Source: Giardia intestinalis
Lineage: Eukaryota
Length of the DNA stretch: 64,000 bases
Reading direction: 5' to 3' (one strand)
Assembly: GCA_000002435.2 (NCBI GenBank)
Contig: CM018791.1
The notes under the pieces were generated by a model. That model was not told the origin of the DNA and did not search any database. It saw only the letters and a program-made list of their open reading frames with translations. The translations under genes and the position numbers were made by a program. Of this stretch, positions 1 to 64,000 are shown piece after piece. Position 1 is the stretch's first letter. Every line of letters begins with the position of its first letter.

Positions 1-64
1 ACAGCCAGTTTCTACCTACACAAAAACTCAAAATTCAAAATTTGAGGCAAAGTCACGTGTTGCC

Positions 65-2371
65 ATGGTTATCTCCTCCCCCTCCCAGGTGCTGATTAAG
101 GCTGTGGATGACAAGAGGACGAGGTCGACCGCCTGCAAAGGAAACTGCCCCAAGTCAGGAAAGATTGGTACCGTCGAAGACCTGGAGAGGGTCATCGCAG
201 ATCTAGATAGATGCATAGGATTTGCAGACATCCACCGCATTATTGCTAGCGACGTTGCTGATATACGGTATGTAGTCCCGTGGCTTCAGCGCGAAAACGT
301 GTTAGGACAAGCAAGTCGACTTCTTTCTTCTTCAGAGTTGGCCGCCTCCTCTTTGTGCACTAGAAAACGGTGTGCCAAGATGTATCTTATATTATTCTCT
401 GTCTGCGTGATGCTGCATGACAAACGATTACAGTCCAGTGTCCTTGAATCTCTAACGACAGTGAGTTTGTGCTTTGACTTACTTATCGGGGCTCATGTAA
501 ATCTATACAGAATGAGGTCGCTGGAAGATAGCGGAAGATTCTCGCCCGAGATGTCAACTATCCTTGAGCGGCTAATGGGGCTGGATGAATTTGTGCATGA
601 ATTTGATCGTCTTGGGCTCTTTGAAGACTATCAAGGAAGAGAGACCGAACATGCCCCTAGAAGGTATACTCCACCACCAGTCCCAGCAGAGTATTCGGTA
701 GTGGTTTATGTTCATAGAAATTCCTCCTCTCCAAATGGGTGTAGTAATCCTGTCCGGGAGCCTACAATCAAGAAGGATATCCCGACTGAAAAAGAAACTA
801 CACCGATGCCTTTGGCTGATCATCCTCCGTTCAACTTTCACTTGCTAAAGACGAATGCATTGAGCACATTCGACTTAGGTGTGTACTCCTTTCTATCAAC
901 ACTGCGGTTTCATATATATCAAGATCTCCTTCAGCAGACTAACAAAGAGCGCCTCCTAGAGCAGGACATCCGGCGGTTTCAAAAGCTCTTTAGCCTTCTG
1001 GTCTACGTTAACAGGGATACAAGTAGTAAGGAGGTGTGCGAATATTTGGAGCAGCTCTTCGAGACTATCTCCTCACTCATCACATACACACGAATCTGCA
1101 GGTTTATCTTCGAGGTAGCGGAGTCACATCAGTTCTCAACATCGGAGATACCGATATCGTGCCTGACATCACGTAACGCCAAGACACGTATCTTAGCGGC
1201 AACCAAACCCTCAGTCAAGACCATCTCTCAATCCCTACGGAACATAGCAGCAGCAATAGCGGCTTGCACCCAGCAGATGCTTCAGTTTGTATCCTGGGTC
1301 GTACTAGAAAATCCGTGGCATGCTGCAGACTACCGCACAGAACATACTGCTTTGGACGCGGCTTCTAGAGTATCATGGTTGTTCCAACGGGCTTATGAAA
1401 AGATGCTCTCCCTCATAGAAGAGATCTTCATGTGTAGAGCTTGCCTATGCTTTACGATATTCCAGGTTGACGAGGAGTTGGTCAAGAATCTGACAGATGA
1501 CCTTCAGTATGACTCTACGATGATATCATACACGCTAGACGACGAAGGACAGCCCCCAAAAGAAGACGGTATTGAATACGAATTGCTCAGAAGCCTGTAC
1601 TGTACGGGAGAAGACGCGCTTCTGGAGTCGAAGGGAGTTCATGCTGCCGTAACAAGCAACATAGACTGCTCAGCTTTATATGCCAGGAAATCGGGAGAGA
1701 AGGGCCAGATTATCATCCAGCTCTATGGCCTACTCCCGCAACTCCTCTATGGCCTGCTGTACTTGATGAATCTGACCAACATGATGCTCCCGGGGTCGAA
1801 TCCTTCACGGGTTAACTCTGTTATCCAACTCATAGAGCCAACTGGGCTTATAATTACAACAATTTTCAGCGTGCTACAGCAAAACAACAAGTCCTTCTGC
1901 AGAGCGCAGTTGGGAGGGATATCCTTGTTCCTTAAGAGATTTTCGCAAGCTATCGAAGCCGTCCTGTCCGCTGTCCATACAGCATCACGATCTATCTATA
2001 AAAGAATCCGGACCTCCCAAAATAACCTCAATGACAATACCCGTATGGAGGCATACACTGCCATCATAAACACTGCGTTCAGGGTGCTACAGAATATGTT
2101 CGAGGCTGGCGTTGTCGTGCTTGACCAAAAGCTTCTTGTAACGGGGATCCGATATGTAACTTCATTTGTATCTCCCAAATCGTTCTGTGATGCTTGCCGC
2201 ATTTTAGTGCACCTTCTTCCATACAAGGAAATGCGAGAGTTTGCCGAGTGCTACACATTAGATGGAAAATCTGTTGGAGAATATTTAATCGAGCGGACCA
2301 GGCCTACAATAGCAGATTCTGCTTGTCTAAACTCTCTCGACGCCTTGCTTTTTCTCATCAACAATAGGTAA
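65..2371 (+). CDS. hypothetical protein (768 aa), no recognisable domain
   Basis: Long uninterrupted ORF with ATG verified at 65 and an AT-rich tract (caaaattcaaaatttgagg) just upstream. Ends 8 bp before the convergent RNAP gene. Confidence 0.55.
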   Translation: MVISSPSQVLIKAVDDKRTRSTACKGNCPKSGKIGTVEDLERVIADLDRCIGFADIHRIIASDVADIRYVVPWLQRENVLGQASRLLSSSELAASSLCTRKRCAKMYLILFSVCVMLHDKRLQSSVLESLTTVSLCFDLLIGAHVNLYRMRSLEDSGRFSPEMSTILERLMGLDEFVHEFDRLGLFEDYQGRETEHAPRRYTPPPVPAEYSVVVYVHRNSSSPNGCSNPVREPTIKKDIPTEKETTPMPLADHPPFNFHLLKTNALSTFDLGVYSFLSTLRFHIYQDLLQQTNKERLLEQDIRRFQKLFSLLVYVNRDTSSKEVCEYLEQLFETISSLITYTRICRFIFEVAESHQFSTSEIPISCLTSRNAKTRILAATKPSVKTISQSLRNIAAAIAACTQQMLQFVSWVVLENPWHAADYRTEHTALDAASRVSWLFQRAYEKMLSLIEEIFMCRACLCFTIFQVDEELVKNLTDDLQYDSTMISYTLDDEGQPPKEDGIEYELLRSLYCTGEDALLESKGVHAAVTSNIDCSALYARKSGEKGQIIIQLYGLLPQLLYGLLYLMNLTNMMLPGSNPSRVNSVIQLIEPTGLIITTIFSVLQQNNKSFCRAQLGGISLFLKRFSQAIEAVLSAVHTASRSIYKRIRTSQNNLNDNTRMEAYTAIINTAFRVLQNMFEAGVVVLDQKLLVTGIRYVTSFVSPKSFCDACRILVHLLPYKEMREFAECYTLDGKSVGEYLIERTRPTIADSACLNSLDALLFLINNR

Positions 2372-2378
2372 GACACTG

Positions 2379-5300
2379 TTACACAGAATCTTCGAGCTGC
2401 ATACGAACAAGCACACCCATAGAGATGAGCTCCTGGATCATCAGCTTTGCAGCGTATGGGATGCGTATCTTTACAACGTCCTTTCCGGATTGACAAGTTG
2501 GGCACCACAGGACGCCATTTTTTTCATAGCTAAACAGGCCGCAAGTCTCGCATACGTAGGCAAGAAAGTCATCAGATGACAACATGAACCGCTCTAGTAG
2601 CAGGGCGGATGCCCCATAGGAAATAGCACAGTCCCGCTCCATCTCCCCCATTCGCAGGCCTCCGTGTACACGCCTTCCTTCGGTCGGCTGTCGAGTAAGC
2701 ATTGTTATGGGTCCTGTACCCCGAGAGTGTATTTTATCTTTTACCATGTGCTTCAGCTTCTGATAGTATATGGGGCCATTAAAGATGTAGACAGGTATCA
2801 CGTCTCCGGTAAGTCCTGAGTAGAGGACGTCCTTTCCGCTGTAGCTAAACCCGGCTACACGAAGACTGTCATAAAGCTCAGCAAGAAAGGTCTCGTCGGT
2901 CTTTGTGCGGAAGCATGTCCCATCAGTCTGTTCGCCTCTAAAGCAACCCGACTTGTTACTGAGCAGCTCAAGTAGCTTTGCAACGGTCATGCGAGAGGGA
3001 TACCCGTGCGGGTTCATAATTAAGTCCGGCACAATCCCTTGGGAGGTGAACGGCAAGTCGGACTGTGGTACGATAAGCCCACAGACACCCTTCTGTCCGT
3101 GTCGACTGCTGAACTTATCCCCTACCTCTGGTCTTCGGGGCTCTCGCGTCAGCACCTTTATCAACATGTTCCCGTCCCCGTTTGTAGTCACCAATACCTT
3201 GTCTACATACGTTATAGTTTCTAGAGGAGACTTAAGGGACTCGGGCGCCTTGATCAACGATGCTGTGGCTTCTGTTCCATCCGACAACCCTGGAATATTG
3301 GTGATGTGTCTCCCCTTGTTTATGACTATGTCTCCTGTCTTCAGATGGGCTCCAACAGCACACAGACCATCATCCTCTATGGCATGATAGCCCTCATATT
3401 GCTTTAGATGGTCCTTCGGTGGCCCTAAGAGGATATCTTTTATCCCATCGACGGACTTGGAGCCAATGGAATTGAGCTCAGTGGAGACTGAGCGATAGAT
3501 GCTGCAGCGTCCAAAGCCCCGGTCAATGGCGTTTCGATTTAGTATTAGAGCGTCTTCTATGTCAAAAGACGAGTAGCTCATAACACAGACAGTAGCGTTT
3601 TGGCCGGCTGGGAGCCTCTCATACCCCGTGAGTTTCAGAATCTTGGTGCTTGTGAGAGGTTGTTGCGGGTAGTCTAGAAGAAACATTGCTGTTTCGAAAC
3701 GCTCAAGTTGGTTGAACGCAATGGCCCCAGACGCCTGCTTCCCCATACTGCACTGGTAGCAGTTTCTTGGAGACTGGTTGTGATGTGGATAGGGGATAAG
3801 GCCAACGACGTAGCCTAGAAGGGTATAGGATTCGATTTCACAATGAGTATGCTGTGGCGTCAGATCTTTAGTGTCCATTGCAATATAGGCATTTTTGGCC
3901 TCGTTAACGTCGAGGTACTCCACTTTCCCCTCATATATCAAGTCCACAAAGCACTTTTGGTTGTCCACTAACAGCTCTATGTCGCTACGCGTGAGCATTA
4001 GCTTCCCGTTCTCCACAATGAGCAAGGGCCTACACGCACGTCCTGAATCGCAGTTGATGTACACGGCTTGATGCTCATCGTTGAAGTGAAAGCTCGTTAA
4101 GTAGCTGATATAACCTCTGCGTCTGAATGTGCGCAAGGTAATAATAAACCCCTTAAGCATATCCTTAGCAATAACTCCCTTTATTGTGCCGTTTAGAAAT
4201 ACCATATAACCGTACCCCAGAGAAAAGGTGTCTCCAGACCAACATGATGCCAAATCCTCAACCCCTATGCTCATCAGGAGCTTCGAGATTGAGTCGGTAC
4301 TCTCGTCCTTGGATATCCGGGCCATTATTGAAAGGTTTTTAACAATCCCGACGGATTCTCCCTCCGGAGTATCAGACGGACAAAAGATTCCCATTTGGCT
4401 AAAGTTGAGCATACGAGGTCCAGAGCTCTTCATCGCCTTATCAAATGTGGACGACAGTCTGGTAACCTGGCCCAGGGCAGAGATATACGATAACCTCGAA
4501 AGAATTTGGGACACGCCCACTCTGTCTACCCCTATCTTTTCTATCTTCCAATTGCCCGTAGATATTGCGGAGTTGAAGGCCCTGGTGATGATGCTAGGGT
4601 CAACCAGCGAGACTATGTCATAGTTTGTAAGGTCTGTGCCACGATTTCTATCTGATCGTAGAACGCTATCCACCTTTCTGACCATATGAGCCAAAAGGGT
4701 CTTGAATGCATCATCGAAAATGAGCTCTAAGAGGTCTCCAGCAGTCTCAATCTTCTTATTTCCTACAAAGTCTTTGCTGTCTCCCTTTATCACGCCAAAA
4801 TCAAATAAAATGGCTCTGCGAATCATTGTAGCAAGATAGACAGCTTTAGGAAGCCAGTTGAACCGCGCCGTGTTGGTCAACGACGCAGCAGACCCAATGG
4901 TTGAGGCTCCCGTTGATGCCCCACCGCCCGATACTGATTTTGCTGTAGCATTGGCACTTCCACTTCTACCACCACCAATGGTAGCGGTACCTACGTCTGC
5001 GCCTGCACTTACACTAGAACCTGCAGGTGCAGATGCCTGTGGTAGTACGTGCTGTGCTGCCTGTTGTAAATTTAACCGTTCGACTACTGGTATGTGTGAG
5101 AGGACAAAGTGGGCAAGACAGTCGCGAGCTGATTCAACGGAGGCCTTTGCTGCCGTGGCGACTGGCGATGCCGAGAAGTTAGCATTGGCATTTGTATAAG
5201 TTCGAACAACTATGCGATCTGCAAGGTACTTAAGTGCCTGTTCTTGAGTGTATATCTTATCGTTACTACACTCCTGAACGCTCAAAGACATGTAGTCAAG

Positions 5301-6095
5301 GAAGAGCTGGTCCGTGCCAATCAGAGATAGAACTGTCACATCATTAACAAACCCCATGGCCTTAAAGACTGTAACAATGGGGATGGGCTTCTTGTTGAAC
5401 TTGTTATGAATCAAGTAAAACTTCTTGTTCTTGTAGAGCACTGCACAGCGAGACTTGCGCTCGGTGGTGTTCGACGCCACAGTGACCTCTACGTTTCCAT
5501 CTGCGTTTCGTCCTAGAACAATCCTATTCATCGTCATTTGCTCTGCCAGAAGAATGGACTTCTCTGCACCGCGCACAATGAAGTAACCCCCGGGGTCATC
5601 GGGACACTCCTGGAGAAATGCCTGCTGCTTGCGTGACTTGTTAGTCAAAATACACCGATTGCTTCTTAGCATGATTGGTATGTAGCCGATGCAAATCTCC
5701 TTGTAGTACTGCACAGAGCTCTTGTTAGAAGCTTTACATCTGACATCAATTGTTATAGGGGCAGCGTATGTCATATTGCGTTGACGACACTCGTGTGGGG
5801 TCAACCCAACGCCACTGCCCGCGGAAGAACTTGACAGCTTGGAAGAGCCCTGAGAAACCTGCTTCACATCCACCTTCTCTATCCGCAAATGAAACTGCGG
5901 ATGCTTGGCTACTACAAGAAGAGAATTTTCCTTGATTATGGCTGGTATGGTGACGTCCAGCAGATGATTAAAGCTATCCAAGTGATGCTTGGTGATGCTT
6001 TCTGTCATCAGATAGGAGTGTATTAACCGCCACCGGTCCATAGCGACTGAGTGAACGGGAGAATCCGGCGAGGGGATTCCCAGGGGCATTTTCAT
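2379..6095 (-). CDS. RPC2: DNA-directed RNA polymerase second-largest subunit, best match Pol III RPC2/C128
   Basis: Conserved RNAP beta-like motifs are present: HLDSFN, PHECRQRNMTYAAPITIDV (closest to RPC2 PHECRLRDMTYSAPITVD), GEMERDC and a C-terminal Cys zinc ribbon. Track ORF 2379..6128 begins with GTG; the first ATG codons are at 6095 and 6089 (MKMPLG...). Contains a lineage-specific Gly/Ser/Ala-rich insertion. Confidence 0.85.
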   Translation of the reverse strand: MKMPLGIPSPDSPVHSVAMDRWRLIHSYLMTESITKHHLDSFNHLLDVTIPAIIKENSLLVVAKHPQFHLRIEKVDVKQVSQGSSKLSSSSAGSGVGLTPHECRQRNMTYAAPITIDVRCKASNKSSVQYYKEICIGYIPIMLRSNRCILTNKSRKQQAFLQECPDDPGGYFIVRGAEKSILLAEQMTMNRIVLGRNADGNVEVTVASNTTERKSRCAVLYKNKKFYLIHNKFNKKPIPIVTVFKAMGFVNDVTVLSLIGTDQLFLDYMSLSVQECSNDKIYTQEQALKYLADRIVVRTYTNANANFSASPVATAAKASVESARDCLAHFVLSHIPVVERLNLQQAAQHVLPQASAPAGSSVSAGADVGTATIGGGRSGSANATAKSVSGGGASTGASTIGSAASLTNTARFNWLPKAVYLATMIRRAILFDFGVIKGDSKDFVGNKKIETAGDLLELIFDDAFKTLLAHMVRKVDSVLRSDRNRGTDLTNYDIVSLVDPSIITRAFNSAISTGNWKIEKIGVDRVGVSQILSRLSYISALGQVTRLSSTFDKAMKSSGPRMLNFSQMGIFCPSDTPEGESVGIVKNLSIMARISKDESTDSISKLLMSIGVEDLASCWSGDTFSLGYGYMVFLNGTIKGVIAKDMLKGFIITLRTFRRRGYISYLTSFHFNDEHQAVYINCDSGRACRPLLIVENGKLMLTRSDIELLVDNQKCFVDLIYEGKVEYLDVNEAKNAYIAMDTKDLTPQHTHCEIESYTLLGYVVGLIPYPHHNQSPRNCYQCSMGKQASGAIAFNQLERFETAMFLLDYPQQPLTSTKILKLTGYERLPAGQNATVCVMSYSSFDIEDALILNRNAIDRGFGRCSIYRSVSTELNSIGSKSVDGIKDILLGPPKDHLKQYEGYHAIEDDGLCAVGAHLKTGDIVINKGRHITNIPGLSDGTEATASLIKAPESLKSPLETITYVDKVLVTTNGDGNMLIKVLTREPRRPEVGDKFSSRHGQKGVCGLIVPQSDLPFTSQGIVPDLIMNPHGYPSRMTVAKLLELLSNKSGCFRGEQTDGTCFRTKTDETFLAELYDSLRVAGFSYSGKDVLYSGLTGDVIPVYIFNGPIYYQKLKHMVKDKIHSRGTGPITMLTRQPTEGRRVHGGLRMGEMERDCAISYGASALLLERFMLSSDDFLAYVCETCGLFSYEKNGVLWCPTCQSGKDVVKIRIPYAAKLMIQELISMGVLVRMQLEDSV

Positions 6096-6157
6096 TGCTC
6101 CTGTCCATTCATTTAATTTAAGTGGCACAGAAAAGCTTGAAAACTAACGCGTTCACT

Positions 6158-8362
6158 ATGTCAGATGCAGATGACGCTACCATCGAGCAGGCTCTCTGCA
6201 CTGAACCACTTGATTTACAGGTGGCCATGCCGCATATTAAACGAATTGTAAGTAAGGATTTCAACGCTCGCGAAAACATTATTGAGCTCCTTCAGCGTAG
6301 AGGGGCTGAGATCCTGCGGAATATCCTCAAAGCAGACGGCCTGCTCAACTCCACTGCTGACTGCTGGAAGCATGTCGTCCTGTTGGCCATACTAATTATT
6401 AAGTACTCGACATCCTCGTCTCTTGTCTACCTCATACAGCTCCTCCCTGACCGAGCGGCGAAGCTGGGTTCTGGGACCGACGGAGAGCATTATGCAGTAA
6501 GGCATATGTCACAGATTTTGGAGTTCTATATCCGCAAGCTTGTCTCTGACTCTATCTCCAGGTTTCCAGTGCCTCCTGAGGGCACAGAAGGAGATTCGTT
6601 GGTTACCTGGAAGACAGAGCTGGCGTACGTTCGGCCAGTGATTGCTCTTCTCCTCGCTGTGATAACCAGCAAGCAGGGCGAGCATGCTAATGTGACGGAA
6701 ATAGAGCCACTTCAAGAACGGGATATGTGCACAGGGTACATCTCTATGTTATCCCTCCTTCTCATATTCGAGGCTGGCAAGCGCACGTTCGTCGAGGCAG
6801 ACGGGTTCACTGTCCTAATGATGGTTGCTGCACAAACTCAGTCCATCCCGGTAGTGACTGCCATTCTGACAGCCTTCCACAGCTGTATTTTCAACCTTGT
6901 CGACAGCGTCAACGAAGAACTGGATGTCCCGGCCGCTGACTCCGCTTCTGGAGATTGCAATCCTAAGCAGACCACAGTGTACAACCTAGTGGTGGATGCA
7001 TTTGCCTTTGTGCGTCCTCACGAGCTTATTGAGTCTGTATATGAGCGCTTCTACCGTCTGCACTACGTACCAAAGCAGCCCATCTTTACCGAGGACCAGC
7101 TGAAGCAGCAGCTCACCGAGCTCACCTTTTCGGTAGTCTTACTGTTTCATGACTGTGCCCTCCCAGAAACAACTGGCTTCGTGACAGGGGAGAATCTGCT
7201 CTTCATTGCGCAATACATAGTTTCGGTTACCAAGGGTGTTAGCTTGTCAAAGCCAGCGCTGTGGCAGTCCGATGGGTCGCTCGCCACGTTTAATGCCAAG
7301 GTCAAGGGAGGATTAGAGGCACTTATGCGGCTGATCAGTTTGCACACAGAAACCCCCACGGCCATTAGGATTCTGATAAACGGATACAACCATGAGACTA
7401 AGGAGCATGATTCAGTGCAGTCCCAAGGCCCTGTTGCGGAGGACAAGTCAGTGGATGTTGAGGGTGGGGAAGAACCTCTCAGGAAGGCTGAGATGCCCGG
7501 AAATATTGACTTTCTCCGAGCTGTGGTTAACGCTGTCGCTGTCACTGACTGCTCAACGCTTGCTGGGACGCTGTTCTCCTTCCTCTCTCTCGTTGCATCG
7601 TACTCTTGCTGCTATAGTCGAAGATTGATAATACCACTGGAGTTTACATCCTATGAGAGGATTCTAAGATGGGTGAGTGCGTATGGCTCCTACATTCTCG
7701 GCGGGCACGCTGAGACGACAAAAATAATCCAGAACATGGAGGATACGTGCCTGGTCCTTGTGTGGCTGGTCGAGAACTCCTCTTCTGACAACGAGGAGGG
7801 TGCAGATATCGAAGAAGTGGCATCTAAGACGCTAACTCGCAATGAAATATGGGCCCGCCTTTCCATCAAGCAGGAGGCCCATGGAGTGCTGATGCTGGCC
7901 ATGGCAATGTCTGTCATCAAAGGTCTTGTGCCCACACTGACTGGTCTATTATCTGTTATCTCGTGCTTCATGGGCACCGATGGCTATTTCGTTAGACTCC
8001 TTACCGTCTTTAAAGAGAAGAAAGTAGAGATATGCAATTTCCTTGTTGATCTCTGTGCCAACCTAAGCAAGCAAGGCGCGTTCTGCTACGTTGTCTGCAA
8101 TAACATACTCAAAGGAATGTCGTCACTTCCAGATGCATTCTCATCGGTTGACGTCAACCAGTTGGCGGACGCGCTTCTCCCCCTGGGCTTCAGCGACGGC
8201 GATGACGACGTTCTGATGAAGATTGTTAACAGTTACGAGGAGATTCCTCCCGTTATAAAGGAATCTTGTAAGAAGATCTTGGCAATCATGGATGCTGTGG
8301 ACGGTGAAGAGATGGTGGCAAGGTCAGAGCCCTATGCCAGCCAGCCTGCAGCCGTTGGATAG
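6158..8362 (+). CDS. hypothetical protein (~734 aa)
   Basis: Track ORF 6122 starts at GTG; the first ATG is 6158 (MSDADDATIEQ). Divergent from the RNAP gene with ~62 bp between starts. AGTAAAT lies 4 nt after the stop. Confidence 0.55.
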   Translation: MSDADDATIEQALCTEPLDLQVAMPHIKRIVSKDFNARENIIELLQRRGAEILRNILKADGLLNSTADCWKHVVLLAILIIKYSTSSSLVYLIQLLPDRAAKLGSGTDGEHYAVRHMSQILEFYIRKLVSDSISRFPVPPEGTEGDSLVTWKTELAYVRPVIALLLAVITSKQGEHANVTEIEPLQERDMCTGYISMLSLLLIFEAGKRTFVEADGFTVLMMVAAQTQSIPVVTAILTAFHSCIFNLVDSVNEELDVPAADSASGDCNPKQTTVYNLVVDAFAFVRPHELIESVYERFYRLHYVPKQPIFTEDQLKQQLTELTFSVVLLFHDCALPETTGFVTGENLLFIAQYIVSVTKGVSLSKPALWQSDGSLATFNAKVKGGLEALMRLISLHTETPTAIRILINGYNHETKEHDSVQSQGPVAEDKSVDVEGGEEPLRKAEMPGNIDFLRAVVNAVAVTDCSTLAGTLFSFLSLVASYSCCYSRRLIIPLEFTSYERILRWVSAYGSYILGGHAETTKIIQNMEDTCLVLVWLVENSSSDNEEGADIEEVASKTLTRNEIWARLSIKQEAHGVLMLAMAMSVIKGLVPTLTGLLSVISCFMGTDGYFVRLLTVFKEKKVEICNFLVDLCANLSKQGAFCYVVCNNILKGMSSLPDAFSSVDVNQLADALLPLGFSDGDDDVLMKIVNSYEEIPPVIKESCKKILAIMDAVDGEEMVARSEPYASQPAAVG

Positions 8363-8365
8363 ACT

Positions 8366-8372
8366 AGTAAAT
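8366..8372 (+). promoter_or_regulatory. AGTAAAT putative polyadenylation signal
   Basis: Matches the Giardia-type AGTRAAY poly(A) signal, immediately 3' of the stop at 8360-8362. Confidence 0.35.
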
Positions 8373-8415
8373 AACCCTGAAAAGCTAGATTTTTTAATCT
8401 CCCGCCTCAGCCACA

Positions 8416-9951
8416 ATGAGCCGCGCCACAGGGGTTCTGTTGGGCCCACATGAGGCTGAGATCAATGGAGAAAGAGTCATAAGCGCTGCGTGCTCCGATG
8501 GAGCGCAATTCAGAAGGCTGAGCATGGCATGGAGCTCGGCAGCAAGATTCCTTTCAGACACTCCTTCTGTACTTCCTCTTGAGAGTATCAATGGCAATCC
8601 GCAAAATCAGTCGATATACATCCGATTTAGGAAGATGAGCGGAGTATCTATGCAAACACTACTTCAACGGCATCAAAGTGCCAACCTCCCCTTCTCAGAG
8701 GAAGTGCTCCGCTCATATGCACTCCAGCTATTGACAGGAATATCTGCTCTCGAACGACTCAATTTCTGCCCGACCGTCTCACTTGATACCATACTCGTCT
8801 CTTCTAGCTTCTCTACCGATCCGTGCAACGCTTCCATGGATGATGCGCTAGACTACGCCGGTCTGCTCATTCACGGAGAGTGCTTCTTAACGTGTTATGA
8901 TCCAATTATTTCGACGGGGAAGAGTACTAGGGACTACGATCTCCACCCCCCTCCTCTGGTGTCTTTTTCTCGTGTTTTTGATGAGCTTTGCAAACTTCAA
9001 AAGCAGGACACATGTGCTGGCAGTGTGCCATATCGTGTGAGCTCCAAACCTGGCTCAGGGTATTCAAGGGAACTGCGGGTGCTCATGCGAGCTTGTTCTC
9101 AGGAGCATTCTGCATTGCGCCCATCTGCATACCATGCTTTGCAGTGGTTTAAACGGATTCATGCTGGGGTTGACCTCAGTTGTGTCAATGGTATTCCGAC
9201 CGTGTTCAGTATTACTCCAAGGGTGTCTCGCTCGCCCAGCCCGGTACGTAGTCCGAGTCCTAGCAGACTCGTCTCCCACCCAGACTATCCCGCACTATTG
9301 GGTAGCCAGCGCTGTCTAAGAGCCTATCTTGATAGTGAGCCTGACAGAAGTCTCGTTGAGGACCTCCTCGAGACGGCTGTTGCAAGAAGAAGTGTGATGG
9401 GGATAACAACTATTTCTGATCATTCAAGAAGGAAACAGGTCTTTGCCACTATCAAGCCTCGGGTGGGTGTTGCCGTTATGCGGGAGACTGCTCTTATGGC
9501 AGCGACCCGTGCTAATAATAGTGAAGCCGTACAACATATCTTAAAGACGTCTCCAGAGCTTCTGTGTTCAATACATTGTGGAGATACTAGTCTGCGGATA
9601 GCATCCAGACGAGGTCTGTTTTCTATAGTCCGCCTGCTGTTAAGTGAGCTTGGCATTCGGAGCCCTGCCGGCTGGACCGCGCTGATGTCTGCTGCACGAC
9701 ATGGTTATGATGACATAGTGAGGCTGTTACTCCCGGAGGCCGGAGCACAGTTACAGGATGGCACATCTGCGTTGATGCTTGCGTGCAGGTATGGCCACGC
9801 AAATTGTATAAGAGAACTGCGTGCCGTGGAGAAGAACCTGACAACAACCAATGGAAGCTCTGCCGTTGACTTCATTGCGGAGTCGTTTCACAACGGTACC
9901 CTGAGTAACGCAACAAGACAGAAGTGTCTAGATGCGCTAGCTGGTGAGTAA
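8416..9951 (+). CDS. NEK-like degenerate (pseudo)kinase domain fused to C-terminal ankyrin repeats
   Basis: ATG verified at 8416. The N-terminal half has kinase-like C-lobe remnants (YALQLLTGISALERL, SRELRVLMRACSQEHSALRPSA) but lacks HRD and DFG. The C-terminal 33-aa ankyrin repeats include TALMAATRANN and WTALMSAARHGYDDIVRLLL. AGTAAAT overlaps the stop. Confidence 0.6.
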   Translation: MSRATGVLLGPHEAEINGERVISAACSDGAQFRRLSMAWSSAARFLSDTPSVLPLESINGNPQNQSIYIRFRKMSGVSMQTLLQRHQSANLPFSEEVLRSYALQLLTGISALERLNFCPTVSLDTILVSSSFSTDPCNASMDDALDYAGLLIHGECFLTCYDPIISTGKSTRDYDLHPPPLVSFSRVFDELCKLQKQDTCAGSVPYRVSSKPGSGYSRELRVLMRACSQEHSALRPSAYHALQWFKRIHAGVDLSCVNGIPTVFSITPRVSRSPSPVRSPSPSRLVSHPDYPALLGSQRCLRAYLDSEPDRSLVEDLLETAVARRSVMGITTISDHSRRKQVFATIKPRVGVAVMRETALMAATRANNSEAVQHILKTSPELLCSIHCGDTSLRIASRRGLFSIVRLLLSELGIRSPAGWTALMSAARHGYDDIVRLLLPEAGAQLQDGTSALMLACRYGHANCIRELRAVEKNLTTTNGSSAVDFIAESFHNGTLSNATRQKCLDALAGE

Positions 9952-9960
9952 ATAGTATCG

Positions 9961-11580
9961 TCACGTAGAGACCATAGTAGTGAGCGTAACTGGATTGGTG
10001 GATAGTCCGTGCTTTGTTGTCTTTCTTTTCTTAACAAGTATGATTGCTAGTGTAATGACGGTAGCAGCAAGAAGTAGCACAGCAAGTGGCAACGTGATCG
10101 ATAGAATAAGCGTTGTCCTGTTAGTACTAAGCGGAGGAAAAGCAAAGGGAGAATCAGGATCATTATCCAAACATACCACAGAGGTCTCAGAAGATGATAC
10201 CAGACACTGCTTGCATCCCTTTATACCCTTCAGAGGTCCCGAGATAGTAGAATTATCGCAGCGAATGCAACCATGGACAGAGCTGGTCCAAAAGTATCCT
10301 GGTGCACAAAGATTGCACCCACTAGGCGACGAATCCTCGCAAGAGAGACAACCAGGTGCACACTGACTGCAGTGCACCTCCTCAGAGTCGACTGAAACTT
10401 GCGTGGAGTAGTATCCGTTAGAGCAGAAAGTACATATGTCCGGACTTGATGGACAAGCAAAGCAGCCAGTCATGGTACACTTAATGCACCCGCCGTCACT
10501 AGTCCGATGGTAGCCACACGTACAAGCTCGACAAGTCCCATAGGCGGCAGGATCTATTCGCTCTGCGGCGGCGCATACTAGTTTTCCCGGGGCATATAAT
10601 GAACTATAACACCCTCCTTGATGCAGAAAGTACCCCAGGGCACATTTAAGGCAGAGACCTTTGTCTGTTTGAGCACATGCAGAGATCTGCTGACCTGAAG
10701 TAGAAACGCACCTCCCATCGAGAGGAAAGAAGCCCTGGCTGCACCTAGAGCAATACCTTGCCGATCCCAGGATAGCATGACATTCCACGCACGGTCCTAC
10801 GGCGGCTTCGGCGCACTCTGGAACACAACGACCCATAGTGAGCACGTTAGAATCAGTCCTATATATGAAATATCCGTCAACACAGGAGGTACACTGATCT
10901 TCGATTGCTCGTTCACAAGAGTAACAATTTGCTGGACAGAGATCGCATGTATTTGTGATAGGATTTGCTGCATAGCCGATGGGGCAGCTGTGCAAACATA
11001 TTCTGCGTGCCGGCTGTAGAAAGTATCTTTTCTCACACAAAACGCAAGTGGCTCCAGAATCAGTTCCGTTGTTCTCGCAAACACAATTTGCTGGACAACC
11101 GCCCACTTCTAGACAGTTCCTCCCATCTAGGGAAAGACCAAATGGTATTTCGCACGCGTTGCAAATGTCAGCGTTATCGGTGCAAAGAGCGCAGCTGCTG
11201 ACCTTGCAAAGGATACACCCTTGTGCTCTGTTGCCTTGGTCTAGTCCATATCCAGCGATGCACGTACACTGTCTAGTATAGTAATTGGACGATGCACCGA
11301 TTCCACAGGAGGCCACGCACGATCTTCCATTAATGCTAACCATATAATCATACTCAGAACAATCTAGACATACAGGGGCTGTATCAGTGGAAGAGGGTAA
11401 CATGCAGCGAGAGCATCCTCTTATACCAGCGTATCCATGAACTGGCACTTCAGTACTACAAGAGATACAATATCCCCTGTCATTACCTTGAACTGCCAAG
11501 AAAGACGTACTATTGCACGACGTACATGAGGCATCGTCTTGACCATCACACGTAGTACAGGATTGGTGGCACGACGACAT
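9961..11580 (-). CDS. high-cysteine membrane protein (HCMP/VSP-like CXXC-rich ectodomain, one C-terminal TM, ~25-aa cytoplasmic tail)
   Basis: Dense CXXC and CXC motifs run through the ORF. A C-terminal TM (LILSITLPLAVLLLAATVITLAIILV) is followed by a KKRK tail, not the VSP CRGKA ending. The track start at 11604 is TTG; the first ATG is 11580 (MSSCHQSCTTC). No signal peptide is evident. Confidence 0.55.
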   Translation of the reverse strand: MSSCHQSCTTCDGQDDASCTSCNSTSFLAVQGNDRGYCISCSTEVPVHGYAGIRGCSRCMLPSSTDTAPVCLDCSEYDYMVSINGRSCVASCGIGASSNYYTRQCTCIAGYGLDQGNRAQGCILCKVSSCALCTDNADICNACEIPFGLSLDGRNCLEVGGCPANCVCENNGTDSGATCVLCEKRYFLQPARRICLHSCPIGYAANPITNTCDLCPANCYSCERAIEDQCTSCVDGYFIYRTDSNVLTMGRCVPECAEAAVGPCVECHAILGSARYCSRCSQGFFPLDGRCVSTSGQQISACAQTDKGLCLKCALGYFLHQGGCYSSLYAPGKLVCAAAERIDPAAYGTCRACTCGYHRTSDGGCIKCTMTGCFACPSSPDICTFCSNGYYSTQVSVDSEEVHCSQCAPGCLSCEDSSPSGCNLCAPGYFWTSSVHGCIRCDNSTISGPLKGIKGCKQCLVSSSETSVVCLDNDPDSPFAFPPLSTNRTTLILSITLPLAVLLLAATVITLAIILVKKRKTTKHGLSTNPVTLTTMVST

Positions 11581-11914
11581 GTTAAAGTAGGCTCTCGAGA
11601 CCAAATTACTAGGTAGCCGTATCCTAAGAAATTAAAAGCTGATTGTTACGTAGAATTGTGTACATTAACATCAAGTAGCTGCATTGTATTACTGTAGCAT
11701 TGGTGAGAACATCTCTTGGATTTTTAGCGCTGCAGAGAAGGCCCGGGATCTGGTTGGTAAGATAACCTTTGTCCAGTGCAGTAGAAATGTCTTATTCATC
11801 AAAACACTGTGGTCGCGAGGAAGGTCTTGGTCAGTACAGATGCTCACTTTGTGCAACATAATCAAGAACCCGATTCAGTTTACAGTTGGACGAGAGCAAA
11901 TAAAAACTCCTAAT

Positions 11915-12472
11915 TTACTTGCAGCACCCGCCGCCCAGGCAGCAGAGCGCCGCGGCGTACATGGCTGTGAAGACTACCACATCGACGAGCCCGAGGACCA
12001 CGCCCGCCCACTTGTTGGAGGGGCCCTCAAGAAGGCCGCGGGGGCCCGCCGGGACGATGGCCGCGATGACGACGAAGGCGACGATGCAGCCCAGAATGAG
12101 CCCGAGGAACTTCAGCCCGCAGCTGTCCTTGTGGATGAAGAACGAGCCGATGACCACGGTGAAGGCCCAGCCGGCCGCGAGGGAGACCATCGACAGCCCG
12201 CTGTAGCCGCCCACGGTGTTGCTGAACGACTTATCGTTACCATTGTTCCCGTTCTTCGCCAGCACGGAGGTGATCAGGTACGTGAGGAAGTCCGCGAGCG
12301 AGGGGTACCCGACCCCGACCCCGATGCGGAACGCGTACTTGAGGAAGCAGTCGAGGCACCCGCAGCACCCGCAGCAGCAGCAGCTGCAGCAGCAGAGGAC
12401 GCACTTGAGGATCTGGACGACGATGCTGTAGATGATGCAGATCACGGCCACAATCATTATGAAGAGGAAGAG
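11915..12472 (-). repeat. inverted repeat arm 1 (558 bp, 100% identical to 14093..14650)
   Basis: Checked directly by reverse-complementing 12421-12480 against 14091-14150. The ORF track also shows identical proteins and identical off-frame ORFs at 11919..12206/14359..14646 and 12216..12431/14134..14349. Confidence 0.85.
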
Positions 12473-12676
12473 CTTGCCCTCATTTTTATCAGTAAGACAC
12501 TGTATGGGATTTTTCCCATTACTGTTTCCCTTACTACCATTACTATCGAAACACGTTTTCAGCGTTTCTCCAATTGTTTTAGGATTTCTCCCCGGAAACC
12601 CTACAATCAGAGCATAAACAATCATCGGAACGCCCACACAGATGAGGGCAATGACGTCCTCATCGCAGCAGCACAT
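11915..12676 (-). CDS. poly-cysteine polytopic membrane protein, paralog A (253 aa)
   Basis: ATG verified at 12674-12676 with AT-rich upstream (aatttaaaATG). Four to five hydrophobic TM segments. Cys clusters MCCCDED, CCCSCCCCGCCGC and a C-terminal CCLGGGCCK. Codons are strongly GC3-biased. Confidence 0.6.
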   Translation of the reverse strand: MCCCDEDVIALICVGVPMIVYALIVGFPGRNPKTIGETLKTCFDSNGSKGNSNGKNPIQCLTDKNEGKLFLFIMIVAVICIIYSIVVQILKCVLCCCSCCCCGCCGCLDCFLKYAFRIGVGVGYPSLADFLTYLITSVLAKNGNNGNDKSFSNTVGGYSGLSMVSLAAGWAFTVVIGSFFIHKDSCGLKFLGLILGCIVAFVVIAAIVPAGPRGLLEGPSNKWAGVVLGLVDVVVFTAMYAAALCCLGGGCCK

Positions 12677-13126
12677 TTTAAATTCCTTCGAACAAACCGA
12701 GTAAATAGATTTTGACGTATTGACGGTGTAAGGAACTTATGCAGATGCTTGTCTAATGGCACGTGTCCACAACTAGATTCAATATAGTCAGCTATATTTT
12801 CAAGTTTAGCGGCAACCCTTAAAAAACTATGCATGTAAACAAATTACACCAACAATCATAAATACTCGGATGGCTTCAGTGGTCCCGGGGGGCAAGAGGT
12901 AAGGCATTGATACAGACTGTTTCGTTGCTAGTGTACGATGCGACGAGCGTGATATAACAAACGTACACCTGGATCTAAGAGGCCTGAATCTCTCCGTCTA
13001 ATCGCACTCTTTGAACATAGATTTTCCTCCAGACACTTAAGTTTTCGCTTTGAAACGGACAGGTCTGCATTCAGCTGCTGATGTCGAAGTGTGGTGTGTT
13101 GCAGGGCACTCTCCTGCCGTCAAGCC

Positions 13127-13543
13127 TCACCCTCCACTTTTCCAGTTAGCTGTCCATCCCAAGTCTGATTTCGGAAAGTATACCTTGTTGCAGTACCTCA
13201 GAGCTGTTTGCAGTAAACCTTTTGCTGAATTGGGGTCACGGCTTTCGAACTGTGGAACCAGTCTTTCATCTGCGAGGGTCTGCTGAGGGCTGCGCCCCGG
13301 CTGTTCTGCGCACGCTCCCCTGCGGAGGCGGTGGCCGGGGGCGCACCGGTGGCAGTACTCCGGGACGGCGCAGACCGCGCAGTGCTCGACGGCGCAGGGC
13401 CCGGGGGTGCACGCCCGCCCGCCGTCTGCAGGGACCAGCTCGCCCTGGCAGCGCAGGCAGGCGGCGCCCGCGCACCGCTCGCAGCCGGGGACCGTCACCC
13501 CGCAGGGCAGGGCCGCGAGGAGGCGGAGGAGGCGTCCGGGCAT
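13127..13543 (-). pseudogene. VSP/HCMP-like cysteine-rich ORF fragment (CXXC repeats, no TM or CRGKA tail)
   Basis: From the internal ATG at 13543, MPGRLLRLLAALPCGV reads like a signal peptide. It is followed by CERCAGAACLRCQ, CAVEHCAVC and CHRC motifs. It lies in a ~75% GC tract where long ORFs occur by chance in every frame, so a coding call is weak. Confidence 0.25.
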
Positions 13544-13900
13544 CGGCGTGTTTTCGGCCAAAAATCTGGCGATGTCTACGGCGCCCGCGACCTGGGACAC
13601 GCACTGGGCGCGCCACTGGCGCCTGGCCTGGGACTACGTCCTCGGGGCCGCCGTGGCAGGGCTCCTCCTGGTGTGCGGGGTGCGCTCCCCGGGCCAGGCA
13701 GGGGACCCGGACCCCCGGCGCAGCCCCCGCAGCCCCCGGCGCCGCAGCTCCTTCGAGGGCCGGGCTCCCCCGCGCCGGCGGGAGACGAGCGACCCCGACG
13801 TCGACTGCTCCGACTAGCCCGGGGCACGCGAATCCCATAAAGTGAACGTCAACGCTTTTCCGGCACAATCACCGGGTAGTTTATTGATGGAGAAAAATAA

Positions 13901-14650
13901 ATGTGCTGCTGCGACGAGGACATCATCGCCCTCATCTGCGTGGGCATCCCGATGATCGCGTACGCGGTGGTAGTCGGCTTTCCGGGGAGAGACCCCAGCA
14001 AGGTTGGAGCGGCATTGAAAGAGTGTCTCAGTAACAAAAATGGTAAGAATCTTCTGGCCTGCATCAGTGAGAAGGGGGATAACTACGGCGGCCTCTTCCT
14101 CTTCATAATGATTGTGGCCGTGATCTGCATCATCTACAGCATCGTCGTCCAGATCCTCAAGTGCGTCCTCTGCTGCTGCAGCTGCTGCTGCTGCGGGTGC
14201 TGCGGGTGCCTCGACTGCTTCCTCAAGTACGCGTTCCGCATCGGGGTCGGAGTCGGGTACCCCTCGCTCGCGGACTTCCTCACGTACCTGATCACCTCCG
14301 TGCTGGCGAAGAACGGGAACAATGGTAACGATAAGTCGTTCAGCAACACCGTGGGCGGCTACAGCGGGCTGTCGATGGTCTCCCTCGCGGCCGGCTGGGC
14401 CTTCACCGTGGTCATCGGCTCGTTCTTCATCCACAAGGACAGCTGCGGGCTGAAGTTCCTCGGGCTCATTCTGGGCTGCATCGTCGCCTTCGTCGTCATC
14501 GCGGCCATCGTCCCGGCGGGCCCCCGCGGCCTTCTTGAGGGCCCCTCCAACAAGTGGGCGGGCGTGGTCCTCGGGCTCGTCGATGTGGTAGTCTTCACAG
14601 CCATGTACGCCGCGGCGCTCTGCTGCCTGGGCGGCGGGTGCTGCAAGTAA
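13901..14650 (+). CDS. poly-cysteine polytopic membrane protein, paralog B (249 aa)
   Basis: ATG verified at 13901 (gagaaaaataaATG). The N-terminal ~64 aa have diverged from paralog A. From LFLFIMIV to the stop it is identical to paralog A. Confidence 0.6.
   Translation: MCCCDEDIIALICVGIPMIAYAVVVGFPGRDPSKVGAALKECLSNKNGKNLLACISEKGDNYGGLFLFIMIVAVICIIYSIVVQILKCVLCCCSCCCCGCCGCLDCFLKYAFRIGVGVGYPSLADFLTYLITSVLAKNGNNGNDKSFSNTVGGYSGLSMVSLAAGWAFTVVIGSFFIHKDSCGLKFLGLILGCIVAFVVIAAIVPAGPRGLLEGPSNKWAGVVLGLVDVVVFTAMYAAALCCLGGGCCK
14093..14650 (+). repeat. inverted repeat arm 2 (558 bp, 100% identical to 11915..12472)
   Basis: Identity starts at codon 65 of paralog B and stops at its TAA. Flanking 3' sequence diverges immediately after the stop. 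Confidence 0.85.
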
Positions 14651-14662
14651 ACGGCGCCCGGC

Positions 14663-16183
14663 CTACTGCTCGGTCTCCTCGTAGATCGTGATCTCGGAGC
14701 AGTCTGCGCACCGGAGCCCGCTGTCCTCCGAGACGGGGACCTGGAAGATCACCCTGCAGAAGCGCATGAACCGGTTTGCGTACGCGTCGCTCGGGACCGC
14801 GGAGATCCCGTCCTTGTCTGCGCACAGCCCCTTCGCCCTGCGCTCGACGTGCTTGATGCTCCTGAACTCGGTGAGGAAGTCGACGACGCCCATGTGGAGG
14901 ACCCGGTAGTAGAGGGCCGACCCCCGCAGCGTGGGCCCCAGGGCGCAGGCGGGGGAGAACGCGTAGAGCCCGCCCTCCTCGCTGTGGAAGATGTCGCTGC
15001 TCTGGATGGCCGCCTCGAACGTGAAGCGGCGCCGGAAGACCTCCCGGAGGTACTCGTCGGGGGGCAGCGCGGCGAGGAACGCGGACGTCCCCCGGCTCCC
15101 CCCGGCCGCGATGCTGTGGCCCACCGGGGGCAGCATGTCCGAGACGTCCCGCGTGCTGAGGATGGTTCTCGGGGAGCTGGCAGCAAGAAGGCGGTCGTAG
15201 AAGCGCTGCACAGGGGTCTTGGCATCTTCGCTGTGGACTTTATCGGCTTCGATAGTGTTGTTGGTTGGCGTGCCCGGGGCCGCTGCGGGATCATCGTCAC
15301 GCTCTCTGTCCTGAATACACGGGATATCGTCCGTGAGACCCAAGAGTAGGCTGTAGTCTATCAGGTTGTGCTGCTTGAGCCAATCTGAGTCTGCCTTGAG
15401 CTGATGGATCAGGAGCCGCCGCCGGAGGGTTGTGAGGTAAATGTAGTTCTCCATATTTGTGTCCTTCAAGGTCTTTTTGGCCCGATCATCAGGAGCATGC
15501 AGCTTTGTGTGCCGGCCAACCCAGGAGCCCTTCAGGTCATACCGCTCAACTATCTTTCGAGGAGTGGCGAAAAGGTTTGGTATGATAATAAAATGCTTAC
15601 CATGCTTGGAGGTCCTATGTGGCGCTGAAGAAGTGCCGGGCTTACCGGTAGTGATAGTGAACATTGCGTAGATCCGGATGAGAAGTGAGCTAGGGTTATC
15701 TAGAAGGTGCCGCCCGTATGATGCGCAGATCTTTAGCATGAGAACAAGCTCCTTGGGCTTTAGTTGCTTAATAAGATACTTACCAGACTCGCTGAAAATA
15801 AAGAATGTGGGGCTTTTACCGGGCGACTTCATTAGCCCAGGGTGGCTGCATGTGACAAACTCTTTTAGCAGCGACTGAGGATTGAGGGAATCTTTTGTCA
15901 TTAGCGTTCTAAACATAGACGCATGATAGAAGATGGCAGTCAAATCGCTTCCAAGTGGCGCACTGGTGTTGGGATCCACCTCACTGCCGGGTAAAGCCAA
16001 TACTGTCATAAGGCCTTCTGTCTCGGAGCTGTATGGGTTCTCACCAGTCTGAGTTTGAGTTTCAATAACTTTTCCAATAGCCTGTTGCACGCGCCGTACA
16101 TGTGGATAGAGCGAACTCTGAACAGTCAGTTGCTCGCCAGAATATGGCCGTTGGTCATACTCCAACTTCCCCAACAGAACCAT
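14663..16183 (-). CDS. phosphatidylinositol phosphate kinase (PIP5K/PIPK family)
   Basis: ATG verified at 16181-16183 (aaaaaATG context). PIPK signature NLIDYSLLLGL is present, along with YDLKGSWVGRH and IIIPNLFATPRK. The C-terminal half (~14750-15300) is very GC-rich, unlike the N-terminal half. Confidence 0.8.
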   Translation of the reverse strand: MVLLGKLEYDQRPYSGEQLTVQSSLYPHVRRVQQAIGKVIETQTQTGENPYSSETEGLMTVLALPGSEVDPNTSAPLGSDLTAIFYHASMFRTLMTKDSLNPQSLLKEFVTCSHPGLMKSPGKSPTFFIFSESGKYLIKQLKPKELVLMLKICASYGRHLLDNPSSLLIRIYAMFTITTGKPGTSSAPHRTSKHGKHFIIIPNLFATPRKIVERYDLKGSWVGRHTKLHAPDDRAKKTLKDTNMENYIYLTTLRRRLLIHQLKADSDWLKQHNLIDYSLLLGLTDDIPCIQDRERDDDPAAAPGTPTNNTIEADKVHSEDAKTPVQRFYDRLLAASSPRTILSTRDVSDMLPPVGHSIAAGGSRGTSAFLAALPPDEYLREVFRRRFTFEAAIQSSDIFHSEEGGLYAFSPACALGPTLRGSALYYRVLHMGVVDFLTEFRSIKHVERRAKGLCADKDGISAVPSDAYANRFMRFCRVIFQVPVSEDSGLRCADCSEITIYEETEQ

Positions 16184-16313
16184 TTTTTAATCATCCTCCG
16201 ACGCTTTTCCTTTCGATCGGATGCCAATATTATCCTATTTACTAAGATAGTACGAGCCATGAGAGGTATAGTGGCTGCGAATCCTATATATGTAAATAGA
16301 AAATAAAGAACTA

Positions 16314-16673
16314 ATGAGCACAGGACATAACGAGAAAGAGCACTCAATCACAGTAGACCTTCACGAGGAAATAGAAAACTTCATGAACAATGTGATCTCC
16401 CTAGAGGTGGAGCTTGCCTCCCACATTCGAGGACTGGATCTCATGTCTCACCAGCTAAACAAGATCATTGACAATCTCACTGGGTGTAAGACGCAGGAAG
16501 CAGAGTATGACAGTGACACCACAGATAATGGAGAGCCCCCGCGTCCCAAATACTCCATGGAAGGATTTGAGAAGCGTGTACAAGAGGTGATGGAAGAAAT
16601 AAATAAAGACGCCGTTGCGCTAAGGCATCTGCGTGAAGAAGCCATCCAAATCCGTGAGAATTGCTTGGCGTAA
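16314..16673 (+). CDS. small acidic coiled-coil protein (119 aa), hypothetical
   Basis: ATG verified at 16314 after atatatgtaaatagaaaataaagaactaATG. Heptad-like acidic sequence. Fits exactly between two minus-strand genes. Confidence 0.5.
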   Translation: MSTGHNEKEHSITVDLHEEIENFMNNVISLEVELASHIRGLDLMSHQLNKIIDNLTGCKTQEAEYDSDTTDNGEPPRPKYSMEGFEKRVQEVMEEINKDAVALRHLREEAIQIRENCLA

Positions 16674-16680
16674 GGATGCT

Positions 16681-19605
16681 CTATGCAAATCTGGCTAAAA
16701 GGCTGCGGGTTCCTAATCGAAGTTGATCTGGTGTTGGACAGTTGGCAAAGTCATATGTGCGTGGACTGGATACCGAATCGTCATCTTGTTTGGAATAATA
16801 TGTAATAAAGTAGTACAAGTGTGATGGGTGTTCGAACTCTGTCAGGCATTGGTGCAGCTGCTCAAAGCCCTCCTCCGTGGGCTCTCCTCTCATCAAGAAG
16901 CAAATACCTATAATACCTACAACTACGTTCATGCCCGCCCTTAGCTTTTGTAGCAGATGCTGATGGTTAGCAGACAGCTGTTGCGCATCACGAAGCTGCA
17001 GCTCGTAGTAGGACAAGAGAGCATCAACCTTCTCTCCTACATTCGTACACCGTGTAGCCGACAGGACGCTCTGACCCTGATTGAAGGTAGCCTGAGTAAG
17101 AAACCCAATACTTCCCAAAATGGACTGGTAGGAGAATTGAGAGTACTTAGGCAAGAGCTTAGTGAAGTCCACATCAAATGGCTGCGTGCCAAATGGAATC
17201 CGTGGAATGACTTCCGTGACAAGTTGCAGGACATCAGCAACAAGTTCCGAGGTTACACCCAAGCGTAGGTTGAGCTTCTCCAAGGCGTTGCTCAGCTCCA
17301 CACATTGGCCGTAGATATCCAGGAGTTTGTCAAGTATTAGCTCTTCGCTATAGTCTATACCCGTAATTTGGAAGAAGCTCTTGTATCCCAGAAGAAACTC
17401 TATCCCAAGGGGTAGTATTTCCAGAGCAGTTGCCGTAATGTGAAGCTGCATGTCCTGGAAAGAAACAACTACCTGGCCGTGGACTCCTGCAATTATGCAC
17501 ACAGCATTCGGCGACTTCTTCCCCACCTCAGAGAGGATAGATGCAGAGAAGGGCCGCTTAAGTAGGAGCTCATGAAGGGTAGAAAAAGACTCCTTAGGGC
17601 TTATCTTTAAAGAGACCCTTAAGGGTAGATCGGTGGCTTTCGGAAAAACAGAGCTCTCACGAACTAGAGCACTCGAAAACAATGGAAGGGATAGGCTGCG
17701 CGTTACAACAAAGGGTACTGACAGAAGACAGTCCTCTGACGGGATCTTTACATTGGCACAGATGGAAAGATGCAGAGATGGTGAGACAAAGAAGGAAAGA
17801 TCGGAGATCCCTAGCTTGATGTAGACAGTAGCCGGTGCTCCGCTGCCAAGATGCACTATTGTACTTGTTATTGATCTGAAGCATTCTCTATCCCCAAGTT
17901 GAATAAAAGAAGACGGTGGGCCTGCTAGTGGTGCATGGATATCTTTGTTATCAGAGGAAAGAAAAGAGGGATACTCTGCAAGGGACGATAGGTCGGTGAT
18001 GGGCTCCTCATAGCTTCCGCAGCCAGTAACTCCGAGCGTTGCCGAAGGCAATCGACCAGATACAGCTTTAAGTGTTAGTTCTATTATGGTGTAATTTGTG
18101 TTGCCATCCCGATAAAACTTACTGATGCCGCAGTTAACAGTAATGAGCTCATCCAAGCCTGTGCGCATGCTCGCATGCTGGGCTTTTAAAGCGCTTACTC
18201 GCTTCTGGGCTTCCTCCATCAAGGTCTTCGTTACAGCTTGTTTCGGGATAGCAATAGGTGAGAGAAGAGAAGGAAGCAAACTACTGGGTCTTCCATCAAC
18301 GTCCAAGGGGTTGGTCCCAAGGAGGTGAACCTGTATAGATCCACTGCGGGACTGGACCACAAACAAGCCATCCTGGCTACACATCTTTGGAGGACTACGA
18401 GGTACAAACAATTGGGCCATGTATTGCGGAGTATGAACGCCCACAGGCTCGTCGATGCTATCCGATAGCCTAGACGTCCATCTAAGTTCACCTCCGCGGA
18501 AGAAGTGAAGTGTCCTATTGGAGTCTAAGACAACAATTGACGAAATCTCAGGCAAATTGATCCTTCTCTGCCGAATCGGCTGGGAGGTGGACTCCTTTTC
18601 CTTGACTGGAGCTCTGAATAAGGCCATGCTGAATAAGAGCCCATCTGGGAGCTGATTTTCCACGGAAAGCAATCCTGTAGATGCGTTGACAAGTGTTATA
18701 CCGTGTGTGTGCAGAGCGATGACCTCGCCTTCCAGTCCTGAGTCTACTCCGAAGCAGCGGCCGTAGGAAAGTTGCTGAATCCGCTCACCAATGACATAAG
18801 TCCATTGTGGCTTCAGCGGAGAAGAGCGGACGTCCTTGCTTGATTGTGGCACACCGCGCAAAAGGGGGTTTCCCTCATCATTAAATGTACTTGCAGGTCC
18901 AGTTGCATCATGCTCGGTACTACTATTCCATGCTTCACCTCCAGTATCATTCATAACATCTGCACAGGAAAAAGATACAATCGTGTAATCAAACGTGGCT
19001 ATGACCAATGAGTTAGTCCCCGGGCAAAAGGCCATCGGAGTAGGGAAACTGTACATAAGTCCTAGACGGTGGGTGGCCATCACTCTACGGGCACAGATGT
19101 GTAGTATGCCATCGTCTGTCCTTACTGCAAGCCTACTATGATAGAGGGCAGCGCCGGCCTCAGTACTAGGACTTGGCAAGGTGATGACACATGTGGAAAT
19201 TATGTACCTGCTAAAGTGCACCGTACTCACCAGCTCTAAGCCTATATCGCCGTCTTGCAATCTTTTAGGAGTGTAGATACCAATCGAGTGGGGATGAACT
19301 ACCGCCAACTCCAAATTTTCGGGCTTGCTGGCCGCCTCGTCAATGAGCGGGGATGGACCAGTGAAGAAGCCCAACTCAAGGCCCAGAATGGGGTTTTCTG
19401 TCTCGCTAGAAAATACTGTGTTCGTGAGAGTCTCGGACTCGTTACTCTCAGTCCGCAGCACCGTGAGCCGCCCCGCCAGGGATCCGACGACAATCTGAGC
19501 CGAGTTGTTCTTGGCGCGCATCAGATTAAGGACTGCCACTGCCCTAGCATCCACACGCTCCTCCAAGGCGTGAGACCAGCAGGGAACCGTTGAAAAGAGA
19601 GACAT
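16681..19605 (-). CDS. BBS9: BBSome subunit BBS9/PTHB1-like protein (974 aa)
   Basis: ATG verified at 19603-19605. The N-terminal pattern MSLF..W..(30 aa)..IVVGS..G.L....PILGLELG.F.....LAVVHP...IY mirrors the PTHB1 N-terminus as I recall it (MSLFKARDWW...IIVGSFMGYL...PVLQVEVGKF...LAVLHSRKL). Assignment is from memory only. Confidence 0.45.
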   Translation of the reverse strand: MSLFSTVPCWSHALEERVDARAVAVLNLMRAKNNSAQIVVGSLAGRLTVLRTESNESETLTNTVFSSETENPILGLELGFFTGPSPLIDEAASKPENLELAVVHPHSIGIYTPKRLQDGDIGLELVSTVHFSRYIISTCVITLPSPSTEAGAALYHSRLAVRTDDGILHICARRVMATHRLGLMYSFPTPMAFCPGTNSLVIATFDYTIVSFSCADVMNDTGGEAWNSSTEHDATGPASTFNDEGNPLLRGVPQSSKDVRSSPLKPQWTYVIGERIQQLSYGRCFGVDSGLEGEVIALHTHGITLVNASTGLLSVENQLPDGLLFSMALFRAPVKEKESTSQPIRQRRINLPEISSIVVLDSNRTLHFFRGGELRWTSRLSDSIDEPVGVHTPQYMAQLFVPRSPPKMCSQDGLFVVQSRSGSIQVHLLGTNPLDVDGRPSSLLPSLLSPIAIPKQAVTKTLMEEAQKRVSALKAQHASMRTGLDELITVNCGISKFYRDGNTNYTIIELTLKAVSGRLPSATLGVTGCGSYEEPITDLSSLAEYPSFLSSDNKDIHAPLAGPPSSFIQLGDRECFRSITSTIVHLGSGAPATVYIKLGISDLSFFVSPSLHLSICANVKIPSEDCLLSVPFVVTRSLSLPLFSSALVRESSVFPKATDLPLRVSLKISPKESFSTLHELLLKRPFSASILSEVGKKSPNAVCIIAGVHGQVVVSFQDMQLHITATALEILPLGIEFLLGYKSFFQITGIDYSEELILDKLLDIYGQCVELSNALEKLNLRLGVTSELVADVLQLVTEVIPRIPFGTQPFDVDFTKLLPKYSQFSYQSILGSIGFLTQATFNQGQSVLSATRCTNVGEKVDALLSYYELQLRDAQQLSANHQHLLQKLRAGMNVVVGIIGICFLMRGEPTEEGFEQLHQCLTEFEHPSHLYYFITYYSKQDDDSVSSPRTYDFANCPTPDQLRLGTRSLLARFA

Positions 19606-19750
19606 AGTTCTCTGCCCAGGGCCAAAACGAGAAAAGATGAAAAAATATCACATCTGTACCCCAATGTGTAAAAATGTCACGCCATAATGCAAAACCTAAA
19701 TTTTATTTTAAATTCATTTTCAATGCTGCCCGAAAAGCGAGGACGACTCG

Positions 19751-20230
19751 ATGACGCACAGCCAGGGGTACAGGTGTAAGACGCGCTACTGCTTCGCACG
19801 CAAGTTCCGTAGACACGGAATGGCCAACCTGACGACATACAACCGCGTCTACAAGCTCGGCCAGTACGTCAACATCAAGGTGAACGGGGCTTATCACAAG
19901 GGGATGCCCCACCGCTACTACAACGGGCGCACAGGCACAATCTTCAACATCGGGCCGCGTGCCCTCGGTGTCCAGATCCAGAAGCGCGTCCGCGGCCGCA
20001 TCATGCTCAAGCGCATCAATGTGCGTCTGGAGCACGTTCACCCGTCAGACTGCAGGAAGAACCACCTGGAGCGCGTTGCCGCCAACGACGCTGCCCGCAG
20101 GCTCGCGAAGGAGACCGGCCAGCCTGTCCCATGCCTCAAGAGACAAAACGCCCTTCCCAGGGCCGCACACGTGGTCAGCATAGCATCTGCCATCGACATC
20201 ACCCCACTCAAGTATGACGGAGTTTTCTAG
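19751..20230 (+). CDS. RPL21: 60S ribosomal protein L21e
   Basis: MTHSQGYRCKTRYCFARKFRRHG...KRINVRLEHV is colinear with eukaryotic L21e (MTHSKGYRRGTRY..FSRKFRKHG..KRINVRIEHI), and its 159-aa length is typical. AGTAAAT is at 20241-20247. Confidence 0.9.
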   Translation: MTHSQGYRCKTRYCFARKFRRHGMANLTTYNRVYKLGQYVNIKVNGAYHKGMPHRYYNGRTGTIFNIGPRALGVQIQKRVRGRIMLKRINVRLEHVHPSDCRKNHLERVAANDAARRLAKETGQPVPCLKRQNALPRAAHVVSIASAIDITPLKYDGVF

Positions 20231-20240
20231 GCTCCGACGA

Positions 20241-20247
20241 AGTAAAT
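20241..20247 (+). promoter_or_regulatory. AGTAAAT putative polyadenylation signal for RPL21
   Basis: Lies 11 nt after the TAG stop at 20228-20230. Confidence 0.35.
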
Positions 20248-20261
20248 GGCCTGCGGGGCGG

Positions 20262-22076
20262 CTAGTGGAGGCTGGCCTTCCACCGGTTCCTCGACGCGCT
20301 CTCACCGCGCTGCTGGTTTGGGCCGAGGACTACATTCTGTGCCTTCGTGACTTGCTTCCGGGAAGATGGACGGACGATGTGCTGCTCCGGTATGGCTGAG
20401 TCGTTAATGATATTGAACCGCCGCCTTGGAGCCGCCGCAGCCGATTGTGCAGAGTACGCACGTGCCTTGAAGCTGTGAGGAGCGGTCGAGGTGGCAAAGA
20501 AGCTCGGGGATGGATCGTTGGGGTGCATGGACGGAAGAGCAACTCCTGGGGCTGTTAGTGAATTCGGGTTTAGCTCCCCTTCTGGTGTATTTTGAATGCA
20601 CGAAAACGAAGCTGCATACCTACTGAAGGACGCCTCGAGGTTATCTAGTTCGCGATATTGAAGCTGCATCACCTCTAGTGAAGCGGGCCCGGCGGCTGTC
20701 CTTGCTCTGAGCTGGTTAGGTCTGATGGAAGCCCCAGGGAGAAGGCTCTCAGGTGCTATGTCCGATGTGTCTGAGGAGTGATCTGGCAAAGCGTGTTCTT
20801 GGTCATAGCTGTGCACAGAGCTTTCTGCCAGTGTGCTGGATGTGTTGCTTCTGGTGATGTAAACATGTCCCGAACCCTCTGGGCACGAGGCTGGTAGTAT
20901 AGCAGGGTCCTGCTGGCCCCGCGGTGGCTTACTGCTTGTGGTGTGCTTCTGAATTGATGCCGATGTTTTGCCTAGTGAGTTACTCGCCAGAGCACTCATC
21001 TGGAGCCCCGAGCTCCCTTCCTTTGTAGAAACAACGCTGGGACCCACTGGTGTTACGGTAGAGATAGCTGGTTTGGTGAAGGTTGGCGGCGGACTGTGGG
21101 AAAGCTCTACAATCATGGGCTCCACAGTTGGTATAGACTGGATTGGCCCTGCATGAGTCTCCTTTTTCTGACCTGCAACGGACCGTGCACCTGGCGCACA
21201 GAAAGATATAATCGGAGGCCTGCGGTACTCCCGCTGCATCTCAGTAGTGGATGATGGATTGCTCGAAGAAACAGATGTCCTAGCGCACGAATCATGCAGC
21301 CGCTGAAGCTCACCAGCGGTTTCAGCATCAGTGTGGGTAACGACCTGGGTATTCTTTGTACATGCAACTTCCCGAGCGATGGAGCAGGGGTCTCTGTATA
21401 TGGTGAGATCTATTGAGTCATCACATACTTGTGAACTTTGAGAATCTAGCGTTCCACCATCAGTGAGGTGAAAGGTAGCAGATCCTGGGAAAAGGGAACC
21501 GCCGTGAGACCGTGCCCTCTCATATGATGTCCTACGCTCAAGACGACTAGTTCCCCGACCATCAGCAGATCTTTGTGCCAAAAAGGAACTGATAAGGGAG
21601 CAGCCGCTCTTTTGTTGTGCCGCAGACTGCTTCTCTGCCCCTAGTGTGTACCTGCTCAGCACCCGAACAGACACCGGCCGCGGTACACGCGTACGTACTT
21701 CTGGCTTGACATACTCGTCTCCTATGTTGCACAGGGTGGCAGCCTGTGGTAGATGTATGGATCTGTCTCTATCCCATGATGACTTGGGGCCGTCTGCAAT
21801 GCTCAAAAGCACTCTCTGCGGACGGATGTTGGCGCCATCTGGCACATTTGGCAGTAGGTATTCCATACCGCGCACAAATGCACGGCCAGCGTTAGTCTTG
21901 GACGGCAGAATGGAGATGTGGTCCCGCATTTCATTACACAGAATCGGCTGTCCTTTCTTTGGAGCATCAATCTTATCTGATCCTATAGGGCTGTTAACGT
22001 ATGAAATTTTCCTCAATTTTCCAGTCCTATTGCTGGTAGTGCGTAGAGCTTGTGTTGCGATCACTCCTGGATCCAT
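20262..22076 (-). CDS. Ser/Pro/Thr-rich low-complexity hypothetical protein (~604 aa)
   Basis: Track start 22172 is TTG. The first ATG is at 22074-22076 (MDPGVIATQ), preceded by gatttaaaaat. Confidence 0.5.
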   Translation of the reverse strand: MDPGVIATQALRTTSNRTGKLRKISYVNSPIGSDKIDAPKKGQPILCNEMRDHISILPSKTNAGRAFVRGMEYLLPNVPDGANIRPQRVLLSIADGPKSSWDRDRSIHLPQAATLCNIGDEYVKPEVRTRVPRPVSVRVLSRYTLGAEKQSAAQQKSGCSLISSFLAQRSADGRGTSRLERRTSYERARSHGGSLFPGSATFHLTDGGTLDSQSSQVCDDSIDLTIYRDPCSIAREVACTKNTQVVTHTDAETAGELQRLHDSCARTSVSSSNPSSTTEMQREYRRPPIISFCAPGARSVAGQKKETHAGPIQSIPTVEPMIVELSHSPPPTFTKPAISTVTPVGPSVVSTKEGSSGLQMSALASNSLGKTSASIQKHTTSSKPPRGQQDPAILPASCPEGSGHVYITRSNTSSTLAESSVHSYDQEHALPDHSSDTSDIAPESLLPGASIRPNQLRARTAAGPASLEVMQLQYRELDNLEASFSRYAASFSCIQNTPEGELNPNSLTAPGVALPSMHPNDPSPSFFATSTAPHSFKARAYSAQSAAAAPRRRFNIINDSAIPEQHIVRPSSRKQVTKAQNVVLGPNQQRGESASRNRWKASLH

Positions 22077-22181
22077 ATTTTTAAATCTTCTAGACCCTCC
22101 CAAGCAGAGCCCAAAACCCGAAAGTGTGTCTCTGGCTCCCAAAGAGCCAGGTGATAGAGATTTACACGACAAACTAGATAA

Positions 22182-23849
22182 CTAAGCAAAGAAATCAAAA
22201 TTATCTGGATTGCGTTCTATTGGGTCAGGCAATGCAGATTGGTGCTGGCGTGCAGTAGAGTTGAGGGTGTCCATAATTTTGTCATCGATGTCGTCGCTAA
22301 AGTGGTCAAAGTCATCTTTATAGATCTCATCATAATTATCGCCTGCTCCCCGCCGTGACTTAGCTGTATCAATGCGTCTGCTGACTTCCTTGCGGATCTC
22401 GTCTTCGATCACCGCCTTCTCTATATCCTCCTTCTTGAGGTGTACACCCGTCACATCGTACTCGCTACCCTTGCCCGGAGAGACCTGAGATATGTAAGCA
22501 GAGTAGCCCTCCACCAGCTCCACCTGGTCAATGGCACTAGGGGTCTCCACAATGGCAATGCCACCAACACCACCTCTGGATGGCGGAAGGTCCGCTTGGC
22601 GAGGAGGTGTGTTGAGTCCGTTGAGGGGAAGCGGTGGGTCAAAGACGACAGCCTTCAGTCTGCGATCAGGGGAGTACGCTATGTCCGCATCATGCTCTGC
22701 CGCTTCCAGGTATTGATCCTTCGCTGCTCTGTCAAAGGAGGAGCGATCTCTGAACTCAGTAGTGGGTGCGCTGGTTTTCTCGGCGGTCGTAGTTACCTTA
22801 TCCGGTGTGCTTGAAGCAGGATCAGTAAAGGACTGAGGAGCCGAATTCTTTGCGATCGGCGAGGCCTTCTTACTGGGTATGTGGCTTGGTTGCCGAGTTA
22901 CTACAGGTTCCCCATATGGAGAGGTCTGTTGAGGAGTTCTAGTGAGCGAGGCCTCCTTTAGAGTTGCGCTGTGTGCGGTAACCGCGCTCACACTCAGCAT
23001 ATCGGTATTGTACTGGTTGTTTGCCTTTTGTATGAGCTCGTTGACATTCTGCTTGACACCCGGCGCCCCTGCTCTGGCCGCAGGTCGGTCAGAGGTCTTC
23101 CTTTCACTAACATCTTCCCGCACCTCCATCAGTGGCATTCCAATGTCTTTGTACATCTTTTGTAGCTCCGCTGGTGCAACCCCTGCCTGTACAAGCTCCT
23201 CCTGCAGTTTTGAAATCACCTCTATGTTATCGTCTCGTTGCTTGCGTAAATTCTCGATGCTCCGCTGCGCTGCTGCATAGTCCTGGTTCTTCTTCTGAAC
23301 GTCTTGGTGGTGTATTTCGGCACCCTTTGCTAGACTGTCTTCAAATATTGCTTTCTTCTTGGCGTAGTAATCCTTTTCTTTCTGCGCAGCCAGGAGATTC
23401 CTTACGGCGCGGAGCATATCAAGGTCGCGGAGCATATGGTTCCCGGCTTTGTCTGACACGCTTGTATTCGCACTAGAGTCCGGATCTCCATGTATACTCT
23501 CAGAATCCTTACTCCTCCATTCCAGCTCAGCCAGAAGCCGATGTACGTTAGCCTTACCTGTCTCTATCTGCTTTGCAAGCCTGATCATTTCAGTTCGCAG
23601 AGCGGCCTTGCGTGTCTCCGGATCAACATCCTGGAGCCGGAGGAGCTTCTCACTGTTCTTTTCTATGAGGACCTGCTTTTCGCGCAGATGCTGCTTTAGG
23701 CTCTTGATGTCCGTCAGACACGACCTAAACTCCTCCCGCAGCACACCTATGTCATTGGTGTGGCGGACCGACTGGGGAAGGATCTGATGCGGATGTTGTG
23801 CTTTTGTCACCGGTGCATCGCCCTGATGCATGCGAGGCTTTGGCGGCAT
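22182..23849 (-). CDS. coiled-coil protein (~555 aa), hypothetical
   Basis: Track start 23852 is TTG; ATG at 23847-23849 (MPPKPRMHQ). Long heptad-rich central region (LKQHLREKQVLIEKNSEKLLRLQD...). Confidence 0.55.
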   Translation of the reverse strand: MPPKPRMHQGDAPVTKAQHPHQILPQSVRHTNDIGVLREEFRSCLTDIKSLKQHLREKQVLIEKNSEKLLRLQDVDPETRKAALRTEMIRLAKQIETGKANVHRLLAELEWRSKDSESIHGDPDSSANTSVSDKAGNHMLRDLDMLRAVRNLLAAQKEKDYYAKKKAIFEDSLAKGAEIHHQDVQKKNQDYAAAQRSIENLRKQRDDNIEVISKLQEELVQAGVAPAELQKMYKDIGMPLMEVREDVSERKTSDRPAARAGAPGVKQNVNELIQKANNQYNTDMLSVSAVTAHSATLKEASLTRTPQQTSPYGEPVVTRQPSHIPSKKASPIAKNSAPQSFTDPASSTPDKVTTTAEKTSAPTTEFRDRSSFDRAAKDQYLEAAEHDADIAYSPDRRLKAVVFDPPLPLNGLNTPPRQADLPPSRGGVGGIAIVETPSAIDQVELVEGYSAYISQVSPGKGSEYDVTGVHLKKEDIEKAVIEDEIRKEVSRRIDTAKSRRGAGDNYDEIYKDDFDHFSDDIDDKIMDTLNSTARQHQSALPDPIERNPDNFDFFA

Positions 23850-23969
23850 CAATTATGTGCTTTTCTATCTGTGCTATGCAAATGTAATTAAGTATGAAAT
23901 TTGTGTTTTAAATACATTTCAACTATTTTTACACAATCTCAAAACACAAAAGGAAACCCAGAGCGACGA

Positions 23970-25403
23970 ATGCTGAAGAGAGACGAAGAGACAGATGCAG
24001 CCGGCAATCGACGGATGACCCCGAAGGCACTCCGAAAGATCTGTGTTGAAAAGGGAGGGTACGCGACACCGGAGCTCAACGACACCGTGTACTTCCATTA
24101 CAAGGGCTTTTCACGCATCGAAAATCTTGACGCATATGTCGGAGTGAAGGCCTTGTGGCTAGAGGGAAACGGCTTTTTCAAGATTGAAAATCTGGAACCA
24201 CTGCAAAATCTGGTGTGTCTTTTCTTGCAGGAGAACCTGATTTCTAAGGTAGAAAATCTGGATAAGAACCCAACTATCAGGCAGTTAAATCTTGCAACAA
24301 ATCAGATCAGATCAATCGGGGATGGACTTTGCAAGCTCGTCAATCTAGAGACTCTCAATCTCTCCAACAACATGCTAGAGACGGTCGATGACCTCAGAGG
24401 GTTGGTTGAGGCTACTGATCCCGACACGAACGAGCTGGTGCCCGTCTGTCAGAATCTCTCCGTGCTAGACCTATCTAAGAACCGGATTGAGGACCCTGCT
24501 ATAGTAACTATCCTTCAGCGTCTTCCTAATTTGAAGGTTCTTAACCTCATGAACAACAAGATTGTGCGTACAATGGAGCGGTACCGAAAGACGATCATTC
24601 ATGCATGCCCAAAGTTGACATATTTGGACGATCGGCCCGTCTTTGATGATGAGCGTCGCGCAGTCACGGCTTACTTTGCGGGAGGCCCTGAAGCAGAGAT
24701 AGCTGAGAGAAGACTGTGTCTGGCTGAAAAGCGCGCAGAAGAATCTGCACAGTTTGTCTCAATGCGTGCCTTTCTCAATGGCACGTCACGTGACGAGTGC
24801 ATCCAGATAGGCAATCGAGAACGCGAACGCTATATGAAGAGGTTCCACGAAACTGGAGAGGTGGACCAATATGGTGGCCGGAATCACGCTGAGGAGGTCA
24901 CCGCGGCAGATCCCAAGTACCTCTATCCAATTTGGTCTCTTGAGGAGGTCGAGTCTGTTTCTAAGGAGAGCCTCAAATCACGGATAGTGGTGCCCATTCA
25001 ACTACACAGCATGGCAACCGCTTCGGCAAAATCAGAGGATGTCCCCGAGTTGGAAGAGGTCACACTTGATGAAAGTGGCAATGTGGTTACCGTGCCGTTG
25101 GCTAAAGAGGAAGTGGACTCTGCGGGGGATATAACGGATATTGGCTTTGATACAGGCTTAGGCTCAGAGCGCGACTCTGAAGATGTATACTACGACAGTT
25201 TGCCTAGAAACACGCTCGACCCCCTTCCCTCCAAGGCTCTACCTCCTGCCATGGAAGCAGACACTAGTAATAATGACCAGTTCACTTCAAAAGATAAGCT
25301 AGAGCAAGGGCCGTGTGAACCTGTGCCGACGCAAGAGGATGGACCGCCAGCCAACAAACAGGAAGATAAGGAGGACGGATGTGATTTCTCCGAGCCGGAT
25401 TAG
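23970..25403 (+). CDS. DNAAF1: dynein axonemal assembly factor 1 (LRRC50/ODA7) homolog, LRR protein
   Basis: TPELNDTVYFHYKGFSRIENLDAYVGVKALWLEGNGFFKIENLEPLQ...LNLSNNMLETVDDL...LSVLDLSKNRIEDPAIVTILQRLPNLKVLNLMNNKIV...LTYLDDRPVFDDERRA is colinear with human LRRC50 ([44 protein letters not shown]...LTYLDDRPVF). Track start 23901 is TTG. ATG codons are at 23970 (AT-rich upstream) and 24015. Confidence 0.8.
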   Translation: MLKRDEETDAAGNRRMTPKALRKICVEKGGYATPELNDTVYFHYKGFSRIENLDAYVGVKALWLEGNGFFKIENLEPLQNLVCLFLQENLISKVENLDKNPTIRQLNLATNQIRSIGDGLCKLVNLETLNLSNNMLETVDDLRGLVEATDPDTNELVPVCQNLSVLDLSKNRIEDPAIVTILQRLPNLKVLNLMNNKIVRTMERYRKTIIHACPKLTYLDDRPVFDDERRAVTAYFAGGPEAEIAERRLCLAEKRAEESAQFVSMRAFLNGTSRDECIQIGNRERERYMKRFHETGEVDQYGGRNHAEEVTAADPKYLYPIWSLEEVESVSKESLKSRIVVPIQLHSMATASAKSEDVPELEEVTLDESGNVVTVPLAKEEVDSAGDITDIGFDTGLGSERDSEDVYYDSLPRNTLDPLPSKALPPAMEADTSNNDQFTSKDKLEQGPCEPVPTQEDGPPANKQEDKEDGCDFSEPD

Positions 25404-25410
25404 CTGTCGG

Positions 25411-25698
25411 CTATCCTCCGTGAACCATGGACAGGAATGTCACCTTGTCTCCCGCCCTTATTCTGGTATCCTTTGGCAGTACGGTAATATCTTGATCGTT
25501 AATCAATGCGATGATCCCAGGGGCCAGATTGCTCTGAGGACCAGTAAATACGTTCCCATGCTTCTCTAAAAGCTTTGTGGCAACGTAGTCAACGACTTCT
25601 GTGAAGTCAACTGGGTGTGTCACAAGCATTTCGTGGTCGCTCTTCTTCGTTTTGGAGAGCTGCTCCAGGCCTGCCAAGAGCTCGATAGTTATGGACAT
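25411..25698 (-). CDS. URM1: ubiquitin-related modifier 1 (URM1, MoaD/ThiS fold)
   Basis: 95 aa ending in the diglycine ...MVHGG. The GIIALINDQD and AGDKVTF motifs match the URM1 GIITLINDTD...GDIISF...LHGG pattern. ATG verified at 25696-25698 with ccggaattaaaaATG upstream. Confidence 0.85.
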   Translation of the reverse strand: MSITIELLAGLEQLSKTKKSDHEMLVTHPVDFTEVVDYVATKLLEKHGNVFTGPQSNLAPGIIALINDQDITVLPKDTRIRAGDKVTFLSMVHGG

Positions 25699-26255
25699 TT
25701 TTAATTCCGGGCCTGAACGTGGGATTTTTGACCTCTATCTGTCTTGCGGCAATTACAAGCTCTACTACAAACACCGAAGTAGCACTTAGCAAGTGGTCTA
25801 GTATGTTAGTATTACAAAAGATGAACTACAATCCGGGCAACTGGCTTCGATCTCCTCTGCTCGCTGAGGCCATGTACTATGCTTCCTGCAACCGCGAGGT
25901 ACTAGCTCCAGAGAGCAAGGCCCATCAGTACATTCAGAGTCGCCACATACTAACTTTCCAGAGACCTCGAAGACAGTCTCAAAGAAGCGTGTGTGCAGTT
26001 TCCTGTGTCCCAAACCCCCCTCAGCTAGGAGCTCCTATGGTAGCCGACGAGGCCTGGAGGCCCAACCTGAGCTTCTTTGCCTCTTCACTTCCACGCTTTT
26101 TGGGAAACGTGCGCCGAATTCCAGGTGCACTAGACTCTATATTGTTCTCTCCCATCCAGAGGGTTGATCTGCCCCTAAGCGCACCAACAAAAGTAAAGCT
26201 GTGCAGATGAAGACAGCTAACGAGGGTTTATTCACTCACAATCTTGGCCACCGCT

Positions 26256-29200
26256 CTACAGGACAGATCTTGCTGCATGCTCTTCAAGAGGAATAGAATC
26301 CTGGGGTTGCATCTTCATATAGTTACTTGTTGGGCCCATTCTCTTGGCCTTCAATAAGAAAACAATCAGAGTAACGATCCCAGCGACTAGTACTACAGAA
26401 ACAACAGTAAGAGCTATGGTGATGCCGCTCATCACTTTATGCGTGGAGTACAGCTGCCTTACAGGGACAAACAAAGCGTCAGGGCTGACACACATCCCCG
26501 TCCCCGTAGAAACATAAGGTATGTCGCATATTGCGTCTCCAGGTCCAATGCAGATACCGTTCATCAGATTAGTGCATCCCACACGGCACGCCTCGGCGTG
26601 CTTGTACGATGTCTGGTCACAAGCACACGTAAAGACATAGTTGTCTAGCTGTGTACATATCCCGTTCCTATTACAATTGGAACCGCAGAAGCTTTCGCTA
26701 CAAGAACTGCCATAGAGTCCAAGACCACACTCGCACGAGCCCGTACTAACATCGCATCTTCCACCGGAGCCACAGTCTCCATTGATGGTGCACTGAAATG
26801 TGCTGCAGAATGCGCCTGAGTATCCTGGGCTACAATTGAATTGTCCTGGCGTCACATACACCTGCCCTCCCCCTAGGCTTTTGAAGGACTTCAGATGGGG
26901 GCAATGATTAAACGTGTCATCACTGTTGGCCCAGACCTTATCATAATTCCATCGCCTTTCCTTCGTCGCTCCCAAAGCACTGGGCTTCCTTAGATTGTCA
27001 ACAAAACCCTCTTTTGAAGGGTTACTTAGTGTTGGCAGATTTCGAAGATATGGGTAACCAGTCGTGTCATGACCAAAGATGCTATCATCAGCAAAGTTGA
27101 TTCCGTCATAGGTGGCACTATTCTGCATAGCATCGGCCCCGACACAGTGCAGCTGGCTTCCAAACTTGGCATTGAAATCGGCATTTGCGGTCGGTTCCCC
27201 ACAATTATCAGTGTTTGCCGTGTTCAGGTAGTAAACCTGACCCGCCATCGCTGCATTTATGTTGCTTACGTTCAGGCCACCGAAGGCTTTGGGTTGACCC
27301 TGACTCGTTAATCCTATGAAGCTCACATTGACTATCACCCTCCTGACCACTCCATCGTGCAGATAACCAATGACTGACCCAAGGTTTTTGGGCACAAAAC
27401 CGCTTATGCTTATCGGCTTTGTTTGATATGCAATAGAGTTGCTCACCGTACTTCCTAGGTGCAGGCTACCAACAATACCGCCAATACCGCCATCCAGTTC
27501 AGGAGAAGTTGCTGTCGTGTCTGAATACTCCATTGTTGTTTCGCCCACTCTTGCCCAACAGTCGTCAATAGCCCCAAGAGAGGAGACCAACCCACCGATA
27601 GTTCCCACGTGCGGTTGGACTTTAGTGCTGTTTATTTTCATCTTCATTGCCTTTACATCAGCAAAGCTGTCGCTAAGCTTTCCTGTCATAGTGAGCATGG
27701 AAAGACCTCCCAGCAGTGCAAGACGATTGCCCTCTATGCTATTGGCAGCGTCGACGGTGATGTTGATTGATTCGGCTCTTCCGTAGCACCGGTCGATGAA
27801 ACTATTACGATAAACTTCAGCTACAAACGATGCTCCTCCAGTAAGCGTGTCATCTGGAGCCTGGGTCTCATCATAGCCTGGATAGAGGGTTCTGAGGAAA
27901 GATGCCTTGACTTCCAGTGCTGTGTTGACGACGGCAAAGGAATCCTGGATGGTGCTTCTGTAGCGTAAGCTTCCTCCATACCCGGCAGCAGTTGAAAAAG
28001 CATACCCGCTACTGATAACCTTGTTCGTAACAGCATACGTGTTGCTTATCTGCAAGTACTCTGCATAGCCAACAAAGCCTGCAGATATGCTTGATTTCCA
28101 GGAAGTAGCTTTGTCCTCTCCGGATTCGGAGGAGTATATCACATCGCCATGAGCTGCACAGAGATAGATGGCGCCAGAATGGACGTGCTCATTTTCGGTG
28201 CGTGAAAGAAAGCCTGCAGCAATCCCATAGAGGCCTCCCGTTGCATTGACAAGCTTTGTGACAGCGGCTGAATTTTTAACGACGATAGAGGAATTCTGCC
28301 TGTGGAAAATCCCAATGAAACCGCCACAATATGAAACGCAGTTATCAGAAATGCACACAACTGACTCTGGATATGCATAGCATTCGTCGACATCGGCCGA
28401 GACACGCCCCGCAAATCCTCCCCCAGCAGTCTCCGGTCCCACGGAGACAGTCGGTGGTAGAGGTTGGTCTTGCGTATGGAGATGCACATTGCCAACGGAG
28501 GTGCAGTTGCGGATGGAGGATAACGACCATCCGACAAACCCGCCAGCAGTAATGTCACCAGCCGCTGTGACCCGAATGGTAGCGTTAGTCCAGGACGAAG
28601 AAGACATAGATGTACCACGAGTCAGATACCCGGCAGCACCACCAACGGTGGATATTCCAGTGACCTTCATGTTTGGAATAACAGCTCTGCTATGCTGAAT
28701 TGCACCGCATATCCCAGCAATTCCGCCCACAACAAGGTCGAGTTCATAGCTGAACCCTGTTGTTGCAGCACTACCCGTTCTGGTGACAGTAAGCTCAGCT
28801 GGATAGGACTCCGAACGTTGGACTGTACCCGTCGAATTGCCAACTATACCTCCCACAGTGAATCTAGCCGGGCCTGTAACTTTCAAGCTTCCTGTAGCAT
28901 GCACCGCAGACAGCGCAGCGTGTTCTACAAGGCCGACACCCATTCCAACATTCAAGCGAACTGTGTCACTTCCAGCAGTGGTAACCGTCATCTGGAGCTT
29001 TACCAGAATGTCTGAAGCAGGTTCCACTCCAGTTAGATATCCGAGCACGCCCCCAATGGAAATGGTCTCCGCAGGCGGGACGCTTAAAGAAGATGTAATG
29101 GACAGGGTCCCCTCTACCACAACCTGGCTGAAGTAAGAGTCGGTTGCAGTGGCAGCAAGGAGCCCAAAGTAGATGAAGCTGCCTTTAACCTCGGTGTTGG

Positions 29201-29495
29201 CGCGAATCTTGAGGTTGACGATCTTTGACTGGTTGAGATGCTTGAAGATACCGCCGTACCCGTCACTAAAGGTAAAGGAGGACACAGTGATCGTCTTTCC
29301 ACGACCATTGAGGGTCCCTGTGAATAGGGAAACGGGTTCCCAGTTCTCCGAAAGGGTGACGTCCGAACCTAGCTCCACAGCACAACAGGGACAGTCTGCA
29401 AGAGCTTTCAGCCCAGCCTCATCAGTAATAGTCAGTTGACGCGGAACGCATCCCAACGCACTGGCCAGCAGGAGGAGTATCACTCCTTTAAACAT
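26256..29495 (-). CDS. large secreted type-I membrane protein: N-terminal signal peptide, Gly-rich beta-helix-like repeats, C-terminal EGF-like cysteine module, TM and short tail
   Basis: Track start 29534 is GTG. ATG at 29493-29495 gives MFKGVILLLLASALGC, a signal peptide. Repeated GGIAG/GGFVG/GGIGGIVG motifs. The C-terminal CX..C EGF-like array is followed by a TM (ITIALTVVSVVLVAGIVTLIVFLL) and KAKR tail. Confidence 0.7.
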   Translation of the reverse strand: MFKGVILLLLASALGCVPRQLTITDEAGLKALADCPCCAVELGSDVTLSENWEPVSLFTGTLNGRGKTITVSSFTFSDGYGGIFKHLNQSKIVNLKIRANTEVKGSFIYFGLLAATATDSYFSQVVVEGTLSITSSLSVPPAETISIGGVLGYLTGVEPASDILVKLQMTVTTAGSDTVRLNVGMGVGLVEHAALSAVHATGSLKVTGPARFTVGGIVGNSTGTVQRSESYPAELTVTRTGSAATTGFSYELDLVVGGIAGICGAIQHSRAVIPNMKVTGISTVGGAAGYLTRGTSMSSSSWTNATIRVTAAGDITAGGFVGWSLSSIRNCTSVGNVHLHTQDQPLPPTVSVGPETAGGGFAGRVSADVDECYAYPESVVCISDNCVSYCGGFIGIFHRQNSSIVVKNSAAVTKLVNATGGLYGIAAGFLSRTENEHVHSGAIYLCAAHGDVIYSSESGEDKATSWKSSISAGFVGYAEYLQISNTYAVTNKVISSGYAFSTAAGYGGSLRYRSTIQDSFAVVNTALEVKASFLRTLYPGYDETQAPDDTLTGGASFVAEVYRNSFIDRCYGRAESINITVDAANSIEGNRLALLGGLSMLTMTGKLSDSFADVKAMKMKINSTKVQPHVGTIGGLVSSLGAIDDCWARVGETTMEYSDTTATSPELDGGIGGIVGSLHLGSTVSNSIAYQTKPISISGFVPKNLGSVIGYLHDGVVRRVIVNVSFIGLTSQGQPKAFGGLNVSNINAAMAGQVYYLNTANTDNCGEPTANADFNAKFGSQLHCVGADAMQNSATYDGINFADDSIFGHDTTGYPYLRNLPTLSNPSKEGFVDNLRKPSALGATKERRWNYDKVWANSDDTFNHCPHLKSFKSLGGGQVYVTPGQFNCSPGYSGAFCSTFQCTINGDCGSGGRCDVSTGSCECGLGLYGSSCSESFCGSNCNRNGICTQLDNYVFTCACDQTSYKHAEACRVGCTNLMNGICIGPGDAICDIPYVSTGTGMCVSPDALFVPVRQLYSTHKVMSGITIALTVVSVVLVAGIVTLIVFLLKAKRMGPTSNYMKMQPQDSIPLEEHAARSVL

Positions 29496-29546
29496 TTTTG
29501 TGGACAATGGGGTCAACATAACTGCAAGCTTCACCAGAAAAATGAA

Positions 29547-32438
29547 TCAAGTGAGGATTGCCTCAAGACTCTTCTTGAGAGCGTGGCCATCAGGATCTGA
29601 AGTGTTTATGTCTGCGATTGCAGCCTTGGCACGGACCAATCTCAATAAATCTCTATCTATAAGTAGTTGTGTGACAACCTCCATATAAAGGCTATTGGAG
29701 CGATATTTGGGGTACTTGAGTAGGCTTGTCAACGCTGCCTCTACAGACAGCTCTGTCAAGTGAGCGTATTCGAGGAAGGCAGGGCCTAGTTGTCCGAGTC
29801 CGTACGCTGCACTGAAGTCTCTGCTGTTGCGCTCTGAAAACAGCTCTGCTTGCATTGTCTCCGGAGCCGTAAAGGTCTGCTTGTGCGACTTCTCAAGCTG
29901 AACTCTCTTCTGCCGCAGCTTCAGCAGCCTCTCCCTGCATTGTTCAGTCGTAAGAATGCTGAACATCCCGTGTTCGGGAGTCCTCCCGGTCTTTTCCACC
30001 TCACTCAGGGACGATATCTTTTCCTCTATACTTACAATCTCCTTCTCTCCTGCTTGCTTCATCTGTTTAATGTATTCTGGGAGATTGCACACTGCCCTCA
30101 TGAAGATTGGCAGCAGAGTAGCAGACCTACAGAAGGTGTCCCGCATCGGGGGGCTCAGCCGTGGCCACAGCAGAATAGCAGTGATTGAGCTCTGCCTGCA
30201 AAGGAGCTCTAAAAGCTCCACATATGTAGGGAACTTCATGGTCAAATAGAGGATTAAATGGTCTGTGAAGGGCACTCGATTCTCAAAGCTGGTGCCCTGA
30301 ATTTGAAATGAGCCTAAGAAGTCGACCACATCAGTATATGTACGAAGAGTGTCAGCACTGGGTGAGTCTGTGTGCTTTTGAAAAATTGCCTCTAGCATCT
30401 GAAAAGTGGAACAGAGGAACTTCTTCTGAAGCGCCACAATCTTCTTCTGGTCTGCAATGCATTGTGCAGCGGATATTTTGATATTGAAAACAGTTGTATG
30501 ATCAGTCACTCTCTGCAGGAGGTCGTCATCTGAAGGTGCCTGGGTAAGACTATAGAGAGCCAGCAAGGTGTTAAGGATGCAACTAGTGTAGACTAGGATA
30601 GAAGCTGTTTCATGTGCAAAGATGCTGTCAATGGGAAAGAGAAGGGCAGATAGTAGTAGCTTTTCAACAATGGGTACATGATAGCTAATAAGATACAATG
30701 CTGACAAAGCAGCGGCTTGCTCGTTTAGAGTTAGCGCTAGAACACTGGCACAGCTCTGTCCATTGCGCACGTCAAGCTGATGCTGCTGACAAAGTTGCTG
30801 GAGATCTTCTTGGAGCATATCCGACAGTTCCCCAGCAGCGTCCGGGTGGGAATCAAGAAGGAGCAAAGTGGGATAAAGTACGTCCGCGTTGTGGAGTACA
30901 GAATGGGCCAGAGAAAACTTGGTAACTCCCTTGAGTAGGGAATAGTCTGCGAGTCCAGTAGGAAGGTTTGCGCGTATCAAATAAAGGTATACCAGAGCCA
31001 GCACCACAAGGGGAAAGTAGCAATATGAGAGCTGAGGATCTCCGTGTAGCGTATCTAGCTTTGCCTGAAGAAGTGGTGGAACAGCCTGCTTTACTTTCAT
31101 TGAGGCCTTTCGCAGAGCAACGGAAATTGGAAAGGCAGTGTGCGGCTGGCTACATGCTAAATCAATAAGGGCAATCAAATAGGCTGAAAGCATATCGGAC
31201 TTGTTTGCTGCATACTCCTCCATTAAGTACAGGAATGGCTGGTATCCGAACAGGGACTCTGAGTTCGTATCAGAACGGTGCAAGTCCCAAACAAGAATGT
31301 TGGAAGTTGAGATGGCTAGCGACTGCTGAGAAAAGAGCGTACTGGGATCAAATCGCCCCGAGCGTAGGCGAGGGCCACCTCGCGCCTCAGCATTTTGCTG
31401 CTGGATCTTTTCAACCATCTGTGCATGAAACCTGTCAACCGCTGCATTGCACTGGCTGATAAAGCAATTAGTCACAAACTGACCAAGAGTAGATACACAC
31501 AAGCCCACATTATAATTGGATACCCGCACAAGTGTGCAGAGACTGTCAAAGGACGGAGATAGTGCTTGGAGCTTCTGAGCTAGAGCCAGTATGCCTTTGC
31601 CCTCGTCTTGCTTTGTATGCTGGAGCCTGACGGCGTGTTCGTGCTCATAGTATATGCTCTTTGCATTTTCCAAATGAGTCTCGTTTATGGGGAGCCTTCT
31701 CGAGTCGCTCCCGTCGCGAGAAAAAAGGAAATCAGACTCTAGCAATGGGCCTGCGCTGAAGATAATAGAAAGGGAGTTGGCAGAGCCTCCCACTACTACG
31801 ATTCGCGGCTGCATGCTCTTCACGCGAACCTGTTTGACGTAAAAGTCTGCCATATGTATTAATGTGATTAGTTTTGTGACAATGATCGCCCGCTTCTCTA
31901 GAGATTTCAAAAGGGGGCACAATAGCTTGAAGAAGGTGATCGCTGTCAAATGGAACTCTAATGGCAGCGTTATCTTGAGCTGACCGCATGGGTAAAAGGA
32001 CTTCGTCTTATCTGTGCCACGCTCATAATAGCGATCTATGATGGCTTCACCAACAAGAGCTTTGTTGGATAGGGTTAGCTCCTGCACTGACGTATCGCCG
32101 TCTTCTGATGCTTGAGCGGCCCCCTGAGGCCCTAGTTGGTAAATGCACAAAGAGAAGTACATCACGGCCTCTAGCGCAAGGACAGCCATTGTGCCCATCT
32201 TCTTATTAGGGGGAAACGACGCCACTTCATCAACTGTGTACTCTTTTGGAACAAGGATCAACTCAACCAGTGCCTTAATATCCTTCGTTAGAAGAGGCAG
32301 CTTCTCGACAGACAGGCTCTTCGCGGATAGATACCCGCGCATTTCCGTGCCAAATGCCTCGAGAGAAGCCGTGAGTTCTTGTAACTCTGAGGGACCCAAC
32401 AGTGAGGGAGAGTCCTTCAGAATCGGTTCGGTTCTCAT
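29547..32438 (-). CDS. hypothetical protein (~963 aa)
   Basis: Track start 32462 is TTG; the first ATG is at 32436-32438 (MRTEPILKD) with gtaaaaATG context. No recognisable motifs. Confidence 0.55.
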   Translation of the reverse strand: MRTEPILKDSPSLLGPSELQELTASLEAFGTEMRGYLSAKSLSVEKLPLLTKDIKALVELILVPKEYTVDEVASFPPNKKMGTMAVLALEAVMYFSLCIYQLGPQGAAQASEDGDTSVQELTLSNKALVGEAIIDRYYERGTDKTKSFYPCGQLKITLPLEFHLTAITFFKLLCPLLKSLEKRAIIVTKLITLIHMADFYVKQVRVKSMQPRIVVVGGSANSLSIIFSAGPLLESDFLFSRDGSDSRRLPINETHLENAKSIYYEHEHAVRLQHTKQDEGKGILALAQKLQALSPSFDSLCTLVRVSNYNVGLCVSTLGQFVTNCFISQCNAAVDRFHAQMVEKIQQQNAEARGGPRLRSGRFDPSTLFSQQSLAISTSNILVWDLHRSDTNSESLFGYQPFLYLMEEYAANKSDMLSAYLIALIDLACSQPHTAFPISVALRKASMKVKQAVPPLLQAKLDTLHGDPQLSYCYFPLVVLALVYLYLIRANLPTGLADYSLLKGVTKFSLAHSVLHNADVLYPTLLLLDSHPDAAGELSDMLQEDLQQLCQQHQLDVRNGQSCASVLALTLNEQAAALSALYLISYHVPIVEKLLLSALLFPIDSIFAHETASILVYTSCILNTLLALYSLTQAPSDDDLLQRVTDHTTVFNIKISAAQCIADQKKIVALQKKFLCSTFQMLEAIFQKHTDSPSADTLRTYTDVVDFLGSFQIQGTSFENRVPFTDHLILYLTMKFPTYVELLELLCRQSSITAILLWPRLSPPMRDTFCRSATLLPIFMRAVCNLPEYIKQMKQAGEKEIVSIEEKISSLSEVEKTGRTPEHGMFSILTTEQCRERLLKLRQKRVQLEKSHKQTFTAPETMQAELFSERNSRDFSAAYGLGQLGPAFLEYAHLTELSVEAALTSLLKYPKYRSNSLYMEVVTQLLIDRDLLRLVRAKAAIADINTSDPDGHALKKSLEAILT

Positions 32439-32509
32439 TTTTACTTGAATCGACTTGTCCAAGAGAACTGAGCAGAGTGAGCTGGCACAAATCCGTGCAG
32501 TGAATATAT

Positions 32510-34093
32510 TTACTTGGACCTGACAGCGGTGAGAAGCAAGGCCTTCTTGATTACTCGCAAACGTGCAGGATTCTTTTCGGTCATCTTTTCCACCAAAAGC
32601 TGCTCGCGAGTCATATCTTGAGCTATCTGACTGGCCTGCTCGTACTCTTGTGCTGCTGCAGCCAGAATTTTTTGGCGTCTGGATAACGTACCTTTGGACC
32701 CTTTCGGCCCCTTTGCAGGTTTTCCGCGTGGCTCCTTGGTCTTGGTTGGAGGTGATGCGCTAGGCCCGTCAAGATCCTCCACACAATCTTCCTGCTTGAG
32801 TGTGTTGACGGGATCCACGGAGATCTGTGCACTTATGTTGAGCTCCGTGGAGTGAGTGTTGGCAGCATCGTTAGATAACGAATTTCCTCTGACAATGGTC
32901 ACAGTCCCATACTCTCCATTCTCGTCGGCGCTGATAAGTATCTCCCCGTCTCCTATGGGAGTGTCGGTGGATCCGCTCCTGACGATAGTCCCGACGGGAA
33001 CATCGCTGCTTTCCCCCTGCCTAAGAACCTTGCCATGCATTATGACAGTCCCATCTTCGTAAACCATCGTACCGAAATTTGGATTAGGAAGATGTTGCTC
33101 TGGAGGTGCCATGACGATAGTACCACACTCATCGTAGTCTGTCTCCCCCTGGGCATCGTCGCCATCTACAACTACATCCACAAGGGAGCACTTATAGCGT
33201 TCTGCTATCAGCGTGGGAAGAGTTGACTTACTGACTATCCTGTCGTTTTCAATCTTGCAGTGCATAGTAATGAATTCATGCTGCAAAAGCTCTTCTACCG
33301 TCGCCCTATCTTCCTCTGCATGCTGCAAGCAACGATCAACGAAGTCAGCAAAGACGTCGCTATGTGGCTGCTTAGTAAAGGGGTTAGTACGGCCCTTAAG
33401 CTTCATAGGCGGCTGTCGTGGAATAACGATCATCGCCCGCATGCTCGTCAATTCGGAGTGCGGCGGCTTGCCCTCTGTGAGCTCTATTGCTGTAATACCC
33501 AAAGCCCACACGTCTGCCTTAAATCCATAAGGCTCTCCCTTTATCTGCTGGGGGCTGAGCCAATAGGGGGTTCCAATCGTCGAATTGCGCTGGGCAAAGC
33601 TATTCTGCATCTCAGCAGAAACGCCAAAGTCAGCTATGCGGACACTAGCATCCTCCGAAATGAGCAGGTTGTTGGCCTTTATGTCCCTGTGGATAACATG
33701 TTGCTTGTGAAGGTAGCGAAGCCCGAGGAGTGTACTTGCAAGTGTGTAGCTGCACTGCTCCTCGGTCAATGTCTTGTGGCAGCCGCGCATGAGATCAGAG
33801 ATGGCCCCTGCACTGCAAAACTCTAGTATTATCCAAAGCTCGTCGTCAACCTTGTCTACAAAAGACCCCAAGTACTTGACGATATTTGGATGATTGAGCT
33901 TCTTCATCAACTGGATTTCGAGGATTAGGGCACTAGTGTCCGACTCAAGGGGTATCCGCTTCACAGCCACTATTTCAGATGTCAAGACGGAAAATGCCTG
34001 CCAAACAGCGCCATAGGAGCCGCTTCCTATCGGAGAGAGAAGCTCAAAGCACTCGCGGGGGTTGCCCTCCTCGATGAGATCTGCAAGATTCAT
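32510..34093 (-). CDS. STE20-family Ser/Thr kinase, MST/Hippo (GCK-II)-like
   Basis: Track start 34105 is TTG; ATG at 34091-34093 (MNLADLIEEG) with ttttaaaaATG. IGSGSYGAVWQA, VAVKRI, HRDIKANNLL, DFG, GTPYWLSPQ and KADVWALGITAIELTEGKPP are colinear with human MST1/2. APE is replaced by SPQ. Confidence 0.85.
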   Translation of the reverse strand: MNLADLIEEGNPRECFELLSPIGSGSYGAVWQAFSVLTSEIVAVKRIPLESDTSALILEIQLMKKLNHPNIVKYLGSFVDKVDDELWIILEFCSAGAISDLMRGCHKTLTEEQCSYTLASTLLGLRYLHKQHVIHRDIKANNLLISEDASVRIADFGVSAEMQNSFAQRNSTIGTPYWLSPQQIKGEPYGFKADVWALGITAIELTEGKPPHSELTSMRAMIVIPRQPPMKLKGRTNPFTKQPHSDVFADFVDRCLQHAEEDRATVEELLQHEFITMHCKIENDRIVSKSTLPTLIAERYKCSLVDVVVDGDDAQGETDYDECGTIVMAPPEQHLPNPNFGTMVYEDGTVIMHGKVLRQGESSDVPVGTIVRSGSTDTPIGDGEILISADENGEYGTVTIVRGNSLSNDAANTHSTELNISAQISVDPVNTLKQEDCVEDLDGPSASPPTKTKEPRGKPAKGPKGSKGTLSRRQKILAAAAQEYEQASQIAQDMTREQLLVEKMTEKNPARLRVIKKALLLTAVRSK

Positions 34094-34129
34094 TTTTAAA
34101 AGCAAAGGGATTTAGTTAATTACAGATCT

Positions 34130-37100
34130 CTATAGATCTTCAAATTCGGAGCCATCTTCGCCCAAATCGATGTCTAACTCATAGAAGTTGTCAGCCCCAT
34201 CGATATCCACATTGACAGAAAACCTTGTCTGTGCACGCGACGATCCCGATGAGCGATCTTTCAGTAACTTTTCTTCACTGATGGATGTGCTATTCAGATC
34301 AGGAATGTAGGACATGCTGCCTAGGAGGTCCAAGTCAGGGATGGTATCCAGCTCTTCGTCTAGGTTTGGCTGCATGTGCTTGGGGGCATTAGAATCAGTA
34401 GTGGCCACAGCTTGTTGTGGAATAGCAGGTGGTCTGGTGGCAACACCGCAGCTCTCTTCAGGAGATGGCTCAGACTCCGACGCAACTGGATTGACAGGGC
34501 CTGCTCCTCCAGGGAATCGGTTCTGTGGAAGAAACGTGAAGCTTGCTTTGCTGACCTGTGTAGGCTTTAGCGGTGATGTGGATTCAGTCTTAGACGAAAG
34601 CGATGCGACATTAAAGTCATCTGATGAGGAGGCTCTATCGCTCTGAGTTTGTACAATTGGCAATGTGGGCATGCTTGATGTAGCTCCATACACTTTTCGC
34701 TGGCCAGCACCAAAGCCTAGCCCGTGAGGAGGACCCTGGTTCTGGTTTAGAATAAGTGTTCTCTTGGGTGACGGAACACTCAGTGACGAGGCTAGAGAGG
34801 CACTGGCGCCCACTCCGTGCAGCTTCATATTGAAGACAACAGCCTCCTTTGTGGAGCTTTCTGGGAGCTCATTTGCGCAAGATGACGAGCCTGCAGTCTC
34901 CAGACTTACGTAGGGAACATCAACTCCCGATATGTAGTCCTCATTGTGAGCAGACCGGTCTTCACTGCATCCATCTTGAGATGTATCTAAGTCGATGTCA
35001 TCGTGTATGTCACCCTGCGTCACAATCTGATCTTGATTCTGAGTGCTTGGAACAGAACCCTCTATGTCCTCCAAACAATGTGAGGGGAATAGCTCAGGAT
35101 CCTCAACCATATATTCATCTTCAGGCGGCACAAATTCCGGCTGATACCCTATGATAGACGAATCGTTTGGTAAGAAGAGCTTGTAATCTCTAGGAGACTC
35201 CGTAGAATGAGTAAGGAGACTGTTTTGGCCACTGTTTAGACTGTGCCGAGACGAGAATGACATTGCACTGAGACCTTTTTGTATGGTGCTAAGAAGAGCG
35301 GTTGCAGTAAGAGGTGCCTTCGCCGAGCACACATCAGATGTCCTGGACCTTCTGTCAAAAGTCTCACTTAGTGAACTAGCTCTTTTATCAGCACTAAAGT
35401 CGAGCTCGTAGTCTTCTGGATCGAGGTGATTGTCCTGACTGGGGGGTCGTCGCAGCACTTGCTCCTGCTCAGACAGAGTACTCACCCCGTCAACGATTAG
35501 AGAGGCGTCATGGCTGCGTCGCAAGGCCTCCTCCAAGCTACGTTTGAACATACTGGCTTGATTTGAGACACTCTCTATGAGGCTATTCATTGCACCTAGG
35601 GACTGATTTGGCCCGCTGGTAGCAGACTCCTGTTGAATCTCCAACTCCAGATCAGCGAAATCACTCACTATGTCTCCTGAGCTACGAGACTCGTTATTCT
35701 GTGGTAGAGCTGCTTGATGCGCTGTGTCATGTGGGTGTGTTTTCGGCCCTGCGTTCGTGCCTTGCGGCTCCAGCAACGAGCTGGATATTTCTGATGGATT
35801 TGCAACTTTATCCATTGACGGCTCATTCAAAATATCACTCGTCCCAGACTTTCCGGACTTGGCTGCACTGGACTTTTGGCCGAAGCTTCTAGGGGAAAGT
35901 GAGCTAGGAAATGCAGGAGATACGCCGGTAATGTTAAGATTGGACCCTAGCCGTGGTTGCAGAAACGCGCAACCCTGGGCATCTAAGCTAGAGGAAGAAT
36001 CTTGCAATGTAGTATGCAATCCTGTAGGATTGGAGTTCTGGACAGCCTTGAACGCGTTTTTGTACTCCTCCTCTTCGTACTCAATCACCTCCACTGAAAC
36101 TGTGCTAGCCTTGCTGGCAGAAGACAGCGCTCCAGAGGAGCTAGTAGAACAGTCCATGAACTTAATGCGGCGCCCCTTTTGGTTTCTAGATGCTGAAGCA
36201 CTGTCATCCCTAGTTGGCTCCCTATCATATGATAGTTGGAGCGCATGAGGCGAGTCCGCTTCTCTGAGTTGCTCATGTGGATAGGATATCTTAGTATCAT
36301 ACTCAAGATTGGGCGCTAAGGGGTTGCTTTCCAGAGAAGAGCCTGAAGAAATTGGCGCCGGGCCGTGTTCATCCGTGGGGTAAGACAGCTTTAGATTGTC
36401 ATGCGCGTGGTTACTACTATTAGCACATTGGTCAGAAGAAAGTTTGAAGGAAATTCCTGCAGTCAGGGTCTCCTCAGTCTGCTCTATTAGCCTAGAAATA
36501 GAATCTGAAGAAGGCCAAGTTTTCTCATGAAGAGACTCGTGTAAGATGTTTTGCGTTGTAGTGTTACTACTAGCTTCATTTGCGGTTCCCTGAGAGCAAC
36601 CAATCTTGGTTCCAGAATGTTCAGAAGTAACCTCTGCGGATTTAATGGGCATAAGGTCCTTGGGAATATTAGAAGGAAAGTTGGTCGTCACAGTTGCTCG
36701 AGGAAATTGGAAAGAAGGATCCTTATCGGTAGAGACAGATATGGACTTGTCTATAGGAGAGGGCATGGCGAACTCTGCAGCCCTTATATTGTTATGAGAA
36801 GCACCTACTGGATTGTCTGAGATGAAGGTAGGTGTCTCTTTTGTCGCCTTCTTAACAGGTCGCGGAGGCAATCTAATGATATTAAAGGACTGAACAATCG
36901 GAGGCGAAAAGTCCGGTGACTCTGCCCGCAGTGCTTCACGATTAGATATCCTCGGGATTACCGTTGCTTCACTATATCTATCGTCAACTGGTAAGGGTGG
37001 GGGATCAGGCGGTATAGTCGTAAACACTTTTGCCCTAAAGCGCGTTCTCCGATGGCCTGCCTCGTCATCCGTATAGTCATCAGTGGTGAGAAACTTAGAA

Positions 37101-38443
37101 ATGGTAGGATTAATTTCTTGATCATAGGTAAGGTCTTCAGCTGAGACCGGTTGGGAAGTCGCCATAGATTCGAAATTGTCTACTTTAACTACAGGCTTAG
37201 ACAGAGAGTTATTAGTGCTACTGTCAATACGCGGGGCTTGAGATGGTGTAGCTACTTCAATATGCTGGCGGACCACGGGTCCTGAACTCTGATCCATAGC
37301 ACCTGGTTCGGGACCAGAGTAGACGCCAGGGTTGGGCGGCATTGAGTAATATGGCCAGTAAGGAGGAGCTGGACACGACGGGGCCGCAGCGATGTTGGGT
37401 GCACTGGGCATGGTGCCATGAGGCTGTAGTGGCATATGGGATGGAATAAAAGGGTGGACAGGAGCTGCCATTTGTTGGCGTCTCGTCAAGTCTTCAAGGT
37501 CTGCTATCCGTCTGAGCAACAGCTGGATAGCTTGCGCTTGCGCCTGCTCCCTCTGATCAGACTGTGCTCTTTCACTTTGGAGGACTGTCGCAAAGTGTGC
37601 GTATTGGGAGAGCTCTTTTTCCTTTTGTGATAAGTGCTCTAAGTTCAGTATGGATTGAGTGAATGTTTGCGACAGGTGTGCGTTTCTAGCCGCGATTTCT
37701 AATAGCTTCTCTTTGTCTTTACGCCGCTTCGAGGAGGATCGGATCTTCTTTGTGCGTTTAGGTTTTAAGAGCTCGGCAAAGATCTCTGCAGAATTGGTAG
37801 GGACATTGTGTACTTTTTCGTCTGAAATGCCACTGGAGGACGTTCTCTTCTTTCCTTCAGTGCCATTCGAAACAGGTGCATTGGTTGTAGTCGGAGCTGG
37901 GGACGTGGTAGTGTTCAGGTGGGAAGGAGGTAATGTGGAATATACGCTGCTGCTATTACTAGGAGCAGACGGCGGGAGTGCGCTGGGAATAGATACAACT
38001 GGGCACGGTATATCGACCGAAGAGTCCCTAGGAACTGACTTACTGAGATGCAGGATTGTCTCCATCACATGAGGGGCCTCTGGCTCTGAGGACGGCACGG
38101 ATGGGGGTGACGGAGCAAAGTTCATGGGCTCTGGAGGGCGGGACCTGTTTTCTGGCTCCAACAGGCCTGCTGCCGCCATTGCACGCTTGTTATCTGCTAT
38201 TGCTTCTGCCATATACCGCTGCAAAATATCGTCATTTTTCTGCTTGACTAGTTCAAAATACGATGTGTTGTGGACATCAGAACGCGAAGGCTTTGATTCG
38301 TGGGCTCTTGTGTATGCAGGTGGGAAATTTACCAGGGAGCTGGCGGGAGGAAGCTCTATGTCTACGGGGCGCCGCGTCAGATTGTGGGCGCTGTAGTATA
38401 TTCCGGCCGTCCCCGCTGGTCTAAGAAGTATGCGAGGCTGCAT
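34130..38443 (-). CDS. large low-complexity/disordered protein (1437 aa), hypothetical
   Basis: ATG verified at 38441-38443. Ser/Pro/Thr-rich throughout, with an acidic C-terminus (DGSEFEDL). Confidence 0.5.
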   Translation of the reverse strand: MQPRILLRPAGTAGIYYSAHNLTRRPVDIELPPASSLVNFPPAYTRAHESKPSRSDVHNTSYFELVKQKNDDILQRYMAEAIADNKRAMAAAGLLEPENRSRPPEPMNFAPSPPSVPSSEPEAPHVMETILHLSKSVPRDSSVDIPCPVVSIPSALPPSAPSNSSSVYSTLPPSHLNTTTSPAPTTTNAPVSNGTEGKKRTSSSGISDEKVHNVPTNSAEIFAELLKPKRTKKIRSSSKRRKDKEKLLEIAARNAHLSQTFTQSILNLEHLSQKEKELSQYAHFATVLQSERAQSDQREQAQAQAIQLLLRRIADLEDLTRRQQMAAPVHPFIPSHMPLQPHGTMPSAPNIAAAPSCPAPPYWPYYSMPPNPGVYSGPEPGAMDQSSGPVVRQHIEVATPSQAPRIDSSTNNSLSKPVVKVDNFESMATSQPVSAEDLTYDQEINPTISKFLTTDDYTDDEAGHRRTRFRAKVFTTIPPDPPPLPVDDRYSEATVIPRISNREALRAESPDFSPPIVQSFNIIRLPPRPVKKATKETPTFISDNPVGASHNNIRAAEFAMPSPIDKSISVSTDKDPSFQFPRATVTTNFPSNIPKDLMPIKSAEVTSEHSGTKIGCSQGTANEASSNTTTQNILHESLHEKTWPSSDSISRLIEQTEETLTAGISFKLSSDQCANSSNHAHDNLKLSYPTDEHGPAPISSGSSLESNPLAPNLEYDTKISYPHEQLREADSPHALQLSYDREPTRDDSASASRNQKGRRIKFMDCSTSSSGALSSASKASTVSVEVIEYEEEEYKNAFKAVQNSNPTGLHTTLQDSSSSLDAQGCAFLQPRLGSNLNITGVSPAFPSSLSPRSFGQKSSAAKSGKSGTSDILNEPSMDKVANPSEISSSLLEPQGTNAGPKTHPHDTAHQAALPQNNESRSSGDIVSDFADLELEIQQESATSGPNQSLGAMNSLIESVSNQASMFKRSLEEALRRSHDASLIVDGVSTLSEQEQVLRRPPSQDNHLDPEDYELDFSADKRASSLSETFDRRSRTSDVCSAKAPLTATALLSTIQKGLSAMSFSSRHSLNSGQNSLLTHSTESPRDYKLFLPNDSSIIGYQPEFVPPEDEYMVEDPELFPSHCLEDIEGSVPSTQNQDQIVTQGDIHDDIDLDTSQDGCSEDRSAHNEDYISGVDVPYVSLETAGSSSCANELPESSTKEAVVFNMKLHGVGASASLASSLSVPSPKRTLILNQNQGPPHGLGFGAGQRKVYGATSSMPTLPIVQTQSDRASSSDDFNVASLSSKTESTSPLKPTQVSKASFTFLPQNRFPGGAGPVNPVASESEPSPEESCGVATRPPAIPQQAVATTDSNAPKHMQPNLDEELDTIPDLDLLGSMSYIPDLNSTSISEEKLLKDRSSGSSRAQTRFSVNVDIDGADNFYELDIDLGEDGSEFEDL

Positions 38444-38566
38444 GGAAAGGAGAGCTTCCTGGCGGGTTGAGTGAAAAGCACGAGGGTTTAAAAGTTAGTC
38501 TAAAAATTGATTCACGCAACCGAGTTAATTAATTAAAGAGCACAACTGCTTGGAGCTTGGGGCCCA

Positions 38567-40255
38567 ATGGACGAGAATGAAGATCAGATAGCTATTGAAA
38601 AAGCAACCTTTGGAACGCTGCACATCACTAAGCAGGCCAAGGCCATAAGGAGAAAGGATCTGTCCGTGCTGAGCACAAGTGAAAAGACAGGGGTCTTCGC
38701 CGCTGATGGAGAGTCTACCAACATTAGTCAAAAAGACCTCAAGCGCCTCCTTCCAGAACAGGCAGCCAGGAACATCTTCGAGCTCCGCCAGCCCTCGGGC
38801 CCTTATATTGGCAGGTACGACCGGATTGGAGCGCACATGTTGCTAGCCGGTTACCGCGGCCATCTGGCCATCATTCGAATGGCCGACAAGCACCTTTTAT
38901 CAGAGGTACATTTAGACAACGATATCATAATGGACGCCAAGTTTCTACATAACTGTACCATGTACGCTGTTGCGCGAAGTCGAGAAATCACTCTCTTTGA
39001 TGACAGAGGGATAGAGGTCCACAACATCAATCGGCCTCGCCCTACATTCGTAGATTTTCTTCCTCATCACTGGCTACTCACCAGTGTTTGCCAGGGCGGC
39101 CAGCTGCACTATCTCGACATATCTACTGGCAGCCTAGTGGCCCAGCTCCAAACACCCTTTACCAGTCCGTCTTCTCTAACGCACAATCCGCGGGATGCGC
39201 TCGTTTCCGTCAGTTCCACAACAACTGGGATCGTCAACCTCTACTCTCCCAATCTCGTTGATAAGCCAGTAATGTCCATCAACTGCAGCAACGTTGGAAT
39301 CTCCCGGCATTGCTTTTCCATGACCAGCCCACATATGTTGGTTGCGAACACGGACGGTTTGCTTAAGATATTTGATATGCGCAATTATGGCAGCGAACTC
39401 GCAGCTTTCTCTTTGCTCAATCGCACCCTGACAGATCTTTCTATTTCTCAATCCGGGGTAGTATGCGCAGCGTCAGCTCGCAGCGCCGACTTCTATAAGC
39501 TTTCAGATTTACTAGCATTTAGTTACGATTCGATCAGTCGACTGAGACAGCAGAATGACAACCTCCTCAGTGTGCTTGAGCGCAAGGCAACGGGGGACTC
39601 ACACTGCAGCTTGGCCAAGCTCGATCTGCTGTATATGTCACACAAATATGACGGCAGTGCATTCTCGTCTCACGACCACTCTCACGCCATCCAGCGCAAG
39701 GTTGTCCGGGGTGGCCGAACAGGCTCTGCCGGTGGTGCCAATGGCAGGCGCAGCGGTAATAGCAACTCCATTGTCAGCTGTGAGTTTAGACCATACTATG
39801 ATGATTGTGTTCTCGGCCTGACATCTGGGATCCAGTCGATTATTATCCCTGGCTCTGGGAGTGTGGACTATGACTTCCAGACTGTCAACTTGTTCGAAGG
39901 CAGCAAGCAGCGAAACAACGCAACAGTCCACAAGCTGATTGACAAGATACCATATACGCTTATAGGCAACAGAGACATTCTGACCAGCGTTCATCGTCCT
40001 ACCGACGAGGAGTGGATAAAAATAAAGTATGGTCTCATCAATGAAGCCCTCAGCAACAAGATCATCAGGCATAAGAAGAAGCGCTCTCTTAGAGCCAAGC
40101 TCAACGAGAGAGACTCGATGAAGAGAGTTGCCGAGGAAGTTGAAAAGCGCCTTAACGACATGAAGTGTGCACGTGCTGGTCAGTTGAGCGTGAAGAAGTC
40201 ATACGCTGGCATGCCTGTTCTGGAGCGATTCCGGATAGACGACCGTAAGAAATAA
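38567..40255 (+). CDS. UTP7: U3 snoRNP/SSU processome WD-repeat protein UTP7 (WDR46/BING4) homolog
   Basis: ATG verified at 38567. LLAGYRGHLAIIRMADKHLLSEVHL...AKFLHN..MYAVA..REITLFDDRGIEVHNI...FLPHHWLLTS...LHYLDISTG..VAQL...NPRDALV...TGIVNLYSP...LKIFDMRNYG and the later PYYDDCVLGLTSGIQSIIIPGSG are colinear with human WDR46 (LLLGGRKGHLAAFDW...[29 protein letters not shown]...FLPYHFLLAT...LTYLDVSVGKIVAAL...LKIFDLRGTY...[23 protein letters not shown]). Confidence 0.7.
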   Translation: MDENEDQIAIEKATFGTLHITKQAKAIRRKDLSVLSTSEKTGVFAADGESTNISQKDLKRLLPEQAARNIFELRQPSGPYIGRYDRIGAHMLLAGYRGHLAIIRMADKHLLSEVHLDNDIIMDAKFLHNCTMYAVARSREITLFDDRGIEVHNINRPRPTFVDFLPHHWLLTSVCQGGQLHYLDISTGSLVAQLQTPFTSPSSLTHNPRDALVSVSSTTTGIVNLYSPNLVDKPVMSINCSNVGISRHCFSMTSPHMLVANTDGLLKIFDMRNYGSELAAFSLLNRTLTDLSISQSGVVCAASARSADFYKLSDLLAFSYDSISRLRQQNDNLLSVLERKATGDSHCSLAKLDLLYMSHKYDGSAFSSHDHSHAIQRKVVRGGRTGSAGGANGRRSGNSNSIVSCEFRPYYDDCVLGLTSGIQSIIIPGSGSVDYDFQTVNLFEGSKQRNNATVHKLIDKIPYTLIGNRDILTSVHRPTDEEWIKIKYGLINEALSNKIIRHKKKRSLRAKLNERDSMKRVAEEVEKRLNDMKCARAGQLSVKKSYAGMPVLERFRIDDRKK

Positions 40256-40275
40256 TTCACTGCTGTTAGTTCCAT

Positions 40276-41838
40276 TCAGTCCTGAAGTTCCTTATGGATC
40301 CTCTCTGCGGTGGCCTCAGAAATAAATCCCATAAGAACGTCTAGTCCATCCTTGCGCATCAGACATACTCCCAGGCGCTCGCTAATGGCAGGTCCAAAGC
40401 ACTCAATCACCCCATCTGTATACTGTATACATGTTATACCGTTATATAGAGCTGATGCTGACCTGATAGTCACGTGTGGAATTCGTTTGACAGACCGCAC
40501 TGCAGTGTGTAGAGGATTATAATATGCATTCTGACTTAAGGCCGTGCCTGGCGCGATAGTGGAGACAGCCGAACATGACTCGAGTAACCGTTGAATCTCT
40601 GAAGCAAGTGCATGGTGTGCCATGAATTGTACGACTAAGAGTGTTCCGTTTGTCATATGCATAAGTACATTCTTGTCTGCAGAGTGTGATGAAAACGAAA
40701 TGCTATGAATGGAGAGGACGGCAATCCCATCTGCGAGTGATCCAATTGTAACCGGGCAAACGGAGATTTCACAGTTTAGGTCGTCATACACCCAAGAATA
40801 GAGCGAGCCGTCATCGCCTAGGCCAATAACTGTAATATTCTTGGCCACTCTGTGCGCTACGCGCCATAGGATTTTGCTTGGGGGCGGAGAGAAGTTGTCT
40901 GAGGGCTTATATGGGACCTCGTAGAATCCCTCTAGGAATGGAACGGTGAGAATAGATATGTCGTTACTTGCATACGGTCTTTTTGGTTGAGTCGTGTCCT
41001 TCCCCATGTGGCTAATGCGCCGGGAGAACAAGACGATTCTTGGGGGTATATCGTTTTCACTTGGCACTAAAATAAAGTCGACTGGCATACGCTGCTGCGC
41101 GCCCGATCTCCCAGTGTAGATGTGTGTAACTGTAAGAGACAAATCACACGAGATAAGAAGAAATTGGTACATAAGGACTCTATTCAATGGATAGTAAACC
41201 TCCTCTTCTAAAGGATACGACTCCTCAAGCTCTTCCTCGAGAAGCTTTACGGCTATGAGTGCTACAAAGCCCCCAGGAAATGGCACGCACTGCTCCATCA
41301 GAAACCCCATCCTAGTCTCGCGAGTCCCCCGAGTGATGAGCTTCTCCTTCATCATATTTAAATTCCTCAGGATGGATTTGTTGCGTACCTGTGCAGTCTG
41401 CGCAGGCAGATCTTCCATGTCGCTACTCTTGGCCTGACCAGTCAAGGCAATGGTCATGAGAGACTCAGCCAAGGTAACTCCGCCCTGATCAAACCCGTGA
41501 TTGGTCAGGAGAGACGGCATCTGGACTCCTCTGGTGATAGACTCGGTAGCATGGTATGTGGAGGTTCCTCGAGAAACAAACTGTTGCAGCGTTCTGACAA
41601 ATTGTTCCTTGCAGATTCCTTCAATGCACTTCTTGCGATAGTCCATGGGGGGCTGTGAGAAGGCTATCGTTCCTTGTGAGATGGTGATATTTGATGGGGC
41701 CGTATATGCATTGCCCTTGAGCTCGAGAGCCTGGTACGCCTCCTTTAAAGTCTGCTGTGGACTATCTTGCTCAGAAGATGGATCAAAATCAGACTGATAG
41801 CTCAGGAAGTCGTCTTCATACTCATTTTCGCCACTCAT
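40276..41838 (-). CDS. hypothetical protein (520 aa)
   Basis: ATG verified at 41836-41838 (aattaatATG). Shares a 16-bp AT-rich divergent spacer with the gene at 41855. Confidence 0.55.
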   Translation of the reverse strand: MSGENEYEDDFLSYQSDFDPSSEQDSPQQTLKEAYQALELKGNAYTAPSNITISQGTIAFSQPPMDYRKKCIEGICKEQFVRTLQQFVSRGTSTYHATESITRGVQMPSLLTNHGFDQGGVTLAESLMTIALTGQAKSSDMEDLPAQTAQVRNKSILRNLNMMKEKLITRGTRETRMGFLMEQCVPFPGGFVALIAVKLLEEELEESYPLEEEVYYPLNRVLMYQFLLISCDLSLTVTHIYTGRSGAQQRMPVDFILVPSENDIPPRIVLFSRRISHMGKDTTQPKRPYASNDISILTVPFLEGFYEVPYKPSDNFSPPPSKILWRVAHRVAKNITVIGLGDDGSLYSWVYDDLNCEISVCPVTIGSLADGIAVLSIHSISFSSHSADKNVLMHMTNGTLLVVQFMAHHALASEIQRLLESCSAVSTIAPGTALSQNAYYNPLHTAVRSVKRIPHVTIRSASALYNGITCIQYTDGVIECFGPAISERLGVCLMRKDGLDVLMGFISEATAERIHKELQD

Positions 41839-41854
41839 TAATTAAAATCTTCCC
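41839..41854. promoter_or_regulatory. 16-bp AT-rich bidirectional promoter spacer (taattaaaatcttccc)
   Basis: Divergent ATG codons at 41838 (minus) and 41855 (plus) are separated by only this tract. Confidence 0.35.
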
Positions 41855-42895
41855 ATGTTCTGGATTCTCCTCATCGCTGCTACGCTCTCAGACCTCATCC
41901 AATATTCATACGCTGACCTAGACCGTCTTCCAGACAATGCAATTGCTGTCATCCACGACTCTTTCTTTACCAAGCGCGAAGCCCAGCTTGATATTGAAAG
42001 AATTGCAGAGGCATTTGGAACTGTTTATGTGATGGATAAGCAAAGCAAGCACAATCTCGAAAGCTTTCTTGAGAGAAAAGACGGCAAGCCCCTGTACGAA
42101 CCCATCCTGTTATATAGGAATGACGCCGCAGGCGGGATCGAACCCATGGACGATCAGTTCTCCTATGCTAATGCATTAGATTTTGTCATTCTTAAATCAA
42201 CGACCCCAGATCCGGATCTTTTGTTACCTTTCATTTCAACAACGGACATAGAGGAGAAGGCCAGAGAAATCGACAGGCTCCAAGGCAACATAACCAGAAG
42301 GCACATTAAGCTCGTTAAGGAGGGGAAGATGTCTGAAGAGCACATTGCATTGTTTACACCGCCGCAACTTTTCTTCTTTGAAGGCAGCGACTGCGAACCG
42401 TGCGCTGTTCTCAAGTATCAGTACATGCAGTATGTCACCAGAAACTCTAAGAACGTGGTGGGGTACCTGGTGAACTGCGACACCCATGCGGACTTCTGCA
42501 GGGCCCGCAACATCACGGGGATTCCCGCTCTGCGGATGTATGCAAAGAAGCAATGGTTTGCGTACAAGCCTAGTATGGATACAGGATACTCGATTGATCG
42601 CTTCGTTAAAGACAATGCAGTTAAAGAAGAGGACATAGCCTATGCTCGGGAGGTCTTCAATGTCTCAGCCACCGTCAAAGCAGACACTAAGGACGAGACT
42701 AATGAAACCAGAAGCACATCCGGAGAGGAAGTGAAAGAGGAGGAGCCACAAAGTACGAAAGTACAGAGGAAGAAGCGTCCCATACCAGTGTACCGCAATA
42801 TTACAGACGTGGGCGGAGATGACCTACGTCGCAGTCTACAAAAGGCCAAGACTGCAAGGGAAACACTCAAGGACGATCTTAAAAGAGAGCTGTAA
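41855..42895 (+). CDS. thioredoxin-fold protein with N-terminal signal peptide and C-terminal KREL (putative ER retention)
   Basis: ATG verified at 41855. Signal-like MFWILLIAATLSDLIQYSYA. Trx/PDI-like FFEGSDCEPCAVLKYQY...VVGYLVNCDTHADFCRARNITGIPALRMY has a CXXC active site (CEPC). The protein ends ...LKREL. Confidence 0.7.
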   Translation: MFWILLIAATLSDLIQYSYADLDRLPDNAIAVIHDSFFTKREAQLDIERIAEAFGTVYVMDKQSKHNLESFLERKDGKPLYEPILLYRNDAAGGIEPMDDQFSYANALDFVILKSTTPDPDLLLPFISTTDIEEKAREIDRLQGNITRRHIKLVKEGKMSEEHIALFTPPQLFFFEGSDCEPCAVLKYQYMQYVTRNSKNVVGYLVNCDTHADFCRARNITGIPALRMYAKKQWFAYKPSMDTGYSIDRFVKDNAVKEEDIAYAREVFNVSATVKADTKDETNETRSTSGEEVKEEEPQSTKVQRKKRPIPVYRNITDVGGDDLRRSLQKAKTARETLKDDLKREL

Positions 42896-42962
42896 AGGTT
42901 CGCGGGGTGACCTAGTAGATAGTAAGCTAGGCGGACCTCCCGCTCGCACTAATTAGCGATAG

Positions 42963-43481
42963 TTAACTAGACTTATTAAACACATTGTTATAGCAAGCTA
43001 AGAGCCCAATATACCATAATCTGAAAAAGGCAGGTGGCTGGGTTTGCACTCGGACCTCACGTGGGGATCTATCTGCTATCAGTGCGCGGGGTGTTAGGCA
43101 TTGTATGTTATCAATTCCCTTGATGTCTTCCTCATCCTCCAGGCCAGACGGGAGGTCGCTTTTGTGTACACTCACCTGATTGTTTGTCTGCGTCTCGATT
43201 GACGAAAATGACGAAGCAGGGTTTGCATCCACAAGTTCATAGCAAAGCTCCAGACATGGCTCGATGCGGAGCTCAAGCGGAGAAATGAAGAGGCTATCTT
43301 CCGAGGAGGGCAGTATCGGGAAGCCAACGTTGTTATATCCGTAGGAGTAGTACAGGTCGCTCTCCACCGCTGTAAATCGCGTCACACACTGTCTATTCTT
43401 TTTCTTGAGTCTCAGTTCTCTGCATTCATTAAGCATAACACTCTGCGTCTCGTTGGGTGTGTCAGCATTTTCTGACGGCAT
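42963..43481 (-). CDS. small hypothetical protein (172 aa)
   Basis: ATG verified at 43479-43481 with aaaattaaATG context. Lies 14 bp from the divergent ATG at 43496. Confidence 0.4.
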   Translation of the reverse strand: MPSENADTPNETQSVMLNECRELRLKKKNRQCVTRFTAVESDLYYSYGYNNVGFPILPSSEDSLFISPLELRIEPCLELCYELVDANPASSFSSIETQTNNQVSVHKSDLPSGLEDEEDIKGIDNIQCLTPRALIADRSPREVRVQTQPPAFFRLWYIGLLACYNNVFNKSS

Positions 43482-43495
43482 TTAATTTTAGGCCC
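43482..43495. promoter_or_regulatory. 14-bp AT-rich bidirectional promoter spacer (tttaattttaggccc)
   Basis: Lies between the divergent ATG codons at 43481 (minus) and 43496 (plus). Confidence 0.3.
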
Positions 43496-45604
43496 ATGCA
43501 AAGTGGCAATTATACATATCTTGCTTTATTGCACAAGACAGAGCATGAAACGGCGGTTCTTGCGCAGCAACAGCTAGATAACGAGCATGTCAGGCTCATA
43601 AGATTGATCCCTTTCAGTGAAGAGATACTTTTGACTATGAAGCTGCTTGCGGAGCTGAAACAGCAAGACAGCATTCGTACCTATCAGACTATCTCTACGC
43701 TTGAGGGTAATGGGCTCATACGCACAACAGAGGAGTTTTTGAAGGAAGTTCCTCTATGTGAGCGAATACTCCCTTATATCTTACGTGAAGAGTCTATGCA
43801 TGCAGAAGATGTTAAGCAATTGGCTCGGGGAATTGCTGATGCCTTAACTAGATGCTGGGAGCAACTGTCTAAGCTGATTGTCGACAAGTCCAAATTGTCT
43901 TGTGTCCTGTTATCGTCACTGACTCTACACAACGTAACTATCGCACCCTCAACTAGTGATGGGGTCCCTACCGTTCGCTGTGTCCTAAAAGCGCCGGGCC
44001 TTTATTGCACACAAGTAGAAGATACCACAGCAGCACCAGCACTCATTTCTACCAGGTTTGGCAGGCTATTGTATTGTTTACTAACTACATCGGTATGCGA
44101 TTCTCTGCCAACAGAAGCGATGGTAGAGTCCTTAAAGTTGTGTATGAAGGGAACAGATCCTCTGTGGCAGAACCTTGCCAATCTTGCCATCGAATGTCTC
44201 ACCAGATCAGACATGCAGGTCTCAGAAATATGGCATCGCCTGCATGCGAGCCATGATGTCGTTGATCATCCTATAAGCACACTAGCCTCTAATTCACCTT
44301 CCTTCATGCTCTCTCCTCCCCTATCTCCACAGAGATCACCTTCACCGTTACCCCTTTCTCTTTCTGAACTACTCTTGGACAGGCAACAACACTATACGCC
44401 ACTTATGATCGCTATCATTTCCAATCAGCTACATACAGCACGAATAGTGTATAAAGACTTTCTGCACAAGCGAGATGCCCATAGAAACACAGCACTAATT
44501 CTGGCTGTGCTGTGCAATAACATACCTTTGGTTGAATTGCTAGCAGAGCATGAGCACGGCTGCACCAATTCAAATGGTGATACCGCACTACTAGTAGCCA
44601 TCACAAATGGGTTCTATGAATGCTGTCTCCCTCTTTTCCAATACGAGCTCTCAATACCGAATGACATCTCAGGGATTCTGCCACGACAAATGGCTTTTGA
44701 GGCCTGCCAATATTCTATTCTCGATGCTATTATCGCCTTTCAAGGGGTTCCTCGGGATTCAGAGGGATGCACTGCATTGATGCGAGCTGCTATGGATGGA
44801 TATCCGGTTGATGACTTAGTCGACAAGGAATTTGGGTGCACACATGACGCATCCAATGGGTACACAGCGCTGATGTTTGCTATCATCAATGGGAACAATG
44901 ATGCATGCAGAAAGCTAGCAAGATACGAGGCGCTGATTAAAGATAGCACCGGTAAGTCTCCATTAGAGCTCGCAATCCTATCGCATCAAGCAGCGTGTGC
45001 TCTTACACTTCTCCAGAGTAGTCAGAATCCGCTGTTTGATACCGGTGTTAACGCTGATTTGGTAGCTGCAATAACTGCTGAGCAGTGGGGCGTCGCCGAG
45101 AAGCTTTTAAGACAGCTGATTGGCAAACGATTGGTGTCAAGAGGTTCAAAGCGTCGTCAATCTCAACAGAAGAATACTGTTTGTAACATAATCGAGATAG
45201 ATGGTGAAGGCAATACAGAGCTCATGAGATACTTTGCTACAGAGCTTATTACTAACATCGAAAGTAGGAGGAGTTACTGGCAAGCACTAATCCCCACTCA
45301 AGCAGGACATGTGAATAAGGCAGGAGAGACTGCTCTTCACATTGCAATTCGGAGGGGACTCGTGTCGGCTATTTCGCTGCTTGTTCCCTACGAGATGCAC
45401 ATTAGAGACAAATACGGATGTCTTCCACTTAGACAGGCTGTCAGCCTCCGTAACGAAAGTGCCGTCACAGCCATTTTGGATACCTTGCACCTTTTTCGAG
45501 ACACAAATCAACGACTGCACATCATCAAACTTCTAGAGCACAGGGACTGGGAAGCGCTAACATGCTTCTTTGAAGACTTTCCAGATACCAGCGCTCTCCT
45601 CTAA
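43496..45604 (+). CDS. ankyrin-repeat protein with degenerate N-terminal NEK-like kinase remnant (protein 21.1 / NEK-ankyrin type)
   Basis: Track start 43457 is GTG; ATG at 43496 (MQSGNYTYL) after tttaattttaggccc. Contains more than 10 ankyrin repeats (TALILAVLCNNIPLVELL, DTALLVAITNGFYECCL, CTALMRAAMDGY, YTALMFAIINGNNDACRKL, ETALHIAIRRGLVSAISLL). The N-terminal ~250 aa have kinase-like spacing but no catalytic motifs. Confidence 0.7.
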   Translation: MQSGNYTYLALLHKTEHETAVLAQQQLDNEHVRLIRLIPFSEEILLTMKLLAELKQQDSIRTYQTISTLEGNGLIRTTEEFLKEVPLCERILPYILREESMHAEDVKQLARGIADALTRCWEQLSKLIVDKSKLSCVLLSSLTLHNVTIAPSTSDGVPTVRCVLKAPGLYCTQVEDTTAAPALISTRFGRLLYCLLTTSVCDSLPTEAMVESLKLCMKGTDPLWQNLANLAIECLTRSDMQVSEIWHRLHASHDVVDHPISTLASNSPSFMLSPPLSPQRSPSPLPLSLSELLLDRQQHYTPLMIAIISNQLHTARIVYKDFLHKRDAHRNTALILAVLCNNIPLVELLAEHEHGCTNSNGDTALLVAITNGFYECCLPLFQYELSIPNDISGILPRQMAFEACQYSILDAIIAFQGVPRDSEGCTALMRAAMDGYPVDDLVDKEFGCTHDASNGYTALMFAIINGNNDACRKLARYEALIKDSTGKSPLELAILSHQAACALTLLQSSQNPLFDTGVNADLVAAITAEQWGVAEKLLRQLIGKRLVSRGSKRRQSQQKNTVCNIIEIDGEGNTELMRYFATELITNIESRRSYWQALIPTQAGHVNKAGETALHIAIRRGLVSAISLLVPYEMHIRDKYGCLPLRQAVSLRNESAVTAILDTLHLFRDTNQRLHIIKLLEHRDWEALTCFFEDFPDTSALL

Positions 45605-45622
45605 CCAATCAATAACACCCAT

Positions 45623-46486
45623 TTACATACGACTCTGGACACGCTCGTCAGAGAGGAGGTCAGAGATCTGGGGCCTCTTATGGAGATCCGCTGAAAGCAT
45701 GCGACTCACCAGATCCACAACATCCGGACTGTATCCCAATAGCTGCAGTGGCATTTCAGTGGTTGTTATCTCTTTCAAAGCAAACTTCGGCGTTACAGCC
45801 TCGACATACTTCATACCTGTGCACATCTCATACAGAGTGCAGCCTATGCCCCAGACGTCGACACGTCCATCCCACGGCTTGTTCTCAATCGTTTCAGGCG
45901 CCATATAGGTAACATTTCTGTTCTTGGGTGTGCTATCAGGGGTCTCTGGAGGATTCAAGCCAGTCTCCTGCATCTCTACGCAATGACTGAACCCGGTGAG
46001 GACATAGTTGCCATCTTTATCAATTAGAACATTACTTGGTTGAATGTTTTTGTGAGCAATCGGCTTAAGAGTAGAGTTGTCCTTGGCATGAGATGAGTGC
46101 AGATATGCCACTGCCAAGATAAGACAGATTGCGCATCGCCAGACAGATTCTTCAGGAATAAACTGGCTGGCTTCCTTACACCTCTGGATATAGGTCAGAA
46201 GGTCACGGTCGCTATAGTAGCGCGTAATTTGAATCATGATGTGCTCTCCGTCGTCCATGGGGGACTTCATTGCATGGATAATATTGTGGTGTTTCAGCTC
46301 CAGTCCAATACGGCGAGCCAGTCTGAGGGATTGCCTCATCTCAGTGGAAATGTCAGCGAGCGATATACACTTTGCGACCACCTCTTCTCCGTCAGCCTTG
46401 TTGCGTACGAGATAAACATACGCATATGGCCCCGCATTGACTTGGCGGACCATTTCGTAGTTATGCGGTAAGATGTGCGCGGTCAT
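45623..46486 (-). CDS. NEK-like pseudokinase (kinase domain only, 287 aa)
   Basis: ATG verified at 46484-46486. Kinase fold is intact: VVAKCI with the Lys present, YLHSSH, APE-like YMAPETI, and DVWGIGCTLYEM. The catalytic loop reads HKNIQPSN (HRD Asp replaced by Asn, Lys replaced by Gln). DFG is replaced by TGF/GFS and the Gly-loop is weak (NAGPYAY). These changes predict a catalytically dead kinase. Confidence 0.75.
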   Translation of the reverse strand: MTAHILPHNYEMVRQVNAGPYAYVYLVRNKADGEEVVAKCISLADISTEMRQSLRLARRIGLELKHHNIIHAMKSPMDDGEHIMIQITRYYSDRDLLTYIQRCKEASQFIPEESVWRCAICLILAVAYLHSSHAKDNSTLKPIAHKNIQPSNVLIDKDGNYVLTGFSHCVEMQETGLNPPETPDSTPKNRNVTYMAPETIENKPWDGRVDVWGIGCTLYEMCTGMKYVEAVTPKFALKEITTTEMPLQLLGYSPDVVDLVSRMLSADLHKRPQISDLLSDERVQSRM

Positions 46487-46531
46487 ACTCCCGATGATCT
46501 TTTTCAGCGCTCATTATAATTTCACTATAAC

Positions 46532-49483
46532 ATGGCATATTTAATTAAATGTTGCATCAAAGCTCTAAAAATGAAGCACAATTCTCCTTCTTGGGCGTTG
46601 AGCATCTTCGTAACCTGGGACAAGAACCGCGAGGCATGTCTGCAGGCGTTCAGCGATGAAGCTCTCAGCCGCATCGGCTCAAGTGATGTGTCTCAAGGGT
46701 ACCTGCTCTACCTCGAGAAGGTGAAGGACGTCTTCATTGAGCCATTCAGACTCAATGACAAGGTTACTAGCGTGCAACTGAAGGCTCTGCAGGAGTTTCC
46801 TCAGAGCGCATCTTCAAGCGGGCCGATCACAGTCCTGCAGGAGCCACGATTTGATATTTATGTCTCGAACTATCTTCAAAGCCTTGAATACACCCTGGAT
46901 CGCACATGCTTTAGCATTGATTCTTCTAAGATATGGCTCAAATACTACAAGGTCATTACAGCTCTAGCTGGCTGTCCTTGGAGGCACCAGAGCTCCTGCA
47001 TTGCTCTCCGAAAAGATCTGCTTCAGTGCATTTGTAAGCGGATCGTCTTGGATAATCCGACACTCTTCACTGACCTGTTCCAGGATAGGGTCTCGGCCGA
47101 ACTGGGACAGCCTCTGAGTGGCGTGGAGCTATACAACGCGTACAATAAGGTCTTGAGCATGGCCGTCAACTGTGAGCAGGTCCACGCTTCCTCGTTATAT
47201 TCTTTAACCGATATGTTTCGGGTCTTGTTGCATAGAGAGGACAAGGCACCGAGAAGTAGCAGAGTTCAAGGGAACCACCCTCTCGGTGTCTACCAAGCAT
47301 TTATCGCTTTATTCGACGAGACTACCAGCTTCTGCGCCACCAATGATATCTCAGACAGAATCACAGGCAGGTTTCTATACACACTGTACGAATCTGCTCT
47401 TTATTACCTAGGCAGGTTTCTTCCAGCCATCTACCTCGACATAGCTATCCGTATTTCTGGGCAGATTGTTTCCCCATCAATTATTCAGGAGCTATTCCAG
47501 CGTAGTGCGGCAGAGATTATCTTCGAGCGTCCAGTCCAAATCAAGAAGCCATTTGAAGACGCTGCAGACCTTGCGTGCAACATCCTGCAGCGCGGAGTCG
47601 CCATGCACCCAAAGGTAACCCTTTTGTATGTGAGTCTAATGGAGCTGTTGCGGCATCGCTCTTTAGAACACTATGGTTCGGCTGTCATTGCTCAGCTTTA
47701 CGACGAGTTGCTTCAGAAAGATGTGGACGCGTGTTGTGATATCACACAAGAAGCATTTGTGGCAACCAAATATATTCTTCGTTACACCCTTGAAACATCA
47801 GGTATTACTGCTATGATATCTCAGGTACAATTTATTTTGGAGCGCCAGATTGTTTTTAATACTGAGCTGTGGGACGCAGTGCTCTACATCATTTGCTCCT
47901 ACCTTGGGGATGCACAGGCTTTTTTGGCATTAACGTCGCATTATGATATACTAGGAATGCCGCTCATAGATTGCATCCTGAAAGATGTATATCGCTCAGT
48001 TTCACTTCTACAATTCCTTTGGCATACTGCGCACGCGTTTCTCAAGAAGGAGCTCCAGCTGGATTGCTATTTTAGAAGCCTGTGCAATGAGCACAATGTG
48101 TTCTCCTTCTGCTATCATGCCTTGAGTAGTAGCGATCTCTGTGATGCCAAAGGTTCGGTTGACGCCCTGCTCACTTCTCTAGTGACGCGCTTATCTGAGG
48201 GAGGACACGACAGCCCAGAGCGCAAGTCTTCCGTAGAGCTTGCCTATTCCTATAGTGTGATCACCTTGTTCCTTCTGTTACGTATTCATCTGGAGAAGCA
48301 CATCTTCAGCAGTGTTATGGATGACCTATCAAACTACAATGAGCAGGCCCAGCTATTAGAGGGCGTATTTGCGCCACTCGCGTACTGGAGCGGAGGTCAG
48401 CGGACAAAGTATACCGACCTTTCATCCTTCTGTCATCCGTCACCTCTTCTCCACTGCACATCAATACTGTCTCAGGACTTTGCCTTTTCATCTTGGGATG
48501 TCCATAATGCAATAGACCGTCTTCTTCTCTTCTTACGTGCTTCTCAGGATGGATTCAGCATTGTTGGTCTTCCGGCAACAGAGCCCCCGACGCCGGGCTC
48601 TCTCTTTTCTGATTCGTCCATGGCAACCCGGCTGAGTGGCTGCTCTCGACTTTGCATTCTTACCCGCGAGAGTGCAACGTCGTTCGTCGACGCTCGTTGC
48701 CTTGACCCTGCAAGCACTTATTTTTGCTTTGCGGCACTTTCACTTAGTGGCGCTACGGCGTCAGATACTGCGTTCAGGATGGCGGCCGGGCCTCAGGAGG
48801 GTGTTGTTGGCGCATTGGACTTTACACCCATTATTGCGCTGACAGCGGAGTCGCTCTCGGAGAGACCTGCAAATTTCATACTAAGCGGAGTCAACCCGGT
48901 GTTGGCAGACGCCGCATTGTTCCAGCAGCGATATCTGCCACTGTCTTCGCCATTTACTACGCCCGAGGTGTTTGGAATGAGCATCCGATCCATCAACGAC
49001 ATTGCGGTGCGTCCCGAGGCCCCACCGCCTGGAGTGCCTGCCAGACTTCTGTGTGGGGGCATCGCGAACCTTCAAGCGTACGATCGCCTTGTTAACAAAG
49101 ACACTGCTGAGCTCCAGCAGGAGGATCACGACGCAAGCCCCAAACAGAACACGCGGACTGTCCTGATTCATGGGCAAATTTCGCTCCCGGAGACCGTGGA
49201 GAAGAGGGTCGCCGCCGTCAGTAAGGCCGCTCTCCCGTTCACCACGCCTCTCGGGGTTGCGGCCTTCATCGAGAAGGTCTACGGGGAGAGCCCGACACAC
49301 CGGGTGCGGATCGACACGTGGAAGGTTCCTCTCCCAGACATCCGGTCTGTGTTCGACAAGGTCAAGCGGTACGACCCCGCGGGGGCGGTCCGAGAGGCGC
49401 CCCCGCACCTTCTCCAGCCGGTGGCGCAGCTGCCGACGAGCGAGCAGGCGGAGGCGGCCCTCGCCCTAGGCCCCACGGAGTAA
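46532..49483 (+). CDS. hypothetical protein (983 aa) with GC-rich C-terminal ~110 codons
   Basis: ATG verified at 46532. An alternative ATG at 46571 has a better AT-rich context (gctctaaaaATG). Composition shifts to GC-rich from ~49150. Confidence 0.55.
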   Translation: MAYLIKCCIKALKMKHNSPSWALSIFVTWDKNREACLQAFSDEALSRIGSSDVSQGYLLYLEKVKDVFIEPFRLNDKVTSVQLKALQEFPQSASSSGPITVLQEPRFDIYVSNYLQSLEYTLDRTCFSIDSSKIWLKYYKVITALAGCPWRHQSSCIALRKDLLQCICKRIVLDNPTLFTDLFQDRVSAELGQPLSGVELYNAYNKVLSMAVNCEQVHASSLYSLTDMFRVLLHREDKAPRSSRVQGNHPLGVYQAFIALFDETTSFCATNDISDRITGRFLYTLYESALYYLGRFLPAIYLDIAIRISGQIVSPSIIQELFQRSAAEIIFERPVQIKKPFEDAADLACNILQRGVAMHPKVTLLYVSLMELLRHRSLEHYGSAVIAQLYDELLQKDVDACCDITQEAFVATKYILRYTLETSGITAMISQVQFILERQIVFNTELWDAVLYIICSYLGDAQAFLALTSHYDILGMPLIDCILKDVYRSVSLLQFLWHTAHAFLKKELQLDCYFRSLCNEHNVFSFCYHALSSSDLCDAKGSVDALLTSLVTRLSEGGHDSPERKSSVELAYSYSVITLFLLLRIHLEKHIFSSVMDDLSNYNEQAQLLEGVFAPLAYWSGGQRTKYTDLSSFCHPSPLLHCTSILSQDFAFSSWDVHNAIDRLLLFLRASQDGFSIVGLPATEPPTPGSLFSDSSMATRLSGCSRLCILTRESATSFVDARCLDPASTYFCFAALSLSGATASDTAFRMAAGPQEGVVGALDFTPIIALTAESLSERPANFILSGVNPVLADAALFQQRYLPLSSPFTTPEVFGMSIRSINDIAVRPEAPPPGVPARLLCGGIANLQAYDRLVNKDTAELQQEDHDASPKQNTRTVLIHGQISLPETVEKRVAAVSKAALPFTTPLGVAAFIEKVYGESPTHRVRIDTWKVPLPDIRSVFDKVKRYDPAGAVREAPPHLLQPVAQLPTSEQAEAALALGPTE

Positions 49484-49536
49484 ACAAACAGAAAGAAGAA
49501 ATATCACGTGCATGCTGCTGCCTGGCCCTGACGTGT

Positions 49537-49610
49537 GGCGTTGTAGCGCAGTGGTCCAGCGCATCGGGCTCATAACTCGAGGGTCGGAGGTTCGATCCCT
49601 CCCGACGCCA
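49537..49610 (+). tRNA. tRNA-Met (anticodon CAU), elongator type
   Basis: Cloverleaf folded by hand. Acceptor GGCGUUG/CGACGCC has 7 bp including one G-U. D-arm GCGC-AGTGGTCCA-GCGC. Anticodon stem UCGGG/CUCGA with loop CU-CAU-AA. Variable loop GGGTC. T-arm GGAGG-TTCGATC-CCTCC. Discriminator A, with no encoded CCA. G1:C72 and the lack of three G:C pairs at the base of the anticodon stem argue against an initiator. Confidence 0.85.
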
Positions 49611-49613
49611 TGT

Positions 49614-51092
49614 TTACTCCCCGGGCCGACGGAGGTCTGCGAGCGCAGCCGCGGTGGCCCGCCGGTGCTCCTCGAGGCCTTTTTCAAGCGCGGCGCAGCG
49701 GGCGGCAAGGCTCTCAAGCCCCTCCTGGATGCCGGCGACGCTCCCCCGGAGCCGGGCCCCGCGCTCGTCTGCGGCTGCGAGCCCGCCCCGCAACACCTCG
49801 AGCTCTCCTCTGAGCTCTGCAACGGCGGCCTCCAGAGGAGAAGGTTCGTCTGCACGTAGGGGATGGAGGGTGTACGAGCCCTCTGCGATCATCTTTGTGA
49901 CTGAGGGAGGCCGTACCGGAAGCACGCGGTCTGAAAGCCTGGGGTGTGGCTCAGATTGAGTGGGAGACGATAGCTCCACAGTGGGGGCGGGAATCTGCAC
50001 AGAGATTTCCGAGAGAGGCTCTATGGGCGCAAGCGGAAGCGTGGCGGATCGGGAAACTGATGAGCTTGCCGTGGAGAAGATCTCGAAGTCATTCTCGATG
50101 ACCTTGTAACCAGTTGTCTTGACCACGTCTAGCAAACCAGAGCTGTGTCTATATACCTTTCGCCCAGTAGAGGGGGACGAGGGTATAGGAGCCTGCTCAT
50201 GTCTAGGCAGAGGGGTTTTCTCCTTCTTCACAGGGCTACCTCGTGTGCATTCAGAGGGTCGAATGTCCTGCAGCGTAAGTGGTCCTTGAGATGTCCACGG
50301 AGACTGCTCCAACAGCGAAGGCAAGTTGGCTGGCAATTCGACACTGGCATCGTTTGAGAGAAGGACCCTATCTTCCCAGACAATAAGGCACGCATGCGTC
50401 TTAGGAACCTCGTTGAAGGGCGAAGGGAAGACTTGCGTATGTGCTGTTTGAGAGTTATACACAAATAGGAGGTTTTTAAGATTGTGATGGTAGAGAAGGA
50501 GGACATACTTGCTCCTATAGACAAAGCCGAAGAAGAAGTCGTCGCACTTAGGCTGGTCCATCACTATGTTGCGCAACGAGAATGCTTTCCTATCCGACAA
50601 GAGCTTCTTGACAGTGATGTACTTTCCACGGTGGTCAAACCTAAATCCAAACAACAGCAGAGAGTTGCTGACCGTACAGCTGAATAGTGGGTATACGTTG
50701 ACGACACAACCCTGAGTGATTATTGCACGCTTTGAGGTATCATAGACGTAGGGCCGGCATTCCGTAATGACAGGCTTCTTTCCTTCAGAGCCCACGAGGA
50801 ATAAGTAGAGCCGCGATCGATAAAAGGTCATCGTGCCTGCCTCTGCCGCAGGTCCAGTCGCCAGATGCTCCACATCTGTATCCACGCGCATATGAAATAA
50901 ATTCCCGGTCGCGGGGTGGTAAATATAAGCTGTAGATGACGAGGAAGTGACAAGAAGGGTTGACGAATGCACACCTAGGAGCGCAGAGGGTATGCGCTTA
51001 TACGTCGCTTCCCATTGTCCAGTCCGATTATAGCGAGAAAGAATCGAGCAGCGATTATTCAATGAGTATAGGGTATTCTCTACGCAGAACAT
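49614..51092 (-). CDS. kelch-like beta-propeller protein with GC-rich C-terminal coiled coil, hypothetical
   Basis: ATG verified at 51090-51092. Repeated hydrophobic-strand motifs (YRSRLYLFLVG, GFVYRSKYVLLLYHHN, ACLIVWEDRVLLSN). The C-terminal 80 aa form an Ala/Leu/Glu/Arg heptad-rich, GC-rich region. The stop lies 3 nt from the tRNA 3' end. Confidence 0.45.
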   Translation of the reverse strand: MFCVENTLYSLNNRCSILSRYNRTGQWEATYKRIPSALLGVHSSTLLVTSSSSTAYIYHPATGNLFHMRVDTDVEHLATGPAAEAGTMTFYRSRLYLFLVGSEGKKPVITECRPYVYDTSKRAIITQGCVVNVYPLFSCTVSNSLLLFGFRFDHRGKYITVKKLLSDRKAFSLRNIVMDQPKCDDFFFGFVYRSKYVLLLYHHNLKNLLFVYNSQTAHTQVFPSPFNEVPKTHACLIVWEDRVLLSNDASVELPANLPSLLEQSPWTSQGPLTLQDIRPSECTRGSPVKKEKTPLPRHEQAPIPSSPSTGRKVYRHSSGLLDVVKTTGYKVIENDFEIFSTASSSVSRSATLPLAPIEPLSEISVQIPAPTVELSSPTQSEPHPRLSDRVLPVRPPSVTKMIAEGSYTLHPLRADEPSPLEAAVAELRGELEVLRGGLAAADERGARLRGSVAGIQEGLESLAARCAALEKGLEEHRRATAAALADLRRPGE

Positions 51093-51155
51093 GGAGCTGA
51101 TAAGGGCCCTGGAGCGGCGGACGGCTAGGTGTGGCTCTTAAAAAATCGGTAATCT

Positions 51156-54100
51156 ATGTCTTTCACAGATGCATTCTCCATGAATATAGAACCATATAGT
51201 AGCTTTGGACACTCTTCCATAGCATCTCCATTCTCATTTGCAGCCGATGAGTACACAGTTGGCTTTCTTATGGCCAGGTTTCTTGTGCTATTTTGCATTC
51301 CCCTACAAGAATACAAGTATATCCCATTGCCGGCAACCGTTGTAGAGCTTCGGGCTGTCTATCCTAACCATACTGGGGAGTATTTGTGCCTGGTTGAAGT
51401 CAATGAACAACACCAGGTTCAGCTCTCCATCTACCACTTACTGCGCACTGAGCGAGTGAGCACAATACTTCTCTCCGGCGTGGCCAGTGAAATGGTTAGC
51501 CAGGACGATGAATCTATAGAGCTGCAGCTTCCAACCAGTGTTCACTTTTCAGTTACATCCCGCGTTATCGCCGTGCAAATGCCCTTTCCAACATCTTCTC
51601 TCCTCATCATTAACTGGCAACGAGGAACAACAGAGTCGATTACTCTACCAGACAACACAGAGTTTCTTTCTCTGTGCCCCTTCTCAGGGACTGCCATGAT
51701 AAGCGTCCTCTCTAATCAGACGATTCGTCTTTGGCGTTCCATAGACGGAGCATTTAAGGATTTTACTCCGACAAAAATGCGGGCTTCCATTCCTACGCAA
51801 CCGGTTCTTCTTCCCAATGGCACAGAAGCAACTGTGTCCGTCAGGGGCTGCTTCTGGATGGGTAGTAGCCTCAGTGCAGCCATTACAAATCTTGGGGATG
51901 TGCTGATCTTTGCTGGGCCGTCCTTTATAGGGGCTATCCCAGTGGCCAGAGCAAGAGCAGAGGTCTCTCTCTTCAAAGAATTCAAGAGCAACGAATATTA
52001 TACTATCTATGGACAGGTGACCGCTCACTGTGTTCACAATAACCTCCTCATTATAGGCACAGACCTTGGAGAGCTTGTCTGCATAGAGTTTTGTCTTAAC
52101 TTAGAGGCAAATATGCGTCCGACATCGGGCACCCAGTCACATGCTCAAGAACAAGTTCCCTCAAAGAACCCTTATTCCATGGAGGCTACCGTACCCGTGG
52201 ACGATGAAGCAGATATAGACATCAGTTTGCCGTTCGTCAGTCAGTTTAAACAACCGAGTGCAGAGGCTGAAGAGGAAACGGGTCCGTTAGATATCATGGA
52301 GCTGGCTACGCTATTTTCGAAAACGTCATGCATAAGCCTTGGCGGATCGCAGGTTGCTGTTTATCCACACAAGGTACTCGGACTGTCCATCATTTCAAAT
52401 ACTGAAATATCAAACATAAGCTGTGCCACCCCCGAGTATGCACTTATAGAGACAGCAAGTAGTACTATGCATATCTGGCCCCTGAACTTCAATAATGTGC
52501 TGGTAATAGACAAAACTACACTCTCGCTAGTGCAGAAGAGTATCTCAAGCGCGTTTGGAGGTTGCTTTTCCAAGAAAAGGAAGGACGGACTAAGTTGTAC
52601 AGAGGCCGTCTTTCGTCCAAGAATGGCATTTACCGATGAAGTAGAGAAGGAGAGGCGGTCACTTGTTGATTCCATCAATGAATATATGAGCCAGCAAAGT
52701 GAGGTGGCTGTTGAGAAGTTTTACGAACTTATCAGCAGCGAGCTGGACCTTGAAATTCACAGCCTTACATTGGCTAGCGATGACGCCGTGATAGATACTG
52801 CTGGGATACAGTATCTGATTACTCTCCAGGGTATATTAGAGATCGTACGTGAGGATGCGCCTTTTTCCATTAAACGCGACACTCTATTATCACTAGTACC
52901 AAGCTCCACCACTACTCAGCCAGAGGCCCAACCAGTAAAGCAGCCATCTGATGCTGGTACTCAGAGTAGTGATGTCTCGCAACGGAAAAGTGGTTCCTTA
53001 GAGGAGGTATCAGAGATCCAAACTGCCATTGGTACACTGTTGCAGGGTATCACTAAGAAGTTAACTGATACTGGTGCTGGAGCAGTTGCTGATTCCACGC
53101 AGCTACCCACTGCAGACGTGCCTAGTTCTTCCAAGGACTCGGAAGAATGCGTCGACAATGTCCCCCTTCGGGCGATAATGAACGATGCTGATGTCGACTC
53201 CAACTCGTATCTGAACCGCTTTACCTCCATACAGCTCTGGAGTCAGCTCCTTCAAGGGTTTCCAGTTCCCAGCCTTCCTCCACCAAGTGTGTTTCAGCAA
53301 CTTTGTGGTCCACGGGCCACCCTCGCTGAAAAGAGTCTTTTGCGGCCAGGAGCTCGTGTAGGGCCTCCACTGCCTATGAATTTTGGGAAGCTTACCTGTA
53401 TGGACGCCAGCAGTGTCTGTGACATATATATTGTAGGAAGTTCAGAAGGATATATATATGCTGGTCGCACGTCCACAGGCAAGCTCTTCGCCTATCGGAA
53501 GTTCCGCAGTGCTATTCAGGGGCTCAAGCTCTATCCAAACGGATTATTCGGGGTAGCACAGTATAACGACGGCCTGGGAATATTCGTCATCAACGATCAC
53601 GATATCCTTGAGTCAATCTTCTTCACAGAGTCCGGCATACGTCAATTTGCACTATCCCATGGTGGGGGATACCTGGCTGCCAGCATAGAGTCAGATAAGC
53701 GACAAGCCGTACGGATCAGAAGTTTGGAGGGGTTTGATATTATTGCAGAGCTCTCTGTCTCCCAGTCCCCATTGGTACACCTGGAGTTTGTCCCTGGTGA
53801 CACCATGCTTATAATAGTCGAGAGAGATGGACTAGTTTCTGGGTATAGTCTGTTTACAAAGCAACGGTTGTTTGATTGCAAGCTGCGTGGAGTATGCCTG
53901 ACTTCTGCTGCAATCGCTATTGGGCGGCAGATTCCAGGTGACGCTATAGGACAGGCTTCCATGTATGGTATTTTAAACAAGGAGGAAGATGCTGCGCTCC
54001 ACGATGAATCTCTTGTACCACCGGCTCCGGGAAAACTTGCTACCACAAGCTTGCAGCAGATGAGGACAGCGCTTACAGACGAGACCCAGCTGCCCTATGA

Positions 54101-56675
54101 TATGCTGATTAAGCACGGGTCAGTGATTGACTCTGTGTGTTATGAACCTATTGTGGTTCTCTGCTATGATATTAGCGGCAGAGTTTACGAGGTGATCTCC
54201 AACAGGATCCTTCATGAGCTGCAATCCCCAGAACCCTTCACTGTCAACCTACTAGCGCTGGTTCCTCCTCCTGTCTCCAACGAAATCCTGATGTCTAACT
54301 GCTACATTGAAAAATTGGTTAAGATTAATCAAACCTCTGAAATAGAAGCTGCTATGCCTGTTGTGACAACCGCTACAGGCGCCATTTTTGGTATTGATCA
54401 GGAGGAGCTGATCGTCAAAGGTGAGGATGCAGAAGTAATTAGTGCACCAATTGACACAAAAATGGACTATTATGCGCACCATTCTACCACTCATGAGATA
54501 GCAGAGACGAACCTTGAGAATGCCCTTATTGATGCAGCCGGAGATATAGAGGCCATCACAGCCGAGCACTTGGAAGCCCGCCTCAACCAGAGTAAGAAGG
54601 ACTATTATATGGGGACAATAACGTCGACTAGTAACGACTCTGTTCTGCCGGAAACTCAGGGATTGGTGGACAGCATTATCAAGATGTCATCCAGGCTTTA
54701 CTCACAACGTCCTGTCTCTCTTTCCGAGCCAGAGTGCCAATTTGTTTTGGGGTTTACCGCTAACGGATGGATTACGGCCTTTGATTGGCCGTTCCGAATT
54801 CCGAAGGCAATCTACCGACGGAGATTGCATGGCTCGGATATCACTGCTGCAAAGCTTATTAGAGGCAGCACCTTGTTTACTCTGAGCGCAGACGAACTCA
54901 TCATTTCACACATTCGCTTCCTCATTCCTGCTAGCTCCATATTTTCCGGAGCAGATAAGTCGCAGCATTTTCGGATGCTGAAGTCAGCGTTTCAAGCCGA
55001 TGACGGCCTAGAGTCTTTGTTGCTAAAGCTTCCAATCACACAGTATCTGCCTGTAATGCCCTTTGACCATTGTTCAAGGACTGTGGCATACGGATCCAAC
55101 TTAGATAGCAAGTTCTTTAACATGCTTGTTAATGCAGCTGACATTTGGGTTTCAACAGACTATCGCGCTTCTCTCATCAAAGAAGCCACCAGAGACAAGG
55201 CAGGAAAGATCACAGCAAAGTTATCCCACATGAAGGCGACTATAGCGTCCGCGATTCAGCAACTAGACCAACAAAATTCTGGAGGTGATCAGGAAAATAG
55301 CAAAATGGAGGTAGAGTTTGATACAGACCACGAGCATGCCTTGGTGGAGACTCAGGAGAGATATCAGACGCGGATAGAACAGATTCGCAAGGATATTGCC
55401 GACCTGGAGCAAATGCTGAAAAATGAGGCCGAGCGATATGAGTCGTCCCGCTCCTCGCTTCAGAAGCGCTTTGAGAGCATCATTAATTACGAAGAAACCA
55501 TGCGAATGGCGACAGTTGCAAATCTAAACGCACAGATAGATCAGCAGGACCAAGCACTCAGTAAAATAGAAGCGGCATATAACGAAGAACTCCGTCAAAT
55601 AGACGACGAGCGGAGGGAGGCGTTGAAGGCTGTGGAGCAGATAGGGGAAACAGCGGTTGAGCGGGAGAAGAACGCCTCGGCGACTCTCCGGGGCTGGGAG
55701 AGTATGCAGAGGCGTCGTATAGCGACTATTATAGGCCAAGGACATCAGCTCAGTGCAGAGTATGACATGGAGGTCAAGAAAGCCCAGAAGTATAATGAGG
55801 AGCTAGCTAAAGTGATGGCAGACATCGAGGCAACAAGAAAAGTCCTGCAGAAGAAGGATGAACAGGTCGCCTTCGAGGAACGGAAGATCTACGACTTAAA
55901 CAAGGATATTAAGCGCCTGGGAAAAACGCAGTTTGTGCTGACGAACCAGATCTCAGAGCTCAAAGCAGAGATCCACCCCAGAGATGAGCTGATTAGTGAC
56001 ATGCGGGAGCGCGTAGACGGGCTCTCCGGGAAACTGGAGGACCTTAGCCATCAGTGGGACACCATCACAAATACTCTTGATGCAGAACAGGCAGCGGTAA
56101 AGGAGCTGACGACACAAATAGGCGAGGAAACCCGACGCTTGCGGTCTCGAGAGCGTGCTCTTGAAAATCTCAAGAAAGACATCATAGTTCTTGTGACAGA
56201 GAACAACCCCGGCGAGTGGATGGCTCGGCTGAAGGCCCTCTGGAAAAAATACCAAGCTTTCCACGACGATATCTCCAAGTCGGTGAGGGCCGCATCCAAA
56301 GCTTATGATAGCGACTCCACGGTGGCCAATGAACTCATAGAACACAAGGGTTATCTCAATAGTCGCATTGACGACCTGTACGCCGAGCTGAAAAAGGGCT
56401 CTCGCAACTTTACAACTGCTCAGGCCTTCTGCCTTGACGAGAATAGCGCTCTGTTAACAGAGTCGCACAGGTTGCGAGATGAGAACATTTCTCTGAAAAC
56501 ACAGCTCCAGCGGGTTGTTGCAATGCTCGAGGAGATCCGCCTCAATGAGCTGAGCGTCCAGACCCAGCGTCGCATGCGAGAGCGCGCGGCCTCGCAGAAC
56601 CGGTCGCCCTCCCTATCGGAGAAAGGCAAGTCGAGCAGTCACCCTACCGGAGAGAGGCTTTCAGTGGAGCAGTGA
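51156..56675 (+). CDS. large protein (1839 aa): N-terminal beta-propeller-like region plus ~500-aa C-terminal coiled coil, possibly a flagellar CFAP43/44-like protein
   Basis: ATG verified at 51156 (cttaaaaaatcggtaatctATG). The C-terminal third is continuous heptad coiled coil. The N-terminal two-thirds have a WD-like periodicity. The family call is a guess. Confidence 0.55.
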   Translation: MSFTDAFSMNIEPYSSFGHSSIASPFSFAADEYTVGFLMARFLVLFCIPLQEYKYIPLPATVVELRAVYPNHTGEYLCLVEVNEQHQVQLSIYHLLRTERVSTILLSGVASEMVSQDDESIELQLPTSVHFSVTSRVIAVQMPFPTSSLLIINWQRGTTESITLPDNTEFLSLCPFSGTAMISVLSNQTIRLWRSIDGAFKDFTPTKMRASIPTQPVLLPNGTEATVSVRGCFWMGSSLSAAITNLGDVLIFAGPSFIGAIPVARARAEVSLFKEFKSNEYYTIYGQVTAHCVHNNLLIIGTDLGELVCIEFCLNLEANMRPTSGTQSHAQEQVPSKNPYSMEATVPVDDEADIDISLPFVSQFKQPSAEAEEETGPLDIMELATLFSKTSCISLGGSQVAVYPHKVLGLSIISNTEISNISCATPEYALIETASSTMHIWPLNFNNVLVIDKTTLSLVQKSISSAFGGCFSKKRKDGLSCTEAVFRPRMAFTDEVEKERRSLVDSINEYMSQQSEVAVEKFYELISSELDLEIHSLTLASDDAVIDTAGIQYLITLQGILEIVREDAPFSIKRDTLLSLVPSSTTTQPEAQPVKQPSDAGTQSSDVSQRKSGSLEEVSEIQTAIGTLLQGITKKLTDTGAGAVADSTQLPTADVPSSSKDSEECVDNVPLRAIMNDADVDSNSYLNRFTSIQLWSQLLQGFPVPSLPPPSVFQQLCGPRATLAEKSLLRPGARVGPPLPMNFGKLTCMDASSVCDIYIVGSSEGYIYAGRTSTGKLFAYRKFRSAIQGLKLYPNGLFGVAQYNDGLGIFVINDHDILESIFFTESGIRQFALSHGGGYLAASIESDKRQAVRIRSLEGFDIIAELSVSQSPLVHLEFVPGDTMLIIVERDGLVSGYSLFTKQRLFDCKLRGVCLTSAAIAIGRQIPGDAIGQASMYGILNKEEDAALHDESLVPPAPGKLATTSLQQMRTALTDETQLPYDMLIKHGSVIDSVCYEPIVVLCYDISGRVYEVISNRILHELQSPEPFTVNLLALVPPPVSNEILMSNCYIEKLVKINQTSEIEAAMPVVTTATGAIFGIDQEELIVKGEDAEVISAPIDTKMDYYAHHSTTHEIAETNLENALIDAAGDIEAITAEHLEARLNQSKKDYYMGTITSTSNDSVLPETQGLVDSIIKMSSRLYSQRPVSLSEPECQFVLGFTANGWITAFDWPFRIPKAIYRRRLHGSDITAAKLIRGSTLFTLSADELIISHIRFLIPASSIFSGADKSQHFRMLKSAFQADDGLESLLLKLPITQYLPVMPFDHCSRTVAYGSNLDSKFFNMLVNAADIWVSTDYRASLIKEATRDKAGKITAKLSHMKATIASAIQQLDQQNSGGDQENSKMEVEFDTDHEHALVETQERYQTRIEQIRKDIADLEQMLKNEAERYESSRSSLQKRFESIINYEETMRMATVANLNAQIDQQDQALSKIEAAYNEELRQIDDERREALKAVEQIGETAVEREKNASATLRGWESMQRRRIATIIGQGHQLSAEYDMEVKKAQKYNEELAKVMADIEATRKVLQKKDEQVAFEERKIYDLNKDIKRLGKTQFVLTNQISELKAEIHPRDELISDMRERVDGLSGKLEDLSHQWDTITNTLDAEQAAVKELTTQIGEETRRLRSRERALENLKKDIIVLVTENNPGEWMARLKALWKKYQAFHDDISKSVRAASKAYDSDSTVANELIEHKGYLNSRIDDLYAELKKGSRNFTTAQAFCLDENSALLTESHRLRDENISLKTQLQRVVAMLEEIRLNELSVQTQRRMRERAASQNRSPSLSEKGKSSSHPTGERLSVEQ

Positions 56676-56956
56676 TTTATGGGCAGAGGCCCACGTAGCC
56701 TGTGGGGTCGATCTGATTAAAAGAGGATACGTAAAATAACGTTAAGTATATTAAAATTAAACCTATCAATTGAGTGTTGATTTGCAGATTGGCGCAGAAT
56801 AATAGAACTTTGTATTCTAAGTATATACGTAAAAATCTTGGGATAGAAGCAAAATAACTTGCTGTTCTCTGATGTTAGAGAAGCTTGTGCAAAACGGCTT
56901 CAACATATTAGTTGCCTCGTTTTTGTAGTGTAAATAAACTACAGCTCATTCTTAGA

Positions 56957-59900
56957 ATGGAAGCCACTCTCTTTGACCCCAAGAGGTGTCAGGGAGTGGA
57001 CCATGACAATGGGGTATTTGTGTCAAGTAGCAAGGGCGTATCTTCTTCGGGTAAGATGTTGATTCCCAGATGCCAACTGGTTAACGACGCACATGGTTAT
57101 GACATCAAGGCGGCAGATGCCGTGGGGGAAGTGGCTTCAGAATCAGCGCTCCCTTCTCCTAAGACATGCAATCTCTCAATGGCAGACTTTACGGGCAGGG
57201 GCGTAAACAAGGACAGCTTTCCTTTCACGCCCCCGTCCCGGAGCCTTTCGTCTAGTGGAGTCACTTCACCTGTATACTGCAATCCCTTAGCATGCATGTC
57301 TACCAGACTCTCTCGTACACACCTGCGTAGCAATCCAAAAAATGTAAAAGAAGGAACAATGTCTACAGGTAACAGCGATTATACTATTGAAGAAAGTAGC
57401 TCGATGCTAGCCGTCACCAATGAGGAGCAATACACGATAGAGATGGATTCGCTAGTCAACCCGGACATCTCGTGTACCAGTGTCTATACCGAGTACGATG
57501 ACTACCTGGGGGATCTGGATGATCCTGCACAGCTGTACGAATGCAGACCCTACTATATACCGACCAACATACGGATCTCTGCTACTCTTTGTGGCTTGAT
57601 CTCGAACCTTACTGTTGACGAGCTGGAGGCACAGGCTCCGAAGCTTCCTTTGTTATTTCCAAGTGGTTGTCACAAAGCCAAGCATATCTGGGGGGCAATT
57701 TACCAGGAAGCCCGTGAAGTTCTCCGAGGAACCCAGGTCTCATCGCAGCTTCCTCCCTTTCACCTGCTCTTCCCCTGCCTCTTTCCCGAACCTCTCTCCA
57801 AGCCCGAAGTAATGGAGCTATGGGTGCACATTATCATTCTTTTGCACTACTCCATTACTCACGAGGCATGGTTTAGTGTTCTAACTGCTGATTCCGAGAG
57901 TCCTCTGGAATGTGACACACCCATAGATGATTCTTTTACGGGTCTACGTCAGCTTACCAATGTAGAGAGGTTCCTAGAGTGGCTACATATTGAGAGCCGA
58001 CACACCAGTTCTTTGAGTCGTACTGAAAAACACAGTATCTCTGGACTGCTTCTTAGGAATAAAGCTGGTAGCACCGCCCCGAGCATCCCTAAGGCCTCCA
58101 GCTCAAGTCAGCTTCTCTGGTTTCAAGGCGCACAGTTCCAACCTTGTCAACAGCAGCTATTTGGTAAGTTTAAAGGAAAGACCAAGACTCCTTTGCCCGA
58201 TGAGCGGCTAGATTCAGAGCGGGCAAGCCCATGTCACACTAATGGTTTGGTAGATAACCCTGGTGCATTCTACTTCGACACAGACCTGGGCACTAGTCTT
58301 CAGGGATCATATGAAGAAAAGTGTGCAAGCACTGGAGCACAGATCAGCCGGGAGCCTCGACGTAGCACTATTCCAGACCATGATGATAGAAGCAGCGATC
58401 TTTATTTCCGTGTGTTCTTTTCTGGTATATTTGGCCTCAAATACCTTAAGCCCATCAACCGGGGAGATCTCAAGCTCTTAGAAGAAAAGTACTTCCGATC
58501 TATTGTTGTTGATGGGAGCATCTTGCTCCTCGTACTTAAGGCACGAGGTGCCTTCACGCTCGGCTTTTCATTCTTGATGACATACAGGCTTCAAAGACTT
58601 GCACTGTCTTTGCACTGGGAAGATGAGCTCCTACTCCCTAATGTAGAGATCCTCTTAAGTTCGCAGTCGCCGGCAGTAGATTTGGACTTTGCAGACTTCA
58701 GTCTAATCAAGCAGACGAAGCCCGTTTTTACCAATAGATCGTCTCTCAACGATAACAGCGTAGAATCAGACCCTGTGTGCGAAGATGTTGGACTGACAGT
58801 AGACAACCTTTCTGTCTATCCCATTTCCTCGGACACCTCTCTTTCAGCGAAAGTGTTTAATTCACGGATAACCTATGCCATACAGGACGTGCTCGAGGGA
58901 GGGATGTACGATGTCCTTTCTAAGCTCACAGACTTGGACCTTCTGGCAAACAGGCCCATCTCGCTCATTTCTAATATGTCTAAGCAAGGCAGGAGCAAGA
59001 CAGACAATACAGTCTTGCGCTCTGTTTGCCAGACTGTCGCTATTCCTAAGCTGATATGCTCCACAGATCTGTTCGTTCTGGAAAGGAATGTACTTCCAAT
59101 TGTGCAAAACATGGACACCGACCCCACGCTTGTACAGCATTTGATTCGCCTGATCGAGACCTTGCGGGCGCCACTAAACTTCGAGACTTCGTCTAGCCCC
59201 AGAACAGTCCAGTACCGCTACGCTGGAGAGAACATCACCTTGCCGTCTGTTCCCGGGTGCTACCTTATCTGCCAATATCTATGCAAGGGACATTGGCGTA
59301 TATCCATTACGCCACCTGGTCAAGCGCTGTCTATTTTGCCGCGCTTTTTCGGGTTCTATGACTACGTCTATATCAAGCCGGACTTCACTAGTGTGATTAG
59401 CAATCCGTTCCTATCTCTTCTATCTAAGGACTACTCAAGGGAGCAAGAGTGGCATCGCATAATGATAATACCAAAGCTACGGTCTGCAATGGTGCACTGC
59501 GCTGCAACTCCTGCAGCCATCGCGGCTGTTGTCAGAACTTTGTCTGGTGTTCAGCGGCACAGGCAGATTCTTAAGTATCTTCTAATTGAAAATCTATTTG
59601 ATCCTATTCTATCTACAGTTGAGTCTCCTGTCATAGGGCCAGCGGATTCTGGTTCAGTTAAGCTGAGCTTGAAAAAGGAAAAGCCTGGAGGTCTAAGGAT
59701 GATCAACGTCAAAAGCAAAAAGGACATGTCTGGAGCTGAATCCAAACATACCTCACCGCATGCTGAGCACATGGAAATGCCTTCTAATTTGCAGCAATCT
59801 TTACCACTGCCTTTGCCACTGCACCCGGCGTCTCCACATCAAGTTATATCTCCTCGTGTGCTCGATAACGACATCCCTGAAGTGATCAAGACTCCCCCGA

Positions 59901-62900
59901 AGCTACAGATGCCAGAACACGATACGTTGGGGACACCATACTACACCAGCAAGAAAAGATCCTCCCACATTAACCATATTGATACCGAGAATACGCAGTC
60001 TGTTGCATCTGTGATCAGCCGCACTATCCCGTCGTGGAAGGTGAGCAGTGCGTGGTCCAATCCGCCAAGCGTTACGTCACAGGAGACAGAGGTGATTTCT
60101 ATGATGACAACGTTGAAGAAAAATGACATACGCTCCGTGATCACATTCGATCTCATGCTGCCGCTCTCGACCTCCACGATAACAGATCTCCCTAAGCGCT
60201 ATGCTGAGTGTATGCGGAAGTGTGACCGCGTTGTGAAAGCGGGGCTCACCAATCTTCGTGTTTCTCTTCCACAGAGCACTATTAGTTATTACTCATGTCT
60301 CAAGAAGACACCTACCACACTGACCACAGTGGGATCATCGGGCTCGTTATCATCGAATTCACAAACTGCAGCTGCAAACCTGACTCCGAAAATTCTGATG
60401 TCAAACATTTGCGACTGTACCACACCGACTCAAACACAGGCAGCTGGAGGATCGCCAACAGATAAGATAACTCGTTTGCTTCTAGACTATTCCAACAACA
60501 AGACATGGACACTGTTACTGGATGAGTTGTTCATAATACACTATAAGTACGGCTTTGCAGGGGTGGTGCTTCGTGGGATTGATTACCCGTATTTTCTATC
60601 CCAGCCTCTACTGCCATCCATTAAGCTATCTCTTCTAAGAAAACTTACCATCGACATCTGGTCGCGCGTGCCAAACTTGATCTTATTTGCATTTGCTGGT
60701 GATGCAACACATGCCTGCACTCTGATGAAGGCGGGAATAATACCTATCGTGAGGGACTACAACAAGTGCGATCTTAATGAGCTGGACAGATTTACCATCC
60801 AGGGGATGAACGAGCCCGTGAATTTGACTGCAGAAGCCATACGGCACTCCATTGTATCAGTCAGTGCTCATAACTTCAACAGATCAGCCTCTCAAGACCA
60901 ACTTGTCAATATATCGCAGAGCAATTCAAGAGATGGGCGACTAACCCCCTTCTTTAAGGAGCCATTTAGTTTTCACTCCATCTGTAGCATGTTTCTCCAC
61001 AAACCATTGTCGCTTTTCACGATAGATGATATTAATATGAAATCAGGGATTGACGTTCACCGTGCCATCGAGTCCATGCACCGCGCAAACAATACGATAT
61101 CGTTTTGCAAGGCTATACACAACACCATGGCTGCACCAGATCCGGCCTACACCAAGGAGTCATTGAAGCAGCAGAAGCCGTCTCTCTACACTCAGATGGA
61201 TTACCCTGCCATCCTTGATCTTCTTGGACAGATAACCATGGCGGAGTTTGTGCGGCACGTCTGCGTTAACGATATCAACCAGATGTGTGGTTCCGGTCTC
61301 TGCTACGGCGTATATAAGGATTCCCCATCTACGCTGACAGTGATAATCTCAAATGTAGGCAGTACACGTCCATTTCTAGTCTCCATCCCAGACATTTGCA
61401 CAATAATGGGTTGCGACCCCATGTCATTCATTCAACTAACATATAGGTATCAAGGGTCTGTGCGCACGAGTGTAGCATACAATGCAGTGTACGACGAGCC
61501 CATTCTAAATTTCAACAAGCCCCTAACAACAGACAAGACAAATAGAAAAGGGAAGAAAACTGGCAATAAGTCCACTACTCAGAGCAGCGACACATTTGAA
61601 GGAGAGTCGAAAGATGACGAACTGATGCATCCATACAGATCATACACCGCATCTCATGTAGACCTCTCCAGCATGACCATGGCCGATCTCCGCAGGACAT
61701 CCTACCTTAATGGGAGCTACGACTATTCAGTGGCCAAGTTTCAGAAGATAAAAATGTTATCAACTCATTGGAACTGCTCTATATTAACAGCAGGGGTTGT
61801 TGCATATGGTGGCGTAGTTGTTACGGCTCCCTCGTGTAGCATCTTTGCGATTAAAATTAGCTTGGTTCCAGATAGTGCCCTTCGGTTTGTACGGCCCACT
61901 AAATCAGCAGAGTCTTGCTACGACTCGGAATCCTTCGTTTGCAGCTTGCTTAATGCCTTCATGACAAGCGCTGTTTTCGCTGACAAGCAGGCAATCTCAT
62001 CTACGAGCCAGTCTTTCAAGTTACAGCCTACGCAGCATGCGTGTTCAGCACAGGATCTAGAACTGTACATCCGCGATATGTGCTGTTGCTTAACCGACAC
62101 TATTCTATGCATGTCTGACGCAGACACGATTCAAAAGTCCCAGTCGGTGATCAACGTAGTAGCACACTCCCAATTTGCAGTGCTTCTGCTTGCTGCGTCT
62201 CACCGCTTAGTATACCATGAAGGCAAGGAGGACTCGCTGATCTCTAATAGTTTATCACGGCAAACAGCAAAGCGTGGAGTCAGAAGTCTACTTCTCATGA
62301 AGTCACCCTTGGGGAAGGAAATTGTTGAAGCTAAAAGCCACACGTCTAACTTACCAAACGTTAAGAAAGGTATAGATATGATGGAGCTAATGAGGATTGT
62401 TCCAAGATATATATTAGAGCTCCTTGCAGGGGCACTTGAGGCCAATTCCCCCACCATATGGTCAATACCCATGCACGCTCTTGTCGACGGGGCTCGTTCT
62501 ATCTTGTCGTTCTTATATCCTCACATCAAGAAGTCTGCCAAGTATTCAGAAAACAGGGACTCATCTGGCCTGCTTCTTAAAAGTATTCACATACCCGACG
62601 TCATTATCATTGCATCTCGCTTAAGCAACTTTATAGCAGTCAAAGCTCTTTTTCTAGCTGAATCAGGATACTCTGTCTCCCTTTATGCGCCGCTCTATGA
62701 GACCCCGCAAGGTCAAGAGTCTATTCCGAGCCACATCCTCGGAGACATTTCATATACAGGTGAAACATATAGGAATGAGTACCTTTGGCATAATTTCGGA
62801 ATCCATTACCTGCGGAGGCGCCTGTCCATGGGTACTACTTTGGAGGTCACCCTCCTGCATAGCTTTGAGTTCTTTTACGACTCTCTTCACGACAAGAACA

Positions 62901-63712
62901 TCGCCCTAAATGATAAGGAGAAGTGTCTCAGCGAGATTGTCATAGATGAAGAGACAAACAACGTCTACTCTGTCTATAAATACAAAGAACACATTGTTTA
63001 TAACGACAGCAGTGACGACCGGTCCATAGACACACCAATTAATAATGGTGGTGGACTGGTCCCCCTCCTTGATGGAAACGAAGGACAGCAATTTGCAGAG
63101 AAGTCTCTGTTGCGTGCAAAGGTCCTTGCAGATTTTGTTAAGCACAAATACAGACTCTACGAAAATCAAACCGGAATAGCCCCTCGGATGATCATCTCTA
63201 CACCCGGCATAGGAGCAAACGCTGCACTGTCCCTGGCCATTGCATTTGGCTCACAACAGGTTCGGAGTCTTAAGTTGACAGACGGAGCCAACGAACACAG
63301 CACTTGTGACATTGACGAATCGTGCGGAGTTACATCCGAGTACACATTTATATCTCGGCCAAAGATGGTGCTTTTGATGACCCCGAACGTGCGCTCCCTT
63401 CTAGAGTATATGTATGATCTTTTGGGGGTGAAGTTTCTTGACTATGGCAAGATTTTCGACTTGATTAAGCAGTTAGGCATCCCAGACACGGGGATCTTGG
63501 ACTCTTTTCACCCTTACATTCTGTACAATTTGCGGGCCGCGGTACTGGACTTCGACGTCATATGCGGGGACTTTGATTCAATCAATGTACTCAAGAAGAC
63601 CCCGTGGATCAGCTGGGCGCTCTCCAATAAAGAAATCGTCGTGAATGACGATGAGACTGCGCTCCTGATCAAATACGTTCAGTTATTAACGGACCTCATT
63701 GAAAAGCAGTGA
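56957..63712 (+). CDS. giant hypothetical protein (~2251 aa)
   Basis: Track start 56912 is TTG; ATG verified at 56957 (cattcttagaATG). Preceded by a 281-bp AT-rich intergenic region. No recognisable domains. Confidence 0.55.
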   Translation: MEATLFDPKRCQGVDHDNGVFVSSSKGVSSSGKMLIPRCQLVNDAHGYDIKAADAVGEVASESALPSPKTCNLSMADFTGRGVNKDSFPFTPPSRSLSSSGVTSPVYCNPLACMSTRLSRTHLRSNPKNVKEGTMSTGNSDYTIEESSSMLAVTNEEQYTIEMDSLVNPDISCTSVYTEYDDYLGDLDDPAQLYECRPYYIPTNIRISATLCGLISNLTVDELEAQAPKLPLLFPSGCHKAKHIWGAIYQEAREVLRGTQVSSQLPPFHLLFPCLFPEPLSKPEVMELWVHIIILLHYSITHEAWFSVLTADSESPLECDTPIDDSFTGLRQLTNVERFLEWLHIESRHTSSLSRTEKHSISGLLLRNKAGSTAPSIPKASSSSQLLWFQGAQFQPCQQQLFGKFKGKTKTPLPDERLDSERASPCHTNGLVDNPGAFYFDTDLGTSLQGSYEEKCASTGAQISREPRRSTIPDHDDRSSDLYFRVFFSGIFGLKYLKPINRGDLKLLEEKYFRSIVVDGSILLLVLKARGAFTLGFSFLMTYRLQRLALSLHWEDELLLPNVEILLSSQSPAVDLDFADFSLIKQTKPVFTNRSSLNDNSVESDPVCEDVGLTVDNLSVYPISSDTSLSAKVFNSRITYAIQDVLEGGMYDVLSKLTDLDLLANRPISLISNMSKQGRSKTDNTVLRSVCQTVAIPKLICSTDLFVLERNVLPIVQNMDTDPTLVQHLIRLIETLRAPLNFETSSSPRTVQYRYAGENITLPSVPGCYLICQYLCKGHWRISITPPGQALSILPRFFGFYDYVYIKPDFTSVISNPFLSLLSKDYSREQEWHRIMIIPKLRSAMVHCAATPAAIAAVVRTLSGVQRHRQILKYLLIENLFDPILSTVESPVIGPADSGSVKLSLKKEKPGGLRMINVKSKKDMSGAESKHTSPHAEHMEMPSNLQQSLPLPLPLHPASPHQVISPRVLDNDIPEVIKTPPKLQMPEHDTLGTPYYTSKKRSSHINHIDTENTQSVASVISRTIPSWKVSSAWSNPPSVTSQETEVISMMTTLKKNDIRSVITFDLMLPLSTSTITDLPKRYAECMRKCDRVVKAGLTNLRVSLPQSTISYYSCLKKTPTTLTTVGSSGSLSSNSQTAAANLTPKILMSNICDCTTPTQTQAAGGSPTDKITRLLLDYSNNKTWTLLLDELFIIHYKYGFAGVVLRGIDYPYFLSQPLLPSIKLSLLRKLTIDIWSRVPNLILFAFAGDATHACTLMKAGIIPIVRDYNKCDLNELDRFTIQGMNEPVNLTAEAIRHSIVSVSAHNFNRSASQDQLVNISQSNSRDGRLTPFFKEPFSFHSICSMFLHKPLSLFTIDDINMKSGIDVHRAIESMHRANNTISFCKAIHNTMAAPDPAYTKESLKQQKPSLYTQMDYPAILDLLGQITMAEFVRHVCVNDINQMCGSGLCYGVYKDSPSTLTVIISNVGSTRPFLVSIPDICTIMGCDPMSFIQLTYRYQGSVRTSVAYNAVYDEPILNFNKPLTTDKTNRKGKKTGNKSTTQSSDTFEGESKDDELMHPYRSYTASHVDLSSMTMADLRRTSYLNGSYDYSVAKFQKIKMLSTHWNCSILTAGVVAYGGVVVTAPSCSIFAIKISLVPDSALRFVRPTKSAESCYDSESFVCSLLNAFMTSAVFADKQAISSTSQSFKLQPTQHACSAQDLELYIRDMCCCLTDTILCMSDADTIQKSQSVINVVAHSQFAVLLLAASHRLVYHEGKEDSLISNSLSRQTAKRGVRSLLLMKSPLGKEIVEAKSHTSNLPNVKKGIDMMELMRIVPRYILELLAGALEANSPTIWSIPMHALVDGARSILSFLYPHIKKSAKYSENRDSSGLLLKSIHIPDVIIIASRLSNFIAVKALFLAESGYSVSLYAPLYETPQGQESIPSHILGDISYTGETYRNEYLWHNFGIHYLRRRLSMGTTLEVTLLHSFEFFYDSLHDKNIALNDKEKCLSEIVIDEETNNVYSVYKYKEHIVYNDSSDDRSIDTPINNGGGLVPLLDGNEGQQFAEKSLLRAKVLADFVKHKYRLYENQTGIAPRMIISTPGIGANAALSLAIAFGSQQVRSLKLTDGANEHSTCDIDESCGVTSEYTFISRPKMVLLMTPNVRSLLEYMYDLLGVKFLDYGKIFDLIKQLGIPDTGILDSFHPYILYNLRAAVLDFDVICGDFDSINVLKKTPWISWALSNKEIVVNDDETALLIKYVQLLTDLIEKQ

Positions 63713-63815
63713 GTCATATTAATAAGTCATATCAATAAGTGAATCTTATCTCGAATAGACGGATTGACTGCTTGTGGACCTGAAATCACAAAAGGTCAGT
63801 TTTAAAGTTTAAAAA

Positions 63816-64000
63816 ATGTTTGCGGCAGACTCTCAAAACTCCCTTCTCCTAGAGCTTCTGCGCCGCGTTGATCTGCTGCAATATCAAATAGACCAGAAGA
63901 GCCAGCGCGAAGCTTATCCAGAATCTGCTGCACACCACCCGAGCCTTTTTGCATTAAGTCAGAGACCCTCGGTTCGGACCTCGTATTCTGTCGGCCCTCT
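63816..64000 (+). CDS. 5' end of a gene running off the window (MFAADSQNSLLLELLRRVDLLQYQIDQKSQRE...)
   Basis: ATG at 63816 is preceded by the typical AT-rich tttaaagtttaaaaaATG. Open to the window end (61 codons). Confidence 0.35.
   Translation, partial: MFAADSQNSLLLELLRRVDLLQYQIDQKSQREAYPESAAHHPSLFALSQRPSVRTSYSVGP

Follow-up and report, generated by a model that had tools for sequence, protein, structure and literature searches.

Why should base composition change partway along a conserved gene? This question is raised by positions 11900-15300 of the 64,000-nucleotide stretch of contig CM018791.1 of Giardia intestinalis WB, an assemblage A isolate, that we analysed (the window), where GC-rich DNA extends into the PIPK gene (14663-16183, XP_001710017) and stops. 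The interval contains 61.0% GC, against 49.1% in the rest of the window, and the original prediction described it as one island covering two paralogs, their spacer and the 3' half of PIPK, attributable to GC-biased gene conversion (gBGC) at a recombination hotspot. The overall excess was confirmed, but it is discontinuous and consists of three separate blocks, at 11914-12472 (63%), 13299-13817 (77.8%, close to the value of about 75% anticipated for the spacer) and 14093-15164 (63-70%, GC3 0.93-0.98), split by DNA of normal GC content (Table 1). Nor is codon usage balanced in all surrounding genes, as had been proposed, since RPL21e (19751-20230) has a GC3 of 0.81 and a second GC island occurs at 49100-49950.

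Table 1. Features of the locus, with their positions in the window.
Feature	Position	Strand	Description
Arm A	11914-12472	-	last 186 codons and stop of paralog A; 63.3% GC, GC3 0.935
Paralog A, N-terminal 68 codons	12473-12676	-	diverged; 43.6% GC, GC3 0.44
Unique part of inter-paralog spacer	12677-13298		45.7% GC; outside unit R; holds non-conserved 3' extension of ORF S1
ORF S1	13127-13543	-	138 aa; signal-peptide-like start; 12 Cys, CXXC pattern
Duplicated unit R	13299-15164		1866 bp, 67.7% GC; limits of homology to other copies
ORF S2	13572-13817	+	81 aa; one predicted membrane span; Arg/Pro/Ser-rich tail; GC3 0.95
Upstream region of paralog B	13818-13900		83 bp, in unit R; 48% GC
Paralog B	13901-14650	+	XP_001710016, 249 aa; arm B, 14093-14651
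PIPK codons 340-506	14663-15164	-	within unit R; 69.8% GC, GC3 0.982
PIPK codons 1-339	15165-16183	-	single-copy; 50.8% GC

The most GC-rich block had been taken for non-coding spacer. Between 13320 and 13830, it displays strict 3-base periodicity with a single phase at 83-100% GC, and it contains two conserved, divergent ORFs, S1 and S2, separated by a short AT-rich patch; the third positions of S1 fall in the high-GC phase. The conserved core of S1 comprises residues 1-82 (13298-13543; 80% GC, GC3 0.93) and has a homolog, P0086 (E = 1e-16), as well as an intact homolog in assemblage B (L017 4945-5193; 55% amino acid identity, 12 of 12 Cys kept, 53% GC). Likewise, S2 has an intact homolog in assemblage B (L017 5285-5572; 61% amino acid identity, E = 3e-33, 51% GC), the two sharing an identical C-terminus, RRRETSDPDVDCSD. 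Judging from consecutive accession numbers, no annotated gene of WB corresponds to S1 or S2. Both ORFs contain about 79% GC in the window versus 51-53% in assemblage B; codon positions 1 and 2 reach 67-79% GC, and the amino acid composition is remodelled.

The PIPK product matches the Pfam family PIP5K (PF01504) over residues 118-477 (E = 8.4e-60; score 202.9 bits, cut-off 27). Its GC3 profile is far from uniform, because 164 of the 167 codons from 340 to 506 end in G or C (0.982), compared with a GC3 of 0.572 in codons 1-339 (Fisher p = 6e-27); the background is 0.512 on average (sd 0.055, maximum 0.659; 668 windows, each of 167 codons, in 19 other ORFs). The predicted shift inside the gene is thus real, but its position had to be corrected: the step falls near 15164 (codon 340) and is preceded by a shoulder of GC3 0.6-0.77 over codons 245-339, about 300 bp past the boundary of the repeat described below, so that the break is not at 15300. 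A similar correction applies to the paralogs (paralog A, 11915-12676, XP_001710015; paralog B, Table 1), which were thought to use G/C-ending codons throughout. This holds for both arms, but not for the N-terminus of paralog A (GC3 0.44), and less so for that of paralog B (0.75 and 56% GC, against 0.93 in its arm).

The right-hand part of the locus is duplicated. Besides ORFs S1 and S2, unit R comprises paralog B and the 167 codons at the 3' end of PIPK. The same WB chromosome bears a second copy of the unit about 38 genes further left, with paralog D (XP_001709972) and a 157-aa PIPK fragment gene (GL50803_112368), which in WB is 99.9% identical to the full gene. The left limit of the unit is defined by the DH locus L016 (7398-8748), which aligns to 13299-14651 at 97.2% and whose homology begins only at 13299; on the right, homology to L009/L014 and L004 ends at 15164. 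Additionally, arm A repeats arm B in inverted orientation, as a partial copy (559 bp, 11914-12472 versus 14093-14651), both encoding part of a protein that, in paralog B, is a Giardia-only, Cys-rich, multi-pass membrane protein.

The steps in GC content coincide with the limits of these repeats. Across 13298/13299, GC rises from 53.0% to 79.5%, and arm A stands out from flanks of 43.5% and 43.6% GC. The edges of the other copy behave in the same way, both in DH (54% to 80% entering the unit in L016, with 44.5% just beyond; 72.5% to 44% in L004) and in the WB-type L009 (45.5% to 72.5%). The exception is the right edge of unit R in the window, where GC falls gradually across 15164, from 69.8% to 58.0% and then 53.5%, over about 300 bp.

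The repeat copies evolve in concert, as seen by comparing WB with isolate DH. At positions 14113, 14121, 14191, 14348, 14584 and 15083, one base is found in all WB copies and another in all DH copies, and a mosaic tract occurs among copies at 14539-14542. Arms A and B are identical at 558 of 559 positions while the N-termini of their paralogs are only about 73% identical, indicating that gene conversion is active among the copies.

Comparison of orthologous PIPK genes, which the original prediction had suggested as a check, located the GC shift in assemblages A and E. GC3 of codons 352-506 was 0.92-1.0 in A1, A2 and E, but 0.32-0.76 in assemblage B, 0.24-0.52 in a fourth lineage (L006) and 0.33-0.80 in G. 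muris. Since the GC-rich half of PIPK is orthologous, residue by residue, to these normal-GC sequences, the possibility of a horizontally acquired island is excluded, in agreement with the original prediction.

The substitutions are lineage-specific and strongly biased in direction. On the stem leading to A and E, PIPK codons 340-506 accumulated 57 AT-to-GC changes and no GC-to-AT change, against 36 and 10, respectively, in codons 1-300 (p = 1.7e-4). All three codon positions were affected, with 21 of the 57 changes, and again none in the reverse direction, at positions 1 and 2; this is the pattern that gBGC leaves. The protein itself has changed, the fraction of Gly, Ala, Arg and Pro being 0.31 versus 0.22 in assemblage B, in the C-terminal part only. 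The bias persisted after the split of A and E, whose third-position differences comprise 6 G/C-to-G/C and 3 mixed changes in codons 340-506, but 1 and 74, respectively, in codons 1-300. For the time since the A1/A2 split, we counted 12 AT-to-GC and 20 GC-to-AT changes in unit R, corresponding to an equilibrium GC of 0.52 (present value, 0.64) versus 0.35 in the unique flank; this twofold excess (ratio 2.0, z = 1.69) weakly supports an ongoing bias within assemblage A.

We consider it rather probable that the GC-rich blocks mark out a low-copy repeat of 1.87 kb, enriched by gBGC among its copies. In the ancestor shared by A and E, unit R would have passed through a series of substitutions with a strong AT-to-GC bias, gene conversion holding the copies nearly identical, and the driver would be the GC-biased repair of mismatches that arise in copy-to-copy conversion. 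Because gBGC is blind to codon position, such a process would both drive GC3 to about 1 and shift the encoded proteins toward Gly, Ala, Arg and Pro. We infer that conversion between copies caused the enrichment and that the bias lies in fixation and not in mutation; on the best reading, the process behind the pattern of PIPK and unit R is of a known kind, gBGC, and not a new one. Assemblage E probably carries the duplication as well, although the P15 contig ends in the spacer and did not show it.

Several observations count against this explanation. A family of two to three copies is small for so strong an effect, and the recent A1/A2 changes imply an equilibrium GC below the present value. 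Within unit R itself, 13818-14092 has only 48-56% GC, of which 13818-13900 may be an AT-rich promoter maintained by selection. In assemblage B, where the PIPK 3' end is normal, the paralog adjacent to PIPK already has a GC3 of 0.75-1.0 in its C-terminal part; this richness therefore predates the A/E event, and part of the island may have another cause. No near-identical second copy could be demonstrated in assemblage B. Finally, the shoulder in PIPK lies outside the repeat and is not explained by copy-to-copy conversion alone.

This shoulder could be reached by allelic tracts, though not by those running from copy to copy, as would be expected if the locus were a recombination or conversion hotspot at a fixed chromosomal position, with GC raised by conversion between homologous chromosomes and the second copy owing its high GC solely to having been copied from this locus. 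Such a hotspot would leave the same substitution signature, and conversion tracts with GC-enriched genes are described in assemblage A (PMC12669663). Nevertheless, we regard it as unlikely. A positional hotspot should produce a gradient, but the left edge jumps by 26 percentage points in 200 bp, exactly at the duplication boundary, and a shoulder exists on the right side only. Equally sharp steps bound the other copy, at a different chromosomal position with normal-GC flanks, and arm A is GC-rich over the converted 559 bp only. The evidence thus leans toward conversion between repeat copies and away from the recombination hotspot of the original prediction, because the blocks match the limits of a duplicated, homogenised segment.

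A local mutational bias, for instance if recurrent repair of breaks involved error-prone or GC-biased synthesis, or if the inverted repeats triggered break-induced replication, would likewise affect all codon positions and be confined to repeats, and in the present data it is indistinguishable from gBGC. Fragility of the inverted arms is conceivable; between the DH and WB assemblies there are two arm-bounded inversions, which possibly separate the two isolates. However, the recent changes in unit R are not mostly AT-to-GC (12, versus 20 in the opposite direction), which disfavours a strong ongoing mutation bias toward GC, and we deem this origin quite unlikely.

Very unlikely, in our opinion, is a scenario in which the paralogs, S1 and S2, as highly expressed genes, were selected for optimal codons ending in G or C, and the 3' end of PIPK was affected incidentally. 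In G. duodenalis, each of the 26 optimal codons has G or C as its last base, and highly expressed genes favour these codons (PMC8393687), a pattern that RPL21e fits, being GC3-rich in every lineage examined, and the C-terminal GC3 richness of the paralog is common to assemblage B. Selection on codons is therefore partly borne out for the paralog arm, but it is contradicted for PIPK, S1 and S2: the change ends partway through the PIPK gene, the 21 stem changes at positions 1 and 2 are all AT-to-GC, and S1 and S2 are altered in amino acid composition, with the high GC at positions 1 and 2 given above. Moreover, four-fold sites here use C and G equally (0.48/0.48), unlike those of RPL21e (0.49/0.22, with 29% A/T), whose GC3 is exceeded, and the N-terminus of paralog A, on the same transcript, has a GC3 of 0.44. 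An origin in foreign or introgressed DNA, or in faulty assembly, would account for a composition so sharply unlike its surroundings, but is scarcely credible given that other Giardia lineages have sequences of normal GC content that are orthologous over the full length, the recurrence of the same sequence in assemblies made independently (those of WB, DH and P15, and six Logan runs) and the lack of any family match in an Rfam search of the region.

A wider proposal can be put forward tentatively, as a possibility that we hold to be less than probable: that Giardia undergoes strong GC-biased conversion between dispersed and inverted low-copy repeats, driving GC3 to about 1 and overwriting the purifying selection that acts on the catalytic C-terminal part of PIPK, a conserved lipid kinase. 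To our knowledge, meiosis has not been observed in Giardia. Conversion of this kind may take place during mitotic or other non-meiotic repair, because subassemblage AI is reportedly asexual. Were the proposal true, repeat status would be a main determinant of the very wide range of GC3 among Giardia genes, and the arms concerned would also give rise to large A1/A2 inversions.

The closest parallel to the PIPK step is the mouse gene Fxy (Mid1), which spans the pseudoautosomal boundary and shows 28 of 28 AT-to-GC replacements in its 3' part, where recombination is very frequent (PMC2631073). As in Fxy, there is a compositional step within one conserved gene, the 5' part is spared, and a burst of exclusively AT-to-GC changes brought amino acid replacements. 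Unlike Fxy, where the driver is obligatory meiotic crossing-over in the pseudoautosomal region, the affected part of the Giardia gene is set by membership of a low-copy duplication.

The arms, in turn, resemble the palindromes of the primate X and Y chromosomes, whose arms are kept more than 99% identical through conversion, are GC-richer than spacer and flanks, and mediate rare inversions (PMC8981503); gBGC in primate sex-chromosome palindromes is also the subject of a further report (PMC3723533). The Giardia arms are identical at 558 of 559 positions, with 63% GC versus 44-46% in spacer and flank and, as in the X palindromes, recent replacements account for only part of the GC excess. They differ in size (0.56-1.9 kb versus tens to hundreds of kb), in a far stronger enrichment (GC3 about 1) and in the existence of a third copy, which lies in direct orientation far beyond the window, at a distance of roughly 38 genes.

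Within Giardia, genes inside AI-AII conversion events have a median GC of 0.541 versus 0.488 elsewhere (89-gene list; PMC12669663), and for the GC-rich rDNA a bias in conversion has been proposed (PMC10123126). These reports concern the same organism, but they offer a genome-wide correlation and a suggestion, without this locus and without an intragenic step, polarised substitutions or coincidence with repeat boundaries. Translational codon bias in Giardia ribosomal protein genes likewise produces high GC3 and G/C-ending codons (PMC8393687). Nevertheless, as in RPL21e, that bias is gene-wide, conserved among lineages and synonymous only, whereas the change in PIPK, S1 and S2 covers part of a gene, is lineage-specific and affects all codon positions.

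The GC excess at this locus is real and well past chance expectation. Whole-window GC is 49.8%, and GC3 averaged 0.512 (sd 0.055) in 668 background windows, each of 167 codons, with a maximum of 0.659; codons 340-506 of PIPK, the lipid kinase gene, reach 0.982 (164/167), whereas codons 1-339 have 0.572 (Fisher p = 6e-27). The original prediction of a GC-rich island at 11900-15300 was therefore borne out as to the excess, although not as a single continuous island, because segments of normal GC interrupt it (see table). The predicted shift inside PIPK also holds, its limit lying at 15164 (codon 340), with a shoulder of GC3 0.6-0.77 from codon 339 back to approximately codon 245. Surrounding genes, on the other hand, are not all balanced as had been claimed: RPL21e has a gene-wide GC3 of 0.81, and the window contains a further GC island. 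This second island takes in a tRNA and the 3' ends of a convergent gene pair, and no copy of it was found within the window. It also occurs, in weaker form, in the L019 lineage (58-68% GC, GC3 0.67-0.77 at both 3' ends), indicating that it is older and, unlike the PIPK case, of another kind.

Features of the locus and of the control regions (window coordinates)
Feature	Position	Strand	Composition	Remarks
Arm A	11914-12472		63.3% GC, GC3 0.935	GC-rich
Paralog A N-terminus	12473-12676		43.6% GC, GC3 0.44	
Unique spacer	12677-13298		45.7% GC	
GC-rich segment	13299-13817		77.8% GC	
Upstream of paralog B	13818-13900		48% GC	
Paralog B N-terminus	13901-14092		56% GC	
GC-rich segment	14093-15164		63-70% GC, GC3 0.93-0.98	
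Arm B	14093-14651			inverted copy of arm A
Unit R	13299-15164			duplicated segment
Paralog A	11915-12676	-		exact match XP_001710015 (WB, ATCC 50803)
Paralog B	13901-14650	+		exact match XP_001710016 (WB)
PIPK kinase gene	14663-16183	-		exact match XP_001710017 (WB); Pfam PIP5K E = 8.4e-60
PIPK fragment gene				WB: GL50803_112368 / XP_001709973; DH: ESU39537
S1	13127-13543	-		signal-peptide-like start; 12 Cys, CXXC pattern; putative secreted-type protein
S2	13572-13817	+		one membrane span, basic tail; predicted single-pass membrane protein
RPL21e	19751-20230			
Second GC island	49100-49950		66% GC	
tRNA	49537-49610			

The two inverted arms, each made up of the final 186 codons and the stop codon of a paralog, are identical at 558/559 positions, whereas the paralog N-termini show only ~73% identity. 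Paralog A appears to be chimeric: over the final 186 codons it is identical to paralog B, but its N-terminal 68 codons are closer to a distant third paralog (L004 13164-13958 / P0080, on a DH contig) than to paralog B. Both are members of a family restricted to Giardia, consisting of multi-pass membrane proteins rich in Cys, with 21 clusters, every one from Giardia-type sources; Pfam searches with the paralogs, S1 and S2 gave no significant matches. Between the stops of PIPK and the adjoining paralog there are ~186 bp in assemblage B (L001 7560-7746) versus 12 bp in A and E (window 14651-14662), and in BAH15c1 (assemblage B) the paralog ORF reads through the usual stop for a further 39 codons.

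A second PIPK 3' end exists in WB and DH (A2) as an annotated 157-aa 'PIPK' fragment gene equal to PIPK residues 350-506; literature searches on the locus and on the WB fragment gene found no papers. In six Logan assemblies and a DH contig, the fragment adjoins another paralog arm and its homology to the window, at 99.9% identity, stops exactly at 15164; past this boundary, the other copy continues with ~400 bp of AT-rich sequence and then the more distant third paralog. The neighbour of the WB fragment is paralog D (XP_001709972 / KAE8302978), identical to paralog B at the N-terminus. Its accession precedes that of paralog A by 38 numbers and belongs to the same 1.97-Mb chromosome, placing paralog D beyond the window. 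On the left, the DH copy of paralog D matches window 13299-14651 at 97.2%. Both boundary alignments thus define a 1866-bp unit R that is present twice in full and once more, over 559 bp, as the inverted arm A, with the second WB locus inferred from accession order, the six Logan contigs and DH. The duplication was also sought in assemblage B on two contigs: that of BAH15c1 begins 423 bp 5' of the third paralog, and L017 (GS_B) represents a different locus.

GC steps from 53.0% to 79.5% at 13298/13299, and declines from 69.8% through 58.0% to 53.5% across 15164. The other copy behaves likewise, with GC climbing from 54% to 80% at the entry to the unit and standing at 44.5% just beyond (DH, L016), or changing from 72.5% to 44% (DH, L004) and from 45.5% to 72.5% (WB-type contig L009). 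Two parts of R, the stretch just upstream of paralog B and the N-terminal part of that gene, have only 48-56% GC, the probable reasons being a fast-evolving loop and the conservation of an AT-rich promoter. Copy-to-copy conversion does not account for the GC3 shoulder past 15164.

Gene conversion is active among the copies. At 14113, 14121, 14191, 14348, 14584 and 15083, one base is common to all WB copies and another to all DH copies, and a mosaic tract at 14539-14542 is present in 2/3 DH copies. The paralogous copies predate the A1/A2 split, yet are >99% alike inside one genome; the unique flanks of WB and DH differ by ~2%. Gene order in DH (L004 = AHGT01000002.1 94933-112453; L016 = 15315-32061) differs from that of WB (window 8000-16200) by two inversions, one of ~75 kb and ~38 genes and the other of the 1.6-kb centre between the paralogs, with the 559-bp arm present in inverted copies at the ends of both. 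These may be real repeat-mediated events or the product of mis-threading of 0.56-1.07 kb repeats in the DH assembly. The order in P15 (assemblage E) matches WB as far as its contig extends.

Comparison of orthologous PIPK genes, as envisaged in the original prediction, located the 3' shift in WB, DH and P15 (GC3 of codons 352-506, 0.92-1.0), but not in assemblage B (0.32-0.76), the L006 lineage (0.24-0.52) or G. muris (0.33-0.80). Background GC3, measured on a 974-aa neighbour gene, also varies with lineage (A, 0.51; B, 0.42; L006, 0.37). Polarising changes on the A/E stem at sites where assemblage B equals L006, we counted 57 AT-to-GC and 0 GC-to-AT changes in codons 340-506 (12 at codon position 1, 9 at position 2 and 36 at position 3), versus 36 and 10 in codons 1-300 (p = 1.7e-4). 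In the C part of PIPK the Gly/Ala/Arg/Pro fraction is 0.31, up from 0.22 in assemblage B, with the N part unchanged; in S1 and S2 it rose from 0.28-0.29 to 0.46-0.50. Third-position differences between A and E in codons 340-506 comprise 6 G/C-to-G/C and 3 mixed, versus 1 and 74 in codons 1-300, indicating that AT-ending states were excluded in both lineages for most of the time since their split. The paralog C-terminus is also GC3-rich in the assemblage B copy adjoining PIPK, so part of the island predates the A/E event.

Since the A1/A2 split, unit R has accumulated 12 AT-to-GC and 20 GC-to-AT changes. Its equilibrium GC is 0.52, exceeded by its present GC of 64-67%, versus 0.35 for the unique flank (8.8 kb; a twofold difference, z = 1.69). 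A bias still running within assemblage A is no more than weakly supported. The unique flank at 15165-24000 (vs L004 and L005, P15-polarised) shows 82 GC-to-AT and 46 AT-to-GC changes over the same period, its equilibrium lying well under its present GC of 0.49.

The 'spacer' between the paralogs is coding. One of the three phases of 13320-13830 has 83-100% GC, and the third positions of the divergent ORFs S1 and S2 both fall in it. Intact homologues occur in assemblage B contig L017 (4945-5193 and 5285-5572), in the same order and upstream of a paralog; S1 shows 55% amino acid identity with 12/12 Cys retained, and S2 61% with the same C-terminus. Their GC is ~79% in the window versus 51-53% in these homologues. 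In alignment, the DH copy of S1 carries an in-frame 24-bp deletion. As WB accession numbers run without a gap from paralog A through paralog B to PIPK, these two conserved small ORFs are apparently absent from the WB annotation. In an Rfam gathering scan of the whole window the sole match was the tRNA, and the 78% GC stretch was therefore rejected as a piece of rDNA or as a structured RNA.

These data support a process resembling GC-biased gene conversion (gBGC), as predicted, although the proposed recombination 'hotspot' is better recast as a converted low-copy repeat. Mutation bias during repair, instead of fixation bias, would be indistinguishable from this process in the present data. Translational selection does shape RPL21e, whose GC3 is 0.17-0.30 above that of its neighbour gene in 6/6 lineages and whose four-fold sites favour C over G and retain 29% A/T; this is ordinary translational codon bias, a pattern known in Giardia (PMC8393687). 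Four-fold sites at the PIPK 3' end use C and G equally, with 3% A/T, and this usage, with the RPL21e control, rules out such selection for PIPK, S1 and S2. Foreign origin, already disfavoured in the prediction, is ruled out by the orthologous Giardia sequences.

Conversion of the repeat offers a clean natural experiment, with one gene lying half in and half out of the converted unit and assemblage B as the presumably unconverted control. The parasite itself is deep-branching, tetraploid and binucleate, and there is dispute over its sexuality. If the causal link is true, conversion history, not expression, lies behind part of the wide GC3 range of Giardia. This is relevant to analyses of codon usage, of expression proxies and of dN/dS, in which the PIPK C-terminus would wrongly appear fast-evolving. 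The repeat arms, in turn, may mislead short-read assemblies or mediate genuine inversions.

Processes of this kind are familiar from mammals and other eukaryotes, which limits the conceptual novelty of our results. In Giardia, genes inside AI-AII conversion events were reported to be GC-enriched in a study that associates 89 genes with conversion (PMC12669663), and biased conversion was suggested for the rDNA (PMC10123126). Among the closest analogues is mouse Fxy: its 3' half falls within the pseudoautosomal region, and 28/28 replacement substitutions are AT-to-GC (PMC2631073). Likewise close are the palindromes of primate sex chromosomes, with arms >99% identical, GC above that of the flanks and rare arm-mediated inversions (PMC8981503; PMC3723533).

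Follow-up and report, generated by a model that had tools for sequence, protein, structure and literature searches.

How Giardia recombines, if it does so at all, has been debated for a long time, and in the genome of the Giardia intestinalis isolate WB it is posed in miniature by two divergently transcribed paralogues. They are almost identical over their last 558 bp and clearly diverged before that point. We asked what has kept one part of this pair alike and let the other drift apart, working from a 64-kb stretch of the WB genome, here called the window. Copy A, the A-type paralogue (11915..12676, minus strand; KAE8303016.1 / XP_001710015.1), encodes a poly-cysteine protein of 253 aa with multiple transmembrane (TM) segments, and copy B, the B-type paralogue (13901..14650, plus strand; KAE8303017.1 / XP_001710016.1), encodes one of 249 aa. 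Both open reading frames lie head to head and carry the cysteine clusters, MCCCDED among them, that a preliminary description of this DNA had reported. That description had rightly pointed to a diplomonad. It had also suggested that the family might be undescribed; both genes are in the published WB annotation under the generic label "Transmembrane domain-containing protein", and searching the literature by accession turned up no paper. A third WB copy, P0040 (248 aa), is found on the same 1.97-Mb record beyond the window, and its DNA was represented in our comparisons by a proxy, Logan contig L005. The reading of this contig as a third isolate arranged like WB was set aside, since it is 100% identical to WB outside 13672-14584 and encodes exactly the WB P0040 protein; probably it is chimeric and joins the P0040 copy to the locus of the kinase gene described below.

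The pair is bounded on the left by a unique flank with a gene for a VSP-like high-cysteine membrane protein (9961..11604, minus strand; Pfam VSP, E 7e-35), which in isolate DH lies beside the B-type gene DHA2_151104 in the opposite orientation. On the right, a phosphatidylinositol-4-phosphate 5-kinase (PIP5K) gene (14663..16183, minus strand; PF01504, E 8e-60) converges on copy B at a distance of 12 bp. The 3' 513 bp of PIP5K (14652..15164, minus strand, codons 340-506) are duplicated in DH as a 157-aa fragment gene, whose WB equivalent, GL50803_112368, adjoins the third paralogue. The spacer between the two copies is of two kinds. Its lower-GC part (12677..13279, about 40-54% GC) ends at the copy A ATG, which is abutted on the gene's own strand by the AT-rich sequence AATTTAAAATG. 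Giardia genes have known initiator sequences, and on that basis AATTTAAAATG is initiator-like and a putative promoter. The other part is a GC-rich block upstream of copy B (13280..13900, plus strand, 66-82% GC), in which AAAAATAAATG abuts the copy B ATG and which is co-duplicated with the B-type genes in DH (L004 9398-10000). Open reading frames in the spacer, those of the GC-rich block included, had no homologues and matched no Pfam or Rfam family, and we read the long ones in the GC-rich block as by-products of composition. A cysteine-rich 157-aa frame (13127-13600, minus strand), considered as a VSP remnant, had neither a homologue nor a Pfam match, and a match to Flp_C in a spacer frame scored 13 bits against a cut-off of 25 and was taken as noise. 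Scanning the locus for Rfam families, tRNAs and tandem repeats returned nothing relevant.

A repeat search of the window recovered the inverted repeat where it had been reported, with arms of 559 nt each set 1620 nt apart. The left arm (11914..12472, minus strand) comprises codons 69-253 of copy A, the stop codon and one further nucleotide; the right arm (14093..14651, plus strand) ends in AGTAAA, which overlaps the stop codon. The arms agree at 558 of 559 positions, or 557 of 558 over the slightly shorter coordinates first proposed, so that the repeat is not perfect, as had been claimed at the outset; the 100% given by the repeat search is a rounded value. The sole mismatch, C at 12314 against T at 14251 on the complementary strand, sits within a CCCGAC mini-repeat and is synonymous (GGG and GGA, both Gly). 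In a self-comparison of the window, this was the sole repeat of at least 40 nt in 64 kb, and therefore is no chance match.

Near-identity of this kind can also be manufactured, whether by collapse of repeats, short-read polishing or a mis-join, from arms that in truth differ or from a single copy, and artefacts of this sort might perhaps account as well for the difference in orientation between isolates described below. Short-read contigs do often end at or near these genes, as in P15, BAH15c1 and an ENA metagenome contig (L010) that stops at the end of an arm; L005 looks chimeric; and the DH assembly is based on 454 reads. Such an origin is nevertheless unlikely. The exact proteins of both copies occur under both the KAE83030xx and the XP_0017100xx accessions, an identity at the protein level, and these accessions stand for the 2020 long-read (PacBio) and the 2007 Sanger assemblies of WB. 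Each copy has an N-terminus and a flank that are unique and differ from those of the other, the head-to-head pair is found independently in DH (contig L001), and the A-type gene with its spacer recurs in an ENA metagenome contig. The one retained synonymous mismatch speaks against simple collapse, and the three DH arms carry diagnostic differences by which reads of a few hundred bases would separate them.

Upstream of the arms the two genes are different in character. The first 68 codons of copy A (12473..12676, minus strand), which encode MCCCDED, the first TM segment and a variable loop, are single copy. The first 64 codons of copy B (13901..14092, plus strand, GC3 0.75) are of a type also present in WB P0040 and in two DH copies. 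The preliminary description had noted clear divergence with an indel over about 65 codons, and the alignment bears this out with a net indel of four codons and about 61-69% nucleotide identity, depending on gap treatment. Between copies A and B, dS is 1.21 and dN 0.085 over codons 1-32, against a dS of 0.007 in the arm. The trees are equally discordant. N-terminal sequences place the A-type genes of WB and DH apart from the B-type genes of WB, DH, P15 and GS_B (P0005), whereas C-terminal sequences bring all assemblage A copies together at 97.5-99.8% identity and the two GS_B paralogues together at 89%. The duplication that gave rise to A and B is, to judge from these comparisons, ancient.

The arms of DH differ from each other at 17 of 558 positions and those of WB at 1 of 558, so the homogenisation in WB is recent. 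Differences between WB and DH arms (11-17 of 558) likewise exceed that between WB copies A and B. A comparison of variable sites among six copies revealed a mosaic: the patch TAAT at alignment columns 657-660 is present in DHA2_151130 and DHA2_151104 and absent from B', and columns 439-466 and 231-309 have a mixed pattern in WB. Since different small patches occur in different pairs of copies, several conversion events are implied. A single recent partial duplication, in which a 3' segment of 558 bp was pasted once, with no ongoing exchange and no link to inversions, would suffice for the WB pair taken alone, with its almost identical arms and two sharp edges. We consider it improbable; DH has the same two edges around arms that are 97% identical, C-termini group by assemblage in both A and B, the shared patches vary by copy pair in DH and WB, and the saturation of GC3 described below could be reached only through many cycles of biased repair or over a long period. 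Partial-gene concerted evolution by gene conversion, recent in WB, is thus the strongly supported reading of these sequences.

The sharp boundaries had themselves been offered as a sign of recent conversion, and here the argument has to be divided. Recent conversion stands, supported by the contrast in dS, the discordant trees and the mosaic sites; the idea that the edges are ends of conversion tracts does not, as both edges are common to DH. Identity does cease, as reported, directly after the TAA, with the match stopping one base beyond it, and DH has the 3' edge of homology at the identical base (L004 10748, L001 8051). It is an old duplication junction, the limit of homology, and that is why identity stops there. 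The junction lies just 3' of the AGTAAA at the end of the arm, which resembles the polyadenylation signal of Giardia (consensus AGTRAAY). The 5' edge, also common to DH, is the start of the anciently diverged N-terminus. Conversion would therefore be blocked on the 3' side, where homology extends for one base past the stop codon, and on the 5' side, where the sequences are only about 61-69% identical.

The repeat had further been put forward as a substrate for cruciform formation or inversion. A cruciform here is conjectural; the idea of inversion is supported by comparison of the assemblies: inverted repeats lie at both breakpoints, and the DNA between them, the spacer together with the N-termini, has opposite orientations in WB and DH. 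DH contig L001 aligns at 7538-10760 in reverse with window positions 15164-11914 and at 9999-20759 in the forward direction with 13899-24650, and 10193-20747 of L004 aligns in reverse with 12472-1916. WB and DH differ in addition by an inversion of about 76 kb with breakpoints in the same repeat family. In P15, an isolate of assemblage E, the B-type gene adjoins PIP5K, as in WB. To the extent that assembled contigs can be trusted, then, two human isolates are set apart by inversions whose breakpoints fall in these repeats. The DH contig runs through repeats that are 97-99% identical, where a mis-join is possible. Two assemblage B loci (L003, L007) were tried as synteny outgroups and rejected, as the VSP-like genes beside them share no more than about 33% identity with the one next to the WB pair. 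Elsewhere, Pollo et al. predicted 162 inversions in WB from nanopore reads; their supplements were searched for two neighbouring locus numbers, and neither was found. The locus does not resemble a site-specific invertible switch: there is no recombinase, each arm consists of 559 nt of coding sequence, and flipping restores the same two genes.

A further mark of the repeated DNA is its composition. GC3 is 0.93-0.94 in the arms (0.94 in the left), against 0.44 in the N-terminal part of copy A and 0.43-0.58 in the other genes of the window. In copy A the change point lies at codon 65 (support 65-75), and the arm begins at codon 69. PIP5K rises from 0.57 to 0.98 after codon 339 (support interval 334-342), and its repeated segment begins at codon 340. 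The enrichment is thus confined to the recombining tract and shares its edges, with the 264-aa paralogue as a control. We read the rise from about 0.5 to 0.94-0.98 at the edges of the repeats as the probable product of GC-biased gene conversion, a process which in the literature searched has so far been only suggested in Giardia, for subtelomeric rDNA. GC3 in the copies compared is already saturated, and few of their differences can be polarised. Two observations count against this reading. The PIP5K gene of P15 has the same step, the duplicated fragment being known from WB and DH. The window also contains a second GC3-rich island (49100-50050), around a tRNA-Met between convergent genes, in which no repeat was seen inside the window, so repeats may not be the only cause of such islands.

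Selection offers another route to the same composition and to the C-terminal identity, by codon bias for high expression together with strong purifying selection on the membrane core and with no biased conversion at all. The C-terminal protein sequence is indeed highly conserved across the family, the region of the ribosomal protein L21e gene (about 19900-20350, the gene being identified from DH) is also GC-rich, and the island at about 49100-50050 lies at convergent gene ends. Purifying selection on the protein cannot, however, erase synonymous differences, as it would have to do to yield a dS of 0.007 in the arm beside one of 1.2 in codons 1-32. Nor would it explain why GC3 steps up within one gene, PIP5K, precisely where the duplicated segment has its edge. 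In the 264-aa paralogue, moreover, this part of the protein is conserved too, yet GC3 is just 0.5-0.6 across most of the region. We therefore regard selection as very improbable as the whole explanation and retain biased repair as the likelier source of the steps.

The protein itself belongs to a family that had not been recognised from its sequence, and the searches agree with that assessment. Among 1.84 billion representative proteins, 17 members were picked out with a profile, and all the named ones are from Giardia; the family is conserved as far as G. muris, and fold comparison gave no informative match. Pfam assigned neither copy to a family, the nearest approach being DUF5362 for copy B (15.1 bits, E 0.022, below the gathering cut-off of 25) and none for copy A. 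Neither copy matches the VSP family (PF03302), to which the neighbouring gene does belong, and the sequence of neither contains extracellular CXXC repeats or a CRGKA tail. Copy A has 25 cysteines among its 253 residues. The initial estimate of four to five TM helices was slightly low; the hydropathy profile has five strongly hydrophobic segments and a weaker sixth, and the AF2 model, of modest confidence (pLDDT 64.8, pTM 0.58), has six long helices. The cluster CCCSCCCCGCCGCLDC has 11 cysteines in 16 residues directly after a hydrophobic helix, and other clusters are juxtamembrane as well. In a six-TM topology, the clusters, which lie at both termini and behind TM2 and TM4, would most likely all be cytosolic.

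The most likely, if conjectural, reading is that of a polytopic membrane protein with S-acylated clusters; heavy S-acylation had been suggested in the preliminary description. Giardia has nine DHHC acyltransferases (PMC4109852); no palmitoyl-proteome of Giardia was found in the literature, and no report of the expression or localisation of this protein. A family that is specific to Giardia, very rich in cysteine and without functional annotation is a reasonable candidate for tagging and acylation work.

Taken together, these results point to an ancient gene pair subject to recurrent conversion, with inversions by crossover and GC-biased repair, an account to which we assign a probability of about 0.8. 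The last 558 bp of each gene would be one unit of a three-copy dispersed repeat. Homology-directed repair would copy one unit onto another repeatedly, as non-crossover gene conversion, and so keep the C-terminal two thirds nearly identical within a lineage; the latest such event in WB would have left the one synonymous difference. Biased repair of heteroduplexes would drive third codon positions to 94-98% G/C, in the repeated DNA only. Crossovers between inverted units would occasionally invert the DNA between them. A first step could have flipped the unit made up of the copy A N-terminus, the spacer and the copy B N-terminus, and a second, of about 76 kb, could have taken place between two B-type modules that the first had set in inverted orientation. 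Every product of inversion would keep intact genes because the arms are interchangeable. More tentative, and somewhat short of an even chance, is the conjunction of three bolder claims: that this is the first direct footprint of strong GC-biased conversion in Giardia, that the repeats are active drivers of the flip and the 76-kb polymorphism in assemblage A, and that the protein is a Giardia-specific, heavily S-acylated six-TM scaffold.

The locus shows that homology-directed exchange between dispersed copies happens often enough to wipe out synonymous differences within a sub-assemblage. Between A1 and A2 isolates, such exchange appears in addition to have rearranged tens of kilobases. Should the steps in GC3 reflect biased repair, islands of high GC3 could be used genome-wide as a map of past exchange, a tracer that needs sequence alone in an organism where sexual or parasexual recombination is disputed. 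There is a practical side as well, as repeats of this kind break short-read assemblies, metagenome contigs included, at or near the arms and can yield false SNPs or false breaks of synteny in comparative and typing studies.

Several known systems invite comparison. CSP/DNAJC5 and SNAP25 are cysteine-string or multiply S-acylated proteins, and the family resembles them, in sequence only, by a run of cysteines directly after a hydrophobic helix; it differs in having no J or SNARE domain (no Pfam match) and in being polytopic rather than peripheral. Closer to the locus itself, the WB genome contains 38 VSPs in inverted pairs, of which 12 are tail to tail and 7 head to head (Xu et al. 2020, PMC7000408). 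Like these, the present pair consists of duplicated, inverted genes in the same genome, and a VSP-like gene even adjoins it; unlike them, its genes are not VSPs. In the present pair only the 3' 558 bp are homogenised, and the N-termini have anciently diverged.

Interlocus gene conversion and concerted evolution are known from paralogue pairs in mammals and Caenorhabditis (PMC2720389, PMC3966223). As in those cases, paralogues of one lineage resemble each other more than orthologues of different lineages do, the tract is sharp and intragenic, and phylogenies are discordant. The differences are that the host is a protist, tetraploid and with two nuclei, whose sexual cycle is still debated, that the edges of the tract are duplication junctions, and that the saturation of GC3 (0.94-0.98) is extreme. 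GC-biased conversion has left footprints in repeated DNA such as rDNA (Escobar et al. 2011, as cited in PMC10123126); as far as that citing account goes, the likeness lies in GC enrichment limited to frequently converting DNA, and the difference in a low-copy, interspersed, protein-coding repeat with edges resolved to a few codons. Finally, inversions by non-allelic homologous recombination (NAHR) between inverted segmental duplications likewise have repeats at both breakpoints, DNA inverted between isolates, intact genes at the breakpoints and an exchange that falls within homology. What sets the Giardia locus apart from the usual case is that an inversion of about 2 kb nested with one of about 76 kb would draw on one three-copy family, both being known here from assemblies. 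The process is of an ordinary kind, and at this locus it is unusually cleanly documented.

Exact-sequence look-ups placed the window on a 1.97-Mb record of Giardia intestinalis WB (ATCC 50803). Two divergent ORFs with the cysteine clusters of the preliminary description were found: copy A (11915-12676, minus strand, 253 aa; KAE8303016.1/XP_001710015.1) and copy B (13901-14650, plus strand, 249 aa; KAE8303017.1/XP_001710016.1), each annotated only as "Transmembrane domain-containing protein". A repeat search resolved inverted arms of 559 nt each (11914-12472 and 14093-14651), 1620 nt apart, and this inverted pair is the only repeat of at least 40 nt in the whole 64-kb window. The repeat stands, but it is not perfect as originally claimed. 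Base-by-base comparison and blastn revealed a single mismatch, 12314 C against T at the partner position 14251 on the complementary strand, so that arm identity is 558/559; the mismatch sits within a small CCCGAC repeat and is synonymous (GGG and GGA, both glycine). Upstream of the arms the copies share about 61-69% identity and differ by a net 4-codon indel; downstream their flanks are unrelated. An assembly artefact could be proposed for such a near-identical pair, but the same two protein sequences occur under both XP_ and KAE accessions, which we take to be the WB assemblies of 2007 (Sanger) and 2020 (PacBio), and this argues against an artefact at the protein level. Long antisense ORFs also cross the arms (11684-12715, plus strand, 343 aa; 13814-14434, minus strand, 206 aa) and are most likely by-products of the near absence of A/T at third codon positions rather than genes.

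Copy B converges on a phosphatidylinositol-4-phosphate 5-kinase gene (PIP5K; KAE8303018.1, Pfam PF01504). Their stop codons are only 12 bp apart (14650-14663), so the 3' ends abut or overlap, as the transcripts probably do. The left neighbour encodes a VSP-like high-cysteine membrane protein (9961-11604, minus strand; Pfam VSP, E 7e-35), the tail of which differs in sequence from the VSP CRGKA motif; since the mechanical ORF begins at TTG, translation probably starts at an ATG further in.

Neither copy A nor copy B belongs to a Pfam family. Homologues 53-98% identical were found in G. duodenalis assemblages and in further sequencing runs, and when 1.84 billion representative proteins were searched with a profile, 17 were returned; those with names were all from Giardia and included the G. 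muris orthologue TNJ26955.1 and the distant paralogues GL50803_0012830, GL50581_921 and GMRT_12676. The family is thus uncharacterised and Giardia-specific but not undescribed, both genes being already annotated. Cysteine clusters lie at residues 2-4, 92-110, 186 and 245-252, and a predicted six-TM topology would put every one of them on one side of the membrane. Such an arrangement would be compatible with S-acylation, and nine DHHC enzymes are known from Giardia (PMC4109852).

Concerted evolution in this ancient gene pair is confined to its C-terminal two thirds. Codons 1-32 of the WB pair have a dS of 1.21 and a dN of 0.085, an old divergence under purifying selection, versus 0.007 and 0 in the arm. 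Trees were built from 12 copies from WB, DH (a second human isolate; A2), P15 (E), and GS_B and BAH15c1 (B), together with a more divergent sequencing-run homologue. In the N-terminal tree the A-type copies (WB_A and DH_151130) stand apart from the B-type copies (WB_B, a proxy for the WB third copy P0040, DH_B', DH_151104, P15 and GS_B P0005), which places the duplication before the assemblage split. The C-terminal tree is discordant and groups copies by lineage: C-terminal identity is 97.5-99.8% across all assemblage A copies and 89% between the two GS_B paralogues. The corresponding two arms in DH differ at 17/558 sites, so homogenisation in WB is lineage-specific and recent. Variable sites across the copies form a mosaic. 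TAAT at columns 657-660 is common to DHA2_151130 and DHA2_151104 and absent from DH B'. Over its first part, columns 231-309, the WB arm looks like the P0040 proxy, and at columns 446-452, which take in an ACG indel and the site beside it, like the DH A-type copy. To explain this pattern takes several events, running in both directions. Recent conversion, proposed from the sequence of the pair, is borne out by these data.

The sharp 3' edge had been read as a sign of recent conversion. Homology ends one base past the stop codon at the same base in the DH copies (L004 10748 and L001 8051, in the two DH loci retrieved), which marks this edge as an old duplication junction and not as the place where a conversion tract stopped. 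In both copies the repeat closes with AGTAAA, six bases overlapping the stop codon (14645-14652 and 11913-11920); the repeat stops exactly at the last A, and a pyrimidine follows in each. The Giardia poly(A) signal is AGTRAAY, to which this putative signal is a sequence match. DH shares the 5' boundary at LFLFIMIV as well, and the anciently diverged N-termini start there; conversion was presumably stopped at this point by DNA only 61-69% identical.

Base composition carries a further footprint at the repeat edges. Mean GC of the window is 49.8%, and eleven other window genes have GC3 values of 0.43-0.58. The arms reach 0.93-0.94, the single-copy A N-terminus 0.44, and the B N-terminus, which occurs in more than one copy, 0.75. 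By maximum likelihood, the GC3 of PIP5K changes after codon 339 from 0.57 to 0.98 (2lnLR 119, support interval 334-342), and the duplicated PIP5K 3' segment starts at codon 340; in copy A the change falls at codon 65, with a support interval of 65-75, compared with an arm start at codon 69. A step within one gene, such as that of PIP5K, cannot be put down to selection on codon usage. As a control, the 264-aa paralogue, with the same protein region conserved, has an ordinary GC3 of only 0.5-0.6 over most of that region. GC-biased repair of conversion heteroduplexes could account for the steps; the literature searched on GC-biased conversion in Giardia offered only a suggestion about rDNA. A second GC-rich and GC3-rich island (49100-50050) surrounds a tRNA-Met (49536-49611) between convergent genes at 46532-49483 (plus) and 49614-51092 (minus), the 3' ends of which climb to a GC3 of 0.85-0.96. 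It has no repeat partner within the window; further copies may exist elsewhere in the genome, or the island may reflect another cause of GC3 islands.

The spacer between the two start codons has two parts. The first (12677-13279) has a moderate GC content of about 40-54%, and the second, some 600 bp upstream of copy B (13280-13900), reaches 66-82% versus a genome average of 50% and has been duplicated together with B-type genes in DH. On both of its strands this second part carries ORFs that overlap, 136-207 aa long and in one case cysteine-rich with CXXC motifs; they have no homologues, Pfam families or Rfam matches. The spacer contains no recombinase or retroelement remnant, and AT-rich initiator-like sequences directly precede both ATGs.

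The WB third copy, P0040 (KAE8302978.1, 248 aa), has the XP_ number immediately preceding the one assigned to GL50803_112368, a WB gene for a 157-aa piece of the PIP5K 3' end, and we infer from these consecutive numbers that the two are adjacent. Its proxy, Logan contig L005 (SRR14213831, 2847 bp), is 100% identical to WB over window 13326-16175 except within 13672-14584, encodes the P0040 protein exactly and has full-length PIP5K after it. A chimera of short reads, joined across the shared repeat, is the probable explanation.

A single DH contig, AHGT01000002.1, has two arrangements, L004 and L001, about 76 kb apart. L004 is the left flank of the window (1916-12472) reversed, in the order DHA2_151104 (B-type, plus), VSP-like gene, Ank-repeat gene, 746-aa gene and Rpb2. 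L001 reads 264-aa paralogue (minus), PIP5K fragment (plus), B-type gene (minus), spacer, DHA2_151130 (A-type, plus) and PIP5K (minus); its positions 7538-10760 align reversed to window 15164-11914, and 9999-20759 align forward to 13899-24650. An intact 248-aa B-type paralogue at L001 8052-8798 (minus), between the PIP5K fragment and DHA2_151130, is uncalled in the DH gene list. The neighbours of the distant paralogue of 264-267 aa (L001 6335-7129, minus; L002; L006) are conserved in both assemblage A and assemblage B, and in DH some 400 bp separate this paralogue from the PIP5K fragment.

Compared with WB, the DH assembly thus has the spacer unit flipped relative to the shared right flank and a segment of about 76 kb inverted with breakpoints inside the arms, consistent with the suggestion that the repeat is an inversion substrate. 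Two successive inverted-repeat crossovers would turn the WB order into that of DH. The first, between the arms of copies A and B, would be a flip; the second, an inversion between two B-type modules with about 1.35 kb of homology, which would lie in inverted orientation because of the first flip. The DH contig could instead be mis-joined inside the repeats; contigs of other short-read assemblies stop at or near these genes. The WB local orientation is probably ancestral, since the B-type gene of P15 adjoins PIP5K as in WB.

Interlocus gene conversion, inversion by NAHR and GC-biased conversion are textbook processes. The proposal of conversion and inversion at this locus is supported and now more specific. 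Of most use among the new results are the steps in GC3 where the repeat ends, the model of two successive inversions between A1 and A2, and the restriction of concerted evolution to the C-terminal two thirds. Of the 162 inversions that Pollo et al. predicted for WB from nanopore reads (PMC7048089), none could be linked to this locus. The nearest described parallel is the set of inverted VSP gene duplicates in this genome, which comprises 12 tail-to-tail and 7 head-to-head pairs (PMC7000408); unlike these, the pair formed by copies A and B is not a VSP pair.
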